Part shown: piece by piece, positions 1 to 64,000 of the stretch | Layout of the letters: every line of letters starts with the position of its first letter | Position numbering within the stretch: position 1 is the stretch's first letter | Source: Nitrospirota bacterium | GTDB taxonomy: Bacteria > Nitrospirota > Thermodesulfovibrionia > Thermodesulfovibrionales > Magnetobacteriaceae | Length of the DNA stretch: 64,000 bases | Reading direction: 5' to 3' | NCBI GenBank assembly: GCA_015233015.1 | Contig: JADFYO010000015.1 | Coordinates: forward strand, 450 to 64,449 | The notes under the pieces: generated by a model | Told to the model about the DNA's origin: nothing | Seen by the model: only the letters and a program-made list of their open reading frames with translations | The model's database searches: none | Position numbers and translations under genes: made by a program

Positions 1-694
1 GGTATTTGCCATTGTAATGATGAGGCGTCTGCCCTATGTATTAACAGGCTGGTTTTGGTACATAGGGACCCTCGTGCCGGTGATAGGTTTTGTGCAGGCG
101 GGCTTACAGTCAATGGCCGACAGATATACGTATATGCCATATGTGGGATTATTTGTTATTGCCGCAATGGCGCTGCCGGCTGAAATTATTGGGACAACAC
201 GCGGCAAGGCCATAGTCTCGATTTCCGCCGCCGTGGTAATAATCCTGTTTGCGGTAAGGGCAAAGGAACAGGCCCATTGCTGGCAGACCTCAGTTACCCT
301 GTATCGACATGCCCTCGAGGTGGATGAGGATAATTACGTTGCCCACTACAATTTGGGGACTATTTACTTATCTGAGGGGAAGGCGAACGAGGCCGTTACG
401 GCCTTCAGGAAAGTTATCATGATTAAACCCACATATGTGCTTCCCTATATAAATCTGGGGATGGTCATGTTGTTTCAGCTTCAGAGGCCGGAGGAGGCTA
501 TTGCTTATTTTTATAAGGCCATCGAGCTAGACTCGTCAAGCGCAGACGCATATAATGGCGCCGGTGCCGCCCTTGCAATCTTAAAACGTCCCCGGCAGGC
601 AATACCGTTCTTTGAGAAGGCATTAGAGCTTGCCCCAGGATTTGAACTGGCACGCGCCAATCTTGATAGGGCGCGACGAGATGCCGGGCAGTGA
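1..694 (+). CDS. TPR-repeat membrane protein, C-terminal part (gene probably continues left of the window)
   Basis: The reading frame is open to the left edge. Hydrophobic segments are followed by several TPR-like 34-aa repeats (AHYNLGTIYLSEGKANEAVTAFRKVI; PYINLGMVM..EEAIAYFYKAIEL; ADAYNGAGAAL..AIPFFEKALEL). Confidence 0.7.
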   Translation, partial: VFAIVMMRRLPYVLTGWFWYIGTLVPVIGFVQAGLQSMADRYTYMPYVGLFVIAAMALPAEIIGTTRGKAIVSISAAVVIILFAVRAKEQAHCWQTSVTLYRHALEVDEDNYVAHYNLGTIYLSEGKANEAVTAFRKVIMIKPTYVLPYINLGMVMLFQLQRPEEAIAYFYKAIELDSSSADAYNGAGAALAILKRPRQAIPFFEKALELAPGFELARANLDRARRDAGQ

Positions 695-698
695 GCCG

Positions 699-1460
699 CT
701 AGGGCATTCGTTTGTCTTTGTTCTTCATCTTTTTCCACTTATACCAGATGATTTCGTTGCTTCCGGAGGGGTAAATGAGGCGTTTTATCTTGCGGTATGG
801 GGCGCCCCACAGGCGGTTATACCAGCTGTTAAAGCCGGTGCGTCTGGCAAGGGACAGCTCATGGGCAGTCATCAGCTGCGGCTGAAAGCGTTTCTTATGT
901 TTGTAGATATGATAGATGTCCTCTCTGATAAGGCTGTCAAATATCCTGCCGCTGATGATGCCCAATATCCACGGCAGCGGCCTGAAGTATATGCTGACCT
1001 GAAAATCTATGAGATAGGGGCGGCTGTCCTCGCCGACGATGATATTGCCGAGTTTATTGAGGTCGAGATAGAATATGCGCCTTTGATGGAGCTGTTTTAT
1101 TATAGTCATCAGACCGTCGAAAAAGTCTTCGGGCAGTGTGCCCCCAAACTCATGAAGCGTAGTGCCCTCGGCAAAGCGATGAAAGTATCCCCTCATTCCA
1201 AACCTAGGCCCAAGAGGAGGAACGCCCTCTATGCCGTCAACCTTTTTATATATGCCATACTCCCGCCGCGAAAAAAACATAGCCAGAGGCCGCAGCAGTA
1301 TCCCGAATATGAACCGGAAGTCGGAGAGTTTTAAAACATATCTCACGCCGCCGCCGTTTTTATACAACACATTGACAGAAAAGAAGTCGTCCTTCAGTAT
1401 CTTTTCATACATGAAGACTTCCCCGTTTATCTCTACCTGTGAAGGATATCTTGTATTCAT
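699..1460 (-). CDS. protein-kinase-like fold protein (Kdo/LPS-kinase or RIO-like family)
   Basis: 253 aa. YVLKL resembles the beta3 Lys strand, FYLDLNKLGNIIV resembles the catalytic loop (D..N), and YLIDFQ resembles the DFG-equivalent. Family assignment is approximate. Confidence 0.5.
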   Translation of the reverse strand: MNTRYPSQVEINGEVFMYEKILKDDFFSVNVLYKNGGGVRYVLKLSDFRFIFGILLRPLAMFFSRREYGIYKKVDGIEGVPPLGPRFGMRGYFHRFAEGTTLHEFGGTLPEDFFDGLMTIIKQLHQRRIFYLDLNKLGNIIVGEDSRPYLIDFQVSIYFRPLPWILGIISGRIFDSLIREDIYHIYKHKKRFQPQLMTAHELSLARRTGFNSWYNRLWGAPYRKIKRLIYPSGSNEIIWYKWKKMKNKDKRMP

Positions 1461-1481
1461 CTCCCCTTGCTTCCGGAGGGT

Positions 1482-1925
1482 CTAATAAAGAATACCGGCT
1501 TTCTTTATTACGGAATCTTTAATAAGATCATCATCCGATTCGGCAGGATAATGAGATAATATAAAGCCTTCATCTGGATACCAATCAGGAGGAATGTCTT
1601 CTACCGGTATAGGTTCAATATTAACAGGTTCTTTATAGTTATCAACTTTTAATATGAAATATTGATTGATTTCAGGCTCTAAATATATGCTTCTTAAATC
1701 AATCTGTCCCAAATAGAAACGCTCCAGCTTATTTCGTGAAATTGCTACACAATAATATTCATCAAACTCAGAACCTCTATCATTTAATTCACAAATATAA
1801 ATTGTATCCACAGCATCTACTACCGTTATCAATATAGGCCCGTCATAGTAGTCCAAAATATTGTTAAGTGTAACTGTTATGCCAGTAGCTTGCGTATTCA
1901 AGATACCCTCCCTGCTTCTGCGCAT
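1482..1925 (-). CDS. hypothetical acidic protein, second gene of an overlapping pair
   Basis: 147-aa ORF that overlaps the upstream ORF by 28 nt. No recognisable motif. Confidence 0.45.
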   Translation of the reverse strand: MRRSREGILNTQATGITVTLNNILDYYDGPILITVVDAVDTIYICELNDRGSEFDEYYCVAISRNKLERFYLGQIDLRSIYLEPEINQYFILKVDNYKEPVNIEPIPVEDIPPDWYPDEGFILSHYPAESDDDLIKDSVIKKAGILY

Positions 1926-2293
1926 AATGTAATTGGATTAAATCCAGCCGACAGCCACCATGAATGATGTGATTCATGTGTGTAAATAGATGGGGTTGAT
2001 TTAATTAATCCACAGTCTTTGCCTAATATGAACGAAACAATTAAAAGGTCTCTGAAACGTGAATGCTTTTTTAGGCTTTTGCAACCGTCTACTGCACTAA
2101 ATATAGATACAGCCCTTTCAACGCATTCATCGACAGCGCTCCTGCGTTTGACTTCGAGTTTCTTTGTAGAATAGAAATCACTTTCGGCCGGAGGGAATGT
2201 CTTAACAATGCGATAAAATACCTTGCCATCTGGCGCAACAGCATCCTGCGGCGGACAATCTTCCGGTAAATCTTCAGCCCATTGCATATACAT
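1898..2293 (-). CDS. hypothetical protein, first gene of an overlapping pair
   Basis: 131-aa ORF with several Cys residues and a THESHHSWW motif. No family recognised. Confidence 0.45.
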   Translation of the reverse strand: MYMQWAEDLPEDCPPQDAVAPDGKVFYRIVKTFPPAESDFYSTKKLEVKRRSAVDECVERAVSIFSAVDGCKSLKKHSRFRDLLIVSFILGKDCGLIKSTPSIYTHESHHSWWLSAGFNPITLCAEAGRVS

Positions 2294-2373
2294 ATAGTAA
2301 CATAACGGTGAATATTACTCAATAAGTTTCGATACGGCGACCAAGAAAGTGTTATCCTGTGATAAACCTCTGC

Positions 2374-2401
2374 TTGACACGGCTTACACCTATGGTATAA
2401 C
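2374..2401 (+). promoter_or_regulatory. sigma70-like promoter candidate (TTGACA, 16-nt spacer, TATAAC)
   Basis: TTGACA at 2374-2379 and TATAAC at 2396-2401, about 45 nt upstream of the 2446 ORF and murJ. Confidence 0.35.
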
Positions 2402-2445
2402 CTATTCTTAAAATACGGATGATGTTACTTATAAGGTAAATCGAT

Positions 2446-2868
2446 ATGGACTGGAAATTTTCACCTCTTCAGGTACTAACCGGCGAGGTAATTTATTCGA
2501 TAGAAGATTATAGAAAAGACCTGAAAGAGGAGGTGCTGACGACCCTTGCCAATTTCAGCATGGATGAGTATTCGATAAATTTCTATATCGATTTTATCTA
2601 TACTCTGTTTTACTGGCTTGCCACTAATCAAACAGTCCTGACATACAGCAGGTTCATACAGTCGAGGCTGCCCGACGATCTGGAGCTGAAAAAGACCCTT
2701 ATTAATACCGAATTCCTATATTCCCTCGAAGTCGATAACGTCAACTTTGTCGATATGCTGCGGGCAATTCTTACTATCCTCACGCTGGGGTTTCTGAAAG
2801 ACGGCATGTCGCCTGAAGACGCAATGATTGCCTTGAAAAACGCCGCCGGTTTCGCCAGAGAAGTGTGA
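2446..2868 (+). CDS. hypothetical protein, overlaps the murJ start by 4 nt
   Basis: 140-aa ORF. Its stop overlaps the GTG start of murJ. No family recognised. Confidence 0.45.
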   Translation: MDWKFSPLQVLTGEVIYSIEDYRKDLKEEVLTTLANFSMDEYSINFYIDFIYTLFYWLATNQTVLTYSRFIQSRLPDDLELKKTLINTEFLYSLEVDNVNFVDMLRAILTILTLGFLKDGMSPEDAMIALKNAAGFAREV

Positions 2869-4436
2869 CCGAAAGAAGTAACATAGCAAGGTCTGCGTTT
2901 TCCATGACCGCGGCCACCTCGATTAGCCGCGTTCTGGGTTTTCTCAGGGATATGCTCGTTGCACGGTTTTTGGGTGCCGGGGGGTTGTCCGATTCCTTTT
3001 TCGTAGCATTCAGGGTGCCTAATCTTCTGAGAGAGCTGTTTGCCGAGGGTTCGATGTCATCCGGTGTAATCCCCGTCCTCTCGCAATATAATGCAACTAA
3101 AGGACAGTCGGCCGTCGCCGCCCTTGTCAGGGTTGCCTTCACGTTCATAGTCATATCGGCAGGGCTGGTCTGTTTAGCGGGAATTGTATTTGCCCCTCAG
3201 ATAATTCATCTCATAGCGCCGGGGTTCTCATCAAGCACAGTAAAATTCACTCAAACCGTCCTTCTTACGCGCATAATGGTTCCTTTTCTATTTTTTGTAA
3301 GCATTTCGGCCATTGTCATGGGCGCTTTGAACTCGAAGAAGATATTTTTTGTACCAGCTATGGCCTCGGCGTGGTTTAATATCGGGATAATTTCTACGAT
3401 AGCCGCGTTATATTTTGGTTTAGCCGAACGCTCAGTCGCCGTTGCCATAGGGGTTACGATTGGCGGGTTTTTTCAATTTGCCTCACAGGTGCCGACATTT
3501 TATAAATACGAGTTCACCTTAAAACCAAGTTTCACATTCAGACACCCCGGCCTGAAACAAATCGGGATGCTCATTCTGCCAGCAACATTAGGGACTGCCG
3601 TCTCTCAGTTTAATATATTTATCAGCACTATTTTGGCGTCCTATCTGCCCACGGGAAGCATAACGTATCTTTATTATGCCATGCGCCTAATTCAATTCCC
3701 CGTAGGCGTCTTTGGCGTTGCCATGGGGATGGCCGTCCTGCCGTCGCTCTCCGAACACGCGGCAAGGGGGGATTTCGACAGCCTCACGAAGGATTTTACA
3801 TTCTCTTTAAAACTCCTCTTTTCGATTACCGTTCCCTCGATGATAGGGTTGATTTCGCTGGGCGGACCAATTGTAAACGTCCTGTTTCAGCACGGGCACT
3901 TTGATTATCTGGCCACACAGGGCACGACGACTGCCCTGTTGTGTTACAGCGTTGGGATTTGGGCGATGGTTGGGGTGCGTGTCGTTGCCTCGACGTTTTA
4001 TTCCATGCAGGATACAAAGACGCCCGTAAGGGCTGCCGCCTTCACGCTTTGCATAAATATCGCCATTAGTGTCATTTTGATGCAGCACCTGTCGTATGCC
4101 GGTCTGGCGCTGGCAAACGCCATATCGTCCTCGGCGAACTTTCTTATCCTGTTTTATTTTCTGAACAAGAAACTCAGGCATATTGCCGTCAGGGGCATTA
4201 TAAAATCTTTTGCGAAGACGCTTCTGGCCGCGTTATCGATGGGGGTTGCCGGCTGGTATCTGGTTCATATAAGACAGTGGGACAGCTCCGGGCATACCCT
4301 CGTAAAATCCCTGTACCTTACCGTTATAATAGGAGTTTGCATGGGGGTTTATTTTGCCGCCGCCCATCTGCTAAAGAGCGAAGAGGTTGATTATATTGTG
4401 AAAATGTTTAAAAGAAAGATATTGGGGAGAGCATGA
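2865..4436 (+). CDS. murJ: lipid II flippase MurJ (MviN)
   Basis: 523 aa and polytopic. The N-terminus SRVLGFLRDMLVARFLGAG..SDSFFVAFRVPNLLRELFAEGSMSSGVIPVL is the MurJ signature. Confidence 0.9.
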   Translation: MTERSNIARSAFSMTAATSISRVLGFLRDMLVARFLGAGGLSDSFFVAFRVPNLLRELFAEGSMSSGVIPVLSQYNATKGQSAVAALVRVAFTFIVISAGLVCLAGIVFAPQIIHLIAPGFSSSTVKFTQTVLLTRIMVPFLFFVSISAIVMGALNSKKIFFVPAMASAWFNIGIISTIAALYFGLAERSVAVAIGVTIGGFFQFASQVPTFYKYEFTLKPSFTFRHPGLKQIGMLILPATLGTAVSQFNIFISTILASYLPTGSITYLYYAMRLIQFPVGVFGVAMGMAVLPSLSEHAARGDFDSLTKDFTFSLKLLFSITVPSMIGLISLGGPIVNVLFQHGHFDYLATQGTTTALLCYSVGIWAMVGVRVVASTFYSMQDTKTPVRAAAFTLCINIAISVILMQHLSYAGLALANAISSSANFLILFYFLNKKLRHIAVRGIIKSFAKTLLAALSMGVAGWYLVHIRQWDSSGHTLVKSLYLTVIIGVCMGVYFAAAHLLKSEEVDYIVKMFKRKILGRA

Positions 4437-5590
4437 TGGTCTCAGAAAAACTTTTTAATTGGATGAGGGAAATTCGGAGGGAAATCCACCGGCAGCCGGA
4501 ACTTGGATTTAATGAGATTAAGACCGCGGCGCTAGCTGCCGCCAAACTTACAGAACTTGGGATTGAGTTCAGAACCGGCGTTGCCAAAACAGGCGTGGTT
4601 GGATATATGGGGACGCATGGCCCGGTGGTTGCCCTGCGTGCGGACATGGACGCGCTGCCGGTTACAGAGTGTACGGGGTTGCCATTCGCGTCTGAGACGC
4701 CGGGGGTTATGCACGCCTGCGGGCATGACGGGCATGTGGCAATTGTGCTTGGGGCGGCATATCTTCTCAAACAAGACCCGCCGAAAGGCCGTATCGTTTT
4801 CATATTTCAACCTAATGAAGAGGGTTCGGGAGGGGCAAAGCCTATGATAGCGGAGGGAATACTCAACGGTATAGACGCCATATTCGCAGGCCACATAGAC
4901 CCCCGCTTCGATGCGGGGAAGATTATCCTGACGCCCGGCGTTAATAACGCCTACACCGACGGCTTCGATGTGGAAATAACCGGCAGAGCAGGCCACGCCG
5001 CTCGTCCGCAAGAGGCCATAGACGCGGTAGTAATTGCGTGTTCGATGGTAATGCAGATTCAGGGCATTATCTCGCGCAGTGTTGACCCGCTGAAACCCGC
5101 CGTCATCACAATAGGCGCGATTAACGGCGGCACTGTAAACAACGTCATAGCCGAATATGTCATATTAAAAGGAACGATAAGAACGCTTGACGACGCGACA
5201 AGACAGCTGATATTCAGAAAGCTGAAGGCGCTCGCGTCATCTTATGAGGCAATGCACGGCGCAAAAATAGAGGTCATATTTCATGACGGCTACCCGCCGC
5301 TGATAAATCATCCGGGGCAGTTCGAGACAGCGCAAGCTGCGGCTGCGGCCACAACAGGCAGCGATAATATAATAATCCATCCAACGCCAAGCATGGGAGG
5401 AGAGGATTTCGCCTTTTTCCTGGAGAAAATCCCGGGATGTTTCACGCGTTTCGGGGCACGCAAATCAGGCCACGAACAGTTCCCGCTTCACAACCCGAAC
5501 TTCGACTTTGACGAAGAGGTGTTAAAAACGGCGGCGGAGTTTATGGCCCGTGCCGTGCGCATGGAGATTGAAAAATTAGAGGCAAATTGA
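4433..5590 (+). CDS. M20-family amidohydrolase (N-acyl-amino-acid / hippurate hydrolase type)
   Basis: 385 aa with the motifs HACGHDGH, FQPNEEG and GGEDFAFF. Confidence 0.85.
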   Translation: MMVSEKLFNWMREIRREIHRQPELGFNEIKTAALAAAKLTELGIEFRTGVAKTGVVGYMGTHGPVVALRADMDALPVTECTGLPFASETPGVMHACGHDGHVAIVLGAAYLLKQDPPKGRIVFIFQPNEEGSGGAKPMIAEGILNGIDAIFAGHIDPRFDAGKIILTPGVNNAYTDGFDVEITGRAGHAARPQEAIDAVVIACSMVMQIQGIISRSVDPLKPAVITIGAINGGTVNNVIAEYVILKGTIRTLDDATRQLIFRKLKALASSYEAMHGAKIEVIFHDGYPPLINHPGQFETAQAAAAATTGSDNIIIHPTPSMGGEDFAFFLEKIPGCFTRFGARKSGHEQFPLHNPNFDFDEEVLKTAAEFMARAVRMEIEKLEAN

Positions 5591-5677
5591 CTTCTTTACT
5601 AAAATAGAGACTGCATAGTAGAATAAATAATATCTATTACAAGAGAAACGGGGATATAACGATTTGAGAGGTGCGAT

Positions 5678-5878
5678 ATGAAAATAAAGGCGGTATTTGT
5701 TAAAGACGGAGATTGGTGGGTAGCGTGGACAAATGATGTACCGGGGGCAGTCACGCAGGGAAAAACAATAGAAGAGGCCAGAGAAAACCTTCTTGACGCA
5801 ATAAGTGAGATGCAAAAACCTTTTGACTTGGAATCATTGCCAAAGCGAGAGGTAATATTAGAAGAAATAGAGGTATGA
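5678..5878 (+). CDS. hicB: HicB-family antitoxin
   Basis: 66 aa. VPGAVTQGKTIEEARENLLDAI is the typical HicB/UPF0150 core. It overlaps the downstream hicA by 4 nt. Confidence 0.8.
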   Translation: MKIKAVFVKDGDWWVAWTNDVPGAVTQGKTIEEARENLLDAISEMQKPFDLESLPKREVILEEIEV

Positions 5879-6066
5879 AGCGAAAAGAGTTGATACGACA
5901 CATAGAAAGATATGGATGTGTTCTATTGCGGGAAGGAGCTAAGCATAGCAGATATAAAAACCTCTGGGATATAGAGAAATCGGCGACTATCCCAAGACAT
6001 ACAGAGATTGCCGACTTGCTTTCAAGAACAATCTGCAAACAGCTTGGTATTCCGTATGTCAAATAA
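5875..6066 (+). CDS. hicA: HicA mRNA-interferase toxin
   Basis: 63 aa. KRKELIRHIERYGCVLLREGAKHSRY is the HicA/YcfA signature. Confidence 0.85.
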   Translation: MKRKELIRHIERYGCVLLREGAKHSRYKNLWDIEKSATIPRHTEIADLLSRTICKQLGIPYVK

Positions 6067-6076
6067 AGTATAGATA

Positions 6077-6868
6077 TTGACCGTGAATGGAGAAAAGCTA
6101 ACTCTATACCGGTATCGTCATTTAGAGGGTGAAGAACATCATTGCTGGACGAGGAAAATCATCACTGACTCAGTATTGTACTTTGCAAGCCCGTCAACAT
6201 TTAATGACCCGTTCGACTGTAGGGTTCACTATTCGAAAGATTATTCAAAAGATGATCTACTAAGTATGTTCAATAAATTAGCAAAAAAATATGAGCCTGA
6301 AATGAATCGCAAGGAACGTAGGGGGCGGGCTAAAGCACTATTAAAAATGGGTCGTAGTGAGTTGATACGTTTGCTGACGACTAGCTATCAAGACGGAGTT
6401 AATAATTATGGCATTCTATCTCTATCAGCCAACAACGACAATATCTTGATGTGGTCTCATTATGCTGCTGCTCATAAAGGGCTGTGTCTTAGGTTTGAAT
6501 TTACACCTCAGATACGATCAGAACTATTTTATAAATGGCCACTACCGGTTGAATATGAAGATTCTTATCCTAAAATTAAAATAACTAGTTCAAATAAGGA
6601 AATATCTGACTTATTTATTTTTACAAAAGCCATTGATTGGTGTTATGAAGAGGAGTATAGAACTATGGATTTCGACAATGGGCCTGGCGAAAAACATTTC
6701 CCTCCTGAACTCCTGACTGGGGTAATATTAGGTGCGCGAATGACACCGGAAAACAAAAGGGAAGTTGTAGGATGGGTGAGGGCGCGAAAAACTCCAACGG
6801 AGCTGCTTGAAGCACACATAAAAGAGGGGTCATTCTCGCTTGAAATTAAACCGTACAATGGTGATTGA
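6077..6868 (+). CDS. DUF2971-family protein
   Basis: 263 aa. LYFASPSTFNDPFD followed by MWSHYA is the DUF2971 hallmark. The start codon is TTG or GTG, 11 nt after hicA. Confidence 0.7.
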   Translation: MTVNGEKLTLYRYRHLEGEEHHCWTRKIITDSVLYFASPSTFNDPFDCRVHYSKDYSKDDLLSMFNKLAKKYEPEMNRKERRGRAKALLKMGRSELIRLLTTSYQDGVNNYGILSLSANNDNILMWSHYAAAHKGLCLRFEFTPQIRSELFYKWPLPVEYEDSYPKIKITSSNKEISDLFIFTKAIDWCYEEEYRTMDFDNGPGEKHFPPELLTGVILGARMTPENKREVVGWVRARKTPTELLEAHIKEGSFSLEIKPYNGD

Positions 6869-6911
6869 TACTAAAGTTGTAATCATATGTATAATAAACA
6901 TCCTGATAAAA

Positions 6912-6997
6912 GAATCATCCTGAGCCTGTCGAAGGATGCTCCTTTATCTCGCATTTCCACATATATCGGCCATCCTTCGACAGGCTCAGGATGATTC
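6912..6997. repeat. 86-bp palindromic intergenic element, copy 1 (27-bp perfect inverted arms, 32-nt spacer)
   Basis: gaatcatcctgagcctgtcgaaggatg at 6912-6938 is the exact reverse complement of 6971-6997. A near-identical copy lies at 57227-57312. Confidence 0.9.
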
Positions 6998-7197
6998 AAT
7001 TCTACTTACTTCTTCTACTTAATTCTTCTACTTACTTTTTTGAACGCATTTTGTTATGACGCGAGAACAAGGGCAAATAGTACAAGGTTGACAACAAACT
7101 AAGTAACTACCGCTTACTTACGATGGAGAACAAATTTACCGTGGCTTTCCCCCCATGCCAGCTTGACATGTATAGACAAATTGTCTATAATTATGTT

Positions 7198-7464
7198 ATG
7201 TTTGAGAGGGGTGAAGCAAAACGGCAAAAGAACCTTGATAAACATCGCCTCGACTTTCGGAATGCGCGGCTAATGTTTGATGGCCGAAAAGTGGTTCATG
7301 TGCCGGCATTCAAAAATACTGAGTCCCGTTTTGCTTCTATCGCCATTATTGCCGAGAAGTTTTACACGGTCGTGTGGACGTGGCGGGAAGACCGCCGCCG
7401 TATAATATCTTTCAGGAGGTCGCGCGATGGCGAGGAAAGGGCATATCGTCAAATACACGGATAA
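7198..7464 (+). CDS. brnT: BrnT ribonuclease toxin (DUF497)
   Basis: FERGEAKRQKNLDKHRLDF...RRIISFRRSRDGEERAY matches the BrnT pattern. The start is taken at the internal Met (7198) of ORF 7123-7464. Confidence 0.8.
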   Translation: MFERGEAKRQKNLDKHRLDFRNARLMFDGRKVVHVPAFKNTESRFASIAIIAEKFYTVVWTWREDRRRIISFRRSRDGEERAYRQIHG

Positions 7465-7756
7465 GGAATTGAGCAAGCTGGTCGAGCGTGAGGGGTCGCT
7501 TTCCGATTGGGATAAGGCTGCCAGCATGACACAGGCAGAGATCGAGGCCGGTGTTGCCTCTGATTCTGATGAGGCTGAAATGGTCATGGATTGGGATAAC
7601 GTCACAGTAGAGTTGCCGCACCCTAAGGCCGTTCTGAACATGCGAATTGACAGGGACATACTTGACTACTTCCGTAAGACCGGCAGAGGCTACCAAACCC
7701 TCATCAATGCCGTTTTGCGGTCTTATGTGCAACGGCGAGAGCCCCAGCAGAAGTAA
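7427..7756 (+). CDS. brnA: BrnA antitoxin
   Basis: 109 aa. The C-terminal RIDRDILDYFRKTGRGYQTLINAVLRSYV is BrnA-like. An AGGAGG ribosome-binding site precedes the ATG, and the gene overlaps brnT. Confidence 0.75.
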   Translation: MARKGHIVKYTDKELSKLVEREGSLSDWDKAASMTQAEIEAGVASDSDEAEMVMDWDNVTVELPHPKAVLNMRIDRDILDYFRKTGRGYQTLINAVLRSYVQRREPQQK

Positions 7757-7770
7757 AAGGTGTCACTCCA

Positions 7771-9585
7771 TTACGTCATAAATATGACCTCTTCATATGT
7801 GGTGATGCCTTCGAGCATTTTACGAATTGCCGCCTCGCGCAGCGTTATCATCCCGTCGGCGGCGGCGGCGGCGTATAGGTTATTGAGGTCAACTTTGTCC
7901 GAAAGCACCCTTCGCACCCGCTCAGTAAACTCCATGACCTCAAAGATAGCGGTTCGCCCGCGATAGCCCGTTCCCCGGCATTCGATACACCCCTCGCCGT
8001 AGTTTATTGTGTATGTGGTGTTTTTATCCAGCTTCAGGTATCCGGTTTCGTCCTCTGTCAATACGCGCTGGCTTTTACAGTGGACACATATCTTTCTAAC
8101 GAGCCGCTGGGCGATTATCCCTATCAGCGTCGATGAGATGAGAAATGACGGGATGCCCAAATCTAAAAGACGTGTGATAGAAGATGGAGAGTCGTTTGTG
8201 TGGAGCGTTGATAGGACAAGATGCCCCGTGAGGGCAGATTGAATGGCGTTGTCTGCGGTCTCTTTGTCTCTTATCTCACCAACCATTATTATGTCAGGGT
8301 CCTGGCGCAGGATTGTGCGAAGCATGGTGGCGAATGTGACGCCGATTGACTGCTGTACGCTGACCTGATTAAACTCCTCGATGACCATCTCGATAGGTTC
8401 CTCGAGCGTTACGATGTTTACTTCCGGGCTGGACAGAATTCTAAGTGATGAGTATAAGGTTGTGGTCTTGCCGCTTCCCGTTGGGCCGGTAACGAGGATT
8501 ATGCCGTTAGGCCGTCTGATAAATGAGTCATAGAGTTGATATTCACGGGGATAAAATCCTAGTTTTTCAATATCCTGCATCATCATGTCGGGGTCGAATA
8601 TCCTTATGACGATTTTCTCTCCAAAGGCGGTTGGCAGGGTTGATACACGCAGCTCAAGCTCCTTGTCGTTGTGGCTGGTCTTTATTCTGCCGTCCTGAGG
8701 GCGACGTTTTTCGGTTATATCCATTCGGGAGAGCATCTTTATTCTTGAGGTGATAGGGGCGTGGACTGCCTTAGGTGTTGAGTGTACGGTATGAAGAATG
8801 CCGTCAATTCTGAGCCTTACGATGGACTTATCGCGCTTTGGCTCAATGTGTATATCGCTTGCCCGCTGGTCAAAGGCATACTGAAATAGGTACGAGACTG
8901 CCCTGACTATGTGCGAGTCGGTGGCGTCAATCTCCCCTTGTCCCCTTAGTTTTACGAATTGCTCGAGATTACCAAGGTCAACGCCGGGCTGCATCTCCGC
9001 CTGAGCGGCCGCGATAGAGGAATGAAAACCGAAAAACTCCCTTACGATTTTCAGCACATCGCTCTTTGAGCTTAACACGAGGCGTGTTTTTAGATTCTTC
9101 GCGTGCTTGAGGCTTTCAACGGCCTCCATATCGTATGGATCAATTACCGCCAGTGTGATTACTCCGGCATTGTTTTCAACGGGCACTATCATGTGCCTCA
9201 GGGCGAATGGGCGTGGAACGTGCCCCGTTACTACGTCGAGTTCGAGCTTAATAGGGTCAAGTTTCATGTACGGCAGGCCTGTCTCCGCGGCAACTGCCTC
9301 GGTGATGACGTCTTCGTTAAGGAGTTTGCCACCCGCACCCGGTATCTCAAGCTCCAGTGCGGCAATTGCCTCTGCCGGGGTGACAACTACGATGCCTTGT
9401 GAGGTGCGTTTATTAGCGCCTCCCGCCTCGTTAAGCAGCCGGAGTCTGGTCATCTGTTCCTCGCCCCTTGCCGCAATGTCCGAATAAGATTCCTTTGTTA
9501 TCAGCCGTCTTTTAAGCAGAAAGGCTGCGGTCATTTCGATTGTCAGGCGTTTCTTCGATGCCTTATCTGTCGGCCTGTTAGTCAA
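7771..9585 (-). CDS. GspE/PilB-family secretion ATPase
   Basis: 604 aa. It has Walker A GPTGSGKTT, a His box LVLSTLHTN, and the tetracysteine CVHC..CIEC. Confidence 0.85.
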   Translation of the reverse strand: MTNRPTDKASKKRLTIEMTAAFLLKRRLITKESYSDIAARGEEQMTRLRLLNEAGGANKRTSQGIVVVTPAEAIAALELEIPGAGGKLLNEDVITEAVAAETGLPYMKLDPIKLELDVVTGHVPRPFALRHMIVPVENNAGVITLAVIDPYDMEAVESLKHAKNLKTRLVLSSKSDVLKIVREFFGFHSSIAAAQAEMQPGVDLGNLEQFVKLRGQGEIDATDSHIVRAVSYLFQYAFDQRASDIHIEPKRDKSIVRLRIDGILHTVHSTPKAVHAPITSRIKMLSRMDITEKRRPQDGRIKTSHNDKELELRVSTLPTAFGEKIVIRIFDPDMMMQDIEKLGFYPREYQLYDSFIRRPNGIILVTGPTGSGKTTTLYSSLRILSSPEVNIVTLEEPIEMVIEEFNQVSVQQSIGVTFATMLRTILRQDPDIIMVGEIRDKETADNAIQSALTGHLVLSTLHTNDSPSSITRLLDLGIPSFLISSTLIGIIAQRLVRKICVHCKSQRVLTEDETGYLKLDKNTTYTINYGEGCIECRGTGYRGRTAIFEVMEFTERVRRVLSDKVDLNNLYAAAAADGMITLREAAIRKMLEGITTYEEVIFMT

Positions 9586-10328
9586 TCATGCCCTGCCAGG
9601 ATATTTATCTTGTGGGCGAGGCAGCCCGCCCCAAAACCATTATCTATGTTCATAACGGCGATGCCGGGCACGCAGGAGTTCAGCATGGCAAACATGGGCG
9701 TAAGGCCGCCAAGACTTGTGCCGTATCCAACGGAGGTCGGCACGGCTATAACCGGTTTGTCTATCAACGCCCCTACAACAGAGGGCAGAGCGCCTTCCAT
9801 TCCCGCCACTACGATTACCACCGTTGCGCCTTCGAAAACGCCCATGTTATTTAACAACCGGTGAAGGCCGGCAACCCCGACATCGTTCATGGTCTCCACA
9901 TTGCTTCCCAGAAAAGAGGCCGTTACTGAGGCCTCCTCTGAAACCGGAATATCTGCCGTGCCAGCGCTGACCACGACGATACGTCCCGGCTTTTTGCGTT
10001 CATCCCCTGCCTCGATTATCCTCGAGTTGGGATAATATCTCGCGCCTTCGATTTGCAGGCCGTCGTATATCTCTCTCGACGCCCTTGTTATCAGCACCCG
10101 GCCGCTCATCTTATAAATCCTGCGGGCTATCTCGATGGCCTCTTCAGTTTTTTTCCCTTCTCCGTATATGACCTCGGCGATGCCGCCTCTGAGGTGTCTG
10201 TGGTGGTCGATTTTAGCGAATTCAATATCTTCGTATGGGAGGTGCTTTAGTTTATCGAGGGCGTCATCTACGTTTATTTGGCCGTTTTGCAAAGAGACGA
10301 GCAGTGCCTTAATGGCCTCTTTATCCAT
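9582..10328 (-). CDS. larB: nickel-pincer cofactor biosynthesis protein LarB (PurE-like carboxylase/hydrolase)
   Basis: 248 aa with the motifs FAKIDHHRHLRGGIAEVIYGEGKK, VVVSAGTADIPV and VAGMEGALPSVV. Confidence 0.8.
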   Translation of the reverse strand: MDKEAIKALLVSLQNGQINVDDALDKLKHLPYEDIEFAKIDHHRHLRGGIAEVIYGEGKKTEEAIEIARRIYKMSGRVLITRASREIYDGLQIEGARYYPNSRIIEAGDERKKPGRIVVVSAGTADIPVSEEASVTASFLGSNVETMNDVGVAGLHRLLNNMGVFEGATVVIVVAGMEGALPSVVGALIDKPVIAVPTSVGYGTSLGGLTPMFAMLNSCVPGIAVMNIDNGFGAGCLAHKINILAGHD

Positions 10329-11322
10329 GCCTGAACTCCACCTTCAGCCCCCTTGACATGAGCTGCCGGACGGCCACAGCCGGACTTTTTGATTCGTGAA
10401 TCACTCTATAAACCTGCTCGACAATGGGCATCTCCACACCAGCGCGTTCAGCCAGCGCGAAGGCCGACGCAGAGGTCTCAACGCCTTCGGCTACCGCCTT
10501 CATGTCGGAGAGGATTTCAGCGGGCGTCTCTCCTCCGCCCAGACGCATACCCACAGTGTAGTTTCTCGATAGATTTCCCGTGCACGTGAGGACAAGGTCT
10601 CCAAGACCGCTGAGGCCGGAGAATGTGTTTTCCTTAGCGCCGAGCACCACGCCAAGCCTGATTATCTCCGAAAGCCCGCGAGTTATCAACGCCGCGCGGG
10701 CATTAAGGCCCAGACCGAGGCCATCGCATATGCCCGATGCTATGGCGATAACGTTTTTCAGCGCCCCGCCAAGCTCAACGCCTATGATATCCTCATGGGT
10801 ATAGACCCTGAAGTATTCTGTGAAGAACATCTCCTGAAGTGTGTGTGCGTGTTTGGAGTGGTCTGAGATAGCGAGGGTAACGGCGGTTGGTTTTTTCTTA
10901 GCCACCTCATCGGCAAAGCTTGGCCCGGAGAGGACGGCAACTTCGTTGCCGAGGAATTCACGTATAATTGCCGATGCGGTTTTAAGCGTCCCGCGCTCTA
11001 TGCCCTTTGCGGCAGTGACGATAACCGTGTCCGGGGCGATGATGGGGGCGGCCTTTGTTAAGATACCCCGGATAAACTGCGTCGGAATTACAAGTATGAT
11101 ATGTGAGGCCGTCCCGGCTGCCTCGTTCAGATCATTCGTAGGAATGAGATTCGGAGAGAGTTTAAGGCCGGGCATAAACGGCTTGTTTTCGCGAAGCTCT
11201 ATCATGGATTCGACGGTGTCTTTCTCGTAAGCCCAGAGGAGAACCTCGTTGCCTTTGAGGGCGAGGAGGTTTGCGATAACCGTCCCCCAGCTGCCGGCCC
11301 CTATCACGCTTATGGAGTTCAT
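10321..11322 (-). CDS. gpsA: NAD(P)H-dependent glycerol-3-phosphate dehydrogenase
   Basis: 333 aa with the motifs IGAGSWGT, GGALKNVIAIASG and AEGV. Confidence 0.9.
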   Translation of the reverse strand: MNSISVIGAGSWGTVIANLLALKGNEVLLWAYEKDTVESMIELRENKPFMPGLKLSPNLIPTNDLNEAAGTASHIILVIPTQFIRGILTKAAPIIAPDTVIVTAAKGIERGTLKTASAIIREFLGNEVAVLSGPSFADEVAKKKPTAVTLAISDHSKHAHTLQEMFFTEYFRVYTHEDIIGVELGGALKNVIAIASGICDGLGLGLNARAALITRGLSEIIRLGVVLGAKENTFSGLSGLGDLVLTCTGNLSRNYTVGMRLGGGETPAEILSDMKAVAEGVETSASAFALAERAGVEMPIVEQVYRVIHESKSPAVAVRQLMSRGLKVEFRHG

Positions 11323-11481
11323 TATGTATATATACTATAATTTATTCGCATAAAAATAAAACCATCTGTTTAAAACTATCTATTTCGCATTTAAGCCGGA
11401 GGCTGACAACCCGCAGCCAGCGGTCAACCAAACATAGTAACACGTAATTAATAATTATCATGCCTTAGTTAAATATATATA

Positions 11482-11510
11482 TTGACTAATAATTCTATTT
11501 GTGTTACTAT
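11482..11510 (+). promoter_or_regulatory. sigma70-like promoter candidate (TTGACT, 17-nt spacer, TACTAT)
   Basis: It lies inside the 5' end of the listed ORF 11499-12725. This argues for a later start codon. Confidence 0.4.
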
Positions 11511-11582
11511 AGTATGCAGACTGCTATATTCATAGCAGGATTCTTGTTGCATAATCCAAATATTTTGATGAGGAGGATGTTT

Positions 11583-12725
11583 ATGTCAGACGCGTGTTAC
11601 ATTAAAGACCCCAAGACGGGGCGATTTCTGGGGAGAAAGCCGGGATGTTCGAATAATACCGGTGAGGTGCCAGAGAAGCTGCTGCAAAAAGTGGCAAAGG
11701 ATAAGGGTGTAATTGAGCGTAGGGTTGACGCTGCGGCAGCCTCAGGAAAGCTGCAACGTCAGGATAGTGCGGTAAAAGACAAGGCAGAGGAATTAGCGCG
11801 TGCGGTCAACAGCGGGAAGATGAGCTACCCGGAGGCACTATACGAGTTGACAAAGGGCAGCCGCTCATCAGGCCGTTACGGCAGGGCGATTGACCTGTTA
11901 GACAGGGACGCCAGTTATTGGAATAGCATAAGATCAAAAACCGGTTCAGACGAGGTTGATACGCTGATAGGCGGCTATGCAGGCGCACCGGTACCGGGCG
12001 CTACGGATTTTGCGCTGAATTTGTCTGGCGGCAAATCGGGTATGCAAGAGATCAGTGATCAAGAGCCTCAGATACCATCGGGTGCAACGAGGAAACAGCT
12101 TGATGCCCAGCACGAGAAATGGACGGGAATAATCAAGGAAAGGCACCATCCCGACGATTCTAAAAGCATTGATAAACGTGGTGTTTATGACAAGAACAAA
12201 CATACAAACTGCCACGGCAATGAGTGCGATACACAGGCCTCTGTCTATGCTGGCTCCTTACATGGGAGCCCGACATCGAGTGGAACTATACATGATAAAC
12301 ATGGATATACCGCGGCGATGCCACCAACTTATGTTGGCAAACTTGATCGAAAAAAACCTATATATGCCGAGGTTACTAACAAGGCAAACGGGGAGAAAGT
12401 CATAGTCAAAGTTGACGACAAAGGTCCATTTCCAGTCAGGGATAAAGATCCAAATACGGCGGAAGGTAAAAAGAAATCGCATGAAGACCCAACCAGAGCC
12501 ATCGACCTCTCGGCGGCAGCATATGCCAAAATTGCGAAAAATCCAGGCGATGGAGTCCTAAATGTGACAGTTAAGTTTCTAAAGCCCGAAGATGGAGAGC
12601 GTAAGTATAAAGAACAAAACGAATGGGCTGCAAAGCACGAACCGGAAATTAAGCAAAAAGTGCAGGACGCACTCTGTACCGTTGATAGAGCCTACCACTA
12701 CAATAAGGATAACAAATGTCCATAG
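11583..12725 (+). CDS. protein with C-terminal RlpA-like double-psi beta-barrel (DPBB) domain, no signal peptide
   Basis: QASVYAGSLHGSPTSSG..TAAM...IVKVDDKGPF...RAIDLSAAAYAKI..G..NVTVKFL matches the RlpA DPBB pattern. AGGAGG at 11571-11576 favours ATG 11583. About 230 aa of the N-terminus is unassigned. Confidence 0.65.
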   Translation: MSDACYIKDPKTGRFLGRKPGCSNNTGEVPEKLLQKVAKDKGVIERRVDAAAASGKLQRQDSAVKDKAEELARAVNSGKMSYPEALYELTKGSRSSGRYGRAIDLLDRDASYWNSIRSKTGSDEVDTLIGGYAGAPVPGATDFALNLSGGKSGMQEISDQEPQIPSGATRKQLDAQHEKWTGIIKERHHPDDSKSIDKRGVYDKNKHTNCHGNECDTQASVYAGSLHGSPTSSGTIHDKHGYTAAMPPTYVGKLDRKKPIYAEVTNKANGEKVIVKVDDKGPFPVRDKDPNTAEGKKKSHEDPTRAIDLSAAAYAKIAKNPGDGVLNVTVKFLKPEDGERKYKEQNEWAAKHEPEIKQKVQDALCTVDRAYHYNKDNKCP

Positions 12726-12756
12726 TTCGTTTCTATCCATAGTTTACATGATGTTC

Positions 12757-12800
12757 AATAATGAGAGAAGTATGACCATGCTTCTCTCATTATTTTTTAT
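12757..12800 (+). terminator. Rho-independent terminator
   Basis: A 14-bp perfect stem (aataatgagagaag / cttctctcattatt) with a 10-nt loop, followed by a T-run. Confidence 0.65.
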
Positions 12801-12816
12801 TCTATGAAAAAAATGC

Positions 12817-12846
12817 TTGACAATTGCATATACGTATGTATAAAAT
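12817..12846 (+). promoter_or_regulatory. sigma70-like promoter candidate (TTGACA, 16-nt spacer, TATAAA)
   Basis: TTGACA at 12817-12822 and TATAAA at 12839-12844, about 40 nt upstream of the cassette gene A start, which has an AGGAG ribosome-binding site. Confidence 0.5.
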
Positions 12847-12883
12847 AGCGAAGATGTGTATTTTAAGTCGAGGAGCTAAACAC

Positions 12884-13345
12884 ATGTCATTGTGTCTGAG
12901 ATTAGTGATTATGTTAGTTGTCTCGTCGGTGATATTCTCACCGGAAGCTGGATTTTCGAATAAATATGAGAATAAGTTTTATATTGTCTCGATGAAAGAC
13001 TCGTACGCTGATAATAATTATAAGGTTAGGGCATTCTTTTTGGATCCAGGACTCAATAGCGATATCTACAGCATACCCAAAATGCCCAAAGATTGGCATT
13101 ATGGCTTTAATGGTGATCGCATAGTCGGATTAATTGCCGCAGCTTATACAGATAGGGCGGCTGTCGATATAGGGTATTTTAAGGAATTTCTCGCCTTTAT
13201 TTTACAACCAGATCATCCAGAGGATGAACTCTCTTTTAGCATGACACTGATTTGTTACAAACCCGACGGAACACCTGAAATACTATTTCTTGACACCAAA
13301 GACTTTATTATAAAGGAAATTCATACAGGCCTGAAGAAGTATTAA
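12884..13345 (+). CDS. small secreted protein, cassette 1 subfamily A
   Basis: The start MSLCLRLV is identical to that of A' (14439) and is preceded by AGGAG. It has a hydrophobic signal-like N-terminus and the motifs KVRAFFL, IPKMPKDW.YGF and KDF. Confidence 0.7.
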   Translation: MSLCLRLVIMLVVSSVIFSPEAGFSNKYENKFYIVSMKDSYADNNYKVRAFFLDPGLNSDIYSIPKMPKDWHYGFNGDRIVGLIAAAYTDRAAVDIGYFKEFLAFILQPDHPEDELSFSMTLICYKPDGTPEILFLDTKDFIIKEIHTGLKKY

Positions 13346-13414
13346 ATTACATAGAGCGTAAACTTAACTAATCAAGATAATTAACACAGAGTGGATAGCT
13401 TATTATTAAACTGT

Positions 13415-13927
13415 ATGACACTGAGTATTCGAAATAGACCGGCTGCTTTGCTGATAGTTTCAGCGGTGATGCTGTTTGTCGTTACCGATGTTGCTGTTGC
13501 GGTTAAATGTGAAAACACGTATTATTATGCCTCGTTTAGTTATTCTAAAAAGTATTATAAAACAAAAAAAATCAGGGCGTTTGATATTTCTGTTTCCTAT
13601 GCTTATATATATGACCTTCCCAAATTACCATCATCATGGGTATATGTTATTGATAATGATTCAGGTTCTGATAGGGATATTACTCATATAACCGCTATGG
13701 CAAAGTCAGACAAACATTCCATCAGAGTTAAAGATCTTAATAAATTTGTTATTCTTAGACAACCTAAAGACAAATCTGAATATAATATATTAATAGGATT
13801 AAACTTAATATATTTGAAGAAAGAAGGTGGTAGCGGCACAACGGCTGCTTCGTTAGACACCTTTCATAATGATCTTACGATAGAAAAGATAAATAAATGC
13901 TTACCAATAAAACCACTAAGACATTAA
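13415..13927 (+). CDS. small secreted protein, cassette 1 subfamily B
   Basis: Collinear with B'. Motifs are KCENTYYYASF, IRAFDISV, YDLPKLPSSWVY and KSDKHSI, with a C-terminal KC. The start could alternatively be GTG 13391. Confidence 0.65.
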   Translation: MTLSIRNRPAALLIVSAVMLFVVTDVAVAVKCENTYYYASFSYSKKYYKTKKIRAFDISVSYAYIYDLPKLPSSWVYVIDNDSGSDRDITHITAMAKSDKHSIRVKDLNKFVILRQPKDKSEYNILIGLNLIYLKKEGGSGTTAASLDTFHNDLTIEKINKCLPIKPLRH

Positions 13928-14382
13928 TCATACTGACAATAGTATTGTTCGCCTTCTCTTTTGCCGAAGGGGACGATGACCTCTTCTGCGTGTCGTTGAA
14001 GGAACTTCCCAAAAGCAACAAATTATTTCACCGTGTAGTCGGTTTAGATTTTCACGTAAGTAATGCCGAAATATATAGAATCTTACATAATCCACCCGGA
14101 TTTGAATTCGAGGTGAATAAGAATAAGAACTGGAGCGGGAGTTATAGCGGCTCTAAGTGGAATGGCCCCGGAGGTTTCTATATGCCATTTTTCTACGATG
14201 ATTTCGTTGTGATAAAGACACGAACAGGCGTTAATTTAGACAAAGTCAAGATAAAGTTTAGTTTCACCGTAGAACAGGACTCAATCGACGACAAAGGCAA
14301 GGAAATAGATGATGGTGAGGTAACATATCATTTTACAAATAAAGATTTAAACATTCACAGATGTAAAGACAAGCCGTACTAA
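13897..14382 (+). CDS. small secreted protein, cassette 1 subfamily C
   Basis: The signal-like N-terminus is LIILTIVLFAFSFAEGDD. Its 3' third is near-identical in DNA to C'. It overlaps B by 31 nt. Confidence 0.7.
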   Translation: MLTNKTTKTLIILTIVLFAFSFAEGDDDLFCVSLKELPKSNKLFHRVVGLDFHVSNAEIYRILHNPPGFEFEVNKNKNWSGSYSGSKWNGPGGFYMPFFYDDFVVIKTRTGVNLDKVKIKFSFTVEQDSIDDKGKEIDDGEVTYHFTNKDLNIHRCKDKPY

Positions 14383-14438
14383 GACAATGAACTGATCTTA
14401 TAAAGATTTGCATTTAAATCAACGCAGGAGCTGATCGC

Positions 14439-14891
14439 ATGTCATTATGCCTGAGATTAGTGGTGTTATTAGTTGTCTCGTTGGCAATTTTCTCACCAGA
14501 GGCTGTGATTGCCGAACAATGTGACTATAAACTTTACAGTATTTCATTAAAAGATACACTGCTTAAGAATAAGTATAAGGTTAGGGCGTTCTTTTTAGGC
14601 AATGCCGATGTTACTCGCATACCCAAAATACCAAGAGGTTGGCGTTATGGCTTTCATGATCAATTATCATACGGTTTAATTGCATCGGCTTGTTCAGACA
14701 AGTATGCGGTCAGCATAGACTATTTTAAGGATTTTCTAACCATTGTCTATGCACCAGAGCATCCAGATGAAAAACTGTATCTCAATACGAAACTGATTTA
14801 TATTAAGCCCAATGGAACATCTGAAATCATGGTTCTTCACACAAAAGACTTTGTTTTAAAGGAAATACATAAATGCCTGAAGGAAAATTGA
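14439..14891 (+). CDS. small secreted protein, cassette 2 subfamily A'
   Basis: Paralogue of A, with the motifs MSLCLRLVV, KVRAFFL, IPKIPRGWRYGF, SDKYAVSIDYFKDF and KC. Confidence 0.7.
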   Translation: MSLCLRLVVLLVVSLAIFSPEAVIAEQCDYKLYSISLKDTLLKNKYKVRAFFLGNADVTRIPKIPRGWRYGFHDQLSYGLIASACSDKYAVSIDYFKDFLTIVYAPEHPDEKLYLNTKLIYIKPNGTSEIMVLHTKDFVLKEIHKCLKEN

Positions 14892-15388
14892 TTATTAATC
14901 TGCAGAATAGACTGGCTGTTTTGCTGACCATTTCGGGGGTGCTGCTGTTTGCCGCTGCCGATGTCGCGGCTGTATGTGAAGATACATATTATTATGCCTC
15001 GTTTAATGATGCGCGTTATTATCCAACACAAAGAATCAGGGCATTTGACCTGTCTGTTTTAGACGCTTATATATACGACCTGCCCAAATTACCATCCTCA
15101 TGGGTATATATTTTTGATAAGGATGATTTGTGTATTACTGGGGTTACTGCCGCAGCTAAGTCAGATAAATATGCTATCAGCTTTAAAGACCTTAAAAAAT
15201 TTATTATCCTTAGTCAGCCAAAAGATCTGTCAGGTAAGGAACCATATATAAGTTTTAGTCTTGCATATATGAAAAAAGAAGGTGGTACCGGCACAAAAGT
15301 TGCTTTGCTGGAGCGCTTCATAGATGTTTATGATTTTAAAATAGTAAAGATAGATAAATGCATACTAAAAAAACAGCGATTACATTAA
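14873..15388 (+). CDS. small secreted protein, cassette 2 subfamily B'
   Basis: Paralogue of B, with the motifs VCEDTYYYASF, IRAFDLSV, YDLPKLPSSWVY and KSDKYAISFKDLKKF. It overlaps A' by 19 nt. Confidence 0.7.
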   Translation: MPEGKLIINLQNRLAVLLTISGVLLFAAADVAAVCEDTYYYASFNDARYYPTQRIRAFDLSVLDAYIYDLPKLPSSWVYIFDKDDLCITGVTAAAKSDKYAISFKDLKKFIILSQPKDLSGKEPYISFSLAYMKKEGGTGTKVALLERFIDVYDFKIVKIDKCILKKQRLH

Positions 15389-15852
15389 TCATACTGACAA
15401 TTGTATTGTTCGCCTTTTCTGTCGCCGAAGGAGACGATAACCTCTTCTGCGTGTCATTGAAGGAATTCCACAAAACCAATAAATTGTTTCGCCGCATACG
15501 CAGCTTTGATTTTCACGTAACTAATGCCGAAATACAAATTATACCAGATACGCCGTCCGTACATGGCTTCAATGTTGAAAATAATATTAACTGGAGCGGA
15601 AGTTACGACGGCAATTGTAATGGTGGTCGTGGTGGTCCCGGAGGTTTCGAGATAGATTCTTTATATGATGATTTTGTAGTAATCAGGAAACGTCCAGGCG
15701 TTAAATTAGACAAAGTCAGGATAAAGTTTAGTTTCACAGTAGAACAGGACTCAATCAACAATAAAGGTGAAGAGACAGATGATGGTGAAGTAACATATCA
15801 TTTTACAAATAAAGATTTAAACATTCGCAAATGCAAAGACTTGCCGTACTAA
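15358..15852 (+). CDS. small secreted protein, cassette 2 subfamily C'
   Basis: Paralogue of C. It overlaps B' by 31 nt, the same overlap as B/C. Confidence 0.7.
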   Translation: MHTKKTAITLIILTIVLFAFSVAEGDDNLFCVSLKEFHKTNKLFRRIRSFDFHVTNAEIQIIPDTPSVHGFNVENNINWSGSYDGNCNGGRGGPGGFEIDSLYDDFVVIRKRPGVKLDKVRIKFSFTVEQDSINNKGEETDDGEVTYHFTNKDLNIRKCKDLPY

Positions 15853-15988
15853 GACAGCTACCTTGCTAAGAATAGGACATTTCTACTTTGGTACGACATT
15901 AGAAATTGGGGTTGTTGACATCAAAAAAATAATTGTAGTACGATATTGAAGGGAATAAAACCTTTATTTTGCTAAGGGAGCAGGTCAG

Positions 15989-17056
15989 ATGCTATTTATA
16001 GAAGATATAAAAAGTGAGTATGAAAATAAGTCTTGCCTTTATGGTGAGTTTCTTGAAGAGGTGACGAACCAGCTTAAAGATATTCTTTGTAGGAATGAAA
16101 TGCAGAAAATATCAGAAATAACTTCAAGAATTAAAGATTTTGCATCTATCACTCACAATATCAACAATTATAAGTATAAACCTACAATACCTGCTAAACT
16201 GTGTGATATAACAGATTTAGCCGGTATTAGGATAACTTTGCTATTTAAAAGAAATATCGAAGCAATTTGTAAGTTGATTGAAACCTATTATGAGGTAAAA
16301 AGAAAGAAATACATATTTCAGTCAGAACAACAATTCGGTTATGAATCACTCCACTATGAAGTGAAAATAAAAAGGGAGTGCTGCACTTTTGATAAATATG
16401 ATAAGTTCAATAACTTGATTGTAGAGATACAGGTTAGAACACTTGCACAGCATCTTTGGGCGGCTGCCTCACATTATCTTAATTACAAAGAAAGAAAAGA
16501 TGTCGCGTTGCCATTTCAGAGACCTATGGGCAGGATATCAGCTCTTTTAGATATGGTTGACGATGAATATGATCGTCTATTGAATTTAAAGGAAAAATAT
16601 CAAAAGGAGATCGAAATCAGCGATTCTAAGGAAATGCTTAATGTTGATTTGTTAAAGAGAATATTAGATGAAGAATTTCCAGCCGATAAGGGTTTTCGGT
16701 TAGGTAATCCGGATGATCCGAATGTTATTTTAGAGAATTTATTTCTGTTTAATATAAGTACTGTGAAAGAATTTCGTGCACTACTGAATAAACAAAAAAC
16801 TAATGCACTTAAATATCAGGAAAGTGGATTTAGGATGATGCGTATGATTGAACCTCGTAAGATTGAACTTGATGCAAAAGGGCTGATTACCTTTTCTATA
16901 TATGGTATTATAGAAAAAATGCTTGCATTAGAGTTTGGCAAGGAGAATGGCTTTGATTTTTTTGAAAAGATCAATAGGATACCAGCAGGAACAATGGAGA
17001 AACTAATTTCATCTATGGAGATAAAAGAACAGGAAGATAAAAATGATAAAGGATAG
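15989..17056 (+). CDS. stand-alone RelA/SpoT-domain (RSD) nucleotide pyrophosphokinase with a C-terminal extension of about 150 aa
   Basis: 355 aa. Motifs are SRIKDFASI, DLAGIRI, GYESLHYEV and EIQVRTLAQHLWAAASHYLNYK (synthetase-type RSD). No HD hydrolase, TGS or ACT domain is seen. Confidence 0.75.
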   Translation: MLFIEDIKSEYENKSCLYGEFLEEVTNQLKDILCRNEMQKISEITSRIKDFASITHNINNYKYKPTIPAKLCDITDLAGIRITLLFKRNIEAICKLIETYYEVKRKKYIFQSEQQFGYESLHYEVKIKRECCTFDKYDKFNNLIVEIQVRTLAQHLWAAASHYLNYKERKDVALPFQRPMGRISALLDMVDDEYDRLLNLKEKYQKEIEISDSKEMLNVDLLKRILDEEFPADKGFRLGNPDDPNVILENLFLFNISTVKEFRALLNKQKTNALKYQESGFRMMRMIEPRKIELDAKGLITFSIYGIIEKMLALEFGKENGFDFFEKINRIPAGTMEKLISSMEIKEQEDKNDKG

Positions 17057-17152
17057 AAGACTTGATGTCATCTTGTATTGGGCCGGTCGCGGGAAGAATG
17101 TCTGGTATCAGAAAGTCAACGGCAATGTAGTCAATGGTAAGGGTCAGTGATG

Positions 17153-17464
17153 GGGTCAGGTCTTGCAATGACATAAATGATAATGCTATACCGAAGTCAG
17201 AGTGGCACGTCCCCTCAGATTAGAACTTACCGGTGATATCTTCCACGTCACCGCAGTGAGTAGGGCAGAACGGTGATATGAATAGCAATATTATAAAAGA
17301 TTATAATTGTGTCATTGCAAGACCTGACCCAGGGCAAACGCATTAGAAAAATTATGCAGAAATTGTCTATACTTTTAGCTCTGACCAATGCTTTCATGGA
17401 TTTCTGCTTTCTCAGGAATCCATGAGAGGAAATTGCCGGTATCAATTTCTAATGCGTTTGCCCT
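17153..17464. repeat. two abutting long-range perfect inverted repeats (20 bp with a 138-nt loop; 19 bp with a 96-nt loop)
   Basis: gggtcaggtcttgcaatgac at 17153-17172 pairs with gtcattgcaagacctgaccc at 17311-17330. agggcaaacgcattagaaa at 17331-17349 pairs with tttctaatgcgtttgccct at 17446-17464. A further acctgacccc at about 17468 can pair with 17152. Confidence 0.8.
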
Positions 17465-17543
17465 GTACCTGACCCCCAATGTTGGAATTTTAACATCCGG
17501 CGTGTTGACAAATCATTTTCTCAGCGCGTATAATGTAGTCGCA

Positions 17544-20069
17544 ATGGCAGAACGTAAGAAGGATAAACCTAAGGATAAACCGGTTGAAAAAGTGTCAGCT
17601 ACCAGCGAGGGACACACGGTCAAGGCGTCGTTTCTGCGCCATCTGAAATATACTCTGGCAAAGGACGAATATACCGCTACCCAAAGAGACAAGTATAAGG
17701 CCCTTGCCCTTGCCGTACGCGACAGACTCGTCGAGAAATGGATAAAGACCCAGCAGACCTACTACAACAAGGACGTTAAACGGGTTTATTATCTCTCTCT
17801 GGAGTTTTTAATCGGCAGGTCATTAGGCAATGTCCTCATAAATCTGGGGCTTTATGATGAGGTTCAAAAGGAATTGCAGGCAATAGGTCTCGATCTTGAG
17901 GAGCTTAGGGAGCTTGAGTGGGACCCGGGTCTGGGTAACGGCGGACTGGGAAGGCTTGCCGCTTGTTTTCTGGACTCTATGGCAACGCTTGAAATCCCTT
18001 CCTATGGATACGGAATCCGCTATGAGTACGGCATTTTTTTTCAAAAAATTCGTAACGGCCACCAGCTGGAGACCCCCGATAACTGGCTTCGCTACGGCAA
18101 TCCGTGGGAAATAGAAAGGCCGGAATATCTTTTTATCGTAAAATTCTATGGCAAGGTACAAAAACACACGGACGAAAATGGGAATCTTACATGTCACTGG
18201 ATAGATACGCAGGACGTTGTAGCGCTGGCATATGATACCGCCGTACCGGGTTATCATAATAACACGGTCAATACGATGCGTCTCTGGGGGGCAAAGTCCA
18301 CCCGCGATTTCGACCTCGGTTATTTCCAGCATGGAGACTACGTACGGGCTGTCGAGGACAAGGTGCTTACGGAGACGATCTCTAAGGTGCTCTACCCCAA
18401 CGACAATGTCTTCGAGGGGAAGGAACTGCGGCTGAAACAGGAGTACTTTTTCGTCTCGGCTACTCTTCAGGACATCGTGCGCCGTTTTAAGAAAAACAGG
18501 GCGCTGCCTATTGACTATCGTGATTTCTCCAAAAAGGCGGCCATTCAACTAAACGACACTCATCCGTCCATTGCTATTGCCGAGCTGATGAGAATATTTA
18601 TCGATATAGAAGGTCTTGACTGGGACGCCGCGTGGGAGATAACCACAGAGACGTTTGGCTATACCAACCATACAGTGCTGCCGGAGGCCCTCGAGAGATG
18701 GTCTGTGAAGCTCTTTGAACGCATACTGCCGCGGCATCTGGAGATCATATATGAAATCAATCATCGCTTCCTTCAAGGCGTTGAGGAAAGATACCTCGGC
18801 GATAAAAGTAAAATAAGCAGCATGTCAATAATTGGGGAAGGGGATGAGAAGAGGGTGCGAATGGCCAACCTCTCAATCATAGGCAGCCACTCGGTTAACG
18901 GCGTCAGCGCCCTGCACTCAGAAATAATCAAAAAAGAATTGTTCAGGGATTTCTACGAGTACTGGCCAAATAAATTCAATAACAAGACAAACGGCATCAC
19001 TCAGCGCAGGTGGCTCAGGCTCTGCAACCCCTTATTGTCTGAACTGATAACCGAACATATCGGCGACACATGGGTGGCCGACCTGACCGAGCTTAAAAGG
19101 CTGATACCGCTTGCAGACGATCCCGATTTCCAGAAGAGATGGCGCGTCATAAAGCAGGAAAACAAGAGATTGCTGGCGCATTGTCTCAGTGACGTAAAGG
19201 GTATATCGATCAACCCGGACTCCATATTTGACTGCCATTTTAAGCGGATTCACGAATACAAAAGGCAGCTGCTTAATGCCATTCACGCCGTAGTCCTCTA
19301 TAACCGGATAAAGGCCGCCCACAAAAGCGGCGGCAGCGCTGCTCTTGAAAGCATCGTCCCCAGAACAGTGATATTCGGAGGCAAGGCCGCCCCCGGGTAT
19401 TTTATGGCTAAACTCATTATCAAACTCATCAATTCCATCGCCGAAGTGACTAATAACGACCCCGATACCAGTTACTTTTTAAAGCTGTTATTTATGGAAA
19501 ACTACTCGGTCTCGCTTTCAGAAAAAATCCTTCCCTCAGCCGAGCTATCCGAGCAGATTTCAACGGCGGGCACCGAGGCCTCCGGCACCGGCAATATGAA
19601 GTTTGCCATGAATGGTGCTCTCACCATAGGAACGCTCGACGGCGCTAACATAGAACTCCAGGAAAACATCGGGGCTGACAATATTTTTATCTTCGGCCTG
19701 ACGGCAGACGAGGTGGCTGATTTGAAACATCGTGGATATAATCCTCGTGAATATTATGAACGAAATGCCGAGCTGAAGCAGGCGGTCGATATGATAAGGA
19801 GTGGTTATTTCTCGAGAAATGATTCAACCCTCTTCCAACCTATCATAGAGTCATTGCTAAATCGTGGGGACCAATATCTGCTGATGGCAGATTTTGAGGC
19901 ATACGCCCAGTGCCAGGAGCGCGTTGCACAGCTATATAAAGACCAGGCCCGATGGACTAAGATGTCCATATTAAACACAGCCAATACAGGGTTTTTCTCG
20001 AGCGACCGGACAATAAAAGAGTACGCCGGCGAAATCTGGGCTGCGAAATCCATAGACATCGACATATAA
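17544..20069 (+). CDS. glgP: glycogen/alpha-glucan phosphorylase
   Basis: EASGTGNMKFAMNGA is the PLP-Lys motif, and the protein is collinear with phosphorylase throughout. The start is taken at MAERKK (17544), downstream of the repeat region. Confidence 0.9.
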   Translation: MAERKKDKPKDKPVEKVSATSEGHTVKASFLRHLKYTLAKDEYTATQRDKYKALALAVRDRLVEKWIKTQQTYYNKDVKRVYYLSLEFLIGRSLGNVLINLGLYDEVQKELQAIGLDLEELRELEWDPGLGNGGLGRLAACFLDSMATLEIPSYGYGIRYEYGIFFQKIRNGHQLETPDNWLRYGNPWEIERPEYLFIVKFYGKVQKHTDENGNLTCHWIDTQDVVALAYDTAVPGYHNNTVNTMRLWGAKSTRDFDLGYFQHGDYVRAVEDKVLTETISKVLYPNDNVFEGKELRLKQEYFFVSATLQDIVRRFKKNRALPIDYRDFSKKAAIQLNDTHPSIAIAELMRIFIDIEGLDWDAAWEITTETFGYTNHTVLPEALERWSVKLFERILPRHLEIIYEINHRFLQGVEERYLGDKSKISSMSIIGEGDEKRVRMANLSIIGSHSVNGVSALHSEIIKKELFRDFYEYWPNKFNNKTNGITQRRWLRLCNPLLSELITEHIGDTWVADLTELKRLIPLADDPDFQKRWRVIKQENKRLLAHCLSDVKGISINPDSIFDCHFKRIHEYKRQLLNAIHAVVLYNRIKAAHKSGGSAALESIVPRTVIFGGKAAPGYFMAKLIIKLINSIAEVTNNDPDTSYFLKLLFMENYSVSLSEKILPSAELSEQISTAGTEASGTGNMKFAMNGALTIGTLDGANIELQENIGADNIFIFGLTADEVADLKHRGYNPREYYERNAELKQAVDMIRSGYFSRNDSTLFQPIIESLLNRGDQYLLMADFEAYAQCQERVAQLYKDQARWTKMSILNTANTGFFSSDRTIKEYAGEIWAAKSIDIDI

Positions 20070-20096
20070 TCCGCCGCTCCTTGCCCACAACTTCCC

Positions 20097-22040
20097 ATGG
20101 CTAAACTTAATTTTCGACGACAGATTGGTTCTATTGGCGGGAGATTGACGCCGCGCCACCTGATTATGGCGTTATTGACGGCTCTTTTGATACTCGTCCC
20201 CCTTGTCTATCGTTCTGCTCAGAATACATCGGCGGGGTGCGTTAAGTGCCACGCGAATAAGCAGCTCATGGAGGCTCAGGGCGTCCCGCATTTTTATATC
20301 ACAACAGAGTCCGTAGAGACACAAAGTAAACACCCCGATATCGAATGCCGCGACTGCCATCTGGGAAACGGCAGGACAGATGACAAAGACACCGCCCATA
20401 AGGGTATGCTTAAGGCCATTTTAATCGGCGAAGAAGGCACCATCCTAAACCGGAAGGAAATTTTTAACGGCCCTATATTACCCTCCGGCAGCAATAAAAT
20501 CTACGAACTCCTCCCGAAATCTACCCAAAACGGCCAGCTCGTAGTACCCGATGAAGTTAGAAACCTGCTCTGGCATGACAGAAATCTGCAAACGTTTAAC
20601 TTCGACCCCGATATAGCAAAAAAGACCTGTGGAAAGTCCAACTGCCACCCGCAGGAACTCAGGCAGTTCAAAAAATCCACAATGGGAATTAACTACCGCC
20701 AGCGCTATATGAGGACATGGACAGCACCCTATGGACCACATAACTGCGGCCCTTCATTTGCCGATTTGCCCGCCTCGGCTGAACTTACCGGCGCGGGGTT
20801 TTCGTATAAAAACACATCGGACATCGTTAAGAATCTAAACGTCCCGTTTACCCATAAACAAGCCGAAGATAAACAAAAATTTTGCAATATCTGCCATGCC
20901 GGCTGCCTTGACTGCCACTACACGCCAACCCAAAAAGACGGGGTTCATTCCTTTACAAAGTCGCCACGGGCAGAGACCTGCGCCGGCAATGGCAGGGGCA
21001 CGAGCATCTGCCACCCGGGCGCTATGCAGTCGCGCAGGGGAGAGACCTACATCGGCGGCGACTACTCCATCCCCACAGGCCAAACCCCTGATGTTCACTA
21101 CGAAAAGGGCATCCAGTGCATCGCCTGCCACCCAACGGGGGAAAAAGGTATGGGAGACATGGAGCGACGCGCATCGTGCCAGGACTGCCATCTGGAAATC
21201 GAAGACGCACACGCACGAAGCGTTCATAAAATGCTCGACTGTCCCTCCTGCCACATCGGCGAACTCCGGGGGTATCAGATAACGATATGGGGGCCTGGCA
21301 CAGTTGCCGGCAGCTCCAATCCATTTAAAAAGTTCTCCCTTTACTACGGCATTCAGTCCCCTCCAATAATCGTCAAAGACCAGAACGGGACGTGGCGCCC
21401 ATATAAAATCTGGCCGCACAGCGTGGGCAATATCAAAGAAGACGCCCCACCCTCCCCTGCCTTGACGTTCAAGTGGCCCAACGGCGAGACTCACGACGCA
21501 TACTACACCGTGGGTACGGTAGATAATCTCACCGCGAACAACAAACACCTGCTCTGGCTTCAGCTTGACCAGGCCGCGCATCCCTTTGGCAAGGCCAGAG
21601 ACTGTAGTTCCTGCCATGCCGAAAAACAGGTTGCCAAATCGACGTGGGAGTTTTTCGACAACTACGGCGCTTATCCATTTAACGGCAGCCACACAATAAT
21701 TGCCGACGAAAAGAGCCTTAGAATTGAGGATATGAAAAACACAACCCCCATAGAACTCATGGCTGGCTCAAAACTCGAGGACTTCGCCTCGTGGCTTTTC
21801 CTTAAAGACAAGTGGAAAGTCCCGGGAAACTTCTCTATCAGGGCTGACAAGGATAAATATGATAAATATCTTGCGCTATCAAAACGTCTGCAAAATGGGA
21901 TTATTAAGCTTGACAACATATCCTCCACATTTACAAAGCCGCAGTTAAAACGCTATAAAACACTCAGGGGAGCGTCCCTCCATGAAGAGGAACGAGTTGT
22001 GGAGATAGAGGATTTTCTGAACAATAACCCTGCAAAATGA
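20097..22040 (+). CDS. membrane-anchored multiheme c-type cytochrome
   Basis: 647 aa with an N-terminal TM helix. There are 8 canonical CXXCH motifs (CVKCH, CRDCH, CNICH, CLDCH, CIACH, CQDCH, CPSCH, CSSCH), plus CGKSNCH and CAGNGRGTSICH. Confidence 0.85.
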   Translation: MAKLNFRRQIGSIGGRLTPRHLIMALLTALLILVPLVYRSAQNTSAGCVKCHANKQLMEAQGVPHFYITTESVETQSKHPDIECRDCHLGNGRTDDKDTAHKGMLKAILIGEEGTILNRKEIFNGPILPSGSNKIYELLPKSTQNGQLVVPDEVRNLLWHDRNLQTFNFDPDIAKKTCGKSNCHPQELRQFKKSTMGINYRQRYMRTWTAPYGPHNCGPSFADLPASAELTGAGFSYKNTSDIVKNLNVPFTHKQAEDKQKFCNICHAGCLDCHYTPTQKDGVHSFTKSPRAETCAGNGRGTSICHPGAMQSRRGETYIGGDYSIPTGQTPDVHYEKGIQCIACHPTGEKGMGDMERRASCQDCHLEIEDAHARSVHKMLDCPSCHIGELRGYQITIWGPGTVAGSSNPFKKFSLYYGIQSPPIIVKDQNGTWRPYKIWPHSVGNIKEDAPPSPALTFKWPNGETHDAYYTVGTVDNLTANNKHLLWLQLDQAAHPFGKARDCSSCHAEKQVAKSTWEFFDNYGAYPFNGSHTIIADEKSLRIEDMKNTTPIELMAGSKLEDFASWLFLKDKWKVPGNFSIRADKDKYDKYLALSKRLQNGIIKLDNISSTFTKPQLKRYKTLRGASLHEEERVVEIEDFLNNNPAK

Positions 22041-22053
22041 GGAGCAATGCAAA

Positions 22054-22764
22054 ATGAAATTCGATAAATCCAAATGGGCGGACACAGACTTCAGCAGAGA
22101 CTATCTCGATAAGGCCGAAATATACATCGTTGAGCGAGCGAAGATGTTTTCGATAGTAGGATCATTCTACCGGCACTTCTTAAACCTGGACAGGCCGATA
22201 AGCCTGCTGGAGCTTGGCTCTGGCGACGGGGCGTTGACACATGAGCTGCTAAAGACAGGCAGGGCAGCGCGTGCCGTCCTTGTTGACGGCTCAGAAGATA
22301 TGCTTCATAAGGCAGAGGCACATCTGCGGGATTTCGATACGGTCAAACAGTTTATCCATTGTTCGTTTGAAGAGCTGCTAAGGGATGAGCGGCTGCCGTC
22401 TGGTTTTGACATGGTTGTCTCTTCCCTTGCTATACATCACCTGACAACCTCCGAAAAGGCCGCGCTCTATAATAAGATATATCAGCTGCTCGCCACCGGC
22501 GGCTATTTCGTGAATATCGATGTGATAATCGCCCCTTCGGATTCAATAGAAACCTGGTACATGGAAATATGGAAAGACTGGATGCGCATAAAGCAGGCAT
22601 CAGATGACCCTGTCGAGGCAATAATTGAAAGATACAAGGACCTTGAGGAAAACAAACCCGACACGCTTGACTGTCAGCTCGGAATGCTGAAAAACACAGG
22701 CTTTAAAGAGACAGACTGTTATTATAAATATGGAATATTTACGATATTCGGAGGAAAGAAATAA
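22054..22764 (+). CDS. class I SAM-dependent methyltransferase
   Basis: 236 aa. LLELGSGDG is motif I, followed by VVSSLAIHH and GGYFVNID. Confidence 0.75.
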   Translation: MKFDKSKWADTDFSRDYLDKAEIYIVERAKMFSIVGSFYRHFLNLDRPISLLELGSGDGALTHELLKTGRAARAVLVDGSEDMLHKAEAHLRDFDTVKQFIHCSFEELLRDERLPSGFDMVVSSLAIHHLTTSEKAALYNKIYQLLATGGYFVNIDVIIAPSDSIETWYMEIWKDWMRIKQASDDPVEAIIERYKDLEENKPDTLDCQLGMLKNTGFKETDCYYKYGIFTIFGGKK

Positions 22765-22888
22765 GCGTAAGAGATAATCCCGATGACTTCACCACAGTTC
22801 TTGTCTCTATCGACAAAACCGCCGGTCTGGTGATATACTACCGGTGTGGAAGCGTTAGGCAGGGATTTAGAATTAGCGGGGGTCAGCG

Positions 22889-23899
22889 GTGTTCGCTAAT
22901 AAAATGCTGAAGAGCGTATTTGCCACTTTTGCAGGGGCGTATTTCGAGTTGTTTAAGCAGTCGAAGCTGGCTCAGGCGTTAACTGTATTTGTATATCATG
23001 ACATAACTTACACCCCAAGCGAATTTACCACGCATACTAAATTAAACGTTCGCCCCGATATTTTCGATGCTCAGCTCAAATTTATAAAAAAACATTTTAA
23101 CGTCATTACACCCAATGAGCTAATCAGCGGAAATATACCAAAACGCGCAGCTATGGTTACATTTGACGACGGCATAAAGGGCACCTTTTCAAATGCCGTA
23201 GAGATAATTGAAGACAACAGGGTTCCAACCGTATTTTTTCTCAACACTGAACCTGTCGGAGGCGAGATGTTTTTCTCCAGCCTCATAACCTATCTCTTAG
23301 AAAAAGAGGAAGGTTTTAAAGAATATTTGCTGAGCGCCTTAGATAAAGAAAACAGAATACCCCTGTTATTTGCTAATTGCTCGAAAGAAATTGTGAACTC
23401 CTATATAAAACTCAGCGGTAAGGATTTTAAGGACGCCGTCGATAGATTCACCGGCCCGTTTGCCTCTGAAGAAGATCTTCTGAAGACATCGGAGAGCCGG
23501 TATATTTATTATGGAAACCACCTGTATAACCATTATATTGCGTTGACCCTGTCAGATGAAGAGCTGAAGGCTTGTTATTTAAAAAACATGGAAAAATTAC
23601 AATCCTACAAGAACTTTACAAATCTCTTCGCTTTTCCTTTTGGCCAGCCCGGTACAACTTTTTCTGAAAAGCAGGTTGACCTTATTTTTTCTCTCGGTGC
23701 GAAGAAAGTCTTTTCTTCTTTTCCCGTTATCAATTATACGCCTTCAAGTGCGTACCTGCATAGAATAGCGCTGACAGATTTTAATAATACAATACCTAAA
23801 ATCTGGTACCAGATATTTTATACCGAAGCAATAAGGAATAACCATGTTTTTAAATCGATAAAAGAGGCATTTAAACGCATGAGGTCGAATTCCGGGTGA
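22889..23899 (+). CDS. polysaccharide deacetylase (NodB-like) family protein
   Basis: 336 aa with the motif AAMVTFDDGIKG. The start codon is GTG. Confidence 0.65.
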   Translation: MFANKMLKSVFATFAGAYFELFKQSKLAQALTVFVYHDITYTPSEFTTHTKLNVRPDIFDAQLKFIKKHFNVITPNELISGNIPKRAAMVTFDDGIKGTFSNAVEIIEDNRVPTVFFLNTEPVGGEMFFSSLITYLLEKEEGFKEYLLSALDKENRIPLLFANCSKEIVNSYIKLSGKDFKDAVDRFTGPFASEEDLLKTSESRYIYYGNHLYNHYIALTLSDEELKACYLKNMEKLQSYKNFTNLFAFPFGQPGTTFSEKQVDLIFSLGAKKVFSSFPVINYTPSSAYLHRIALTDFNNTIPKIWYQIFYTEAIRNNHVFKSIKEAFKRMRSNSG

Positions 23900-25368
23900 A
23901 AGACAGCGAGAGCCTTGCTAAAAATATAACCCGTTACGCGGCAAGCAACATGTTTCAGCGGGCTTGCGGTATCGTTAATACTTTTATAAAGCCACGGCTG
24001 CTTCCACCGGAACTGTTCGGATTATGGAATCTTATCTGTGTATTGACATCCAACGCCTCACACGCCCACCTTGGCACTAAAACGGCCATGTTTTATCTTT
24101 TGCCTTACCATAAATCGAGGAACGAAACCGATATTGCAAATGCCATTAAATCCGCCGTATTTTATGGATTTCTGTCTCTGAGCATACTTATTGCCGCAGG
24201 CATATGGGTTTACGCCTTTTTAGGTAATTTAAACAGAGTAGAGCAAGCCGGCCTTATCTCCGCGGGTGTAATGATCATTGTGAATTCTCTCTTCGATTTC
24301 CAGTTCACCGAGATAAGCGCGGATAAGAAATTTAAACTGATTAGTGCGGTAAACTACAAAAGGTCTGTCTTAGCACTGGTCTTAAATGCCGTCTTAATCT
24401 ATTATTTAAGCATCTACGGCATCTATCTTGCCACTATACTTTCCGTCCTTATAATGGTTATTTATCTGCATATGGTGTCGCCGATTAAGCTGCCAGAGCC
24501 GTTTGACAAATCCATATTCTTAAATCTTGTCAAAAAAGGACTGCCCATTCTGATTTATAATGTATCCAATGACCTAATAAGCACTATCGACAGGGTTATT
24601 ATCGCATATTTCCTCGGTATAAAAGAACTGGGTTATTACTCTATAACCGGAATGGTGTTTAACTTTCTTATTCAGATACCCAGCGACGCTAGGGAAGTCG
24701 TGGAAGTTGACCTTATGGGAAACACATCCACTAACACTCGTGAACAGACATTAGACGATTATTTTTTTAAACCGCTCACCTATACTTCTCATTTCATGCC
24801 GTTTCTTTTAGGCCCTTCTTTTTTCTTAATAGCGCCGTTTATATACCTGGCGCTTCCTAAATATATTAAAGGAATAGTGCCGTCGCAGATACTTATCATA
24901 GGGACATTTTTCTTTGCGCTTTCATACATACCACGCGGCGTTATTGTCGCACATAATAAGCAGTTTATCGCCTCTATAATAATCTGCTTGCTCCTCGGTT
25001 TTAATATCGTAGCGGCAACGTCCGTTATTCTCATGGGCTATGGCACGATTGGCGTTGCCTGCGGGAACGTGGTGTCTTTTTTTATATTGTTTATGACGCT
25101 TTATTTGTTTGTCCATAGTTTTTACAAAAACATCTCCGTATGGTCATGGCTTGCAAAAATAAAAGATGTCTTTATCTCATTTTTTATTATGAGCCTTACA
25201 ATTGCCGCCCTTGTCTATATCTGTTCCGTAATTCCTGTAAACAAACATATCGGCGCCGTGATGGCAACGGCAGTCTATTGTCTCGTTATGTATGCGGCGT
25301 CCGCCTATACGAATCCCGGCTTTTTACATGAAAAAATATTAAAAATGCTGAAACGGAGGAAAGGGTGA
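23896..25368 (+). CDS. Wzx-like polysaccharide flippase (MOP superfamily)
   Basis: 490 aa with about 12-14 hydrophobic helices, in a position typical of an EPS locus. The call rests on architecture only. Confidence 0.6.
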   Translation: MKDSESLAKNITRYAASNMFQRACGIVNTFIKPRLLPPELFGLWNLICVLTSNASHAHLGTKTAMFYLLPYHKSRNETDIANAIKSAVFYGFLSLSILIAAGIWVYAFLGNLNRVEQAGLISAGVMIIVNSLFDFQFTEISADKKFKLISAVNYKRSVLALVLNAVLIYYLSIYGIYLATILSVLIMVIYLHMVSPIKLPEPFDKSIFLNLVKKGLPILIYNVSNDLISTIDRVIIAYFLGIKELGYYSITGMVFNFLIQIPSDAREVVEVDLMGNTSTNTREQTLDDYFFKPLTYTSHFMPFLLGPSFFLIAPFIYLALPKYIKGIVPSQILIIGTFFFALSYIPRGVIVAHNKQFIASIIICLLLGFNIVAATSVILMGYGTIGVACGNVVSFFILFMTLYLFVHSFYKNISVWSWLAKIKDVFISFFIMSLTIAALVYICSVIPVNKHIGAVMATAVYCLVMYAASAYTNPGFLHEKILKMLKRRKG

Positions 25369-26312
25369 TTATGAAACTTAAAACCTCTATAATTATACCG
25401 ACATATAACAGGCCGGTTGATCTGAACAACTGCATAGAGTCAATTTTAATACAGACACAACTTCCTTATGAAATCCTGATTATCGATGATGGAAATCTTC
25501 CCGAACCTCCTCTAAAGGCACAGTGTGAGGAACTAGGAATTAAGTATGTTTATTTTAAAAAGGATAAACCAGGCTCCTCCGCCTCCAGAAATAAGGGGAT
25601 TGAACTTTCAACGGGAGATATCCTGTTTTTCCTCGATGACGACGTCGTTCTGTTCCCCGATTACATAGAACGAATTATGGACATTTACAACAACGCCGGT
25701 GCGTCGGAAAACATTGGAGGGGTAGGCGGGGCAATCGCAAATCATAAAAAGTTAGGCCCCATTCAAAAGCTGAGAAAGATACTTGAAATCTCTTTTATGG
25801 CCGCCGGCCTCAGGGAAGGCAAGGTGCTTCCGTCCGGTTTTTGCAATGGCTTCGGCACCACACCGTTTAAAATAAATAAAATTACAGAGGTTGATTTCCT
25901 GTCCGGGGGTGTCAGCTCCTTCAAAAAAGAGGTGTTTAACAAATTTGCCTTCGATCCCAAATATTTTCCTTTTACGGGCGAAGATATGGATTTCTCCTAC
26001 AGGGTGTCAAAGGCCTATAAACTTATCTTCACCCCATTGGCTCAACTCTACCACTACGAGGCGCCTAAAATGAGACCCGACGCCTACAAGCAAGGTTTCA
26101 TGTTTACTGTGTTCGTATATCGTTTTTTTAAAATGAACGTGAAAAAAAATCCACTCCAATGGGTATTTTTTTATTACGCCTTTTTAGGATACATACTGTC
26201 GCGTCTGCTTATCTGCATAGTATCTCCTAAAAAACAAAACGTCGATAAATTAAGGGGAGTCTTCGGAGCTTTCGATGAAGTCATTTTTCACGGAAAGCAG
26301 GTTATAATGTAA
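25365..26312 (+). CDS. family 2 glycosyltransferase
   Basis: Motifs are IIIPTYNR, IIDDGN and FLDDDV (DXD). Confidence 0.8.
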   Translation: MIMKLKTSIIIPTYNRPVDLNNCIESILIQTQLPYEILIIDDGNLPEPPLKAQCEELGIKYVYFKKDKPGSSASRNKGIELSTGDILFFLDDDVVLFPDYIERIMDIYNNAGASENIGGVGGAIANHKKLGPIQKLRKILEISFMAAGLREGKVLPSGFCNGFGTTPFKINKITEVDFLSGGVSSFKKEVFNKFAFDPKYFPFTGEDMDFSYRVSKAYKLIFTPLAQLYHYEAPKMRPDAYKQGFMFTVFVYRFFKMNVKKNPLQWVFFYYAFLGYILSRLLICIVSPKKQNVDKLRGVFGAFDEVIFHGKQVIM

Positions 26313-26379
26313 TGCGTTGCCGATTGACAGGAATTATTAGTTTGTATTATCCTGACAAGGCAACGGGAGGGGGAGTTTT

Positions 26380-27354
26380 GTGGTAATTGACAACGTAAGC
26401 GTGGTAATTACAACACTCAATAGATCGGATATTGTCGGCAGGGCTATTAACAGCGTGCTGTCTCAAACTTTTGAAAATATCGAAGTCATTGTGGTTATTG
26501 ACGGGCCGGATGAGCGCACTGAGAAAGCGCTTGAACAGATTAATGACCCAAGATTCAGGGTTTTGGCCTTACCTGAGAATGCCGGCGTTTCTGAAGCCCG
26601 CAATTCGGGTGTCAGGGCGGCAAAATATGACTGGATAGCCTTTCTGGACGATGATGACGAATGGCTGCCGGAAAAACTTGAGAAGCAGGCAAATGCCGCA
26701 ATTCCATTGGACAAGGCCTTGCCGGTTATATCCTGCCTTTATTATTCACGAAGTGCCACTGTCGAACTGACCCTGCCGCGAAAATCCCCGAAACCATCGG
26801 AGCATATCAGCGACTATCTGTTTACTAAAAATTCATTTTTTAGCGGGGTGGCATATTTATTACCTTCGACATTGCTGATAAAGAAAGAATTGTTGGAGGC
26901 GGTACCTTTTCGCAGGCATATCAGAAGCCAGGACCTTGATTTCCTTTTGCGTGCAGCGCAGCTTGAAGAATTTTGCTTTGAGGTAGTGCAGTACCCTTTG
27001 ATAATATATCACGTTTTAGAGCAGGGGCAGCGCCTCAGTCAAAGAGATAATGCCGGGAAATCTATCGTCTGGATCAGGAACAATTATCATTTATTTACAC
27101 ATCGCGCTTACGTTGGATATGTGGCTAAAAACCTTTCCACTGAAGCGCGCCGTCAGAACAGCTGGAAATTTTTTGTGCCGCTTTTACGGGAGATGTTCCG
27201 TTTTGGCAGACCGAAATGGGTTGAATTTGCAATTTTTCTATGTACATGGTTTGTGCCGGAGGGGGTGTTGCTTCTGGCTAAGAAAATCATTGGAAAAAAG
27301 GGTGCAATAACGCACGTTAATAAGGGAAATTCTTACATGGGGAGTATTTTATGA
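26380..27354 (+). CDS. family 2 glycosyltransferase (tandem paralogue 1)
   Basis: Motifs are VVITTLNRSD, VVIDGPD and FLDDDDEW. It is highly similar to the next gene at both DNA and protein level. Confidence 0.8.
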   Translation: MVIDNVSVVITTLNRSDIVGRAINSVLSQTFENIEVIVVIDGPDERTEKALEQINDPRFRVLALPENAGVSEARNSGVRAAKYDWIAFLDDDDEWLPEKLEKQANAAIPLDKALPVISCLYYSRSATVELTLPRKSPKPSEHISDYLFTKNSFFSGVAYLLPSTLLIKKELLEAVPFRRHIRSQDLDFLLRAAQLEEFCFEVVQYPLIIYHVLEQGQRLSQRDNAGKSIVWIRNNYHLFTHRAYVGYVAKNLSTEARRQNSWKFFVPLLREMFRFGRPKWVEFAIFLCTWFVPEGVLLLAKKIIGKKGAITHVNKGNSYMGSIL

Positions 27355-28295
27355 TAATTGACAACGTAAGTGTTGTAATTACCACTATCGGAAGATCTGA
27401 TATTGTCTGCAGGGCCGTTAACAGCGTCCTGTCTCAAACTTTCAGAGACATCGAAGTTATTGTGGTTATTGACGGGCCGGATTCTGCTACAATGCAAGTG
27501 CTTGAACAGATCAAAGACCCGCGGTTAATTATTTTAGCCTTGCCTGAGAATGTCGGCGTTGCGGAGGCCCGCAATTCGGGTGTCAGGGCGTCAAAATATG
27601 GCTGGATAGCCTTTTTGGACGATGATGACGAATGGCTGCCAGAAAAGCTTGAGAAACAGGCAAAGGCCGCAGCTCAGTTGGATAAGGCCTTTCCGATTAT
27701 ATCTTGTAGTTATCAGCTGCTAAATTCCCGTATTAACCAGATTCGGCCATTGAAATTCCCGAACCCATCAGAGCAGGTAAGCGAATATCTGTTTGCTAAG
27801 ACTTCATTCTTTGGTGGGGTAGCACATTTAGCGCCTTCGGCGCTGGTAATGAGAAAAGAATTGTTAGAGGCAGTTCCTTTCCGCAGACACCTGTGGAGAA
27901 ACGAGGATTGGGATTTCCTTTTGCGTGTAGCACAACTTGAGGAAGTTAGTTTTGAGGTTGTGCCGGAATGTTTAGTCATAATTCATATAGCAGAGAAAAG
28001 GGAACATCTAAGCAATAAGGATGATGTTGACTTTGATCTTCAATGGATTAGGGATAATCAAAATTTGTTTACACCACGGGCTTATGCCGGGTATGTGGCT
28101 AAGAATCTTTCCTCTGAGGCAAGCCGTCAGAAGGGATGGAAGTTGTTTGTTCCACTTTTTAAGGAAATGTGCAGATTCGGTCCGCCGACATTCGTAGAGT
28201 TTTCAATATTTCTATATCCCTGGTTTTTACCACGTATAGTTCGGCGATGGGTTAAGATTATTATTAAAAAGGTTCGGGGAATTATTGGAAAATAA
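27351..28295 (+). CDS. family 2 glycosyltransferase (tandem paralogue 2)
   Basis: Motifs are VVITTIGRSD, VVIDGPD and FLDDDDEW. It overlaps the previous gene by 4 nt. Confidence 0.8.
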   Translation: MIIDNVSVVITTIGRSDIVCRAVNSVLSQTFRDIEVIVVIDGPDSATMQVLEQIKDPRLIILALPENVGVAEARNSGVRASKYGWIAFLDDDDEWLPEKLEKQAKAAAQLDKAFPIISCSYQLLNSRINQIRPLKFPNPSEQVSEYLFAKTSFFGGVAHLAPSALVMRKELLEAVPFRRHLWRNEDWDFLLRVAQLEEVSFEVVPECLVIIHIAEKREHLSNKDDVDFDLQWIRDNQNLFTPRAYAGYVAKNLSSEASRQKGWKLFVPLFKEMCRFGPPTFVEFSIFLYPWFLPRIVRRWVKIIIKKVRGIIGK

Positions 28296-28399
28296 TAAAA
28301 AGAAATGTAATAAATGCTGCGTCTAAATCTTTACAGTATGGGGTTTTTACGCCCGAAATAAGAAAACCCCCGGCAGGCTTTAACGCAAATATACATGGT

Positions 28400-29575
28400 T
28401 TGCGCGGCCTTGCCGCCGGCATGATTGTTCTTCATCATATTATAGACTCCCGCTGGGATATTACAGTGGGCAAGCAGGCTCTCCATAGCGTAACTAACAC
28501 AGGCACAAGTGGTTTGAGCGGCATTACCTCCGGCATTGGCGGGACGTTGTTAAGCTCGATTTGCGCAAGTGGCGTTGAACTGTTTTTTATGATCAGCGGT
28601 TATTTGATTACAGCCAGTATCCTCAGACACAATAGCGTGGCAGCGTTTCTGAGAAATCGTGCGATGAGGATTTATCCGGTCTATCTTACGCTTATAATCT
28701 CGATTTTTCTGTGCCAGTGGGTTTTTAAACATAGCCTGGATATATATACAAACCGGCCTGTGAACTGGATGGGAGAGCTAGGGGCTTTGGATGCCTTTGT
28801 TAACCTTGGAGAGGCAATTCTGTTCCTTCCCGGCGTCTTTAATCTGCCAATGATGTGGGGGGTGCTGTGGACGCTTAGTTATGAGTTCTTTTTTTATCTT
28901 CTGAGTGCCGTTCTTTTTTCACTGGCGCGGCGGCGGATGAAGGCCGCCCATGCCTTTACCTGCGTTTTACTAATCCCAATTCTCTATCTCTATCCCCGCG
29001 CCGTATTCTTCGCCGTAGGGGCAGGCGTTTTCGCTCTGGAAAAACGCGGGTTCATAGCACACATTCCAGGGTGGGTGAGTTTCACCGCTGGTATTCTGTT
29101 TTTTGTGGTTATGGCGCGCGCTTTGCGATATTCCAGTGGTTTCTTTTTTGGCGCCGCGACCGACTATCTGCATCTGTTCACTCCAGAACAGCCGGTAAGC
29201 CAGCAGCATCACAGATATTATCTGGACTATGTTGCGGTCTTGCCAGGCCTGCTGATGTTCGCATATATATGCCGCCCTGAATGTTGGTGCCGCTGGCTTC
29301 TGCAGCTGCGTGTGACACAGTTCCTTGGCACTATCAGCTATAGCCTTTTTTTGGCGCATGGTTTCCTCGTAACCGCGGCAAAAAAAACGGTGATGCTATC
29401 GATGACCAGTTTCCATTGGAATCAGGGAGCCGCACGAAATGTCTTTTCCATCCTTTCACTGACCGGAGCTATTGTGGCCGCTTTTGTCAGTTATACACTC
29501 ATCGAAAAGAAATTCACAAGCTGGCTGAGCGGAAAGCTGGCGCAGAAACATTGTGAAGTAAAAGTGCACATTTAG
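28400..29575 (+). CDS. acyltransferase family 3 membrane protein (O-acyltransferase)
   Basis: The LRGLAAGMIVLHH motif sits at the extreme N-terminus and the protein is polytopic. The only available start is TTG 28400. The frame stays open upstream without an ATG, GTG or TTG codon. Confidence 0.7.
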   Translation: MRGLAAGMIVLHHIIDSRWDITVGKQALHSVTNTGTSGLSGITSGIGGTLLSSICASGVELFFMISGYLITASILRHNSVAAFLRNRAMRIYPVYLTLIISIFLCQWVFKHSLDIYTNRPVNWMGELGALDAFVNLGEAILFLPGVFNLPMMWGVLWTLSYEFFFYLLSAVLFSLARRRMKAAHAFTCVLLIPILYLYPRAVFFAVGAGVFALEKRGFIAHIPGWVSFTAGILFFVVMARALRYSSGFFFGAATDYLHLFTPEQPVSQQHHRYYLDYVAVLPGLLMFAYICRPECWCRWLLQLRVTQFLGTISYSLFLAHGFLVTAAKKTVMLSMTSFHWNQGAARNVFSILSLTGAIVAAFVSYTLIEKKFTSWLSGKLAQKHCEVKVHI

Positions 29576-29764
29576 GTTACCAGATGTAAGAGTGGATGCC
29601 GCCAAAATCCAAAGAATTTCCAGTTATTTAGCTGTCATAGCACCATATTTTTAGTCAGGATTATGTCAGCTTTCTGACACAATCGGAGACTGACGGAAAA
29701 TTCTTCCTATGCGGCTTACATTCGGCAATGAGGTTTATCGCGCCGACGCCTGTTCTTAGTCGTC

Positions 29765-29780
29765 TGGCACAATAATTGCA
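29765..29780 (+). promoter_or_regulatory. sigma54 (RpoN) -24/-12 promoter
   Basis: TGGCACaataaTTGCA matches the consensus TGGCAC-N5-TTGC exactly. It lies about 49 nt upstream of the GTG start at 29829. Confidence 0.6.
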
Positions 29781-29828
29781 TTAGACTTTGTTGTGTAGTG
29801 ATGTATTTGTTTTAAGGAGAGATGGCTA

Positions 29829-30473
29829 GTGAGTGATTACAAGAGACTGATAAGCGGTAACAAGAGGGAGCTGTTAAACTTTAAGGGTAACCTGATGAGT
29901 ACGGCTACCGGAAAGACCGTGAAATCAATCATGGTAACCAGTGCTATGAACGGCGAAGGCAAGACAACCGCGGCCCTAAGCTTAGCTTATACGCTGGCGG
30001 TTAACGCCAAAGACAACGTTTATCTGGCAGACGGCTCATGGAATGCCCCTAAATTGGATAAAGTCTTTAATTTCGGAGAAGTTCCTGGAATATCGGATTA
30101 TTTTCGCGACGATATAGATTTGAATGGAATAGTCAGGCAAACTCAGACGGCAAATCTTTCCGTAATTCCATTTGGAAAGAAGACCTCGAATTCTATGGAG
30201 ATTTTAAGGCCTGCGGTGTTAAAAGAGAAGATCGATGAATTGAAAACCAGATGTGATTACCTTATTTTCGACTCCGCCTCGATAATGGGCTCCGCCGACA
30301 TGGCAGTGCTATCGACTTTCTTTGACGGTGTTATCCTTGTAATAGAGTGTGAGAAGACAAAATGGCAGGTAGTTGACCTGGCTAAGGGCAAATTAGAATC
30401 CGCCGGGGCGAATATCCTGGGGGTCGTATTGAATAAGAGAAAATTCTACATTCCAAGGTGGTTATATGGATAG
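29829..30473 (+). CDS. BY-kinase-like P-loop ATPase (CpsD/CapB type, stand-alone)
   Basis: 214 aa. It has Walker A SAMNGEGKTT, Walker A' LIFDSAS, and Walker B VILVIECEKT. The C-terminus has only 2 Tyr. Confidence 0.75.
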   Translation: MSDYKRLISGNKRELLNFKGNLMSTATGKTVKSIMVTSAMNGEGKTTAALSLAYTLAVNAKDNVYLADGSWNAPKLDKVFNFGEVPGISDYFRDDIDLNGIVRQTQTANLSVIPFGKKTSNSMEILRPAVLKEKIDELKTRCDYLIFDSASIMGSADMAVLSTFFDGVILVIECEKTKWQVVDLAKGKLESAGANILGVVLNKRKFYIPRWLYG

Positions 30474-31599
30474 GACTGGTTTGACACTAAAAAGGTTTAT
30501 AACTAATCTGTTAATTGGTCTTTCTTTGATAACCCTGGCAGCTGGCTGCGCGACTTCTTTTAAAAATGATACCAGGGAGGATGATAAGATAAGGACGAAC
30601 GTCGATTATGGTAATACGACGTTTGAAATCCCGCCAGACAACAATACTTTAGATGACAACCAACACTTTAACACAAGTTATGACGTGTTTCCCGAATACC
30701 GGATAATGCCGGGAGATATACTGGAGGTCTTCTTTAAGGTGGATACCGGCATTCTCCATGAATTCAGAATAGAGACTGACTACACTGTGCAGATTAAGTT
30801 CGTTAATACCCCGGAGTTAAACGAGTCTCAGATAGTCCGCCCCGACGGTACCATAGCGCTCCCATATATAGGCGATCTCAAGGTAATAGGGAAGACAGTG
30901 GACGAGCTTACCGCCGAGCTTAAGCGGTTATACTCAAAAATAGTTAAAGAACCAAATTTATATATCTTAGTGCCTGAGTTCAGGACAACACTGAAAGAGT
31001 TTAAGGCAGATCTCCACACCGCCCCTCGCGGCCTGAGCAGACTTACAACGGTCAGGCCGGATGGTATTGTTACGTTTCCCATCATAGGCGAGATATTTGC
31101 GGCCAAAAAGACCCTTAAAGAGGTCAACATCGCAATCAACACCTTATACGAAAAAATAATCCCCGGACTTCACTGTAATCTGTTCTTAGAAAAACAGTCA
31201 GGTTTTCTTGTTTACGTCTTTGGAGAGGTCAGAAAGCCCGGCGCGTTCCCAATCTTAAAACCTATCAGCCTGTTAGAAGCTCTCGCCCTTTCCGAGAGCT
31301 TCCTGCCGACGGCCAAAACGGGCAACATTATTGTATTAAGGAAGACAAAGGACAAAGTAGTTGCTACGATAGTTAACCTTAACGATGTGATAAGCACCAC
31401 AAACAGAACAGACGTAATGGTGCTCAATCCTGACGACGTTGTGTATGTCCCGAGAAGAACACTCTCTTCTATTGCCGACGTAACGAGAGACATAGCGGAT
31501 ATCGTGTTCTTCAGAGGATGGTCGATGGGCCTTTCGTATCAAATGTACACGGCGCCTACTTCGACTAACGCGCCAAAGTTTCCTTTCGGAGGGTTTTAA
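30466..31599 (+). CDS. Wza-like polysaccharide export lipoprotein
   Basis: It has an LAAGC lipobox, the YRIMPGDILEV Poly_export motif, and two SLBB-like segments (VRPDGTIALPYIGDLKVIGKT; VRPDGIVTFPIIGEIFAAKKT). Confidence 0.75.
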   Translation: MDRTGLTLKRFITNLLIGLSLITLAAGCATSFKNDTREDDKIRTNVDYGNTTFEIPPDNNTLDDNQHFNTSYDVFPEYRIMPGDILEVFFKVDTGILHEFRIETDYTVQIKFVNTPELNESQIVRPDGTIALPYIGDLKVIGKTVDELTAELKRLYSKIVKEPNLYILVPEFRTTLKEFKADLHTAPRGLSRLTTVRPDGIVTFPIIGEIFAAKKTLKEVNIAINTLYEKIIPGLHCNLFLEKQSGFLVYVFGEVRKPGAFPILKPISLLEALALSESFLPTAKTGNIIVLRKTKDKVVATIVNLNDVISTTNRTDVMVLNPDDVVYVPRRTLSSIADVTRDIADIVFFRGWSMGLSYQMYTAPTSTNAPKFPFGGF

Positions 31600-31601
31600 A
31601 A

Positions 31602-33593
31602 ATGAAGACCGAAGGGCTGATGGAGGATTACAAAAGAGCGTTACTGACAACATTCTTTATCCAGAAGCGGATTATATATTTTGCGACTGCGGTAATATTT
31701 ATTGCATCAGTGTTCGTTTCGTTTCTCTGGCCAAAAACCTACGCCTCTTATGGCTCGATATTTATAAAAGGAGAGAGGGCGGAGAAAAACCCCCAAGCCA
31801 TAGAAAAAGAGGAAGTGCGCACCCGTGAAGTCACAAAAGAAGACCTCAACTCTGAAGCCGAGATACTCACCTCGTCGGAAGTTATCAGAAATGCCATTAC
31901 TCATATGAGGGATGATAAGAACTACAAGGGCCGAGGTCCTTCGATAGTCTCTTTAGTTCTGAAAATGCTTAATATAAAGGCTGCGGAGAAAGACAAGGGC
32001 ATAACTGATGCTGAAGTGCAATCGATCAAAAAAAGGATAACCACTGAAATCGTTCCAACCACTAATGTTATTAAAATAACACTGACTGGAAACGATCCCA
32101 AATATGCGGTTTCATTATTAGATACCCTTATGAACGAGTTCTTAAAATACAGGTCGCAGCTTTATAATACGGCAGACACCAGAACGTTTTACGCCCAACA
32201 AGTTAATGATTCGAAAAAAGGCCTGGAAAGTAAAGAAGACCAGCTTCTGAAATTATTTAGAGAAAGCGAAACCGTAGTGCCGGCTAAAGAGATAGAGAAT
32301 AATCTTTTTGCCATAAGGGACCTTGAGCAGGACCTCTTCTATCTTAAGCAAACCGCATCTGAGAAGGCACGCCTGGTTCAATATATCGAAAATGCGTTGA
32401 AGGATAAGGAGATAAGCTACTTTTCCTTTATAGAAGGTAACGAGGCTATCTCAAATTTAAGCAAGAACCTTCAGGACTTTGTCTCTGAGGGAGGTCCAAT
32501 TGTTACCAGATACACTAAGGAAAGTGAAAAATACAGGTTATATAATGAACAAGTCAACATTATGTACAATGCCTTGAAAAAAGAAGTGGAAGGTTACGTT
32601 TCGAACGTAAAAAGACAGCTTGATACTATTAACGATAAAATCGATAACAATGAGCGCAGGCTCGACAGAATCAGGGCCCAGAATATCAAGCTTCAGGATC
32701 TGATCGTCTCAACTGACAGGATAAAGAGAGATCTCGAATTAGATAAGGCAAACTATGATATCTTCTCTAAGCGTAATAAGGAAGCCCTGATATCGTCCTC
32801 CGTTGTGGGCGGAAATCTGCAGATCAGCATAATGAGTAAGGCATTTCCATCAACCGGCCCGATTTTCCCTATCCCCGGCGTGTTAATACCCGTTGGACTT
32901 ATTGCCGGGGCATTGACAGGCATGACCCTCGGATTCCTGAAAGAATTCATGGATCAAACATTCAAAAGCCCTGAGGATGTGGTTAAATACGCTAATTTAC
33001 CTGTGCTTTTATTTATCCCATTCATGCCGGACCCTGCTGACGTAACGGCGGATAAGGGTATGTTCCCAAAATTGAAGTCGAAATTAAAGCCCGACGCCTC
33101 AGCCGGTAAACCCGGGGCAGCCGCGCCGGACAGCTCAATCTCCGATGTGTTTTTTAGCTTAAAGGCGATTTATGTGCCTGCCATAGTCCTGAGTTGTTTG
33201 ATTATCATCGATATAGGCTGTCAGGTGCTGCGCTCGGACAGCTCAGACCATAAAGCGATGACGTCGGCATCCGTGGAACCAGTGGAACCAGACGAAAACG
33301 ATGTAAAATACGAGGCGTCCAGAGCCAGGCGGCAACCGGCAACCGAAGAGGTAAAGTCAGCCCAGGTTACCGATAACGAGACAGCCGTCTCTCAGGAGAC
33401 ATTAGTCAGCGATGCAAGGCCAGACATTACGGATGCAGCCGAGCCCCGCGAGACCGCCGCCAGACCGGCTGTTACCGCGGCCGCTCAGGAGCCTGAGTCA
33501 GTAATTCCCGTGCGCCGTCAGGCTGCCAAACCGCCCGCCGCCGCTCAGGCCGCAGCTCCTCAGCAAGTAAAGATTGAGTTCCACTTATTCTAA
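31602..33593 (+). CDS. polysaccharide co-polymerase (Wzz/GumC-type chain-length determinant) with a Pro/Ala-rich tail
   Basis: 663 aa. The order is TM1, a long coiled-coil periplasmic region, and a Pro/Gly-rich TM2 (PIFPIPGVLIPVGLIAGALTG). An extra TM and a low-complexity C-terminus follow. Confidence 0.75.
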   Translation: MKTEGLMEDYKRALLTTFFIQKRIIYFATAVIFIASVFVSFLWPKTYASYGSIFIKGERAEKNPQAIEKEEVRTREVTKEDLNSEAEILTSSEVIRNAITHMRDDKNYKGRGPSIVSLVLKMLNIKAAEKDKGITDAEVQSIKKRITTEIVPTTNVIKITLTGNDPKYAVSLLDTLMNEFLKYRSQLYNTADTRTFYAQQVNDSKKGLESKEDQLLKLFRESETVVPAKEIENNLFAIRDLEQDLFYLKQTASEKARLVQYIENALKDKEISYFSFIEGNEAISNLSKNLQDFVSEGGPIVTRYTKESEKYRLYNEQVNIMYNALKKEVEGYVSNVKRQLDTINDKIDNNERRLDRIRAQNIKLQDLIVSTDRIKRDLELDKANYDIFSKRNKEALISSSVVGGNLQISIMSKAFPSTGPIFPIPGVLIPVGLIAGALTGMTLGFLKEFMDQTFKSPEDVVKYANLPVLLFIPFMPDPADVTADKGMFPKLKSKLKPDASAGKPGAAAPDSSISDVFFSLKAIYVPAIVLSCLIIIDIGCQVLRSDSSDHKAMTSASVEPVEPDENDVKYEASRARRQPATEEVKSAQVTDNETAVSQETLVSDARPDITDAAEPRETAARPAVTAAAQEPESVIPVRRQAAKPPAAAQAAAPQQVKIEFHLF

Positions 33594-33607
33594 GGAGAGG
33601 TATAAAA

Positions 33608-35308
33608 ATGAAGACCATTAACTTTAAGAAAAATATATATCTGGCGATAGCGGTGCTTATCGTGTTCTCGCCAAATATATATTACAGCATAATCAGCCAT
33701 GAAATAGTCTCTCCATCGCGAAAGATAGCTTTTATTGTCTTTTCCATAGGGGTGCACTTAATACCGCTTGTGTTTTTTGCCAAAAGAATAAAGTGGTTTA
33801 TGGCGGCGTTCATTCCCTTTGCAGCGCTTGCGCCGCTCGATATTTTTTTCATTTCACTCTACAGTTACCCGCCGACAAACAGCGTGCTGCGCGACATCAT
33901 GGAGACAAACGCAGGCGAGGCCGCGGAGTTTATGCAGGGTTTTCGAACACCGGTAATCCTGATGGTAGTGTTTGCCGTAGTCTTTGCCGTAGTCTTCATC
34001 TATTGTTTAAAGAAGATGAGCGGGGCTGTCAACGTCAAAGCCGCAGCCGGCCTGTCCACAATCTTTACAGCGGTTACGCTGCTTACCTTTTTTACGACGC
34101 AGCAGGGCGGCGAAAACAAATATGTATCGAAGAAGGAAGTCTTCGAGACAAGGATTGGAAAGGCATATCCAGTTGGCGTCATAACTCATCTGACAAGGTT
34201 TTATCTCGAGAGACAACAGCTGGTCAAACATCGGATGGCGGTTGAAGGCTTCCACTATAATCTTAAGCGTCGGCAGGACGCCTCGGAAAAGGAAGTATAT
34301 ATCCTGGTTATAGGAGAGGCTTCGAGGGCAGGCAATTACGGCATAAACGGATATTCCAGAAATACTACCCCGAATTTGAGCGCAATGAGTAATCTGATCA
34401 GTTTTTCAAATGTATGCGCCCCCGCCACCGAAACCAGGACATCGCTTCCTCTGATGTTGACAGGGGCCAGTCCCGCGGATTACGGCAGCGCGTACGAAAA
34501 ACCGGGCGTCATAACCTATTTCAGGAAACTCGGCTTTGAAACGCACTGGATTTCCAATCAGATAGAGATGGGCATTTACGATAAGTCCGTAAAAAGCGTT
34601 TTTACCGACGAAGCCGACGACAGAACTGTACTAAACAGCGCCAAAGGAGATATCAAGGATAACTCCATAAAATATGACGGGGAGATTATCCCTCAGCTTA
34701 AAAAAATAATCTCTGAAAGCAAGTCAAATAAATTGTTTATTGTCTTACACACTATCGGCAACCACTACAGGTATGATTTCAGATACCCCGCAGAGTTCGA
34801 TGTGTTCAAGCCGTCGATGAAAGGCAGGGATGACGTCAGGATTAACGACCCCGCATCCAAAGAAATAAAAATAAACAGTTACGATAATTCCATACTATAC
34901 GTTGACAGGTTTCTGTCTGACGTTATAAGATATACGGTGTCCTTAGAGGTGCAGTCCGGCATTGTTTTCATAGCCGATCACGGAGAGGACATCTTTGACG
35001 ACGAGAGAAATCTGTTTGGACATGGAAACAAAGCGGTAACCAAATATGTTGCCCATGTCCCGTTTATGGTATGGGTTTCCGGCGAGTATGTGAAAAGGCA
35101 TCCCGATAAAACTGCCGCACTAAAGTCAAACAAAGACGCAAAGTTAGGCGGAGGCTTCCTTTTTCAGTCCTTGTTAGACATGGCCGGTGTTACTTATGAG
35201 GACAGTGATTTGACAAAAAGTGTGTTCAGTGATAAACTATCGATAGGTAAAAGAGATATTATTAATACCTCATTTCAAGCAGTAGATTGCAACAGGCTGC
35301 TGAATTGA
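33608..35308 (+). CDS. phosphoethanolamine-transferase-like sulfatase-family membrane enzyme (EptA/BcsG-like)
   Basis: 566 aa with about 5 N-terminal TM helices. Motifs are VIGEASRAGNYGINGYSRNTTPNL, ATETRTSLP, HTIGNHYRYDFRYP and ADHGED. Confidence 0.75.
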   Translation: MKTINFKKNIYLAIAVLIVFSPNIYYSIISHEIVSPSRKIAFIVFSIGVHLIPLVFFAKRIKWFMAAFIPFAALAPLDIFFISLYSYPPTNSVLRDIMETNAGEAAEFMQGFRTPVILMVVFAVVFAVVFIYCLKKMSGAVNVKAAAGLSTIFTAVTLLTFFTTQQGGENKYVSKKEVFETRIGKAYPVGVITHLTRFYLERQQLVKHRMAVEGFHYNLKRRQDASEKEVYILVIGEASRAGNYGINGYSRNTTPNLSAMSNLISFSNVCAPATETRTSLPLMLTGASPADYGSAYEKPGVITYFRKLGFETHWISNQIEMGIYDKSVKSVFTDEADDRTVLNSAKGDIKDNSIKYDGEIIPQLKKIISESKSNKLFIVLHTIGNHYRYDFRYPAEFDVFKPSMKGRDDVRINDPASKEIKINSYDNSILYVDRFLSDVIRYTVSLEVQSGIVFIADHGEDIFDDERNLFGHGNKAVTKYVAHVPFMVWVSGEYVKRHPDKTAALKSNKDAKLGGGFLFQSLLDMAGVTYEDSDLTKSVFSDKLSIGKRDIINTSFQAVDCNRLLN

Positions 35309-35344
35309 TGTGGGGAATGCGGCGGGATGCAATGGAGGAACAAT

Positions 35345-36442
35345 ATGGCGATTAAGATACGTGTGTCAACCGGTTATATGTCATTTTCCAACACGCTCAG
35401 CGTTATTTTTGATGTTACCCTTTCGTCATTACTTTTGTTGCTGGCCTGTCCATTTTTTATCGTTATATCAATCATAATAAAAATGACAGACGGAGGCCCT
35501 GTATTCTATCGTGGAGAGCGTCTGGGTAAAAATAAGAAGATATATATAATGTATAAGTTCCGGTCATTAGTCCCTGACGCCGAACGTATAATAGGCGCCG
35601 AGCTACTGTCGTCTCAACGCGACATCATAACCAAAGTCGGGAAATTATTGAGAGAGACAAGGCTGGATGAGCTTCCCCAGCTGTATAACATTTTAAGAGG
35701 GGATATGACGTTTATTGGGCCGCGCCCGGAGCGCATGGCGATATATGAGAAGTTCTGTAAAAACATAAAAGGTTATGACAGGCGTTTTGAAGTAAAACCA
35801 GGGTTAGTCGGATATTCTCAGCTCTTTACGCCTCATAGTACGCCTAAGAGAATGCGCACCCTTATTGACAATCTGTACATTGCAAAAAGGCATAATATTC
35901 TTGTTGACTACGTTCTGGTTTTTTATACCGCATATCTGTCGTTAAAGCATGTGGTATCTAAAGTTCTTCTGTTTATGTGGAAGGACCTTGTGTTGCGCAT
36001 GGTTGGACGCGGAGGTAACAAAAGATACCTTGTGAGGGTTTATCTTGAAGACGCCAGGGTTTATTACGGCCATAAAGCTGAATCAGCACAGGAGGATACG
36101 TTAGAAAATAAAAAGTATCCTAATTATGATGATCTGGCGAAAAAGGTCTATTTCGGCAGCAATGGGCAATTAACCGGAGAGGGCGTGTTAATAAACGTCA
36201 ACGAGGACGCCTTTTTGATGCACATCAGCAAACGATTGAAAGGTGAGGATTTTTTTAAGTTGGAAATCCTGAACAAAAATAAGAAGAAAATAGCCTTTTG
36301 CGAAGGAACGGTTTATAAAGAATACCCCTCAGGCAACAAAGACTACGAGTATGCTTACGTAATTAATTACACCCCGGTGTCCCCGTTAAACTCATACATG
36401 ATTCACCAGTACTTCCTGCACAAGAGTGTTGCTGAGATATGA
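35345..36442 (+). CDS. priming sugar-phosphate transferase (bacterial sugar transferase family) with a PilZ-like C-terminal extension, paralogue 1
   Basis: Transferase motifs are GPVFYRGERLG, YKFRSL and DELPQLYNILRGDMTFIGPRPE. The 150-aa tail carries KRYLVR (RxxxR) and GEGVLINVNEDAFLM. GGAGG precedes ATG 35345. Confidence 0.75.
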   Translation: MAIKIRVSTGYMSFSNTLSVIFDVTLSSLLLLLACPFFIVISIIIKMTDGGPVFYRGERLGKNKKIYIMYKFRSLVPDAERIIGAELLSSQRDIITKVGKLLRETRLDELPQLYNILRGDMTFIGPRPERMAIYEKFCKNIKGYDRRFEVKPGLVGYSQLFTPHSTPKRMRTLIDNLYIAKRHNILVDYVLVFYTAYLSLKHVVSKVLLFMWKDLVLRMVGRGGNKRYLVRVYLEDARVYYGHKAESAQEDTLENKKYPNYDDLAKKVYFGSNGQLTGEGVLINVNEDAFLMHISKRLKGEDFFKLEILNKNKKKIAFCEGTVYKEYPSGNKDYEYAYVINYTPVSPLNSYMIHQYFLHKSVAEI

Positions 36443-36460
36443 GAGAGAGCCTTGCAGAGT

Positions 36461-36544
36461 CTGTCATTCCCGCCTGCGAGCGGCAATCCTGTTCTCGCTC
36501 AATTTTCTTAAAAGACTGGATTCCTGCTTCCGCAGGAATGACAG
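36461..36544. repeat. imperfect palindromic intergenic element (gtcattcc...ggaatgac type)
   Basis: ctgtcattcccgcctgcgagcggcaatcc at 36461-36489 pairs with ggattcctgcttccgcaggaatgacag at 36518-36544. Each arm is itself a small hairpin. Confidence 0.55.
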
Positions 36545-36595
36545 GTTTTATAATCTATTCATGTGATTGTATTTTAGATTGGGCACTGGAGACAT

Positions 36596-37699
36596 ATGGC
36601 TGCTAAGCGAAGGCTTACAACCGGTTATCAAGCGATTTCCGGCACAGTAAGCTTTCTTTTCGATGTTCCTCTGGCGATTATTCTTCTCATTTTGGCCAGT
36701 CCCCTGATGCTCATTATAGCAATCGCGGTAAAATTGACAGACGGAGGGCCGGTATTTTATCGTGGAGACAGGCTGGGTAAAGATAAAAAGATATTTACAA
36801 TGTACAAGTTCCGGACATTAATCCCCGACGCCGAACGCATAATAGGCGCTGAGCTGTTGACATCGCAGCATAATATTGTAACTAAAGTCGGGAGATGTCT
36901 CAGGGAGACAAGGTTGGATGAGCTTCCCCAACTATATAACATCCTAAAAAGGGATATGACATTTATGGGGCCGCGCCCTGAGCGCGTGGCGATATATAAG
37001 AAGTTCTGCCAGGGTATCAGAGGTTATGACATGAGATTCACGGTACCCCCCGGGTTAATCGGATATTCCCAGCTCTTCACACCCCACAGTACACCCAAAA
37101 GAATGCGCACACTTATTGACAATATGTACATTCATAGAAAGCAGAATATCTTTGTTGACCACATCCTGGTTGTTTATACCGCATACCTGGCGCTAAAGCA
37201 TGTGCCGACTAAAGTTGTTTTCAGAGCGTCCCATGACCTTGCAATGCGCCTGATTGGACGCGGCGGGAACAAGAGATTCCATGAAAGGGTCCATCATCAA
37301 GACGCCAGAGCTTATTATGGCCATAAAAATCATTTGACACAGGTCAATACATTAGTAAATAATAAAGATAACGCCGCACACATGAATGATAGACAGATGA
37401 AGGTTTACTTCGGTAGTGACGGGCAATTTGCCGGAGAGGGCTTGTTAATAAACGTCAACGAGGACGCCTTTTTGATGTTCACTGACAAACAGGTCAAAGA
37501 CGCCGATTATTTTAAGCTTGAGATCGTGGCTAAGAATAAGAAGAAAACAGCCTATTGTGACGGTGTGATATATAAAGAATACGCCTCCGGCAATAATGAT
37601 TATCAGTATGCCTACGTTTATAACTACACGCCCGCCTCTCCATTGAACTCGTACATAATTCACCAGTATTTCCTCCACAAGAGTGTGGCTGAGGTATGA
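36596..37699 (+). CDS. priming sugar-phosphate transferase with a PilZ-like C-terminal extension, paralogue 2
   Basis: Collinear with 35345-36442. The tail carries KRFHER (RxxxR) and GEGLLINVNEDAFLM. Confidence 0.75.
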   Translation: MAAKRRLTTGYQAISGTVSFLFDVPLAIILLILASPLMLIIAIAVKLTDGGPVFYRGDRLGKDKKIFTMYKFRTLIPDAERIIGAELLTSQHNIVTKVGRCLRETRLDELPQLYNILKRDMTFMGPRPERVAIYKKFCQGIRGYDMRFTVPPGLIGYSQLFTPHSTPKRMRTLIDNMYIHRKQNIFVDHILVVYTAYLALKHVPTKVVFRASHDLAMRLIGRGGNKRFHERVHHQDARAYYGHKNHLTQVNTLVNNKDNAAHMNDRQMKVYFGSDGQFAGEGLLINVNEDAFLMFTDKQVKDADYFKLEIVAKNKKKTAYCDGVIYKEYASGNNDYQYAYVYNYTPASPLNSYIIHQYFLHKSVAEV

Positions 37700-39096
37700 G
37701 AGCGCTTATCTCTTCGGTGATTGCGCGCCCTTTAGAGTCGCTTCTGTATATTACAGTTTTACTTACCGTAGCAATAATCATGACCACCCCGTATTATTAT
37801 GTGGCTTTAATTGTGCCGCTGCTGGTACTTTTTATTATGATGTCGAACAGGAAGCCTGCCTATGTTTATTATATGATTGTTTTCCTTATCCCGTTTGGAG
37901 CATACAGAACCTTATCCGAGGCCGGCCACATAAAGATTCATTACCTGTTAGCGGTAATCCTGATTTTATATTTATTATTTAAATCGTTTAATATGCGGCA
38001 TCTGCCGTCCGAACTAAAAAGCAATTTATGGCCTTTTATGATTTCTCTCTATGTGGTAACCATTCTAACCGCTATGTACTCTCCTTATCCTGAAGACGCA
38101 TATCCTATGTTAGCCCAGTTTGCGGCCGCAATAGCGTTTATTACCATAGGGATGTATTTTATAGACAAGGAAGCCCTGGTTAAGCAAATTCCGGCTATAG
38201 TGGTATATAGCGTGACGCTGAGTTCGTTCCTTGGGGTTATAGGCTATCTCTTTAACATAGCTCTTTTTGCGCAAAAGACAGAAGTGGAGGGCGAATTTAA
38301 AAGAGGTATGGGAGGCTCTATGGACCCGAATAATACCGCCCTTATTATTCTCTTTGTCTTGCCTCTTGTGGCGGAAATGGTTACATGGGCCAAAAATCAG
38401 ACATATAAATTGTTATACATGGCTTTTTATGTAATAAATATGCTGGCTATTTATTACACGTGGTCAAGAAGTGGAGCAATTTTTGGAATTTTGATAACGG
38501 CTGTTATTTTTCTCAGGCACGTAAAGAAAATAAACGTGAATCTCATATTTTTACAAATATTTTTTGTATTGCTTATAGGAGCTGTTGTTATTGGGGCGTT
38601 GCCTGAAAAATATATGAAGCATTTTGGGAATATAACCGAATCTAAACAGGACGCGTCAATAGAAAGACGCGGTACCTATGTTACAGTTGCGTTGGATTCA
38701 TTTATGAAGCATCCTTTAATAGGGACGGGATTAGGTACGTTCAGGGATATTTATGCCGAGACCGATATTGCCCGCAAGTTTTCGAGATCTGGTGAGGACC
38801 TGCGGCGTTTCGCGCATAACACCTATCTTGAATATCTGGTTGGAGTAAGCTCCATAGGGTTATTGTGTTTTATTGCGCTGGAGCTGCGGGTGGTGCTTAA
38901 TTTCTATACAGCGAGGAAAAACTTCCTTAAAAATGGCGAAGAGTTATACGCGTCATATTCCGCGGCATATATGTTCTCATTCATAGCTGTTATATTGTAT
39001 TTGTTCATGTTTAGCGAGGCATTTCATAAAGTCTTTCTTCTGTCGGTATCGATTGCCCATGTTGCACACAGGTTATCTCTGGAGAAAAAGCAGTGA
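37696..39096 (+). CDS. O-antigen polymerase/ligase family (Wzy-like) membrane protein
   Basis: 466 aa and polytopic, with the motifs YYTWSRSGAIFG and GTGLGTF...FAHNTYLEYL. Confidence 0.75.
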   Translation: MRALISSVIARPLESLLYITVLLTVAIIMTTPYYYVALIVPLLVLFIMMSNRKPAYVYYMIVFLIPFGAYRTLSEAGHIKIHYLLAVILILYLLFKSFNMRHLPSELKSNLWPFMISLYVVTILTAMYSPYPEDAYPMLAQFAAAIAFITIGMYFIDKEALVKQIPAIVVYSVTLSSFLGVIGYLFNIALFAQKTEVEGEFKRGMGGSMDPNNTALIILFVLPLVAEMVTWAKNQTYKLLYMAFYVINMLAIYYTWSRSGAIFGILITAVIFLRHVKKINVNLIFLQIFFVLLIGAVVIGALPEKYMKHFGNITESKQDASIERRGTYVTVALDSFMKHPLIGTGLGTFRDIYAETDIARKFSRSGEDLRRFAHNTYLEYLVGVSSIGLLCFIALELRVVLNFYTARKNFLKNGEELYASYSAAYMFSFIAVILYLFMFSEAFHKVFLLSVSIAHVAHRLSLEKKQ

Positions 39097-40259
39097 TTAC
39101 GCTGTCCTCGGCGGTTTTTGTGCTTTCAGCCCTGATGATTATCTCGTTTTTTTTTCTTAATCCCCTGCTTATATATATTTCGTATCTGATAAGTTCAAAA
39201 AAAGAACCAATATTCAAACCATTCTCAGCGTCCATATCTTTAATAATCGTTGTTCATAATGGAGAGAAACAAATCGCGGCAAAGCTGGATAATTCACTTT
39301 CTCTCGATTATGGAACTGAAGATTATGAGATAATAGTGGTCTCCGACGGTTCTACCGACAAGACCGATGAGATAGTTAAAGGATATAAGGACAAACACAT
39401 ACGCTTTATAAGGATGGACGGGCACATCGGGAAATATGCAGGAATGAACGCGGCGGCAGAGGCGGCAAAAGGAGAGATTTTGGTCTTTTCCGACGCCGAC
39501 GGCATGATCTCCATGGGTGCGATACCTGCCCTTCTCAGACACTTTTCCGACCTCGGCATCGGAGGTGTTTCAGGACTTCGTGTCATAGGCGAGAGTGGAA
39601 ACCTTAAAGACGCCCAGCGTTTCTATGTTAGTTTTGACTCCGGCATTAAAAGAATGGAGAGCCTTACGGGAAGCATCTCATCGAATGAAGGCAAACTCTA
39701 CGCCGCCAGAAAATCGCTCTATACGCCGGTTCCCCCCTCCGTCACAGACGACACCTTTGTCCATCTTGCGATTGTAAGGCAGGGCTACAGGTTTATTTTT
39801 GAGAATAACGCCACTGTTGTGATTAATACGCCGTCAAGAAATCCCCAACACGAAATCATACGGCGTAAGAGGATTGTTACCACAAGCCTCAGGGGAATTG
39901 CAATTCATAGTGAGCTTTTAAACCCATTTAAATACGGGGCATTTTCTATTCATCTTTTTATCAACAAGGTGTTGAGGCGTTTCCTTCCGGTTTTTTTGAT
40001 CACCCTGTTTATAAGTTCCCTGATGCTGGCATATTTAAACATATCATTTGCCGTATTTTTTGGCCTTCAGACGGCGTTTTATGCCTCCGGTATATTTTAC
40101 CTGCTGGTATTGTCCCGAATTAGAAAGATTAAACTGATTACGCGCTTATTTTCAGTTGCGTTTTACTTTCAGTTAGGAAACTATGGTACACTACTTGGGT
40201 TGATAGATTTTCTGAGAGGAAAAGAGGTCGTTAAATGGGTACCGCTGAAAAATGACTGA
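39093..40259 (+). CDS. membrane-associated family 2 glycosyltransferase
   Basis: Motifs are SLIIVVHNGE, VVSDGSTDKT and FSDADG, with N- and C-terminal TM helices. Confidence 0.8.
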   Translation: MITLSSAVFVLSALMIISFFFLNPLLIYISYLISSKKEPIFKPFSASISLIIVVHNGEKQIAAKLDNSLSLDYGTEDYEIIVVSDGSTDKTDEIVKGYKDKHIRFIRMDGHIGKYAGMNAAAEAAKGEILVFSDADGMISMGAIPALLRHFSDLGIGGVSGLRVIGESGNLKDAQRFYVSFDSGIKRMESLTGSISSNEGKLYAARKSLYTPVPPSVTDDTFVHLAIVRQGYRFIFENNATVVINTPSRNPQHEIIRRKRIVTTSLRGIAIHSELLNPFKYGAFSIHLFINKVLRRFLPVFLITLFISSLMLAYLNISFAVFFGLQTAFYASGIFYLLVLSRIRKIKLITRLFSVAFYFQLGNYGTLLGLIDFLRGKEVVKWVPLKND

Positions 40260-41376
40260 AAAATCTGCCGTTTCACCGGCTGTTTTGATAATTTCGTTAG
40301 CAAAGCACTATGGGGGCGCGGAGGTGCGGGTTATAGAGACGGCCGAGCTTCTTCATGACAAATGCCGTTATGGAGTTGTAACAATGAAAGGCTCCCCTAT
40401 AGAGCAGAAACTTCGGGATAGGGGACTCAATACGTTTCCTATTTCTACCAGCAAGGCAAGCCCGTCCATTCTTCTCAGCATTTGTAAGATAATCATGGAA
40501 GGCGGTTTTAACGTTGTTGACGCCCATAGTCCGCAGGGTCAGTTTTGGGGACTGTTGGCGGCCATTTTAACCCGAACGCCGTTTAAGGTATGCACAGTCC
40601 ACAGCAGTTATGGCCTGACAGAAAAGGGAATAAGGAAATTGCTTTATGTGATGGTTTTAAGGCTGAATATGTTTTTTGACATCCCTTTTGTGTCCGTATC
40701 GGAGGCGGTAAGCACTTATCTCACTGGTCTTGGCGCAAAGCAGGACAGGGTAACGCTTATCCGCAACGGTATTTCGATGCCTGACTCCGGTCAGATAGAC
40801 GCACTCAGGGAAAGACAGAGGACTGCCTTCGGCTTAAAGAAAGACGATTTTGTCATAATCAGCGTGGGGCGTCTGGAGCCGGTAAAAGGCCATATCTATT
40901 TATTAGAAGCCGTTAACACCCTCAAAGGCCGCTATGCAATAAAATGTTTAATCGTTGGCGACGGGCGTGATTTTAATTCGTTAAATGAGCGAATAGCGGC
41001 ACTGGGCATATCGAACGAGGTGAGGCTGCTTGGATTTCGCACCGATGTCGATGAGCTGCTTCCTATGGCGGATGTCTTTTGCATGCCTTCTCTGTCTGAG
41101 GGACTGCCATACGCGCTTTTAGAGGCATGTGCCGCGGAACTGCCCATAGTGGCCTCAAATATCGGGGGCATGGCTCATCTGCTGAAAAATGGGGAAACGG
41201 CGATTTTGGTACAGCCTGAGAATGTCCTTGAGCTTGTCAATGCGCTAGTGTATATAAGAGATAATCCCCTTAAGGGTAAGGCGATGGGCAAAGAGGCGTA
41301 TGCGGTAGTTAAAAATGAATTCTCGATAGAAACCATGCGCGGGCATATGCTCGATGTGTATGGGTTAAGGGGGTAG
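40252..41376 (+). CDS. family 4 (GT-B) glycosyltransferase
   Basis: The EX7E region is SEGLPYALLEACAAELPIVASNIGG. Confidence 0.85.
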   Translation: MTEKSAVSPAVLIISLAKHYGGAEVRVIETAELLHDKCRYGVVTMKGSPIEQKLRDRGLNTFPISTSKASPSILLSICKIIMEGGFNVVDAHSPQGQFWGLLAAILTRTPFKVCTVHSSYGLTEKGIRKLLYVMVLRLNMFFDIPFVSVSEAVSTYLTGLGAKQDRVTLIRNGISMPDSGQIDALRERQRTAFGLKKDDFVIISVGRLEPVKGHIYLLEAVNTLKGRYAIKCLIVGDGRDFNSLNERIAALGISNEVRLLGFRTDVDELLPMADVFCMPSLSEGLPYALLEACAAELPIVASNIGGMAHLLKNGETAILVQPENVLELVNALVYIRDNPLKGKAMGKEAYAVVKNEFSIETMRGHMLDVYGLRG

Positions 41377-41384
41377 GAGGACAG

Positions 41385-42398
41385 ATGGGCAGGAAAATTA
41401 TATGGGCACTATTGATGCTGCTATTAACTCAAGGCGTTTCGGCAGCACTTGAGCAGGGGAGTTTACCGGGGAATTGGCGGCCATTTTCAGACGACTCACC
41501 GTGGAATAAGCCGATACCGGCCGATGCTAAAACTCATACAGACTCTGCTGTGATAATGAAAACCATTGTTTCCGAGGCTAAGAACATACGTCTGACCAAG
41601 ATTTACGCCTACCCTATATGGGTTGTCAATTCAAAAAAGGTCCCGCTGACAAAGGTCAGAAGCACAAGAATATACGACACATGGGATAAGAAGAGGACTG
41701 GCATAAGCGATGTGGCAATCCCTGTGACAAGGGAGATGTGGGGAGAGCCTACCGATGACGGCCACATTTGCATTGTCGATCCGGCAGCCGGACTTTCATG
41801 GGAAATGTCCGTATATCATTGGAGAAAAGACGATGAAACCCCTCGCTGCAACACATTTAACATCTGGAACCTGAAAGGTAAGGGTGTAGGAAATCATAAA
41901 GAGAGCGAAAGGTGGTATCTGATAGGCGGACGTGGGTCTGGCTTCCCGCTAATCGCAGGCGTTATACGTCCAGAGGAGCTTAGACAGGGTGAGATAAGAC
42001 ATGCTATGATCTTTACGTTTCCTAAGAACAGGAAACCGGACAGGGGCGACGCCATATTTATTTCGCCGGCTGCCAGAAGCGACGGTGCGGTTAAGGGCGT
42101 TGAATATCCTATCGAGGGAATGCGCTTCCAGCTTAATCCAGCCCTGACCGATAAGGATTTCGATAGTTGGGGGTTAAACAGGGAAGGAAAGATTTTGGCC
42201 AGAGCACTGCAAAAATATGGGATGTTCCTCGGCGACAATGGCGGAGCAATGGCGCTTCAGGCACAGCTTCTTGCCCCTGATTCAAATGAAAACCAGGAGA
42301 AGTGGAGCAGTTTATTCCCGGGTTTTTATAGAAATGTCGAAAAAATACCAACAGATCGGTTTCGTGTAATTTATACCGGCGAACCAGTGGTCAAATAG
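41385..42398 (+). CDS. secreted hypothetical protein in the EPS locus (possible glycan-active enzyme)
   Basis: The signal peptide is LLMLLLTQGVSAA. No family recognised. Confidence 0.45.
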   Translation: MGRKIIWALLMLLLTQGVSAALEQGSLPGNWRPFSDDSPWNKPIPADAKTHTDSAVIMKTIVSEAKNIRLTKIYAYPIWVVNSKKVPLTKVRSTRIYDTWDKKRTGISDVAIPVTREMWGEPTDDGHICIVDPAAGLSWEMSVYHWRKDDETPRCNTFNIWNLKGKGVGNHKESERWYLIGGRGSGFPLIAGVIRPEELRQGEIRHAMIFTFPKNRKPDRGDAIFISPAARSDGAVKGVEYPIEGMRFQLNPALTDKDFDSWGLNREGKILARALQKYGMFLGDNGGAMALQAQLLAPDSNENQEKWSSLFPGFYRNVEKIPTDRFRVIYTGEPVVK

Positions 42399-42428
42399 CG
42401 GTATCACATGCGATAATACAGGGGGCAT

Positions 42429-43475
42429 ATGCGTTTTCAGTTCATGGATATCGCTAAAGGGATTGGTATAGCGCTTGTGGTATTTGGACACAGCGATCTG
42501 CTGCCAGACATTAAATCCCCTGAGTCCTATATTTATATAAAAAGAATAATCTATGTCTTTCATATGCCGCTTTTCTTCGTCATTTCCGGGTACTTATTAG
42601 TAAGCAATATAAATATTGCAGACAATTTGTCCGATTACTATTCGTTTGTAAAGAAGAAGTCGGCAAAATTGCTTTTACCTTATATGTCAATATCTATAGG
42701 TCTGATTGTCATAAAGCTGATAGGCCGGATGTTTACGCATATACAGTATCCTGTGGACAGGATGTCATTTTATAATTTGTTTCTGCAGCCGGACGAAGGG
42801 GCTGTGATGCACTTATGGTTTGTTTATGTTTTATTTATGATGTATGTGACTGTTCCATTATCTTACAAGGTATCACATAATATTAATATAGTCATGGCCG
42901 GCTCATTATTGTTATTATTATTTGCATGGCCTTCTGTTTTTGAACTAAATAACTTATTAGAACACCTTCCATTTTTTATCGGCGGGATTATCTTCTACAG
43001 GTACGATTTGTTAAATAAATGTAATCCGTATATCGCCTTATTTTCTTTATTAATTGTCTTTATCGCCGGAGTATCTCTGATGAACATGGCCCCTGATTAT
43101 TGGAAACTGACTTATTGGGAGCTTTCTTATAGTTATAAGATAATAAAGACAGTTACCAGTTTATCGGGTGCATGTATGGTTATATTTGTGTCGATAATAA
43201 TAGTTTCACTGAATGATTGTCTGGCTATGCCTGAATCAATATTGAGATTGTTCGGCATATACTCTGCTTCCATTTATTTTCTACATACCTTCTTTCTTGG
43301 AGCTGTCAAGGTATTTATTGTCAGGATTATGCATGTAGATACAAGTTTTTGGTTACCCATGACGGTTAAGTGTCTGGCAGGGCTGCTTTTACCTGTCATC
43401 TTCGAGAAATATATCCTTGACCGTACGCCATTAATAAGGAAATACCTGATTGGCGTCAGTAAGCCGGTCAGATAA
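42429..43475 (+). CDS. acyltransferase family 3 membrane protein
   Basis: The N-terminus is MDIAKGIGIALVVFGH, and the protein has about 10 TM helices. Confidence 0.7.
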   Translation: MRFQFMDIAKGIGIALVVFGHSDLLPDIKSPESYIYIKRIIYVFHMPLFFVISGYLLVSNINIADNLSDYYSFVKKKSAKLLLPYMSISIGLIVIKLIGRMFTHIQYPVDRMSFYNLFLQPDEGAVMHLWFVYVLFMMYVTVPLSYKVSHNINIVMAGSLLLLLFAWPSVFELNNLLEHLPFFIGGIIFYRYDLLNKCNPYIALFSLLIVFIAGVSLMNMAPDYWKLTYWELSYSYKIIKTVTSLSGACMVIFVSIIIVSLNDCLAMPESILRLFGIYSASIYFLHTFFLGAVKVFIVRIMHVDTSFWLPMTVKCLAGLLLPVIFEKYILDRTPLIRKYLIGVSKPVR

Positions 43476-43492
43476 TCAGGGGGCCGCGTCTG

Positions 43493-44872
43493 TTAACCTT
43501 TTGTATGCCTTCGTTTCGTTGATTTCACAGGGCTGTGCTTTACGGCTTTGTGTCTTATGCCGCTGTGTTTTACCTGCTTCGTATCTCTATGTGTAACATT
43601 ATTGTGCGTCACTTCTCTGTGCTGCATGTCTGACGGGGGGAGATATACTAATGTCCCTTCGCTGAGTTTAGAGTTTATGGATGTGCCGTTGATTTCGGCC
43701 AATATGTCCTGAGGCATGTGTAATTTTTTCGAAATCTTCTTTATGGATTCGCCCTTCTTTGCCAGATACTTATCCAGCGTGTAGCGTTGGTGATCTGGGG
43801 TATTTTCATATATCAGCCTGAAATCATCCTTCATGCCCTGGGGCACTCTCAACCGGTATTTCGATACATCGGGAGGGAGGCACCATTGTTTCAACTCGGG
43901 ATTCAGATCCCTTATTTTCGCCGTCGATATACCGGCCACTTTGGCGATAAAATCCAATGTAGCAGGAGGTTCTACTACTACGATGTCATACTCGAGCGGG
44001 GTTTCATATTCGAGATCGTTAAAGCCATACCTCTCCGGCTCTATCGCTATCTCCTTTGCCGCTATAAACCTGGGCACGTAGAGTTTTGTCTCCTTTGCTA
44101 TAAGCCCCGTTGTGATAAGAGACCAGTAACTGTCGGTGTTTGCCATTTTCATGGCCTTTTCTATTTTTACCTCGCCGGCGTTATATGCCGCGAGTGCCAA
44201 ATCCCATGAGCCGAACTTCTCGTAGAGAAACCTAAGATACTTGGACGCCGCGTAAGTGGATTTAACCGGGTCCTGCCTCTCGTCAACCCAATAGTTTACC
44301 TTTAGATTGTAATCACGCGCTGTCCCGGCTATGAATTGCCACGGCCCGGCTGCTTGTGCCGGTGATTTCGCAAAATTATTGTAGCCGCTCTCTATCAACG
44401 GCACATATACAAGTTCCTCGGGCAAATTATTTTCTTTCAGGATTGTCTTCATCACCGGCAGGTATTTTGAACCTCTGACCAGCCATTGATTGAATTTTTT
44501 CTTTATCGTATCGGCAAAAAACGTCAACTGTGCTGAAACCGCCTCTGCGGCGTTTGTGTCATCCCCGTACTGAGTAAACTTTGTAAAGCCGCCCCGTAAC
44601 AGCATCTCTTCCTTCCTGATAGAGCCGTCACAGTCTTCCTGGGCGGGCAGTGGGTGCAGAGGCACCGAGATAAAAGAATGCTCCATTATCGACTCTGAAT
44701 ATGTTATGCCCTTAGTCGATAGATCGCTTACGCTGCGGTGCGGCAGATTATCCTGAAGAGTGCCTGGTACGTTGCTCATTGCTTCTGTATCTGTGAATAA
44801 AGCCTCTGATTTTACGGGCATTATTAATATAAGTAAAGACAAGACTGCGGCACTGAAAATAGTCCTGTACAT
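43493..44872 (-). CDS. MltD-like lytic transglycosylase with LysM repeats
   Basis: The SLT core is PLIESGYN...AAGPWQF...ALAAYNAG. Two LysM-like C-terminal repeats follow. The start is taken at MYRTIF (44872), which is preceded by GGAGG and gives a signal peptide. Confidence 0.8.
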   Translation of the reverse strand: MYRTIFSAAVLSLLILIMPVKSEALFTDTEAMSNVPGTLQDNLPHRSVSDLSTKGITYSESIMEHSFISVPLHPLPAQEDCDGSIRKEEMLLRGGFTKFTQYGDDTNAAEAVSAQLTFFADTIKKKFNQWLVRGSKYLPVMKTILKENNLPEELVYVPLIESGYNNFAKSPAQAAGPWQFIAGTARDYNLKVNYWVDERQDPVKSTYAASKYLRFLYEKFGSWDLALAAYNAGEVKIEKAMKMANTDSYWSLITTGLIAKETKLYVPRFIAAKEIAIEPERYGFNDLEYETPLEYDIVVVEPPATLDFIAKVAGISTAKIRDLNPELKQWCLPPDVSKYRLRVPQGMKDDFRLIYENTPDHQRYTLDKYLAKKGESIKKISKKLHMPQDILAEINGTSINSKLSEGTLVYLPPSDMQHREVTHNNVTHRDTKQVKHSGIRHKAVKHSPVKSTKRRHTKG

Positions 44873-45101
44873 AAAGAAAATACCTCCTTGGCTGCACAGC
44901 CGGCAAATACATGACATAAACTTATTGGGTATTAATGTGGCAAAACCGCCAGAGCTTGTAATAAAATTACATATTCCGATTGTTTTTGTCAAGTGTATTT
45001 TTGCGTTTATTTTCGTCTATTGCCATTTGTCTGCCGGATTTGATAGATTATAGGCAGAGCCGATATGGATAAATCTATGAAATTTGTCACGCTGAATTGG
45101 A

Positions 45102-46460
45102 TTGTGCGGGGGTGCCGGAATGATTGAGATGCACTTTGGAAATATGCTGGAAGAGATAATCGGAGACAAAGGCCTGTCCCTGGTCGAGATAGAAGGGATT
45201 CGCGAAAAGACTGCCTTCGCGCACAGCCAAATACAGGGGAGGAAATGGGATGAGCTTGCCTTTATAGATCTTGTCAATCAGGACACGGCCGAAATCAGGG
45301 AGCTTGCCGGCAGCATTGCCGCTAACTCAGATCTTTTTCTTTTGCTTGGCATTGGCGGCTCTGCCATGGGTCCGCGCGCGATACTCGAGGCGCTTCAGCC
45401 CATGCACAACTTCAGGAATCACCCTAAGATCTTCATTTATGACAACATTGACCCGAGAACTCTGGAAGCTATCATCGAAATCATTGACCCTCACAGGACA
45501 ACCATTAACGTAGTCTCAAAATCTGGAAACACTGCCGAGACCGTCGCGTCGTTTATGATCTTTTGGGCGCACATGAATAAGGCTATTGGCAAGGAGGCCG
45601 CAAAAAGATTTATCATCACTACTAATCCTGAAGGCGGGATTCTCCGGCAAATTGTCAGGGAAAATAATCTTATGAGTCTCCCGATACATCCTTCCATTGT
45701 CGGGCGCTACTCCGTGCTCAGCCCCGCGGGACTACTCCTGTCGGAAATTGCCGGAATTAGTTCTGACGAGCTTCTGCTTGGCGCTAAGGACATTCTGGCC
45801 AAGTGCTCCAATGCTGAATTATGGGAGAATCCGGCATACTTATTTTCTGTCTTATTATACCTTATGTGTGTAAAAGAAAAGCGGACAGTCAACGTTATGA
45901 TGCCCTATGCCGACGGCCTGAAGTCCCTTTCAGAATGGTTTTGCCAGCTTTGGGCGGAGAGTTTGGGAAAACTTGGCCTTGGCATAACTCCATATCCTGC
46001 CGTGGGCACTACAGACCAGCACTCACAGCTCCAGCTCTGGATGGAAGGCCCGGAGGACAAGGTCGTCATTTTTATCCGCATAGACGATTACGGCTCCAAT
46101 GTTCGTATTCCAAAGGTTTTCGGAAAAATTGAGGAGTTCGGATTACTATCGGGGCAGTGCCTGAATGATCTTATAAACGCTGCCGCCAAGTCCACCGAGC
46201 TGGCGCTTGCTCACGCCTCTAAGCCCAACATCACTATAACCATGCCGGTGCTGGATGCCTACCACGTAGGGCAGCTTTTTATGTTTTTCCAGATTTGCAC
46301 CACATTTATGGGTTTTCTCTTCGGGGTAAACCCGTTTAATCAGCCCTGGATTGAAGCGGGGAAGCATAACACCTTCGGTCTGCTCGGCAAACCCGGGTTT
46401 CAAAAACAAAAAGAAGATGTCGAGCGTATGGCGAAAAGAAATGCCTGTTGGAAATTGTAG
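45102..46460 (+). CDS. pgi: glucose-6-phosphate isomerase
   Basis: Motifs are LGIGGSAMGP, VSKSGNTAET and GTTDQHSQLQL. The exact start is uncertain (possibly MIEMHF at 45120). Confidence 0.85.
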   Translation: MCGGAGMIEMHFGNMLEEIIGDKGLSLVEIEGIREKTAFAHSQIQGRKWDELAFIDLVNQDTAEIRELAGSIAANSDLFLLLGIGGSAMGPRAILEALQPMHNFRNHPKIFIYDNIDPRTLEAIIEIIDPHRTTINVVSKSGNTAETVASFMIFWAHMNKAIGKEAAKRFIITTNPEGGILRQIVRENNLMSLPIHPSIVGRYSVLSPAGLLLSEIAGISSDELLLGAKDILAKCSNAELWENPAYLFSVLLYLMCVKEKRTVNVMMPYADGLKSLSEWFCQLWAESLGKLGLGITPYPAVGTTDQHSQLQLWMEGPEDKVVIFIRIDDYGSNVRIPKVFGKIEEFGLLSGQCLNDLINAAAKSTELALAHASKPNITITMPVLDAYHVGQLFMFFQICTTFMGFLFGVNPFNQPWIEAGKHNTFGLLGKPGFQKQKEDVERMAKRNACWKL

Positions 46461-46503
46461 ATAAGCCGCAGCCAATCGGAGATATTCAAATGGGAGGTGT
46501 CTG

Positions 46504-49500
46504 TTGACGTTAGATATAGTGGCCGCTGGCAGCTTCCCTTTTAATAACCAAAACCTTTTTTCCAATAATTATCTGCAATATATCTTACCAGAATCTGACC
46601 TTTGGAAACAGCGGAGTCCGAAGGCCAGAGAGGCGTATGAATCCATAAAAGTGCATTATGAAAAAATAAGGGAATTAAATTTAGGTACGGGCCAGGAGGC
46701 CGAATTAGAAGATAAATTTATCAGACCAGTTATCTCTGCCCTTGGTTATGAGTACTCCGTGCAACCTGTTACCCAACGTAATAGTGCTACGAAGAAAAGG
46801 CCGGATTACGCCTTATTTAAGGATTTAGAGGCACGAACTACCGCGTACGCCGAAAAGGACAACCTTAAAAAGTTTTATTCCTGCGCGATAACCATTATTG
46901 AGGCAAAACACTGGGGACGCCGCCTTAATGACACTGACAGAGGCGATACCATCGACAGCCGCGACCCCACGGCACAGACAATAAAATACCTTGAGGATGT
47001 TCACTACCACAGCGGCGGCCTGACAAACTGGGCTTTTCTCACAAATGGAAAGACCTGGAGGCTGTTTTATTACAGGGCAAGCTCCAAAGTGGGGAACTAT
47101 TACGAGGTTGACCTCGAGGAGATAATTCTAAACGGCGACGCGGAGAGTTTCTTGTATTTTTACCTGTTTTTCGCGAAAGACGCCTTAATTGAAGACCCTG
47201 CCACCGGAAAAACATGGCTTGAGCAGCACTTAAAAGGCTCTGAGGATTATGCCGTAAGGGTCTCCGAAAGGCTCAGAGATCTTATATTTGACGAGGTATT
47301 TGAGCTTCTGGCCGCAGGTTTTATTCACTTTAGAAAGACGGCGCTCTCTATTGTGAATGAAACACAGGAGAACAGGGAGGCAATATTCAAAGGCTGCCTG
47401 ACACTGCTTTACCGCCTCCTGTTTTTACTATACGCAGAAAGCCGAAACCTCCTTCCAATGGATAACGGTCATTACAGAAAGATTAGTCTATCGTCGGTAA
47501 AAGAGGCCGTCAGCAATGATATCGTAACTAACGGAATCGCCGGAATGAGCAGAAACATGTATAGCTATTGGGCAAGACTTGACGGCATATTCGGGATAGT
47601 CTCAAAAGGCGACCCCGGCATGAACGTACCGGTATATAACGGAGGGTTATTCGAGGCGTCGAAATCCGGCATCCTCAAAGACCATAAAATCGCCGACCCC
47701 TTCATAGCCAGGGCATTAGAGCTGCTTACAGTTGATAATGATGGGCATTTGACCAGCCGGTTTATCGATTATTCGTCCCTTGGCGTTCGTCATCTTGGCG
47801 ACATCTATGAGGGACTGTTAGAGTTTCGGCTGCAAATTGCAGACGAGGACATCGCCGAGGTCAGGGAAAATGGCAAGTCTCTCTGGAGAAAGGCCGCAGA
47901 TGTAAACCCAGCGGCGAAGACATTTAAAAATAAGCCTAAGGGAGAGGCGTATATCGAAAACTCAAAGCACGAGAGAAAGTCCACAGGTTCATATTACACG
48001 CCGCATTACGTAGTGCAGTTCATAGTTGAACACACCGCCGCCCCTGTCCTCGATAAAAAACTGAACGAGGTGGAGGCTATGCTTTCAGAGCTTAGGCAGA
48101 CCAAATCGGCACTCAAAAAACAGAGGGCAACTGCCTCGATACAAGGGTACAGGGATAAAATAACGCACCTTGAAGAGGCAATATTTACAAGGCTTTTCGA
48201 TATTAAAGTCCTTGACCCATCAATGGGAAGCGGACACTTTTTAGTTCATGCCGTGGATTTCATCTCCGATAAGATAGCGGCGTTTCTCGCAGGTTACCCC
48301 GACAATCCGGTTATTGACAGGATCCTTGCCCAGCGAAAAGATATTATGGCAGAGACTGCTAAACAGGGGGTGAGGATTGACGAGGGCCGCCTTACAGAGG
48401 TAACCCTGATAAAGCGTCTGGTGATGAAAAGATGTATATATGGCGTTGATAGTAATGATATGGCGGTGGAACTTGCCAAACTTTCTCTCTGGCTTGATTG
48501 CTTTACAGTAGGCGCCCCGCTGTCGTTTATCGATCACCATCTGAAGTGCGGCAACAGCCTTATTGGCGTGCAGGATATTTCAGGCGTTGTACTGCCAAAT
48601 ACAAACGAATTCTCAAAATTTCAGCGCGCCCTCTCCTTTATTATACAGGTCTCGGAATTAACTGATTCCACCATCGACGAGGCAAAAAGAAGCTATGCCC
48701 TTTTCAAAGATTCAGCCGAGGAGCTTGCCCCGATTCGCAGGAGATTTGACGTAAACGTGGCTAAACATTTCATGGATATTTGTGAAATAGTAAGCCGTAT
48801 GGAGCATCTGGCCTATACGCTGGAGTTTGAGAAAGAGCCGTTTCCGGAGGTAGTCGAGGCATGTAATAAGGCCCTGCAAATAGCAAGAGAACATCGCTTC
48901 TTTCACTGGAGGCTGGAGTTTCCCGAAGTCTTCTATACCGTCAGCGGTGAGAGGGACACGCCAGGATTTGACTGCGTCATTGGCAACCCGCCCTATATCA
49001 ATATTATGCTTATAGCCGACGAGCAGATAAAATATTTAAAGAAGACTTACAAGACCGCAAGGAGACGATTTGACCTGTACGTACTGTTTTGCGAGCTGGC
49101 CGTAACACTACTCAAACGAGACGGCTATCATTCCTTTATCGTTCCCGATAAAATCCTCAGCGAAACATACGCCGCGTCTTTAAGAGAGATGCTTATTAAG
49201 GAATATAAGATAACAAATTTATTGAATTTAAAGAACATTAAGGTGTTTTACGAGGCCGCCGTAAAACCTGTTATTTATGTCATCGAGAATAAACCGGCAG
49301 AGGTTGGCAACGAGATAGCTGTCGAAACACCCCTGAATGACGCCTTAAAGGATATGGAAAAGGCAGTGGTCTGCCAGCATGATTTCCTGAAAATGCCGGA
49401 GTTCAGAATAAGATTCGAGTGGTCGCAGGGGATTGAAACAATAATAGATAAGATCGATAGGGTATCGTTTCCCGCGTCGAGGGTTCTTTATATTAGCTGG

Positions 49501-50631
49501 GGGGCACAGCCCGGCGTTAAAAATAACTTTATATATCATGGGACTGACTATGAATGTTCCAATCCCACCGGAGTTTGCGATGCCCGCCAGTGTCAACTGA
49601 ACAGGGGAAACTGTAAGGCATTAATAAAGGGGAGCGCTATCGGGCGGTATAGTGTCGAATACGAAAATGGTCATATTCTTTATGATATGAAAAAATTGCA
49701 CAGGCCAGCCTTCCCTGAGCTGTTTGAAAACGAAAAAATAGTTGTATGTGAAGTAACAGGTGAAAAAGGGTTAATTGCCGCGTATGATAATCTGAAATAT
49801 TATACAGACCACTCATTGATAAATTGTATATTAAAATTTCATTTACGGGACATCTCCGCGGAGTTGCAGACTGGGCGCGGGATACAATTTGTAGATTATG
49901 AACGGGATGAGAATGAACCCAATGGTAACAAAATATATGACAGGGATACGATTATTTACAAAGACGACCTTATGGCCAGCGAAAAATATAGCCTGAAGTT
50001 TATTCTATCGCTGATTAACTCCAGTGTAATAGGGTATTTTTATAAAAAATATGTTAGTGGGCAGCTTAACGTCTTCCCCGAACATATCAGGAAATTGCCG
50101 GTATTTGCCGTAGATTTCTCAACACCGGTTAATGAGAGAGAGAAAACCCTATCTGAGATTTCCAAACTCTATTCAGATAATAAATATGAAGAGATTCTAA
50201 GCATGGCAGTCAAAGAGCTTTCCATCTCGCGGGGCGATACAGTACACGACACACTTGCCTTTCTCGCAGGGGAGATGCACAGGTTAAATACTGCCAAAAA
50301 TAAGGAAGAGGCAGGGTTTCTTAAATGGCTTGAGCGTGGAATCGGCGCCGAAATAAAGGATTTAACAGGTAAAACTCAACTCAGGCACTATCACAAGTAT
50401 AAATTCGGCGAAATCCTCACAGTCCTCATAAAAAATAAGAATAAACTCTCAATCAACCTTTCTCAAAGGGAGAAACAGGAATTGCTGGAAACAGAATTTA
50501 CCAATAGCAAATCGATTCTCGCGCCGCTGAATACAAAAATCGACAACACGGACATTCTGATAGACAATATTGTATATAAACTATATGGCATGACGGAGGA
50601 GGAAGTAAAAATAATAGAAGGTTGCCGATAA
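46504..50631 (+). CDS. Type IIG restriction-modification fusion enzyme (PD-ExK nuclease + gamma-class N6-adenine methyltransferase + specificity region)
   Basis: 1375 aa. RPDYALF...IIEAKHWG is PD-(D/E)xK-like. TGSYYTP, DPSMGSGHFL (motif I) and VIGNPPYI (motif IV) mark the methyltransferase. The long C-terminal TRD-like region is of the Eco57I/MmeI architecture class. Confidence 0.8.
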   Translation: MTLDIVAAGSFPFNNQNLFSNNYLQYILPESDLWKQRSPKAREAYESIKVHYEKIRELNLGTGQEAELEDKFIRPVISALGYEYSVQPVTQRNSATKKRPDYALFKDLEARTTAYAEKDNLKKFYSCAITIIEAKHWGRRLNDTDRGDTIDSRDPTAQTIKYLEDVHYHSGGLTNWAFLTNGKTWRLFYYRASSKVGNYYEVDLEEIILNGDAESFLYFYLFFAKDALIEDPATGKTWLEQHLKGSEDYAVRVSERLRDLIFDEVFELLAAGFIHFRKTALSIVNETQENREAIFKGCLTLLYRLLFLLYAESRNLLPMDNGHYRKISLSSVKEAVSNDIVTNGIAGMSRNMYSYWARLDGIFGIVSKGDPGMNVPVYNGGLFEASKSGILKDHKIADPFIARALELLTVDNDGHLTSRFIDYSSLGVRHLGDIYEGLLEFRLQIADEDIAEVRENGKSLWRKAADVNPAAKTFKNKPKGEAYIENSKHERKSTGSYYTPHYVVQFIVEHTAAPVLDKKLNEVEAMLSELRQTKSALKKQRATASIQGYRDKITHLEEAIFTRLFDIKVLDPSMGSGHFLVHAVDFISDKIAAFLAGYPDNPVIDRILAQRKDIMAETAKQGVRIDEGRLTEVTLIKRLVMKRCIYGVDSNDMAVELAKLSLWLDCFTVGAPLSFIDHHLKCGNSLIGVQDISGVVLPNTNEFSKFQRALSFIIQVSELTDSTIDEAKRSYALFKDSAEELAPIRRRFDVNVAKHFMDICEIVSRMEHLAYTLEFEKEPFPEVVEACNKALQIAREHRFFHWRLEFPEVFYTVSGERDTPGFDCVIGNPPYINIMLIADEQIKYLKKTYKTARRRFDLYVLFCELAVTLLKRDGYHSFIVPDKILSETYAASLREMLIKEYKITNLLNLKNIKVFYEAAVKPVIYVIENKPAEVGNEIAVETPLNDALKDMEKAVVCQHDFLKMPEFRIRFEWSQGIETIIDKIDRVSFPASRVLYISWGAQPGVKNNFIYHGTDYECSNPTGVCDARQCQLNRGNCKALIKGSAIGRYSVEYENGHILYDMKKLHRPAFPELFENEKIVVCEVTGEKGLIAAYDNLKYYTDHSLINCILKFHLRDISAELQTGRGIQFVDYERDENEPNGNKIYDRDTIIYKDDLMASEKYSLKFILSLINSSVIGYFYKKYVSGQLNVFPEHIRKLPVFAVDFSTPVNEREKTLSEISKLYSDNKYEEILSMAVKELSISRGDTVHDTLAFLAGEMHRLNTAKNKEEAGFLKWLERGIGAEIKDLTGKTQLRHYHKYKFGEILTVLIKNKNKLSINLSQREKQELLETEFTNSKSILAPLNTKIDNTDILIDNIVYKLYGMTEEEVKIIEGCR

Positions 50632-50706
50632 CACGATGCTTACCATACTTGACCTGTCCTGTGGCGGCAGCTTAAAATAATCAGGATATTACTCAGGAGG
50701 TGTATA

Positions 50707-52644
50707 TTGCCGTTAAATATAGTTGAGAAGATAATTCAGTCACATCTTGTGTATGGGCAGCCCAAGGCGGGAGTTCCAGTAGGACTAAAAGTAGATGAGG
50801 TATATACGCAGGACGCAACGGGGACAATGGCGTGGCTTCAGTTTGAGGCAATAGGGATAGACACGGTGAACGTCCCCGTGGCCGTGTCCTATGTTGACCA
50901 TAACATGATTCAGTCAGGCTATATGAATCCCGACGACCATGCCTTTTTACAAAGCGCGGCAAGGCGTTTTGGGGCGTATTTTTCAAGGCCGGGAAACGGT
51001 ATCTGCCATCAGGTAAATCTGGAGCGCTTTGCCGCACCGGGCAAAATTGCCCTGGGGACGGACAGCCACACGCCGACAAACGGCGGCACCGGTATGTTAG
51101 CTATAGGCGTTGGCGGGCTTGACGCCGCTGTGGTAATGGGCGGGGCGCCTTTTGAGCTTAATATGCCGGCGGTTACACTGATTAGATTATCAGGGCAGCT
51201 TCGGCGTCCTTATGTTACCGCGATGGATGTTATTTTAGAGATACTGAAGCGCCTTACAGTAAAAGGCGGCGTTGGGCGAATATTTGAATATGGCGGCGAG
51301 GGTGCGGCTTCACTTGACGTAACAGAACGGGCGACTATAACCAATATGGGGGCAGAGCTTGGCGCCACTACATCGATATTCCCAAGCGACAAAAGGACAC
51401 TCGAATTCCTGAAGGCACAGGGCAGGGAGAGCGACTGGATAGAGTTGAAGGCCGACGACGGCGCCCAATACGCCCAAGTCATTGACATTGACCTCAGTAC
51501 CGTAGAGCCGATGGCTGCAAGGCCGCATAGCCCCGATAATGTCGTTACAGTGCGGGAACTTGCGGGAATGAAGGTTGACCAGGTCTGCATTGGTGGCTGT
51601 ACGAACTCCTCGTATCAGTCAATGCGCGCCGTGGCGTCGATACTCAAGGGTAAGACTGTGGCGGAGGGCGTTAATCTGCTTATAAATCCCGGGTCGCGTC
51701 AGGTCTATGAAATGATAGCCAGAGACGGCAGCCTGATAGCGATGCTTGCCGCGGGGGCGCGGTTACTTGAGACGTCATGCGGCCCGTGTATCGGAATGGG
51801 GGGCGCACCGGGAAGCGGACAGGTCTCTGTGAGGACATTTAACAGGAATTTCGAGGGACGTTCGGGGACGAAAGACGCCAAAGTCTTCCTTGCAAGCCCG
51901 ATAACATGTGCCGTTGCAGCGCTGACAGGCGAGTTTTCGGACGTTTTCAAGAGTGCGCTCAATATTCCTGCGGTTGAAGGGCCGGAAGAATATCCCGTTT
52001 GCAACAATATGATAATCCCGCCCGAGGCAGGCAATGTCCGGACTACTCAGATTGTTAAAGGGCCGAACATCAAAGACGTGCCAGTAAAAGCTCCCCTTTC
52101 CGATGAGATAAACGCCGAGGTGCTGATAGTCCTCGGCAACAACATCACCACAGACGATATAATGCCGGCCGGGTCGAAGGTATTGCCGTTTCGATCTAAT
52201 ATACCGGCGATTTCGGAGTTCGTGTTCTCCAACATCGACGCGGGATTTGTAAAACGGGCGCAGGATGCCGCAGGTGGGATTATTATAGGAGGAGAGAACT
52301 ACGGACAAGGCTCCTCCAGAGAACACGCCGCGCTTGCCCCTATGTACCTGGGGGTGCAGGCAGTTATAGCGAGGTCGTTTGCCCGTATTCACAGGTCTAA
52401 TCTGATAAATTTCGGCATATTGCCCCTTGTCTTTGAAGACGGCAGCGTTGCTGCAAAATTAAAAGTCGGAGACAGGTTAGTTATTAAAGGGATAAGGGAA
52501 GCGGTAAAGATTGGACAATCTTGCACTGTTGAAAACGCGACAAAGGGCTTTACGTTTACCTGTGTCTCTGATTTAAATGACCGCGAGCGGGATTTGATAT
52601 TAGTTGGAGGACTGCTCCCTTTTACGAAGGCAAAGACATCATAA
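50707..52644 (+). CDS. acn: aconitate hydratase (short, Aquifex-type)
   Basis: 645 aa. The Fe-S ligand motifs are IGGCTNSSY and ETSCGPCIGMGG, and the swivel domain has GENYGQGSSREHAA. The start codon is TTG. Confidence 0.85.
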   Translation: MPLNIVEKIIQSHLVYGQPKAGVPVGLKVDEVYTQDATGTMAWLQFEAIGIDTVNVPVAVSYVDHNMIQSGYMNPDDHAFLQSAARRFGAYFSRPGNGICHQVNLERFAAPGKIALGTDSHTPTNGGTGMLAIGVGGLDAAVVMGGAPFELNMPAVTLIRLSGQLRRPYVTAMDVILEILKRLTVKGGVGRIFEYGGEGAASLDVTERATITNMGAELGATTSIFPSDKRTLEFLKAQGRESDWIELKADDGAQYAQVIDIDLSTVEPMAARPHSPDNVVTVRELAGMKVDQVCIGGCTNSSYQSMRAVASILKGKTVAEGVNLLINPGSRQVYEMIARDGSLIAMLAAGARLLETSCGPCIGMGGAPGSGQVSVRTFNRNFEGRSGTKDAKVFLASPITCAVAALTGEFSDVFKSALNIPAVEGPEEYPVCNNMIIPPEAGNVRTTQIVKGPNIKDVPVKAPLSDEINAEVLIVLGNNITTDDIMPAGSKVLPFRSNIPAISEFVFSNIDAGFVKRAQDAAGGIIIGGENYGQGSSREHAALAPMYLGVQAVIARSFARIHRSNLINFGILPLVFEDGSVAAKLKVGDRLVIKGIREAVKIGQSCTVENATKGFTFTCVSDLNDRERDLILVGGLLPFTKAKTS

Positions 52645-52645
52645 T

Positions 52646-52720
52646 AAGGATTAAAGACGAAGGGGGATAATCCCCCTTCACCCCTGTGCCGCCCTTCGGC
52701 GGCTTCTGTGCTCCGGTTTT
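52646..52720. repeat. double-hairpin 3'-end element, copy 1 (probable bidirectional terminator)
   Basis: It contains the hairpins gaagggggataatcccccttc and gccgcccttcggcggc. The reverse complement of 62430-62505 is almost identical. Confidence 0.75.
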
Positions 52721-52748
52721 AGGCTATTATGACCTATTATTACACTGT

Positions 52749-53918
52749 TTATACCACGTTGTGGTACCTGCCGCCGACATCTTTAAAGGTTATTGTGACG
52801 GTGGTACCGTTGCTGGAGTTTATCTCTATGCGGCCTTTTAGTTTGCTTTGAACGAGGTCTTTTACGATTTGCAGGCCACAGTATATGCCCGTACCTGTGG
52901 TGCCTTCGGGAAATCCCCTTCCGTTGTCGCTTGCAATTAGTACAAATTCTTCATCGTTTTTGTTAAATGTAACTGTGATATTACCCTTGATATCTTTTGC
53001 AAAGGCATGTCTTAATGAGTTGGAGATTAATTCGTTTAGAATAAGGCCGCATGTAATCATCAGGTTGATGCCAAGCGAGTCCAGGTTTGAGACTATAGTC
53101 AGAACAGGGATCTGTTCGGCTGTATAGGCCGATACAAGGTCGCTGAAAAGAACATTTATGAAATCTTCGATATTAATGGTTAATAAGTCACCGCTCTGGC
53201 AGAGCTGGTCATGACTGACGGATATTACCTTTACTCTGGAGTAGCTGCTTCTGAATATGTCCGCAAACTCAGGATCGGTTATATTTGACATGCCGAGGTT
53301 CATTAAGCTTGAGATTATTTGCAGGTTGTTTCTTACCCGATGGTGAAGCTCTTTCAGGAGAATTTCCTTTTCTTTAAGCAATAAGGTGAGTTGTTGATTT
53401 GTGTCGTAAAGCTCTTGAGTCCTTTTTTTGACCATCTCCTCAAGTTTATCGTTATATGAGGCAAGGAGCTGGTTGAGATTGGTCAGTTCGGTTTGAGTCT
53501 GCTCCAGACTAATATTTTTCTCATCCAATGATTTTTGCAAACGATAAATCCTGAGATGGCTCTCGACACGCGAGAGAACCTCTTCTTTTTGAAACGGCTT
53601 GGTAATGTAATCCACCCCGCCATGTGTAAAGGCCTTAACCTTATCTGATACCTCGGTAAGTGCGCTGATAAAGATAACCGGAATGCCGGCGGTAACAGGG
53701 TCGGCTTTCAACCTTTGACACGTTTCAAATCCATCCATCTCAGTCATGTTTATGTCAAGGAGAATGATATCGGGAGGGCTATTTAGAGTAATACCCAGTG
53801 CCTCCTGCCCCGAGTAGGCCTTCAGCACATCATAGCCGTTGCGCGTCAGAATAGTATCCAACAGCTTGATGTTCAGAGATTGGTCATCTACCACCAGCAC
53901 ACAACCCTTAGAGGCCAT
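52749..53918 (-). CDS. hybrid response-regulator receiver / HisKA_2-type histidine kinase
   Basis: The REC domain has VVDDQ...ILLDINMTEMDG...ITKPF. A coiled coil follows, then the H-box ELHHRVRNNLQIISSL, the N-box ELISNSLRHAF, and the G-box SDNGRGFPEG. Confidence 0.8.
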   Translation of the reverse strand: MASKGCVLVVDDQSLNIKLLDTILTRNGYDVLKAYSGQEALGITLNSPPDIILLDINMTEMDGFETCQRLKADPVTAGIPVIFISALTEVSDKVKAFTHGGVDYITKPFQKEEVLSRVESHLRIYRLQKSLDEKNISLEQTQTELTNLNQLLASYNDKLEEMVKKRTQELYDTNQQLTLLLKEKEILLKELHHRVRNNLQIISSLMNLGMSNITDPEFADIFRSSYSRVKVISVSHDQLCQSGDLLTINIEDFINVLFSDLVSAYTAEQIPVLTIVSNLDSLGINLMITCGLILNELISNSLRHAFAKDIKGNITVTFNKNDEEFVLIASDNGRGFPEGTTGTGIYCGLQIVKDLVQSKLKGRIEINSSNGTTVTITFKDVGGRYHNVV

Positions 53919-54096
53919 CAGCTGCTCCCTCCGCTACCACGGGTTAACGCCGCTTCTGCAACATGCTTCACGCCGATATGCTTATTGAATATGTATATTA
54001 TGTCTGCCATTCTTAGATTCAGGGCATCATGCCCTATATTGACAGGTTCCCGCGCTGGCGGGAACCCGTGTCTTCTACCTCTTAACCCAAGAGATC

Positions 54097-54411
54097 CTAC
54101 CGGTAATGGTGGTGACGGCCATAGTAGTATGGGCGGCCAAAAGACACCCAATAGGCCGGAGCAGGTGGCGGCCAGTAAAACGCATCCCAATATGGCGGCG
54201 GCGGTGGTGGTGGAGCATAAAATACCGGTGGTGGTGGAACGTAAGCTACTGGCGATATCACAACCACTGGTCCACCCCAATAAGCCGGCGCAGGTGGCGG
54301 TACCATAACAGGAGCTGGCCCAGGTGGAGGAATGGGCGGTGGAAACGCCTCCGCAACTATCGGTATTATCAACAGACACAAAACAGCTAACAACAACGTC
54401 TTTGTTCTCAT
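54097..54411 (-). CDS. secreted proline-rich protein with repeated PPPAPAYW motif
   Basis: GGAGG lies 5 nt before ATG 54411. The signal peptide is MRTKTLLLAVLCLLIIPIVAEA. The mature part is Pro/Tyr/Trp-rich and ends in YYYGRHHHYR. Confidence 0.6.
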   Translation of the reverse strand: MRTKTLLLAVLCLLIIPIVAEAFPPPIPPPGPAPVMVPPPAPAYWGGPVVVISPVAYVPPPPVFYAPPPPPPPYWDAFYWPPPAPAYWVSFGRPYYYGRHHHYR

Positions 54412-54610
54412 AAACACCTCCTTGTCCTAATATCCATATCTCCTGCACTAGACTAAAACTAATCCTTGTTTATTGTCAAGAGAAATTACAGAGTGAAATT
54501 TTACATGTGTCAAGCCAGAGGGAGGTCTGAAGGATTTAGCCGTACCGGCCCCTCGGATATTTACATTATACGGCGATTAATATTATACTCGCCGTAAAAG
54601 AGGAGGTAAT

Positions 54611-55006
54611 ATGGTGAGAAAATCCTCAGTTGTGCTTACGTTAATGCTTGTGTCTGTCTCGATATTATTATCGGCGGCAGCGGCGGCGGCAGATAGCGCG
54701 CCATCGAAAGAGAGCTGGATAGGGCAGATGTCGGCAGTATTGCCGGGGGTTATGTGCGCGCCCAATCAATATTTCAGAAAATGCTTCAATATTGACCAGA
54801 ACAGCTGTAATGATGAGGCCGTGCGAGCCGTAAAATCATGCGCGGCGAGGTATGCCCCTGAAATGCCGGCGGTCTTTCTGCCAAAAGACGGCGAAAACTG
54901 GGGGCGTATAATCAGCGAGTGCGTTTACGAAGCGCTGGAATCAAACCTTCAGACGAATAATAAAATCACATCCGGCGACTGTAAAGACCTGTCTAAGAGG
55001 CAATAA
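54611..55006 (+). CDS. small secreted cysteine-containing protein
   Basis: AGGAGG ribosome-binding site, signal peptide ending AAAAAADS, and 7 Cys in the mature part. No family recognised. Confidence 0.5.
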   Translation: MVRKSSVVLTLMLVSVSILLSAAAAAADSAPSKESWIGQMSAVLPGVMCAPNQYFRKCFNIDQNSCNDEAVRAVKSCAARYAPEMPAVFLPKDGENWGRIISECVYEALESNLQTNNKITSGDCKDLSKRQ

Positions 55007-55009
55007 TTC

Positions 55010-55945
55010 ATGTGGCTTACGGCGAACAAACCAACTGAACACGGTATTTTGGCCGGGTTGATATTGACCATACTGTTAGCGTTATCTCCGCAGCTGGTAT
55101 CGGCAACCCCCGAATACGCGGCGAAAACCGGCCTTCAATGCGCGTCATGCCATGTAAACCCGGCAGGCGGCGGCAGGCTTACCCCTGAAGGCGAAAAATT
55201 CCTGCAAGCAAATGGCATGTTCAGACATCCCGCAAACCCGCAACGCGTAATCCGGCTGATTGTTGGATACCTGCACCTGATAACCGCCATAGCATGGTTT
55301 GGGACGATCATATATGTGCACCTCCTGCTGAAACCCGCATATGCCGCTAAAGGGCTTCCACACGGGGAATTAGCCCTCGGATGGAGCTCTATGGGAGTAC
55401 TTGCCATAACCGGCACATTGCTTACAGCAGCAAGAATTTCCTCTTTCAGGGCATTTTACCAGAGCAGGTTTGGAGTTTTACTGGCTATTAAAATATTTCT
55501 TTTTATTGTTATGGTGTCAACTGCCGCCATTGTTACTTTTGTTATTGGCCCAAGGCTGAAGAAGAGAAAATTCTCTAAACCCCAGGCTCTGAAGCCGGAA
55601 ATGAGTATTGAGGAGGTCTCCCTCTTCGATGGTTCTGAAACCAGCCCTGCCGCGTGTATCGTCTATAAGGAAAAAATTTATGACGTTACACAAAGTAAAC
55701 TCTGGAAAGGCGGCCGGCACATGAATAAACATCTTGCCGGTAGTGACCTGACAGCCGCCTTAAAGCTCGCCCCTCACGGCGAAGATAAAGTCATTGCCAT
55801 GCCGCTCGTCGGAAAGTTGGTTAATAAAACAGATATTCCGGTTGTCAGGCCGCTCCATGAGAGGGTTTTCTATATATTCGCGTACATGAATCTCGCGATG
55901 GTGTTTTTAATCACAGCCCTGATTGCACTATGGCGCTGGTGGTAA
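55010..55945 (+). CDS. membrane protein with an N-terminal monoheme cytochrome c motif and a C-terminal cytochrome-b5-like segment
   Basis: The order is signal peptide, CASCH, about 4 TM helices, then YKEKIYDVTQSKLWKGGRHMNKHLAGSDLT (b5-like heme/steroid-binding pattern) and a final TM. Confidence 0.55.
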   Translation: MWLTANKPTEHGILAGLILTILLALSPQLVSATPEYAAKTGLQCASCHVNPAGGGRLTPEGEKFLQANGMFRHPANPQRVIRLIVGYLHLITAIAWFGTIIYVHLLLKPAYAAKGLPHGELALGWSSMGVLAITGTLLTAARISSFRAFYQSRFGVLLAIKIFLFIVMVSTAAIVTFVIGPRLKKRKFSKPQALKPEMSIEEVSLFDGSETSPAACIVYKEKIYDVTQSKLWKGGRHMNKHLAGSDLTAALKLAPHGEDKVIAMPLVGKLVNKTDIPVVRPLHERVFYIFAYMNLAMVFLITALIALWRWW

Positions 55946-55962
55946 TTACACCAAAACCGGCC

Positions 55963-56160
55963 TTAAACCGCTGAGTCCCTGGCTACTTCCGCTGCCAGTT
56001 CTTCACGGCAGACTTTTTCCAGAGCGGGAAGATCGTTTTTAGCCAGCTTCCACATGAGGGGCGAAGAGATATTCTCGTAGTTGTGACGAAGGATATTCCC
56101 GATATCTGCCACCTTCCGCCAAGGAATTTCTGGATGGCGGCCTTTCATCAGAATACGCAA
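55963..56160 (-). pseudogene. HEPN/DUF86 (HepT-like) toxin, C-terminal half only, probably decayed
   Basis: The 65-aa ORF reads IPWRKVADIGNILRHNYENI. Aligned to the DUF86 consensus ipW...RNxxxHxY, Gly falls at the Arg position. The N-terminal half of the family is absent. Confidence 0.5.
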
Positions 56161-56441
56161 ACCGATGCGGCCTCGATTTGCCGCCTAAGCGTCTTGTGCA
56201 GGCTGTCGCGCGTCATAATGTCAGTCTTGCAGCCAAGTATATGAGCGGCGCGTTCCTTAACCTCCATAAGTTCAAAGAGACCAAACTTTCCTTTTTCATA
56301 GTCAAAAAAAAGATCAACATCGGAATCGTCTTTCGCTTCGCCGCGCGCGGTTGAACCAAACATAAAAAGATGCTCAACGCCAAGCCCCTTCAGGTCGGCC
56401 TCGTGTTGTTTTAACCGGCCAATAGCTTCATTCCGTTCCAT
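56148..56441 (-). CDS. MNT-type nucleotidyltransferase antitoxin
   Basis: 97 aa with LFMFGSTARGEAKDDSDVDLFFDY (GSx10DxD). Confidence 0.8.
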   Translation of the reverse strand: MERNEAIGRLKQHEADLKGLGVEHLFMFGSTARGEAKDDSDVDLFFDYEKGKFGLFELMEVKERAAHILGCKTDIMTRDSLHKTLRRQIEAASVCVF

Positions 56442-56545
56442 GCTATATTATACCACAAGCATTAGAGATTTGGTCATCGTCTTGTCTGATGTTTGTCTTT
56501 TACGCTTCACGTGTGATAGAATATATCATATGGGGTTTAAATTAT

Positions 56546-57172
56546 ATGCGGTTTAAATTTAAAAATATCCTTAAGCAGATGTCTTTTAATACGTTTATCC
56601 CTTTTTTTTACCCGATTATGATGCTGCCGCTTAAGGGCTGGAGGAGAAAGGCCATCGCTATGCTTGATTTCCGGGCGGGCGACAGGGTTATAATCCCCGG
56701 TGTTGGCAGCGGTTACGATTTACCACATATTCCACACGGCGTTTCGGTTGACGGCGTTGACATCAGCGCGGTAATGCTTGCTATTGCGAAAAACAAAATC
56801 CGGCATAATCCTCAATCTATCACGCTGCACATAATGGACGCGGAAAACCTGGATTTCCCGCCCAATACCTTCGATAAGGCAATACTCGATCTATTCATTA
56901 CGTGCGTACATGACCCTGAAAAGGCGTTCTCCGAAATCGTGAGAGTCCTTAAGCCAAACGGCGAAATCCTCATATACGACCATCTCATCAGGGTTCCCAA
57001 GTGGACGGCTCCATTTATATCAGGGTTGGACTTCGTGATGAAATACAATTTCTGCACCGTAATCAGGGTATTTGACGACGTTATAAAGGATCAGCCGGTT
57101 ACAGTCGTCAAAGAAATACGGGGAGACCCATTTGGTTTTATAAAGGGCTTTCTGCTTCGTAAAACAGCCTGA
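56546..57172 (+). CDS. class I SAM-dependent methyltransferase
   Basis: VIIPGVGSGYD is motif I, followed by LKPNGEILIYDH. The start is uncertain (the ORF opens at 56489). Confidence 0.7.
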   Translation: MRFKFKNILKQMSFNTFIPFFYPIMMLPLKGWRRKAIAMLDFRAGDRVIIPGVGSGYDLPHIPHGVSVDGVDISAVMLAIAKNKIRHNPQSITLHIMDAENLDFPPNTFDKAILDLFITCVHDPEKAFSEIVRVLKPNGEILIYDHLIRVPKWTAPFISGLDFVMKYNFCTVIRVFDDVIKDQPVTVVKEIRGDPFGFIKGFLLRKTA

Positions 57173-57226
57173 TATATACTCATACCAAGTTGCGTTCATA
57201 GAAGTGAGAAGACACCTATAACAATA

Positions 57227-57312
57227 GAATCATCCTGAGCCTGTCGAAGGATGCTCCTCTATTGCGCATTTCCCCATAAATCGGAGATCCTTCGACAAGC
57301 TCAGGATGATTC
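57227..57312. repeat. 86-bp palindromic intergenic element, copy 2
   Basis: The left arm is the same 27-bp sequence as at 6912. The spacer is highly similar, and the right arm has one mismatch. Confidence 0.9.
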
Positions 57313-57450
57313 TATATAACAGGATTATTTTTACTCATATGTTTGCAACTTGGTATCAATGGCCGCGGCATTAATTTCACACAGAATTGTTTGTATTTCT
57401 TTTTTGTTGACATTTTATTATTTCATGATTTAATGCTATAATTAACTATC

Positions 57451-58104
57451 ATGGAAGGCAAGAGCGGCAATATGGGCGGCAATATGGGCGGCAATATGGG
57501 CGGCAATAACGTCGGCGGCGATAACGCAGGCAATATCGTTAGTAACCGTTCCCAGAAGAGGCAGCGCTCTGTATATGCCGACAGGCTGAATATCCTGATA
57601 GCGGCTGTCATAGGGATAGCGGTCATTCTTGCTGTTATCGTATCGGTTATCATGGTCAAATATTATGGTCAGGCTCAGGGACAGATTCAGGGAGCAAGCG
57701 CCTCTATGTCATCGCAGGGCGCCATTGCCTTTGCGGTTGTATTCCTTAGTTACTTAGTTGTCTCGATATTTCTGGTCATATTTTTTGTGTACCGGATACT
57801 AAGCCCGTTTAGGCGGCTGCTCAGGGATATGGACGCAATCATCGGGGGGGACATAAAAAGACGCCTTTTATTGCGCGATGAGGATGTCTTTCTAATCAAG
57901 GAGTTTGTCCTGGGCGTAAATACTATCGTTGCCAAACTGGAGCAAATGCATCTTGTTAAAGATGAATTTGTCGTCCACCTAGACGCCGAGGGGCAGCAGC
58001 TGCTTTCCCTTCTCGAACAGGACAAAGGAATGAGCAGCAAGGCCAGAGAGGCAGTCATATCATATCACAACAAGTTTATCACCATCGTCAAAGATAAGAT
58101 CTGA
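57451..58104 (+). CDS. two-TM membrane protein with a GNMG-repeat N-terminus and a HAMP-like segment
   Basis: 217 aa. The N-terminus carries (GNMG)x3. The region after TM2 (PFRRLLRDMDAIIGGDIKRRL...VNTIVAKLEQM) resembles a HAMP linker. Confidence 0.5.
   Translation: MEGKSGNMGGNMGGNMGGNNVGGDNAGNIVSNRSQKRQRSVYADRLNILIAAVIGIAVILAVIVSVIMVKYYGQAQGQIQGASASMSSQGAIAFAVVFLSYLVVSIFLVIFFVYRILSPFRRLLRDMDAIIGGDIKRRLLLRDEDVFLIKEFVLGVNTIVAKLEQMHLVKDEFVVHLDAEGQQLLSLLEQDKGMSSKAREAVISYHNKFITIVKDKI
57465..57510 (+). repeat. in-frame 12-bp tandem repeat (gcggcaatatgg, 3 full units plus 1 partial)
   Basis: Direct reading of 57465-57510. Confidence 0.85.
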
Positions 58105-58170
58105 CGCGGCCTCATAAACCCGATTTGCCTGCACATGTGCCCCCGTGGGACTGACTAATACCGCGAGATA

Positions 58171-61100
58171 ATGTTAATGCAAATAAATTACGAGCTGAAA
58201 TTAAAATGGGGATTTATTCTCATCGCCGAAGTGGACAGTGGGCGGCTGTCTTTGCGTTTATCCCCCAGCGGCGGCGATAAACTCCCCGACTGTGTTTTTC
58301 ATTGGGGGGTATGTGCCGGTAAATCCACGAAATGGCAGTTGCCCCCTGATACCCTTCGTCCGCCCTGCACTAAACCAGCGGGAGCAGCGTCAGTTCAAAC
58401 GCCTTTCACACCCATCAGCCAGTCAGTATCTGTCCTTGAGTTTGCCGTCAGCGACGCCCTGCCGTTTGCATCTATTGAGTTTGTCCTTTTTTTCCCCGGC
58501 GAAAACAGATGGGACAACAATAACGGAAAAAACTACCGGATTGAACTGCAAAACTCAGGAGTAATTCCGTCGTCCCCCGAATTGCCGTCAGAATTGACCC
58601 CTGAATTGCCGACAGAATTACCTTCTGTTGCCGGCAGTATTGCCGAATTGAACCACACATTTGACAATGGGCGGCGGTTATATGCCGCAGTTACAAATAC
58701 TGACGGCGGTTATGCCCTTGACCTGTTCACCAGTTTAACCCCTGCTCCGGTGACGCTTCACTGGGGGACAGCCACGGCAAGGGGCGGCGGGTGGCTCGCG
58801 CCGCCGGTTGAAATATCACCCCCTGAGGGTTCTCTTCTCTGCGGCACTGCCGTAGACTCTCCGCTTAGTTTTGTATCAGGCGTTGGACACTTTCATCTGG
58901 AAGTTCCCGCTGAGTGTGCACCTCCTTTTTTCACATTTGTCTTACATCTGCCTTCAACCTGCCGATGGCTCAATTGCGGCGGGCAGAATTTCTACATTCC
59001 CATAGCGCCCCAGCCCGGCAATCTTATCGATGAAAATCTAAGCGAATACGCCGACGAAATTATAAACGCCGAAATGAACGGCAACTCATGGACGCTTATG
59101 CACAGGTTTAATCTGTGTTACAGGCTTTGTGAGCGGCTTGGGGGGAATGCGGAGGGCCTTGCGCTTCTTTTTGTCTGGCTGCGCTACTCCGCGATGAGGC
59201 AGCTTGACTGGCAGCGTAATTACAACACGCAGCCGCGTGAGTTGAGCCATGCCGAGGACCGCCTGACACTCAAACTTACGGAGATTTATATTAACAACCC
59301 TCAGGCACGCCCGCTTATCCCGCTCATGATGATGACGATGGGGCCGGGCGGCGATGGGCAGCGCATCAGAGACGAAATCCTACAGATAATGCACCGCCAC
59401 AGGATTAAGGAGGTCACCGGCCATTTCCTTGAAGAGTGGCATCAAAAGCTCCATAACAATGCCACTGCCGACGATGTAGTAATCTGCGAGGCCTATCTGG
59501 CCTTCCTGCGAGCTAACGGCGACCGCGGCAGGTTCTATGAGGTATTAAACAGCGGCGGCGTTACAGAGGAGCGTTTAAGGGGCTTTGAACGGCCAATAAA
59601 AACGCACCCGGACTTCGTCCCTCATCTTAAAGATGCCCTGATACACGATTTCGAGGCCTATTTAAAGACCTTAAAGTCAGTCCACTCATCGACCGACCTT
59701 GACCGCGCCCTAAGAACCTCATCCAACCTGTTTGACAACGATATTAAAAACGCCCTAAATTTCATAGGACAAAACAAGGAATTATATGATTCAGACAAAA
59801 TTAAAGACCTCTTTGCCACGGCAACATGGGTTCGCAGCAGGCTAAGGCAGCTCTTAAGCACTGAAAGAGACACGCAAAGGGCGAGGGAGATGCTTATGCT
59901 TGACCTGTCCCTTGTCGAGTTCATTCGCCTTATAGCAGAGCGCTCTGAGAATCAGGACAAGTCAGCGCTCATCGAATATGTCTGTTTAGCCGCCGAAAAC
60001 ATAATAGGCTCAGGCAGCCGCGTTGACGAGGAACTTCTCATTTGTATTGGACATCTGAGAAATCTCCCGCCGCCGGGCGCTCCTGACTGGGTGTTGCACG
60101 TCATCAGTGTTACAGAGCGGCTCGAGCGAATACTTGGCGGTGCCGTTGAGTGGTATTATAAGACATTTCAGGGAAAGGCCGAATTCCTCGGAAGGGCATT
60201 CCACGCCGCATCATGGACGGTTAACCTGTTCACTGAGGAACTGCTTCGCGGTCAGCCGCCCTTTGTCCTTTCGATCTTATTAAGACGCCTCAATCAGGTA
60301 CTCAGAAAAGAGTATAACCTCGGAGTCTGGCAGGTGATAAGCCCCTTTCAGGCAAGCGGAAAGGTTATCGCCGTCGATACGCTTCATCAGATTCAGGACA
60401 AGACCTTCGACGAAGCGGCCGTTGTCATTGCGGGAAAGGTGGCGGGTGACGAGGAAGTTCCCCGTGGAGTTACAGCCGTAATATCTCCCGATATGACAGA
60501 TATAGTGTCGCATGTGGCAGTAAGGGCAAGAAATGCCCGCGTACTGTTTGCGGCATGTTACGATGCCGCCATCTTAGAGGCACTTAAAGCCTTGTCGGGG
60601 CGTTACGTCTCACTCACAATAACCCCATCAGGCGGAGTTGCCTTCGATGAGACGACACAACCCGCAATATCGGATATAATAAATTCTCAGGACGCAAGAT
60701 ATGTCTTAACCGCGCCTCGCTTTGAGTTTACCACGTTTGCAATGTCTATAATTAATCTTAACCGTGCCGTTGCTGGGGGCAAGTCAACGAACCTTGCCGC
60801 CCTCAGAGGTAACGTCCCAGGCTGGATAAACCTGCCGCCATCAGTCGTAATCCCATTCGGGGCAATGGAGAAGGTCATCAGCCTCAACCCTGAAATAGGG
60901 TCCCAATACACCGGTCTTTTAGGAGACGCAACGCGTCAGACGCTGCCCAAGCTGCGTACATTAATAGAGAAGCTGATAATCCCCGATGAGTTTATGTTGG
61001 GTTTAGCCGTGGTCATGTCAGAAGCCGGGGTTTCGTATCCCGCGCCAGAGGGGCAGCGTGCCGCGGAGTGTATAAAGAAGGTATGGGCCTCACTCTGGAA

Positions 61101-61674
61101 TGAACGTGCATTTTTGAGCCGCTTGAATAACTTCGCCGGCAATCCCCACGAGGGCATCTCGATGGCGGTGCTTATTCAGGAGATAATCAAGGCTGACTAT
61201 GCCTTTGTAGTTCACACGGTAAATCCTGTAACCGGCGCAAAGGACGAGATATTCGCCGAGGTAGTGCTGGGGCTTGGAGAGACCCTTGTGGGAAACCACC
61301 CCGGGCGCGCGCTGAGTTTCACGTGTAAAAAAGACGGCGGCACCCCAAACGTCGCGGCGTATCCGGGTAAGAGTTATGGACTTTATGCCGACGGCCTTAT
61401 ATTTCGTTCTGACTCCAATGTTGAAGACCTGTCGGGGTATGCCGGGGCGGGGCTATACGATTCGATTACTATGAGAGAGCCTGAGAGCAAACTGCTCGAT
61501 TATTCGTCAAATCCCATCCTCAGAGAAGAGGCATTCAGAAACAGTTTGCTGTCAAAAATAAAAGAAATTGGCGTAACGGTAGAGAAGGCCTTCGGCAGTC
61601 CGCAGGATATCGAGGGTGCATATGCCAATGGCCAGTTCTATGTGCTGCAAAGCCGCCCGCAGGTTGGAATATAG
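58171..61674 (+). CDS. alpha-glucan, water dikinase (GWD)-like enzyme
   Basis: 1167 aa. Two CBM45-like modules are present (VFHWGV..W..PP...IEFVLFF..NRWDNNNGKNYRIEL; VTLHWGT..W..PP...FTFVLH...RWLNCGGQNFYIPI). The phosphohistidine segment is ISPDMTDIVSHVAVRARNARVLFAACYD. The C-terminal PPDK_N-type nucleotide-binding domain has GGKSTNLAALRG, GLGETLVG, FRSDSNVEDLSGYAGAGLYDS and PQDIEG. The domain order matches that of plant GWD. Confidence 0.85.
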   Translation: MLMQINYELKLKWGFILIAEVDSGRLSLRLSPSGGDKLPDCVFHWGVCAGKSTKWQLPPDTLRPPCTKPAGAASVQTPFTPISQSVSVLEFAVSDALPFASIEFVLFFPGENRWDNNNGKNYRIELQNSGVIPSSPELPSELTPELPTELPSVAGSIAELNHTFDNGRRLYAAVTNTDGGYALDLFTSLTPAPVTLHWGTATARGGGWLAPPVEISPPEGSLLCGTAVDSPLSFVSGVGHFHLEVPAECAPPFFTFVLHLPSTCRWLNCGGQNFYIPIAPQPGNLIDENLSEYADEIINAEMNGNSWTLMHRFNLCYRLCERLGGNAEGLALLFVWLRYSAMRQLDWQRNYNTQPRELSHAEDRLTLKLTEIYINNPQARPLIPLMMMTMGPGGDGQRIRDEILQIMHRHRIKEVTGHFLEEWHQKLHNNATADDVVICEAYLAFLRANGDRGRFYEVLNSGGVTEERLRGFERPIKTHPDFVPHLKDALIHDFEAYLKTLKSVHSSTDLDRALRTSSNLFDNDIKNALNFIGQNKELYDSDKIKDLFATATWVRSRLRQLLSTERDTQRAREMLMLDLSLVEFIRLIAERSENQDKSALIEYVCLAAENIIGSGSRVDEELLICIGHLRNLPPPGAPDWVLHVISVTERLERILGGAVEWYYKTFQGKAEFLGRAFHAASWTVNLFTEELLRGQPPFVLSILLRRLNQVLRKEYNLGVWQVISPFQASGKVIAVDTLHQIQDKTFDEAAVVIAGKVAGDEEVPRGVTAVISPDMTDIVSHVAVRARNARVLFAACYDAAILEALKALSGRYVSLTITPSGGVAFDETTQPAISDIINSQDARYVLTAPRFEFTTFAMSIINLNRAVAGGKSTNLAALRGNVPGWINLPPSVVIPFGAMEKVISLNPEIGSQYTGLLGDATRQTLPKLRTLIEKLIIPDEFMLGLAVVMSEAGVSYPAPEGQRAAECIKKVWASLWNERAFLSRLNNFAGNPHEGISMAVLIQEIIKADYAFVVHTVNPVTGAKDEIFAEVVLGLGETLVGNHPGRALSFTCKKDGGTPNVAAYPGKSYGLYADGLIFRSDSNVEDLSGYAGAGLYDSITMREPESKLLDYSSNPILREEAFRNSLLSKIKEIGVTVEKAFGSPQDIEGAYANGQFYVLQSRPQVGI

Positions 61675-61683
61675 TTCCGCAAG

Positions 61684-61818
61684 CTAATCAGTTATAGAGA
61701 CATCTTCTTTAGGTTTCTTTTGCACTGTACAATGTAGTACCTCTGCAGAAAAACCTGAACCTGTGAATAGAATTGCTTTCCCGTTGATAGCCTCTTGAAT
61801 AGCCTCGTTAATTTCCAT
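61684..61818 (-). CDS. 45-aa ORF downstream of hicA (possible gene remnant)
   Basis: An AAGGAG ribosome-binding site lies about 9 nt upstream of ATG 61818. My own translation is MEINEAIQEAINGKAILFTGSGFSAEVLHCTVQKKPKEDVSITD. It is below the ORF-track length cutoff. Confidence 0.25.
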   Translation of the reverse strand: MEINEAIQEAINGKAILFTGSGFSAEVLHCTVQKKPKEDVSITD

Positions 61819-61883
61819 AATATTTCAGACTCCTTTTCTTCAGAGCAGGTTTCTGGTGTTAATACACAGCTATAATTAGAAAC

Positions 61884-62102
61884 CTATAGGTTATTAAACT
61901 CCTCCGTCGATATATTCGCTTGTTTTATCAGTTTTTTCAAAATGCCAGGGCCAAGTTCGGGATGTAGAGGTATGGACAATGTGTATTCATAACCTTCTTT
62001 TGTCATCATTACATGAGAGCCTTTCTGTCTTGCCACAATCCAACCGGCCCTTTTAAATTTACTGATTGTCTCGATGCCGGAACAAAGTCTTAATCGGTGC
62101 AC
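61884..62102 (-). CDS. hicA: HicA mRNA-interferase toxin
   Basis: GWIVARQKGSHVMMTKEG is the HicA core. The GTG start abuts the hicB stop. Confidence 0.8.
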   Translation of the reverse strand: MHRLRLCSGIETISKFKRAGWIVARQKGSHVMMTKEGYEYTLSIPLHPELGPGILKKLIKQANISTEEFNNL

Positions 62103-62303
62103 TCAAACATTAACCTCGATAAGCTCTCCCTTGGAGTACTCACTTTTTGAGTTCATCACCTCAAGCCATCCCTCTATTGCTTCATGTATGTTTTGGATCG
62201 CTTCTTCCCTTGTCTTGCCTTGGGAGAGGCAGCCAGGCAGCGCCATCACTTCAACTACAAAATAGCCTGCCTCGTCTTGCTCTATATGTAACTGCAATTT
62301 CAT
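62103..62303 (-). CDS. hicB: HicB-family antitoxin
   Basis: The core motif is ALPGCLSQGKTREEAIQNIHEAIEGWLE. Confidence 0.8.
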   Translation of the reverse strand: MKLQLHIEQDEAGYFVVEVMALPGCLSQGKTREEAIQNIHEAIEGWLEVMNSKSEYSKGELIEVNV

Positions 62304-62429
62304 GTAAATCCTTCTTGCGGATTCTGTTGTATTTACTCTTTAAAATCATAATGTATCATGATTACAGAGTTTTTGTCAAAGAAACATGAGGATCGGGGCA
62401 ACCGCACTATACTCTTTATCATAAAAGCA

Positions 62430-62505
62430 ATTAGACGGAGTACAGAAGCCGCCAATGGGCGGCACAGGGGTGAAGGGGGATTATCCCCCTTCGTCTTTAA
62501 TCCTT
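62430..62505. repeat. double-hairpin 3'-end element, copy 2 (inverted relative to copy 1)
   Basis: The reverse complement matches 52646-52720 apart from the loop of the second hairpin and a few flanking bases. It lies just downstream of fbp on that gene's sense strand. Confidence 0.75.
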
Positions 62506-62531
62506 AGGGGTTTGTCCGTTTGGATCATCCT

Positions 62532-63506
62532 TTATCCCGCATTCATAAACTGAGTATTCATAAACTGCACAACTTCCTTCCTACTTCCCAAAAACACGGG
62601 AGTCCGTGAGTGTATCTCCTGGGGTTTGGCCTGAAGAATGTCGCCTTTGCCTTCGGTTGACATACCACCGGCCTGTTCCACTATCATTGCCATAGGGAGC
62701 ACCTCATAGAGCATCCTCAGTTTCCCTTTTTTACTCTTTGCGTCAGCGGGATAGGCAAATATGCCTCCTTTCAGAAGTGTCCTGTGGACATCGGCAACCA
62801 TAGTGCCGCTAAACCGCGCAGTGTAGCCCTCGTCTTTGAGGTCATCGAAATAATCCCGTATCTTCTTATCCCATCCCTTAGAGTTGGATTCGTTTACCGA
62901 GTATATCTTCCCGCTCTCAGGTATCCTCATATCCTTGTGAGACAATAAAAATAGTCCGACCGAAGGGTCAAGCGTGAATGCGTTTAAGCCCGTCCCCGTA
63001 GTGTATGCAAACACCGACGACGAGCCGTAGATAACATAACCGGCTGCTATCTGCTTATCTCCTCCCTGGAGGAAGTCTTCGTGGGTGCCGGTATTTTTTC
63101 TGTATATGGAGAATATTGTCCCGATGCTGACGTTTACTTCGATATTGCTTGAGCCGTCGAGGGGGTCAAAGGCTATGACGTATTTGCCTTCACTTCCTTT
63201 ATCGGGATAGATAACGTCGTCGAGTTCCTCGGAGGCTATGGCGAAGAATTGCCCGCTGTCGGACAGCACCCTTATGAGGACATTGTTGGCGAATTCGTCC
63301 AGTTTTTGTACTTCCTCGCCCTGTACGTTTATCTTCTGTGCCTTTCCGAATATCTCCGCAAGCCCGGCCATTCTCACGTGTGAGGCGATAATTTTTGTAG
63401 CGGTCTCAATGGCCATCAACGCTATGGACAATGAGCCCGTGGCGCTGGGATATTTCCTCTCTTCCTCTAAAATATACCTGTTCAGATCCATTCCTATATT
63501 CGGCAT
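62532..63506 (-). CDS. fbp: class 1 fructose-1,6-bisphosphatase
   Basis: Motifs are FDPLDGSSN, YGSSS and GKLRMLYEVLPMAMIVEQAGG. The start is taken at MPNIGMDLNRY (63506), which is preceded by GGAGG. Confidence 0.9.
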   Translation of the reverse strand: MPNIGMDLNRYILEEERKYPSATGSLSIALMAIETATKIIASHVRMAGLAEIFGKAQKINVQGEEVQKLDEFANNVLIRVLSDSGQFFAIASEELDDVIYPDKGSEGKYVIAFDPLDGSSNIEVNVSIGTIFSIYRKNTGTHEDFLQGGDKQIAAGYVIYGSSSVFAYTTGTGLNAFTLDPSVGLFLLSHKDMRIPESGKIYSVNESNSKGWDKKIRDYFDDLKDEGYTARFSGTMVADVHRTLLKGGIFAYPADAKSKKGKLRMLYEVLPMAMIVEQAGGMSTEGKGDILQAKPQEIHSRTPVFLGSRKEVVQFMNTQFMNAG

Positions 63507-63602
63507 TATAGTTACCTCCTCGTGATGGTAGTCACGATATTTTAACATAATAATATGACCGGCTCATGTACTTTTTTTCAGACAACATGATAGTATCATA
63601 GT

Positions 63603-63974
63603 ATGCTGTATGGCGAGAAAAACATCTCCGAAGCGGTCATTGAGCTATGGGAAAATCCCCACGCTGACAGGGACTATGAGATAAAAATAGACCTGCCGGA
63701 GTTCACATGCATGTGCCCGCGCTCTGGCTACCCTGACTTTGCCGTTATCAGAGTGACCTATGTACCGGACAAAATAATCGTCGAGTTAAAATCATTAAAA
63801 CTCTATTTAAACTCATTCAGAAACAGATACATCTCCCACGAAGACGCGGCAAACGTTATTTATAACGAGCTTCATGGAAAACTGTCGCCGCGCTATTTAG
63901 AGGTAATCGGGGATTTTAATCCAAGGGGAAACGTAAAGACGGTAATAAGGGTGGCGTCTGACATTAAGCTGTGA
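63603..63974 (+). CDS. queF: NADPH-dependent 7-cyano-7-deazaguanine reductase (unimodular QueF)
   Basis: Motifs are [13 protein letters not shown] and [18 protein letters not shown]. Confidence 0.9.
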
Positions 63975-64000
63975 GTGAGCAGTATGGGGGGTAGATATGT

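Follow-up and report, generated by a model that had tools for sequence, protein, structure and literature searches.

The locus described here raises the question of what task is served by six small genes that follow one another on the same strand in the genome of a Nitrospirota bacterium (contig JADFYO010000015.1), within a 64,000-nucleotide stretch of DNA that we refer to as the window. The initial annotation of this region had offered two roles for the encoded proteins: as its primary idea, a heteromeric periplasmic or surface complex, and as a second, periplasmic immunity proteins for the cell-wall-binding protein encoded upstream. Comparative evidence favours the second role, and we read the locus as a polymorphic module of a peptidoglycan toxin and its periplasmic immunity proteins, D-(A-B-C)2, with a probability of about 0.68.

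A duplicated three-gene cassette

The six genes stand in the order A-B-C-A'-B'-C' and all of their open reading frames are intact (Table 1), just as first described; the frame of B has an additional open start (GTG 13391). They represent a diverged tandem duplication of collinear pairs, a claim upheld by pairwise BLASTP identities of 49% for A and A' (7e-47), 53% for B and B' (3e-58) and 67% for C and C' (9e-71). At the DNA level the duplication appears as collinear direct repeats of 72-84% identity spaced 1455-1555 nt apart, and the 37-nt identical run that had been noticed in C and C' is found at 14320 and 15790. The three types are also related to each other: A' and B' are 30% identical across their full length (3e-17), the similarity of B' to C' (6e-6) and of A' to C' (2e-4) is confined to the N-terminal ~70 residues (all by pairwise BLASTP), and profile-profile comparison finds C homologous to A and B together (hhalign probability 97.5%, E 5.9e-12).

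The three overlaps between neighbouring frames are present at the lengths originally given (Table 1), though the translational coupling drawn from them stands only in part. B-C junctions overlap in 26 of 26 cases across related loci, by exactly 31 nt in 19 of the 26, and coupling of B to C is thus a conserved feature; coupling of A to B is not conserved, and the A'/B' overlap is a local peculiarity because 23 of 25 A-B junctions across related loci are positive gaps.

Table 1. Features of the D-(A-B-C)2 locus, in positions of the window
Feature	Position	Strand	Description
Candidate sigma-70-like promoter of D	11482..11510	+	TTGACT-17-TACTAT, with TG; from a consensus scan only
D	11583..12725	+	380 aa, no signal peptide; predicted peptidoglycan-cleaving toxin
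Intrinsic terminator ending D	12757..12794	+	17-bp stem followed by a T-run; from a scan
Promoter-like site of the A-B-C array	12817..12846	+	TTGACA-18-TAAAAT, 11/12 consensus positions
A	12884..13345	+	153 aa, unit 1; A-type beta-sandwich (predicted), signal-peptide-like N-terminus; both family cysteines missing
B	13415..13927	+	170 aa, unit 1; B-type
C	13897..14382	+	161 aa, unit 1; C-type; 31-nt overlap with B
A'	14439..14891	+	150 aa, unit 2; A-type
B'	14873..15388	+	171 aa, unit 2; B-type; 19-nt overlap with A'
C'	15358..15852	+	164 aa, unit 2; C-type; 31-nt overlap with B'

Small proteins with features of export

Pfam, NCBIfam, PADLOC and PHROGs contain no curated model that matches the small proteins, in line with the earlier failure to recognise a characterised domain, and searches of the PDB gave no sequence match. 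The novelty claimed for the family holds in this sense; the family is not isolated, as an exhaustive profile search recovered wider single-domain and two-domain relatives elsewhere. Each of the six proteins begins with a strongly hydrophobic segment, which bears out the signal-like N-termini previously proposed. Across 79 family members the maximum 11-residue Kyte-Doolittle hydropathy averages ~3.0, and all members present a charged start, a hydrophobic core of 11-15 residues and AxA-like sites (VAV/A, SFA/E). With such signal-peptide-like N-termini, A, B and C are predicted to be Sec-exported periplasmic proteins. A pair of cysteines, one at the mature N-terminus and one near the C-terminus, is complete in 26 of 26 B-type and in 28-29 of 29 C-type proteins, while among A-type proteins 16 have both, 8 have neither and none has only one. 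Retention or loss of these cysteines only as a pair is expected of an extracytoplasmic disulfide and supports an oxidising compartment.

AlphaFold2 models of B' (pLDDT 85.4, pTM 0.79) and C' (pLDDT 87.1, pTM 0.80) are all-beta, and the small proteins are confidently predicted to fold as beta-sandwiches. The similarity of this fold to solved structures is only generic (TM-score up to 0.47), cohesin, pilin and Ig-like modules being weakly similar, and the structure therefore gives no indication of an inhibitor mechanism.

The unit begins with the upstream gene D

The functional unit begins one gene earlier than the cassette, with D, and proceeds through a terminator and a conserved promoter to (A-B-C)n. 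The start of D (ATG 11583) follows from alignment with 13 paralogues and from a ribosome-binding site, GAGGAGG (11570-11576), 5' of which the candidate promoter of D is located. The hairpin GAGAGGAG...CTCCTCTC and T-run behind D are kept in 13 of 13 related loci; in the same 13 of 13, TTGACA and the downstream hexamer of the promoter-like site before A are kept at the same position, and the palindromic spacer is conserved. The proposal that the cassette forms its own transcription unit, which had been made from this element and the preceding terminator, gains from their conservation. As the predicted A-B-C promoter is placed 3' of the D terminator, expression of the immunity genes would be independent of expression of the toxin.

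D itself is composed of a conserved N-terminal region of ~150 residues (MSDACYIKDPKTGRFLGRKPGCS...), a variable linker and a C-terminal RlpA-like double-psi beta-barrel (DPBB) domain (~residues 215-330). This domain, whose conserved motifs are (N/D)D-x-GP(F/Y) and (I/V)DL(S/T), lies above the curated threshold of Pfam DPBB_1 (8.8e-9, 35.9 bits versus a cut-off of 28.8). D is also matched by RlpA models and aligns to PA4485, with scores below the full-length RlpA cut-offs (TIGR00413, 33.7 bits versus 82; PRK10672, 27.4 versus 201). It shares the (N/D)D-x-GPF and IDL(S/T) motifs with RlpA-like proteins, but departs from RlpA in having no lipoprotein signal, no SPOR domain (by Pfam) and a different N-terminal domain. 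That the domain is catalytically competent is predicted from motif conservation and from the biochemistry of RlpA. D has no hydrophobic segment (maximum hydropathy -0.02) and hence no signal peptide. Its N-terminal region has no match in Pfam or the PDB, no trafficking domain (PAAR, Rhs, MIX, LXG, filamentous haemagglutinin and the like) was detected, and Pfam, NCBIfam and the PDB returned nothing outside the DPBB domain.

The arrangement also brings to mind a lysis cassette of phage origin, in which D would be an endolysin and A, B and C would be spanin-like or other lysis accessory proteins; endolysins often have no signal peptide, and their genes commonly overlap small downstream genes whose products are exported. 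The low GC content of the ABC genes and a match of the neighbouring RelA/SpoT gene to a phage protein family are consistent with this origin. However, the same search pattern that gave 86 metagenome matches gave 0 loci in two passes over 2.9 million viral contigs. No PHROG is matched by A, B, C or their distant relatives, and no structural relative turned up in the viral structure library BFVD. Phage genes, holins included, are missing from the flanks of every locus, and the folds predicted for the small proteins are of the beta-sandwich type, unlike the coiled coils of spanins. We regard a phage lysis cassette as poorly supported and extremely improbable.

Variation of the module across genomes

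The arrangement D-(ABC)n, with n=1-3 and in strict order, occurs at 20 loci in six Magnetominusculus-like genomes. These loci hold 24 complete ABC units, A-B-C follows D in every complete locus, and the flanks of the paralogous loci are unrelated and differ. The initial annotation had named three findings that would speak against its view, namely a domain with a mundane role, N-termini that are not signal-like, and unconserved order or neighbours, and none of these was encountered; among the neighbours, the DPBB gene is conserved together with the A-B-C order, whereas the RelA/SpoT gene adjoins no other copy.

There are 4-8 highly divergent copies of D per genome, in which a constant N-terminus is joined to a variable catalytic domain. 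Between paralogues of one genome, the N-terminal region is ~86% identical versus ~50% for the DPBB domain, and for the D proteins of loci L015 and L021 the corresponding values are 98% and 39%. The more the DPBB domains differ, the more the neighbouring A, B and C differ as well (r = 0.69, 0.72 and 0.82), a correlation not seen with divergence of the D N-terminus (r ~0.1); all of these values are taken over non-independent pairs from few genomes. Unit 1 of the window groups with unit 1 of the loci that have the most similar D. Unit 2 groups with unit 1 of loci that have another D type, and the nearest relatives of A' are the unit-1 A proteins of L004 and L006, whose D type differs.

Distant relatives and linkage to Rhs proteins

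The single-domain relatives found in other bacteria by the profile search share homology with C (hhalign 99.3%, E 7.8e-21) and usually overlap an upstream signal-less DPBB gene; at L024 and L026, for example, the small-family gene is directly 3' of such a gene. A DPBB gene is directly upstream in 28 of the 50 metagenomic loci with upstream sequence, and is absent upstream in nearly half of the sampled distant relatives. At three loci (L038, L086 and L105) the partner DPBB domain comes immediately after the end of an Rhs core (TIGR03696, all above cut-off at 1e-21 to 1e-24), so that DPBB toxin and small-family gene form a pair with the toxin as the C-terminal Rhs tip, and L086 comprises five or more orphan Rhs-tip/small-ORF modules in an array. 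Among the distant loci there are also small genes that stand as orphans and DPBB genes decayed to remnants; orphan and decayed copies are usual for immunity genes.

These relatives bear on the possibility of endogenous wall remodelling, in which D would be a lytic transglycosylase that serves the cell itself, leaving the cytoplasm by a non-classical route or working at lysis or division, and A, B and C would be its periplasmic regulators or inhibitors, much as Ivy restrains MltB, with no antagonism between bacteria. An RlpA-like domain suits such a role, some distant small-family genes adjoin housekeeping genes (IscU-like, FtsY-like) and have no DPBB gene beside them, and no secretion machinery for delivering such toxins is encoded in the window. 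Yet 4-8 divergent copies with the constant and variable parts described above are not what one expects of a housekeeping enzyme, nor is a place as an Rhs tip inside orphan toxin arrays, and D has no export signal; we consider this role unlikely.

In three further loci (L114, L115 and L116), A-like and C-like domains are fused in two-domain proteins encoded 3' of D-like proteins. Such fusions, together with the strict A-B-C order, the conserved B-C coupling and the faint likeness to cohesin, pilin and Ig-like modules, would be compatible with the primary idea of the initial annotation, a heteromeric structure in the periplasm or at the surface, for instance a fibre, sheath or adhesin, that D helps to assemble through the wall. 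Against this, no usher, sortase, secretin or other assembly gene accompanies the module in any of the 20 loci, the single-domain relatives are paired one-to-one with Rhs-borne or free DPBB toxins, and rapid co-divergence with a DPBB domain is unexpected of a structural subunit; moreover, D, having no signal peptide, could not reach the periplasm to aid assembly. A structural complex therefore seems very unlikely.

Proposed mode of action

In the toxin and immunity reading that we prefer, D would be made without a Sec signal, and on reaching a periplasm, either that of a neighbour or that of the producer after re-entry, its DPBB domain would act as a toxin by cleaving peptidoglycan in its glycan strands. 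Delivery would fall to the conserved N-terminal region of D (~150 residues). A, B and C, read from their own predicted strong promoter and with B and C translationally coupled, would leave the cytoplasm via Sec signal peptides, form disulfide-stapled beta-sandwiches in the periplasm and there neutralise the DPBB domain. Unit 1 would be the cognate set of the adjacent D, and unit 2, which appears to resemble the cognate set of a different D type from other genomes, probably offers protection against non-self toxins or is left over from a toxin that has been displaced.

Joint action of the three paralogues is probable, since they are inherited only as a complete set and since A-like and C-like domains are fused in relatives; the same observations lend indirect support to a possible stoichiometric heteromeric complex. 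Three co-required immunity paralogues are atypical of toxin/immunity pairs. A bolder form of the proposal, which we offer tentatively and think somewhat doubtful, is an obligate heterotrimeric periplasmic immunity complex in which three diverged beta-sandwich copies jointly cage the DPBB toxin, and in which the D N-terminus provides a new delivery route in uncultured magnetotactic Nitrospirota, as a diffusible bacteriocin or a new secretion signal. Taken together, these features would amount to novel classes of toxin and of immunity and to a principle of multi-subunit immunity. The strict three-paralogue unit also lends itself to asking whether more than one subunit can be needed for immunity.

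Relation to known systems

The toxin type and the immunity family are found neither in Pfam, NCBIfam or PADLOC, nor in the 2012 polymorphic-toxin catalogue (PMC3482391), which does not list a DPBB/RlpA toxin domain, nor in the literature searched. Most likely the toxin type is uncatalogued, the immunity family is new, and the grouping of three paralogues in one immunity unit is unusual; if true, bacterial competition systems would gain a class of wall-degrading toxin built on an RlpA-like double-psi beta-barrel, together with the family that confers immunity to it. Since the immunity family reaches well beyond this genome and comes as single domains, two-domain proteins and three-gene units, characterising one case experimentally would give an annotation to an entire superfamily for which no curated model exists. 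Magnetotactic Nitrospirota carry this probable toxin-antidote module in many variable copies, and 4-8 loci per genome suggest intense kin or strain competition in these uncultured bacteria.

The type VI effector/immunity pairs Tae/Tai, Tge/Tgi, Tse1/Tsi1 and Tse3/Tsi3 combine a signal-less wall-degrading enzyme with an adjacently encoded, exported periplasmic immunity protein, and D-(ABC) follows the same logic. The differences are that the D toxin fold is a double-psi beta-barrel and not an amidase or lysozyme, that A, B and C have no sequence similarity or convincing fold similarity to solved immunity proteins, and that the window has no type VI genes; the literature searched gave no link between RlpA-like domains and type VI secretion. 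In pesticin/Pim and colicin M/Cmi, the C-terminal part of a signal-less, modular, wall-attacking toxin acts in the periplasm and the immunity protein is exported. D is likewise signal-less and modular, and its N-terminal part would fit uptake matched to the producer's species, so that colicin-type release is, by analogy, a possible model of delivery, though D, A, B and C have no sequence relation to these bacteriocins and no lysis gene is present. Ivy, PliC/MliC, PliG and PliI are small exported proteins regarded as periplasmic inhibitors of enzymes that cleave peptidoglycan; A, B and C are likewise small and predicted to be exported, but have no sequence match to these inhibitors, none of which is among the structural matches.

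Parallels also exist with Rhs/YD-repeat polymorphic toxins and their orphan rhs-CT/immunity arrays, which share with the module a constant N-terminal part joined to a variable C-terminal toxin domain, an immunity gene directly downstream that co-diverges with the toxin, and multiple loci, including arrays with extra immunity genes. The module differs in that D of the window has no Rhs repeats, PAAR or detectable Rhs core, that the D N-terminal domain is a family of its own, and that immunity is a three-paralogue unit rather than one gene. As a separate observation, D contains a short motif, CY[LI]KDPKTGKF.GSKPG, that by eye is like the last YD repeat.

A conserved module of D and its downstream array

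All six open reading frames of the initial annotation, A-B-C (unit 1) and A'-B'-C' (unit 2), were found in place downstream of D, a gene whose 380-residue product ends in a DPBB domain. The collinear duplication proposed for them is borne out by BLASTP, in which A pairs with A' (49% identity, 7e-47), B with B' (53%, 3e-58) and C with C' (67%, 9e-71), and by the DNA, in which unit 1 and unit 2 form collinear repeats, 72-84% identical, at a spacing of 1455-1555 nt; the 37-nt identical run reported for C and C' was located in both genes. Homology between A' and B' extends along the whole protein (30%, 3e-17), the BLASTP match of C to A and B is confined to the N-terminus, and profile-profile comparison joins C to the combined A+B family (hhalign 97.5%, E 5.9e-12). 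B and C overlap at every one of the 26 B-C junctions, and at 19 the overlap is exactly 31 nt; most A-B junctions are gaps.

Features of the window discussed in the text
Feature	Position	Strand	Remarks
PilB/GspE-type secretion ATPase	7771-9585	-	MshEN domain; two genes upstream of D
D start	ATG 11583	+	GAGGAGG ribosome-binding site
D-to-A spacer with palindromic core	12726-12883
Terminator before A	12757-12794
Promoter-like site before A	12817-12846
Six-gene array, A to C'	12884-15852
37-nt identical run in C and C'	14320 and 15790
Promoter-like site of RelA/SpoT gene	15915-15944
RelA/SpoT-domain protein	15989-17056	+	355 aa; Pfam synthetase domain 5.5e-19
Fused restriction-modification enzyme, Eco57I/MmeI type (type IIG)	46504-50631	+	1375 aa

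A homologue search confined the relatives to Candidatus Magnetominusculus and to MAGs of closely related Nitrospirota, and a C-family pattern scan of one genome per species (185,579 species) returned 20 loci in six Magnetominusculus-type genomes, which we annotated with home-made HMMs. The 20 loci hold 24 complete A-B-C units, and all complete loci have the layout D-(A-B-C)n, in which one, two or three units follow D in strict order. The DPBB neighbour and the gene order put forward initially are conserved in these complete loci. Atypical loci are L020 (8853-10414), a decayed D-C in which D is frameshifted and C lacks a signal peptide, L021 (5265-8572), with the gene order D-C-A-B-C, and L011 (2020-3447), an A-B-C unit with D absent from the 2 kb upstream. 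Viral contigs and PHROGs both gave zero matches, which contradicts a reading of D and A-B-C as a phage lysis cassette; a phage origin of the module was rejected on the same two grounds, and the BFVD viral structure library gave no match to the C' model, the sole query.

Because the flanking regions of paralogous loci have nothing in common, the RelA/SpoT gene downstream of the array is a chance neighbour and D is not. The initial annotation had considered this gene a possible conserved neighbour; it is missing at all other D-(ABC)n loci, and as no homologue lies beside any of them it was rejected as a partner. Type II secretion was likewise rejected: T2SS genes adjoin L001 and a secretion ATPase is encoded upstream of D in the window, with nothing similar beside L002 and no recurrence at other loci, and we judged the association coincidental.

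Putative export signals, fold and transcription

The six proteins had been described as an unrecognised family, and none has a significant match in Pfam, NCBIfam, PADLOC or PHROGs, nor did a PDB sequence search with family profiles return any. The N-termini of all family members have a charged start followed by a hydrophobic core of 11-15 residues. Two cysteines, one where the mature part begins and one close to the C-terminus, are essentially always kept in B and C proteins, and among A proteins both are present in 16, neither in 8 and a single one in 0. This pattern indicates a probable disulfide, on account of which we regard the A, B and C proteins as extracytoplasmic. AlphaFold2 models from family alignments predict with confidence an all-beta sandwich for B' (pLDDT 85, pTM 0.79) and for C' (pLDDT 87, pTM 0.80); the PDB matches that Foldseek found are all generic sandwiches, of Ig, cohesin or YcnI-like type, with TM-scores up to 0.47, and for this reason no fold family was assigned.

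No hydrophobic segment was found at the N-terminus of D. The N-terminal ~150 residues form a conserved region without Pfam or PDB relatives, for which a word-indexed homologue search gave no more than two close relatives; the first ~20 residues resemble a YD repeat, without statistical support. The C-terminal domain is an RlpA-like DPBB, above the Pfam threshold, in which the motifs (N/D)D-x-GP(F/Y) and (I/V)DL(S/T) are kept. The suggestion that A, B and C are a structural heteromer helped by D has two points against it: assembly genes are absent, and D could not get into the periplasm to assist.

The terminator and promoter-like site noted before A are present, and in 13 of 13 comparable loci the D-to-A spacer has kept a GC-rich hairpin followed by a T-run, a promoter of the form TTGACA-N17/18 and the ribosome-binding site GGAG; the A-B-C array is therefore a separate transcription unit, and apparently a strong one. 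Between TTGACA and the downstream hexamer lies a palindromic core (CATATACGTA[CT]G), kept in nearly all loci (the window and the equivalent spacers of L004-L019), which could be a candidate operator for a regulator common to the immunity arrays. GC content is split within the module (window 11500-17000), with D at a genome-like 0.46-0.51 and the A-B-C genes at 0.33-0.38.

Co-divergence of the DPBB domain with the small proteins

D paralogues of one genome show the pattern of a polymorphic toxin: the N-terminal region is 76-98% identical and the DPBB domain 39-58%. Between genomes the DPBB domain can be the closer of the two (window against L005, DPBB 75%, N-terminus 56%). In pairwise identities taken from multiple alignments, DPBB divergence goes along with divergence of the neighbouring A (r = 0.69), B (r = 0.72) and C (r = 0.82), and N-terminal divergence gives r about 0.1, the correlation being indicative only since the 66 locus pairs are non-independent. 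Unit 1 of the window is nearest to unit 1 of L005, L014, L015 and L010, the loci with the closest DPBB domains, and unit 2 is nearest to the first unit of two loci with another D type, L004 and L006. This fits a putative cognate set in unit 1 and a non-cognate, orphan-like set in unit 2.

Distant relatives and their link to Rhs elements

With the A+B profile, an exhaustive HMM search over 1.84 billion representatives returned 79 hits, and those from outside Magnetominusculus are mostly of ~145-160 aa with putative signal peptides. These distant relatives, whose homology to the C family is clear (hhalign 99.3%, E 7.8e-21), have the motifs ERIVGF, IP.GW, DNDPSWNT, VGAAAL and FF.DF.VIEK in common; ten representatives matched no Pfam family. 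In two cases, from unrelated high-GC genomes, the gene overlaps a signal-less DPBB gene on its upstream side, by 4 nt in one and 8 nt in the other. Scanning metagenomes with a degenerate DNA pattern for DNDPSWNT, which biases the sample toward one subfamily, yielded 86 loci, 66 of them with a family member. In this subfamily-biased sample a DPBB ORF lies directly upstream of the small-family gene in 28 of the 50 loci with at least 450 nt upstream, and the others hold orphan small genes or decayed DPBB remnants.

At three metagenomic loci (L038, L086 and L105) the DPBB domain comes immediately after the end of an Rhs core (TIGR03696, 1e-21 to 1e-24, above cut-off). L086 (Ga0326727_10003351, 1-5553, minus strand) consists of at least five orphan Rhs C-terminal tips in succession. 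Every tip opens with the conserved core end (...YYRARYYDPMEGRF...DP.GL) and has a different small ORF behind it; one tip only is of the DPBB type, paired with a small-family gene, and the other tips bear unassigned toxin domains. Long-established comparative and experimental work identifies the downstream small gene in orphan Rhs arrays as the immunity gene. It is thus the relatives outside the genus that appear to settle the role of the A/B/C family, and a housekeeping wall-remodelling pair of D and A-B-C is hard to reconcile with this Rhs linkage or with the 4-8 hypervariable copies per genome.

At L114, L115 and L116 a D-like protein, which at L115 has the N-terminal domain of D (independent E-value 2e-23), is followed by a two-domain protein fusing an A-like and a C-like domain. 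These fusions show that the A/C split is older than the genus and that the two types probably work together. Free-standing DPBB partners from soil and peat metagenomes (L026, L029, L042, L062, L076, L092, L099 and others) have the conserved start MPFI(N/S)GR(F/Y)YMNP(A/V)YGRA, which resembles a YD repeat and, in Magnetominusculus, the N-terminus of D (CY[LI]KDPKTGKF) and may be a delivery or recombination signal common with D.

A putative wall-cleaving toxin and its probable periplasmic immunity proteins

We propose that D would be a wall-cleaving toxin without a Sec signal of its own, and that A, B and C would stand ready in the periplasm to neutralise its DPBB domain. With independent and constitutive transcription of A-B-C the cell would be protected with or without D expression, and additional units would widen the protection. 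The toxicity of D, its neutralisation, formation of an A-B-C heteromer and the delivery route of D are parts that we infer. Delivery is the weakest part of the mechanism: Pfam, PDB and Rhs-core searches found no known trafficking domain in D, no secretion apparatus for it was found within the window, and a contact-dependent and a colicin-like diffusible route are both possible.

A polymorphic toxin with periplasmic immunity is a well-known kind of system. The DPBB/RlpA-type toxin domain is apparently undescribed; it is absent from PMC3482391, and a literature search found no relevant publication on it. The same appears to hold for the N-terminal domain of D, for the strictly conserved three-paralogue immunity unit and for the beta-sandwich immunity superfamily, for which there is no curated model.

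Other genes in the window

No tRNA genes were found anywhere in the window. The RelA/SpoT gene has a very low GC content (0.31-0.34) and lies in the same low-GC island as the A-B-C cassette. Its product matches the phage protein family phrog_9640 (2.5e-38), whose function is unknown, and PDC-S33 (2.4e-16), a candidate defence family in PADLOC. The protein may belong to the toxic small alarmone synthetases (toxSAS/CapRel type).

Follow-up and report, generated by a model that had tools for sequence, protein, structure and literature searches.

Does a bacterium carry the starch-phosphorylating enzyme of plants, and on which glucan would it act? α-Glucan, water dikinase (GWD) counts as a hallmark of eukaryotes that accumulate starch, one that appeared together with the primary plastid (PMC6260743), and one paper treats it as undecided whether bacterial glycogen is phosphorylated at all, giving "perhaps no glucan phosphate" for bacteria (PMC13011383). 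The stretch analysed here (64 kb, called the window throughout) belongs to a magnetotactic, Ca. Magnetominusculus-like member of the Nitrospirota. An earlier sequence-only reading had noticed a bacterial homologue of plant GWD near its end, and the Pfam matches and alignments described below confirm this observation of a GWD1-type homologue. The gene and its immediate neighbours are as follows.

57451..58104, + strand: predicted membrane protein of 217 aa, 67 bp upstream of the GWD gene and on the same strand
58171..61674, + strand: gene for a 1167-aa homologue of GWD1-type (type A) glucan, water dikinase (ORF, Pfam, cotton GWD1 alignment, dN/dS)
62532..63548, - strand: fbp, convergent with the GWD gene and not co-transcribed with it

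The GWD gene is one uninterrupted open reading frame with zero internal stops; in a database entry of this sequence the gene call begins two codons further on (P0001, 1165 aa). It is intact, conserved and under purifying selection (dN/dS of 0.14–0.19 against orthologues).

Domain architecture and catalytic residues

The proposed homology with plant GWD over the whole architecture, tandem CBM45-like modules included, is borne out by GWD-specific Pfam matches, a match of the central domain and a collinear BLASTP alignment with full-length cotton GWD1 (633 bits, 38% identity, 1052 columns). The full-length plant GWD1 was taken from a representative search, since the plant central-domain query gave only fragments of similar length. 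Three Pfam models score well above their cut-off of 27 bits: GWD1_pHisD (PF22973; 128.7 bits), Ig_N_CWD1 (PF23166; 110.6 bits in total over two stretches) and PPDK_N (PF01326; 92.8 bits). All five GWD1 domains are present, and the AlphaFold model of the full-length protein (mean pLDDT 83.8) likewise has five domains.

58183..58551, + strand: CBM45-like beta module 1, residues ~5–127 (Pfam Ig_N_CWD1, plant CBM45-1 alignment, model)
58552..58635, + strand: disordered inter-module linker with a (P)ELPxELxP repeat, residues 128–155 (translation, TRF, pLDDT)
58636..59001, + strand: CBM45-like beta module 2, residues ~156–277 (second Ig_N_CWD1 stretch, collinearity with plant CBM45-2, internal repeat)
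59032..60315, + strand: all-alpha central domain, residues ~288–715 (match to the potato GWD1 central domain in PDB, helical model)
60328..60660, + strand: phosphohistidine (swivelling) domain, residues ~720–830 (Pfam GWD1_pHisD, plant motif alignment)
60748..61671, + strand: PPDK_N-type ATP-binding domain, residues ~860–1167 (Pfam PPDK_N, Foldseek, cotton GWD1 motif alignment)

The motif HWG..W..PP...W.NNG does occur twice, as H44-W45-G46/W55/W114-D-N-N and as H197-W198-G199/W208/W266. Module 1 is 32% identical to plant CBM45-1 (E 7e-13), and the two modules are internal repeats of one another (30% identity, E 4e-10). In 53 bacterial homologues, H44, W45, G46, W55, F104, W114, N116 and N117 of module 1 and H197, W198, W208, F256 and W266 of module 2 are invariant; both starch-binding Trp positions are retained in each module (W55/W114 and W208/W266). 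The two beta-sandwich models are confident, the model of module 1 being all-beta with block pLDDT values mostly of ~80–97. A Foldseek search of the two-module model against PDB returned nothing beyond generic two-domain Ig/Fab matches and a few weak ones to isoamylase N-termini, so that the assignment as CBM45-like is made at the level of sequence and the fold search gives no CBM family. Between the modules, the short repeat that had been remarked upon is real: a tandem repeat in the DNA (58574..58645, period 12/24 nt by TRF) encodes PELPSELTPELPTELPS. Residues 128–147 have a pLDDT below 50 and are predicted to be disordered, and the linker varies among homologues.

Residues 295–715 match the potato GWD1 central domain (PDB 9ha9_A/9qvi_A) with an E value of 7.7e-72. 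Foldseek with the full-length model recovered the ATP domain of RPH/PPDK but returned no GWD1 central-domain entry, and the evidence for this domain is accordingly that of sequence comparison. It carries FTEELLR (E689, E690, R693) and R712, with W720 just past its end. In the following domain, the phosphohistidine segment is present as it had been quoted, PDMTDIVSHVAVRARNARVLFAACYD, and the plant motif given beside it was essentially right, cotton GWD1 reading PDMPDVLSHVSVRARNCKVCFATCFD. The predicted catalytic residue, His781 (codon 60511..60513), lies in SHVAVRARN, aligned to plant SHVSVRARN, and is invariant in the 53 bacterial homologues. The C-terminal motifs listed by the sequence-only reading are likewise all there (GGKS.N, WAS.WNERAF, GLGETLVG, FRSDSN.EDL.GYAGAGLYDS and QDIEG); GGKS, WASxWNERA, QEII (E1004–I1006), GLGETLVG, FRSDSNxEDL and QDIEG all align to cotton GWD1.

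Through the cotton alignment, residues of potato GWD1 (StGWD1) described in PMC13553574 could be placed on the bacterial protein: E900/E901/R904, R923 and W931 correspond to E689/E690/R693, R712 and W720, and E971 has its equivalent in D760. The counterparts of H992, E900/E901/R904, R923, W931, E971, V989/L990 and E1225–I1227 are all identical or conservative, the majority being invariant in the 53 bacterial homologues. All residues to which recent work assigns a part in the mechanism of potato GWD1 are thus, as aligned, conserved identically or conservatively.

Relatives, genomic context and the probable acceptor

Relatives of this protein are found in 344 prokaryotic species genomes of at least seven phyla. 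Automated pipelines name bacterial GWD homologues and one 2018 tree included them; our literature search found no paper characterising one. From Kimura distances over 569 columns we built a neighbour-joining tree of 156 bacterial and eukaryotic sequences, with 200 bootstraps and without eukaryotic PWD or a PpsA outgroup. The window protein groups with type A, and not with the PWD-like type B, a clade (~24% identical) with a bootstrap of 1.00 for monophyly, whose members carry an N-terminal xylose-isomerase-like TIM barrel and are named PWD by JGI. Deep nodes have a support of at most 0.2, which allows no claim that bacterial type A is monophyletic and none about the direction of transfer between bacteria and eukaryotes. 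The nesting of a glaucophyte GWD among bacterial type A proteins and the position of a Margulisiibacteriota protein beside Cyanidium, both apparent in the tree, are unsupported.

In 49 of 79 loci of relatives, alpha-glucan genes or a TIM-barrel partner occur within 10 kb of the GWD gene. The neighbours include a GH57 branching enzyme, a GH13 hDGE-like gene, GH57/DUF3536, MalQ, GlgB and DUF4912, and the GWD gene is often followed by a gene for a TIM-barrel protein or for a PWD-like paralogue that carries this barrel as a fusion. This recurrent partner in other bacterial lineages is a metal-dependent TIM barrel (PF01261) with MJ1311 and endonuclease IV as its nearest solved relatives. For a second TIM-like neighbour (c4), the profile search against PDB sequences gave no meaningful match.

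Further features of the window bear on the question of the acceptor:

17388..20069, + strand: glgP, glycogen phosphorylase, 893 aa (Pfam Phosphorylase, 1112 bits), 38 kb from the GWD gene and unlinked to it
~22.8–43.5 kb: large polysaccharide (exopolysaccharide) synthesis cluster, more than 14 kb from the GWD gene and unlinked to it
45102..46460: pgi, 12 kb from the GWD gene

The earlier reading had pointed to glgP, pgi and fbp as context. All three are indeed in the window, but they make a weak context, none being in an operon with the GWD gene, which is not clustered with glucan genes here; the alpha-glucan clusters of relatives are the stronger context evidence. The glgP product nonetheless probably acts on the same glucan further downstream, and genes for glycogen synthesis and glgP have been reported from a related magnetotactic Nitrospirota genome (PMC10278575). 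The gene of the 217-aa membrane protein, which has zero Pfam matches, may be co-transcribed with the GWD gene; this protein (cluster c7) is encoded directly upstream of GWD in nine loci of the magnetotactic Nitrospirota clade. The TIM-barrel partner and PWD-like paralogue common in other lineages were not found within reach of the window gene. No laforin/SEX4-type glucan phosphatase was found in the 64-kb window (no DSP domain, no CX5R motif), nor a phosphatase partner in the window or, in the closest relatives, within 10 kb to either side (tblastn with c3/c4, CX5R regular expression, Pfam on all larger ORFs). Scans of the window for tRNAs and Rfam families gave zero matches, and a promoter/terminator scan around the GWD gene gave nothing informative above shuffled expectation.

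From the homology to plant GWD1, the conserved residues, the purifying selection and the alpha-glucan genes beside the relatives, we consider it likely that the gene encodes a working GWD1-type α-glucan, water dikinase, acting on the bacterium's own storage α-glucan, be it glycogen or a polymer that resembles glycogen but is less soluble. The most serious competitor is a GWD-family dikinase with an acceptor or a position unlike that of plant GWD1: a C3 or pre-phosphorylated glucan, as for PWD, a short maltodextrin, or a polysaccharide with no storage role, for instance the one made by the exopolysaccharide cluster. In its favour are the merely presumed nature of the substrate, an identity to plant GWD1 of no more than 38%, the absence of the plant DUF7067 insert and redox motif, and the large polysaccharide-synthesis cluster in the same window. 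That cluster, however, is distant and unlinked, and the neighbours in relatives are enzymes of α-1,4/1,6-glucans and not exopolysaccharide genes; moreover, the protein falls outside the well-supported type B clade, has CBM45-like modules and lacks a CBM20 match, and its central-domain helper residues are identical to those of GWD1. We therefore regard a different acceptor as unlikely.

Far less probable is an identity as phosphoenolpyruvate synthase or as an enzyme of the rifampicin/phenolic phosphotransferase type, although some homologues bear the NCBI names "Phosphoenolpyruvate synthase" or "PEP/pyruvate-binding domain-containing protein", and although the ATP-binding domain has a fold similar to that of rifampin phosphotransferase (5hv6; Foldseek E 1e-9, TM 0.75 on the target), as does that of StGWD1 (PMC13553574). 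The sequence-only reading had named membership in these families as the finding that would overturn it. NCBIfam models of this kind score 25–78 bits against cut-offs of 598–1700 (at best 78 against 883 for PpsA and 64.8 against 999 for Rph), and the matches are confined to residues ~962–1164 in the ATP-binding domain. The protein runs from an N-terminal acceptor side to a C-terminal ATP domain as in GWD, the reverse of PpsA and Rph; it has neither the PEP-utilizers_C TIM barrel nor the Rph substrate domain, and its middle 420 residues match GWD1 only. Scores so far below the cut-offs and the reversed domain order effectively refute this identity at the level of sequence. Contamination from a eukaryote (alga or plant), chimerism of the assembly or a recent transfer now in decay might be suspected from the long-standing view that GWD is confined to starch-accumulating eukaryotes (PMC6260743) and from a gene GC content (0.50–0.51) slightly above the window mean. 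These explanations are refuted by synteny and selection and hardly deserve credence: bacterial genes flank GWD on both sides in one contig, the block of methyltransferase, membrane protein, GWD, fbp and queF genes keeps its synteny within the genus and recurs in seven related Nitrospirota genomes at 72–87% DNA identity, the dN/dS values are low, prokaryotic relatives are numerous, and the same GC content is reached elsewhere in the window.

Proposed mechanism and significance

For the storage-glucan dikinase that we favour, we infer catalytic activity, acceptor, C6 regiospecificity and physiological role from the homology with potato GWD1, on which the following mechanism is modelled. The C-terminal domain would bind ATP; His781, in the swivelling His domain, would then take up the β-phosphate, while water would receive the γ-phosphate. 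The His domain would then swing onto the all-alpha central domain, where E689/E690/R693 may aid phosphate transfer to a glucosyl hydroxyl, probably at C6, with the glucan chain held throughout by the two CBM45-like modules, presumably of low affinity. The resulting phosphate esters could loosen or solubilise ordered chains and so give access to GlgP and other glucan enzymes. C6 as against C3 specificity is not readable from sequence.

Bacterial glycogen is normally soluble, and it is hence not obvious why a solubilising dikinase would be needed. By the favoured reading, the Nitrospirota GWD would covalently phosphorylate glycogen or another α-glucan; the intact and conserved gene suggests that some bacteria, too, may phosphorylate their storage glucan. 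A bacterial GWD of full architecture (1167 aa, no transit peptide, no redox switch) makes bacterial glycogen phosphorylation testable and could serve the enzymatic phosphorylation of starch or glycogen. We know of no full-length GWD structure, and a compact bacterial GWD could therefore help structural work.

The paired GWD-like and PWD-like genes of relatives, with their TIM-barrel partner, bear on the evolution of starch metabolism and may reveal a non-DSP route for the removal of glucan phosphate. Speculatively, and with more doubt than confidence, one may imagine an old, self-contained bacterial glucan-phosphorylation system of type A GWD-like and type B PWD-like dikinases and an endonuclease IV/MJ1311-like TIM-barrel metalloenzyme, from which the archaeplastidal GWD/PWD pair would have descended and whose carriers would make a phosphate-bearing, possibly semi-crystalline storage glucan. 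If so, the TIM barrel, whose gene directly follows that of type A or is joined to that of type B, would stand in for phosphatases of the SEX4/laforin kind or provide the acceptor site.

Comparison with known systems

SEX4, LSF2 and laforin are the eukaryotic partners of GWD and PWD, and a counterpart would be expected if glucan phosphorylation were reversible; none was found in the window. With RPH, PEP synthase and PPDK, the protein shares an ATP-grasp-type nucleotide-binding domain and swivelling phosphohistidine chemistry (PMC13553574), whereas the domain order is reversed and there is no pyruvate/PEP TIM barrel or rifampin-binding domain. PWD/GWD3 (EC 2.7.9.5) belongs to the same dikinase superfamily, with phosphohistidine and PPDK_N ATP domains. 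It has an N-terminal CBM20 (PMC11986951), for which the window protein has no Pfam match at E ≤ 1, and the bacterial type B proteins form a clade of their own to which the window protein does not belong.

The closest likeness is to StGWD1 and cotton GWD1, which have the identical five-domain order (CBM45-like, CBM45-like, all-alpha central, phosphohistidine, ATP-binding) and share the motif around the catalytic His, the helper helix with EExxR, the residues of the interface, the QEII that contacts adenine and the Trp pairs of the two CBMs. Unlike plant GWD1, the bacterial protein is cytoplasmic, without a transit peptide, and its presumed substrate would be a bacterial glycogen-like glucan instead of starch. 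It is also ~300 aa shorter, because the 28-residue disordered ELP-repeat linker replaces two DUF7067 repeats and a spacer; DUF7067 (PF23229) has no match in the window protein and two in cotton GWD1. The redox pair CFATC of dicot GWD1 is represented by a single Cys (C796), LFAAC standing where cotton has CFATC. Setaria GWD is also without the first Cys of the redox motif. The DUF7067 repeats and the CFATC disulfide are marks of the land-plant subtype, not of the family.

The dikinase gene and its inheritance

The sequence-only reading had recognised a bacterial homologue of plant alpha-glucan, water dikinase (GWD) in the window, and this is borne out by Pfam, by the match to solved structures and by the alignment with cotton GWD1. 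The gene and its Pfam domains are as follows; the curated cut-off is 27 bits for each of the three families.

58171..61674, + strand: GWD1-type dikinase gene, one unbroken ORF of 1167 aa
N-terminal region, two stretches: Ig_N_CWD1 (GWD1 N-terminal module), 110.6 bits
Residues 720-829: GWD1_pHisD, 128.7 bits
C-terminal region: PPDK_N, 92.8 bits

The database gene call of identical sequence (P0001) starts two codons later and specifies 1165 aa. The top match among solved structures is the central domain of chloroplastic GWD (9ha9_A, 9qvi_A; E 7.7e-72, residues 295-715), and BLASTP against full-length cotton GWD1 (P0238, identified by its NCBI/UniRef name) yielded 633 bits with 38% identity over 1052 columns, in which residues 168-1165 of the window protein are paired with 438-1471 of the cotton protein. 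In a separate alignment, the first N-terminal module matches plant CBM45-1 (32%, E 7e-13), and modules 1 and 2 are internal repeats of each other (30% identity, E 4e-10). Every motif cited earlier was found in the protein, and the short linker repeat, PELPSELTPELPTELPS, is real, its DNA being a 12/24-nt tandem repeat at 58574..58645. By these scores, the homology is confirmed and lies far above chance level, and the window protein genuinely belongs to the GWD1-type dikinase family, as a bacterial member of minimal architecture. Identity as PpsA or as a rifampicin phosphotransferase was rejected, the curated thresholds being missed by an order of magnitude.

The nearest proteins, 68-77% identical, are those of Ca. 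Magnetominusculus dajiuhuensis and of related MAGs from magnetotactic Nitrospirota. Seven such genomes share a syntenic block with the window (methyltransferase, 217-aa membrane protein, GWD, fbp, queF) at 72-87% DNA identity, and the dN/dS of the GWD gene is 0.14-0.19 against five orthologues. Given the synteny, the dN/dS and the closest relatives, the gene has been passed on vertically in this clade, where it is kept under purifying selection; the seven-genome synteny and the low dN/dS rule out contamination or a decaying recent transfer.

Surroundings of the gene in the window

Three small genes lie close to the GWD gene:

57451..58104, + strand: 217-aa protein, GNMGGNMGGNMGG low-complexity N-terminus, two predicted transmembrane helices
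61884..62102, - strand: hicA toxin, in the gap between GWD and fbp
62103..62303, - strand: hicB antitoxin, in the same gap

A Pfam search with the 217-aa protein returned no family. Its gene is located directly upstream of GWD in nine loci, all from the magnetotactic Nitrospirota clade, and the two genes, separated by 67 bp, may be co-transcribed. The GWD-fbp gap measures 857 bp; the hicB/hicA pair is missing there in relatives and is a lineage-specific insertion, since the relatives have just 37-148 bp at that position (L004 and L047).

The glgP, pgi and fbp genes noted earlier are present: glgP (17388..20069, 1112 bits) lies 38 kb and pgi (45102..46460) 12 kb from the GWD gene, and fbp (62532..63548) adjoins it in convergent orientation. 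Searches of the 64-kb window turned up no glucan phosphatase, glgA/B/C/X or amylase, and no CX5R phosphatase signature. This gene context fits a glucan role, albeit weakly.

Other features of the window were observed in passing. At 12824..15852 (+), within a low-GC zone (0.37-0.39), six ORFs stand in tandem, each encoding 150-178 aa with a signal-peptide-like N-terminus and none matching Pfam; all are distantly related to one another, and the array is a triplet in duplicate (A-B-C, A'-B'-C'), the copies being 49-67% identical. A large cluster for polysaccharide synthesis and export at ~22889..43475 (+) includes Wzx/Wzy/Wzz-like proteins, Poly_export, two Bac_transf, several GT2/GT4, acyltransferases, a sulfatase-family protein and a deacetylase; the cluster has no relation to the alpha-glucan genes. 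Between pgi and aconitase sits a gene (46504..50631, +) for an Eco57I/MmeI-type restriction-modification enzyme (type IIG/IIL), a fused protein of 1375 aa.

Two bacterial clades and a candidate partner protein

Of 185,579 species-representative prokaryotic genomes scanned, 344 encode a relative; the carriers include a Desulfobacterota isolate, M19. The best 80 loci, nearly all from uncultured MAGs, belong to Nitrospirota (including magnetotactic lineages and Sulfobium), Planctomycetota (Scalindua, Anammoxibacter), Verrucomicrobiota, Desulfobacterota, Acidobacteriota, Nitrospinota, Deferribacteres and Chromatiales. One full-length type A gene (L067) occurs on a 0.29x-coverage contig (JAIWHJ010000234.1, 4193 bp) binned as "Promethearchaeota archaeon"; in the tree it groups among bacterial type A sequences, and a mis-binned bacterial contig is more likely than an archaeal GWD.

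Full-length members of the family divide into a GWD-like type A (79 of 97, including the window protein) and a PWD-like type B (18 of 97), which share ~24% identity; type B is monophyletic in the neighbour-joining tree (bootstrap 1.00). Instead of CBM45 modules, type B proteins carry an N-terminal xylose-isomerase-like TIM barrel (PF01261), while pHisD and PPDK_N are kept (e.g., L016:13389-16934, L015:13473-17015 and L075:13475-17119), and the JGI pipeline names them "phosphoglucan, water dikinase". A type B search found 1018 relatives at E <= 1e-10, the best 120 of which all have the TIM-barrel fusion. In the two-gene loci, type B comes second in an A-to-B tandem in 17 cases out of 18, and upstream of A in the other (L027). 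A GWD-like/PWD-like pair thus exists in bacteria, with the window gene as its GWD-like half.

Clustering of flanking ORFs brought out the usual neighbours of type A. Among the 67 type A loci with sufficient downstream sequence, the next gene is a stand-alone TIM barrel (PF01261, cluster c3), 0-13 bp away, in 20 and the type B paralogue in 21, four of the latter being partial GWD-family ORFs assigned without direct typing. Farther downstream, a GH13 hDGE_amylase-like gene and DUF4912 occur, and upstream or nearby, GH57/DUF3536, a GH57 branching enzyme, MalQ and GlgB; at least one alpha-glucan gene of these kinds or the TIM-barrel gene lies within 10 kb in 49 of 79 loci. The relatives' loci thereby link the bacterial family to alpha-glucan metabolism far more strongly than the window does. 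In the loci of the window's closest relatives, neither type B nor TIM-barrel genes were found within 10 kb.

Among solved structures, the profile of the stand-alone TIM barrel (e.g., L032:3599-4444) matches MJ1311 (E 5e-14) and then endonuclease IV (E 4e-4 to 0.02), the latter ranking level with or above sugar epimerases (UlaE, 0.011). Its invariant His/Asp/Glu set suggests a possible metallo-phosphoesterase, and it is a candidate for a non-DSP phosphoglucan phosphatase or an acceptor domain. A 350-aa protein encoded after type B (cluster c4; L016:16937-18025) has no Pfam match and a His/Asp-rich invariant set like that of c3.

Relation to eukaryotic GWD

When the catalytic half of Setaria GWD1 was used for an exhaustive search, 383 representative clusters were retrieved at E <= 1e-30; among them, the bacterial type A protein P0016 ranks 11th at 43% identity, similar to green-algal GWDs (Picocystis, Mesostigma; 45-47%). 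Alveolate, red-algal, cryptophyte, glaucophyte and green clades were identified from source names. Deep nodes of the neighbour-joining tree have a support of 0.2 or less; a glaucophyte GWD is placed among the bacterial type A proteins and a protein from Margulisiibacteriota beside red-algal Cyanidium GWD, both with bootstrap values of 0.10 or less (these placements concern P0283, Gloeochaete; P0280, MMETSP; and P0357, Margulisiibacteriota).

Such bacterial proteins are already known, inasmuch as pipelines label them and a few are shown in one paper's tree. The paper on a related magnetotactic Nitrospirota genome describes glycogen genes and leaves any dikinase unmentioned (PMC10278575); the A-to-B tandem is present in that genome (L075). 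In a paper of 2025, bacterial glucan phosphate is still regarded as unknown (PMC13011383). The window protein probably functions as a GWD-type dikinase; we infer the dikinase chemistry more firmly than the identity of the acceptor, and C6 specificity least firmly of all. The interest lies in the possible phosphorylation of glucans by bacteria, in the GWD-like/PWD-like pairing and in the candidate TIM-barrel partner.

The full-length AlphaFold2 model, from a 53-sequence alignment, is confident (mean pLDDT 83.8, pTM 0.69):

Residues 5-125: beta module 1
Residues 128-147: disordered linker (pLDDT <50)
Residues 156-277: beta module 2
Residues 288-715: all-alpha domain
Residues 720-830: small alpha/beta His domain
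Residues ~860-1167: alpha/beta nucleotide-binding domain

The same five-domain plan was described for potato GWD1 (StGWD1) in 2026 (PMC13553574), and that study also names, for the potato enzyme, the structural neighbour of the window protein's ATP-binding domain, rifampin phosphotransferase. In cotton GWD1, two DUF7067 repeats separate the CBM45 modules, whereas the window protein has merely a 28-residue linker; it is ~300 aa shorter because these repeats and the transit peptide are absent. At the redox-regulatory pair, cotton GWD1 reads CFATC and the window protein LFAAC; with the single Cys796, the disulfide switch of plant-type GWD (PMC12892837) cannot form.

Mechanistic residues of StGWD1 (PMC13553574) and their counterparts in the window protein, taken from the cotton GWD1 alignment
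H992, catalytic His: H781
E900/E901/R904, central-domain helix opposite H992, candidate proton donor and stabiliser: E689/E690/R693
R923, interface: R712
W931, interface: W720
E971, polarises the catalytic His: D760
V989/L990, dock in a hydrophobic pocket: I778/V779
E1225-I1227, adenine contacts: E1004-I1006

Most of these counterparts are invariant in the 53 bacterial homologues. In the N-terminal region, the sole invariant positions are those that recur in both modules: H44-W45-G46, W55, F104, W114, N116 and N117 in module 1 and H197-W198, W208, F256 and W266 in module 2. Two Trp of StGWD1 CBM45-1 are required for starch binding, as determined by mutagenesis (PMC6243121; PMC13553574), and, judged by the spacing of 55 residues in cotton GWD1, W55/W114 and W208/W266 would be the equivalents of this pair.
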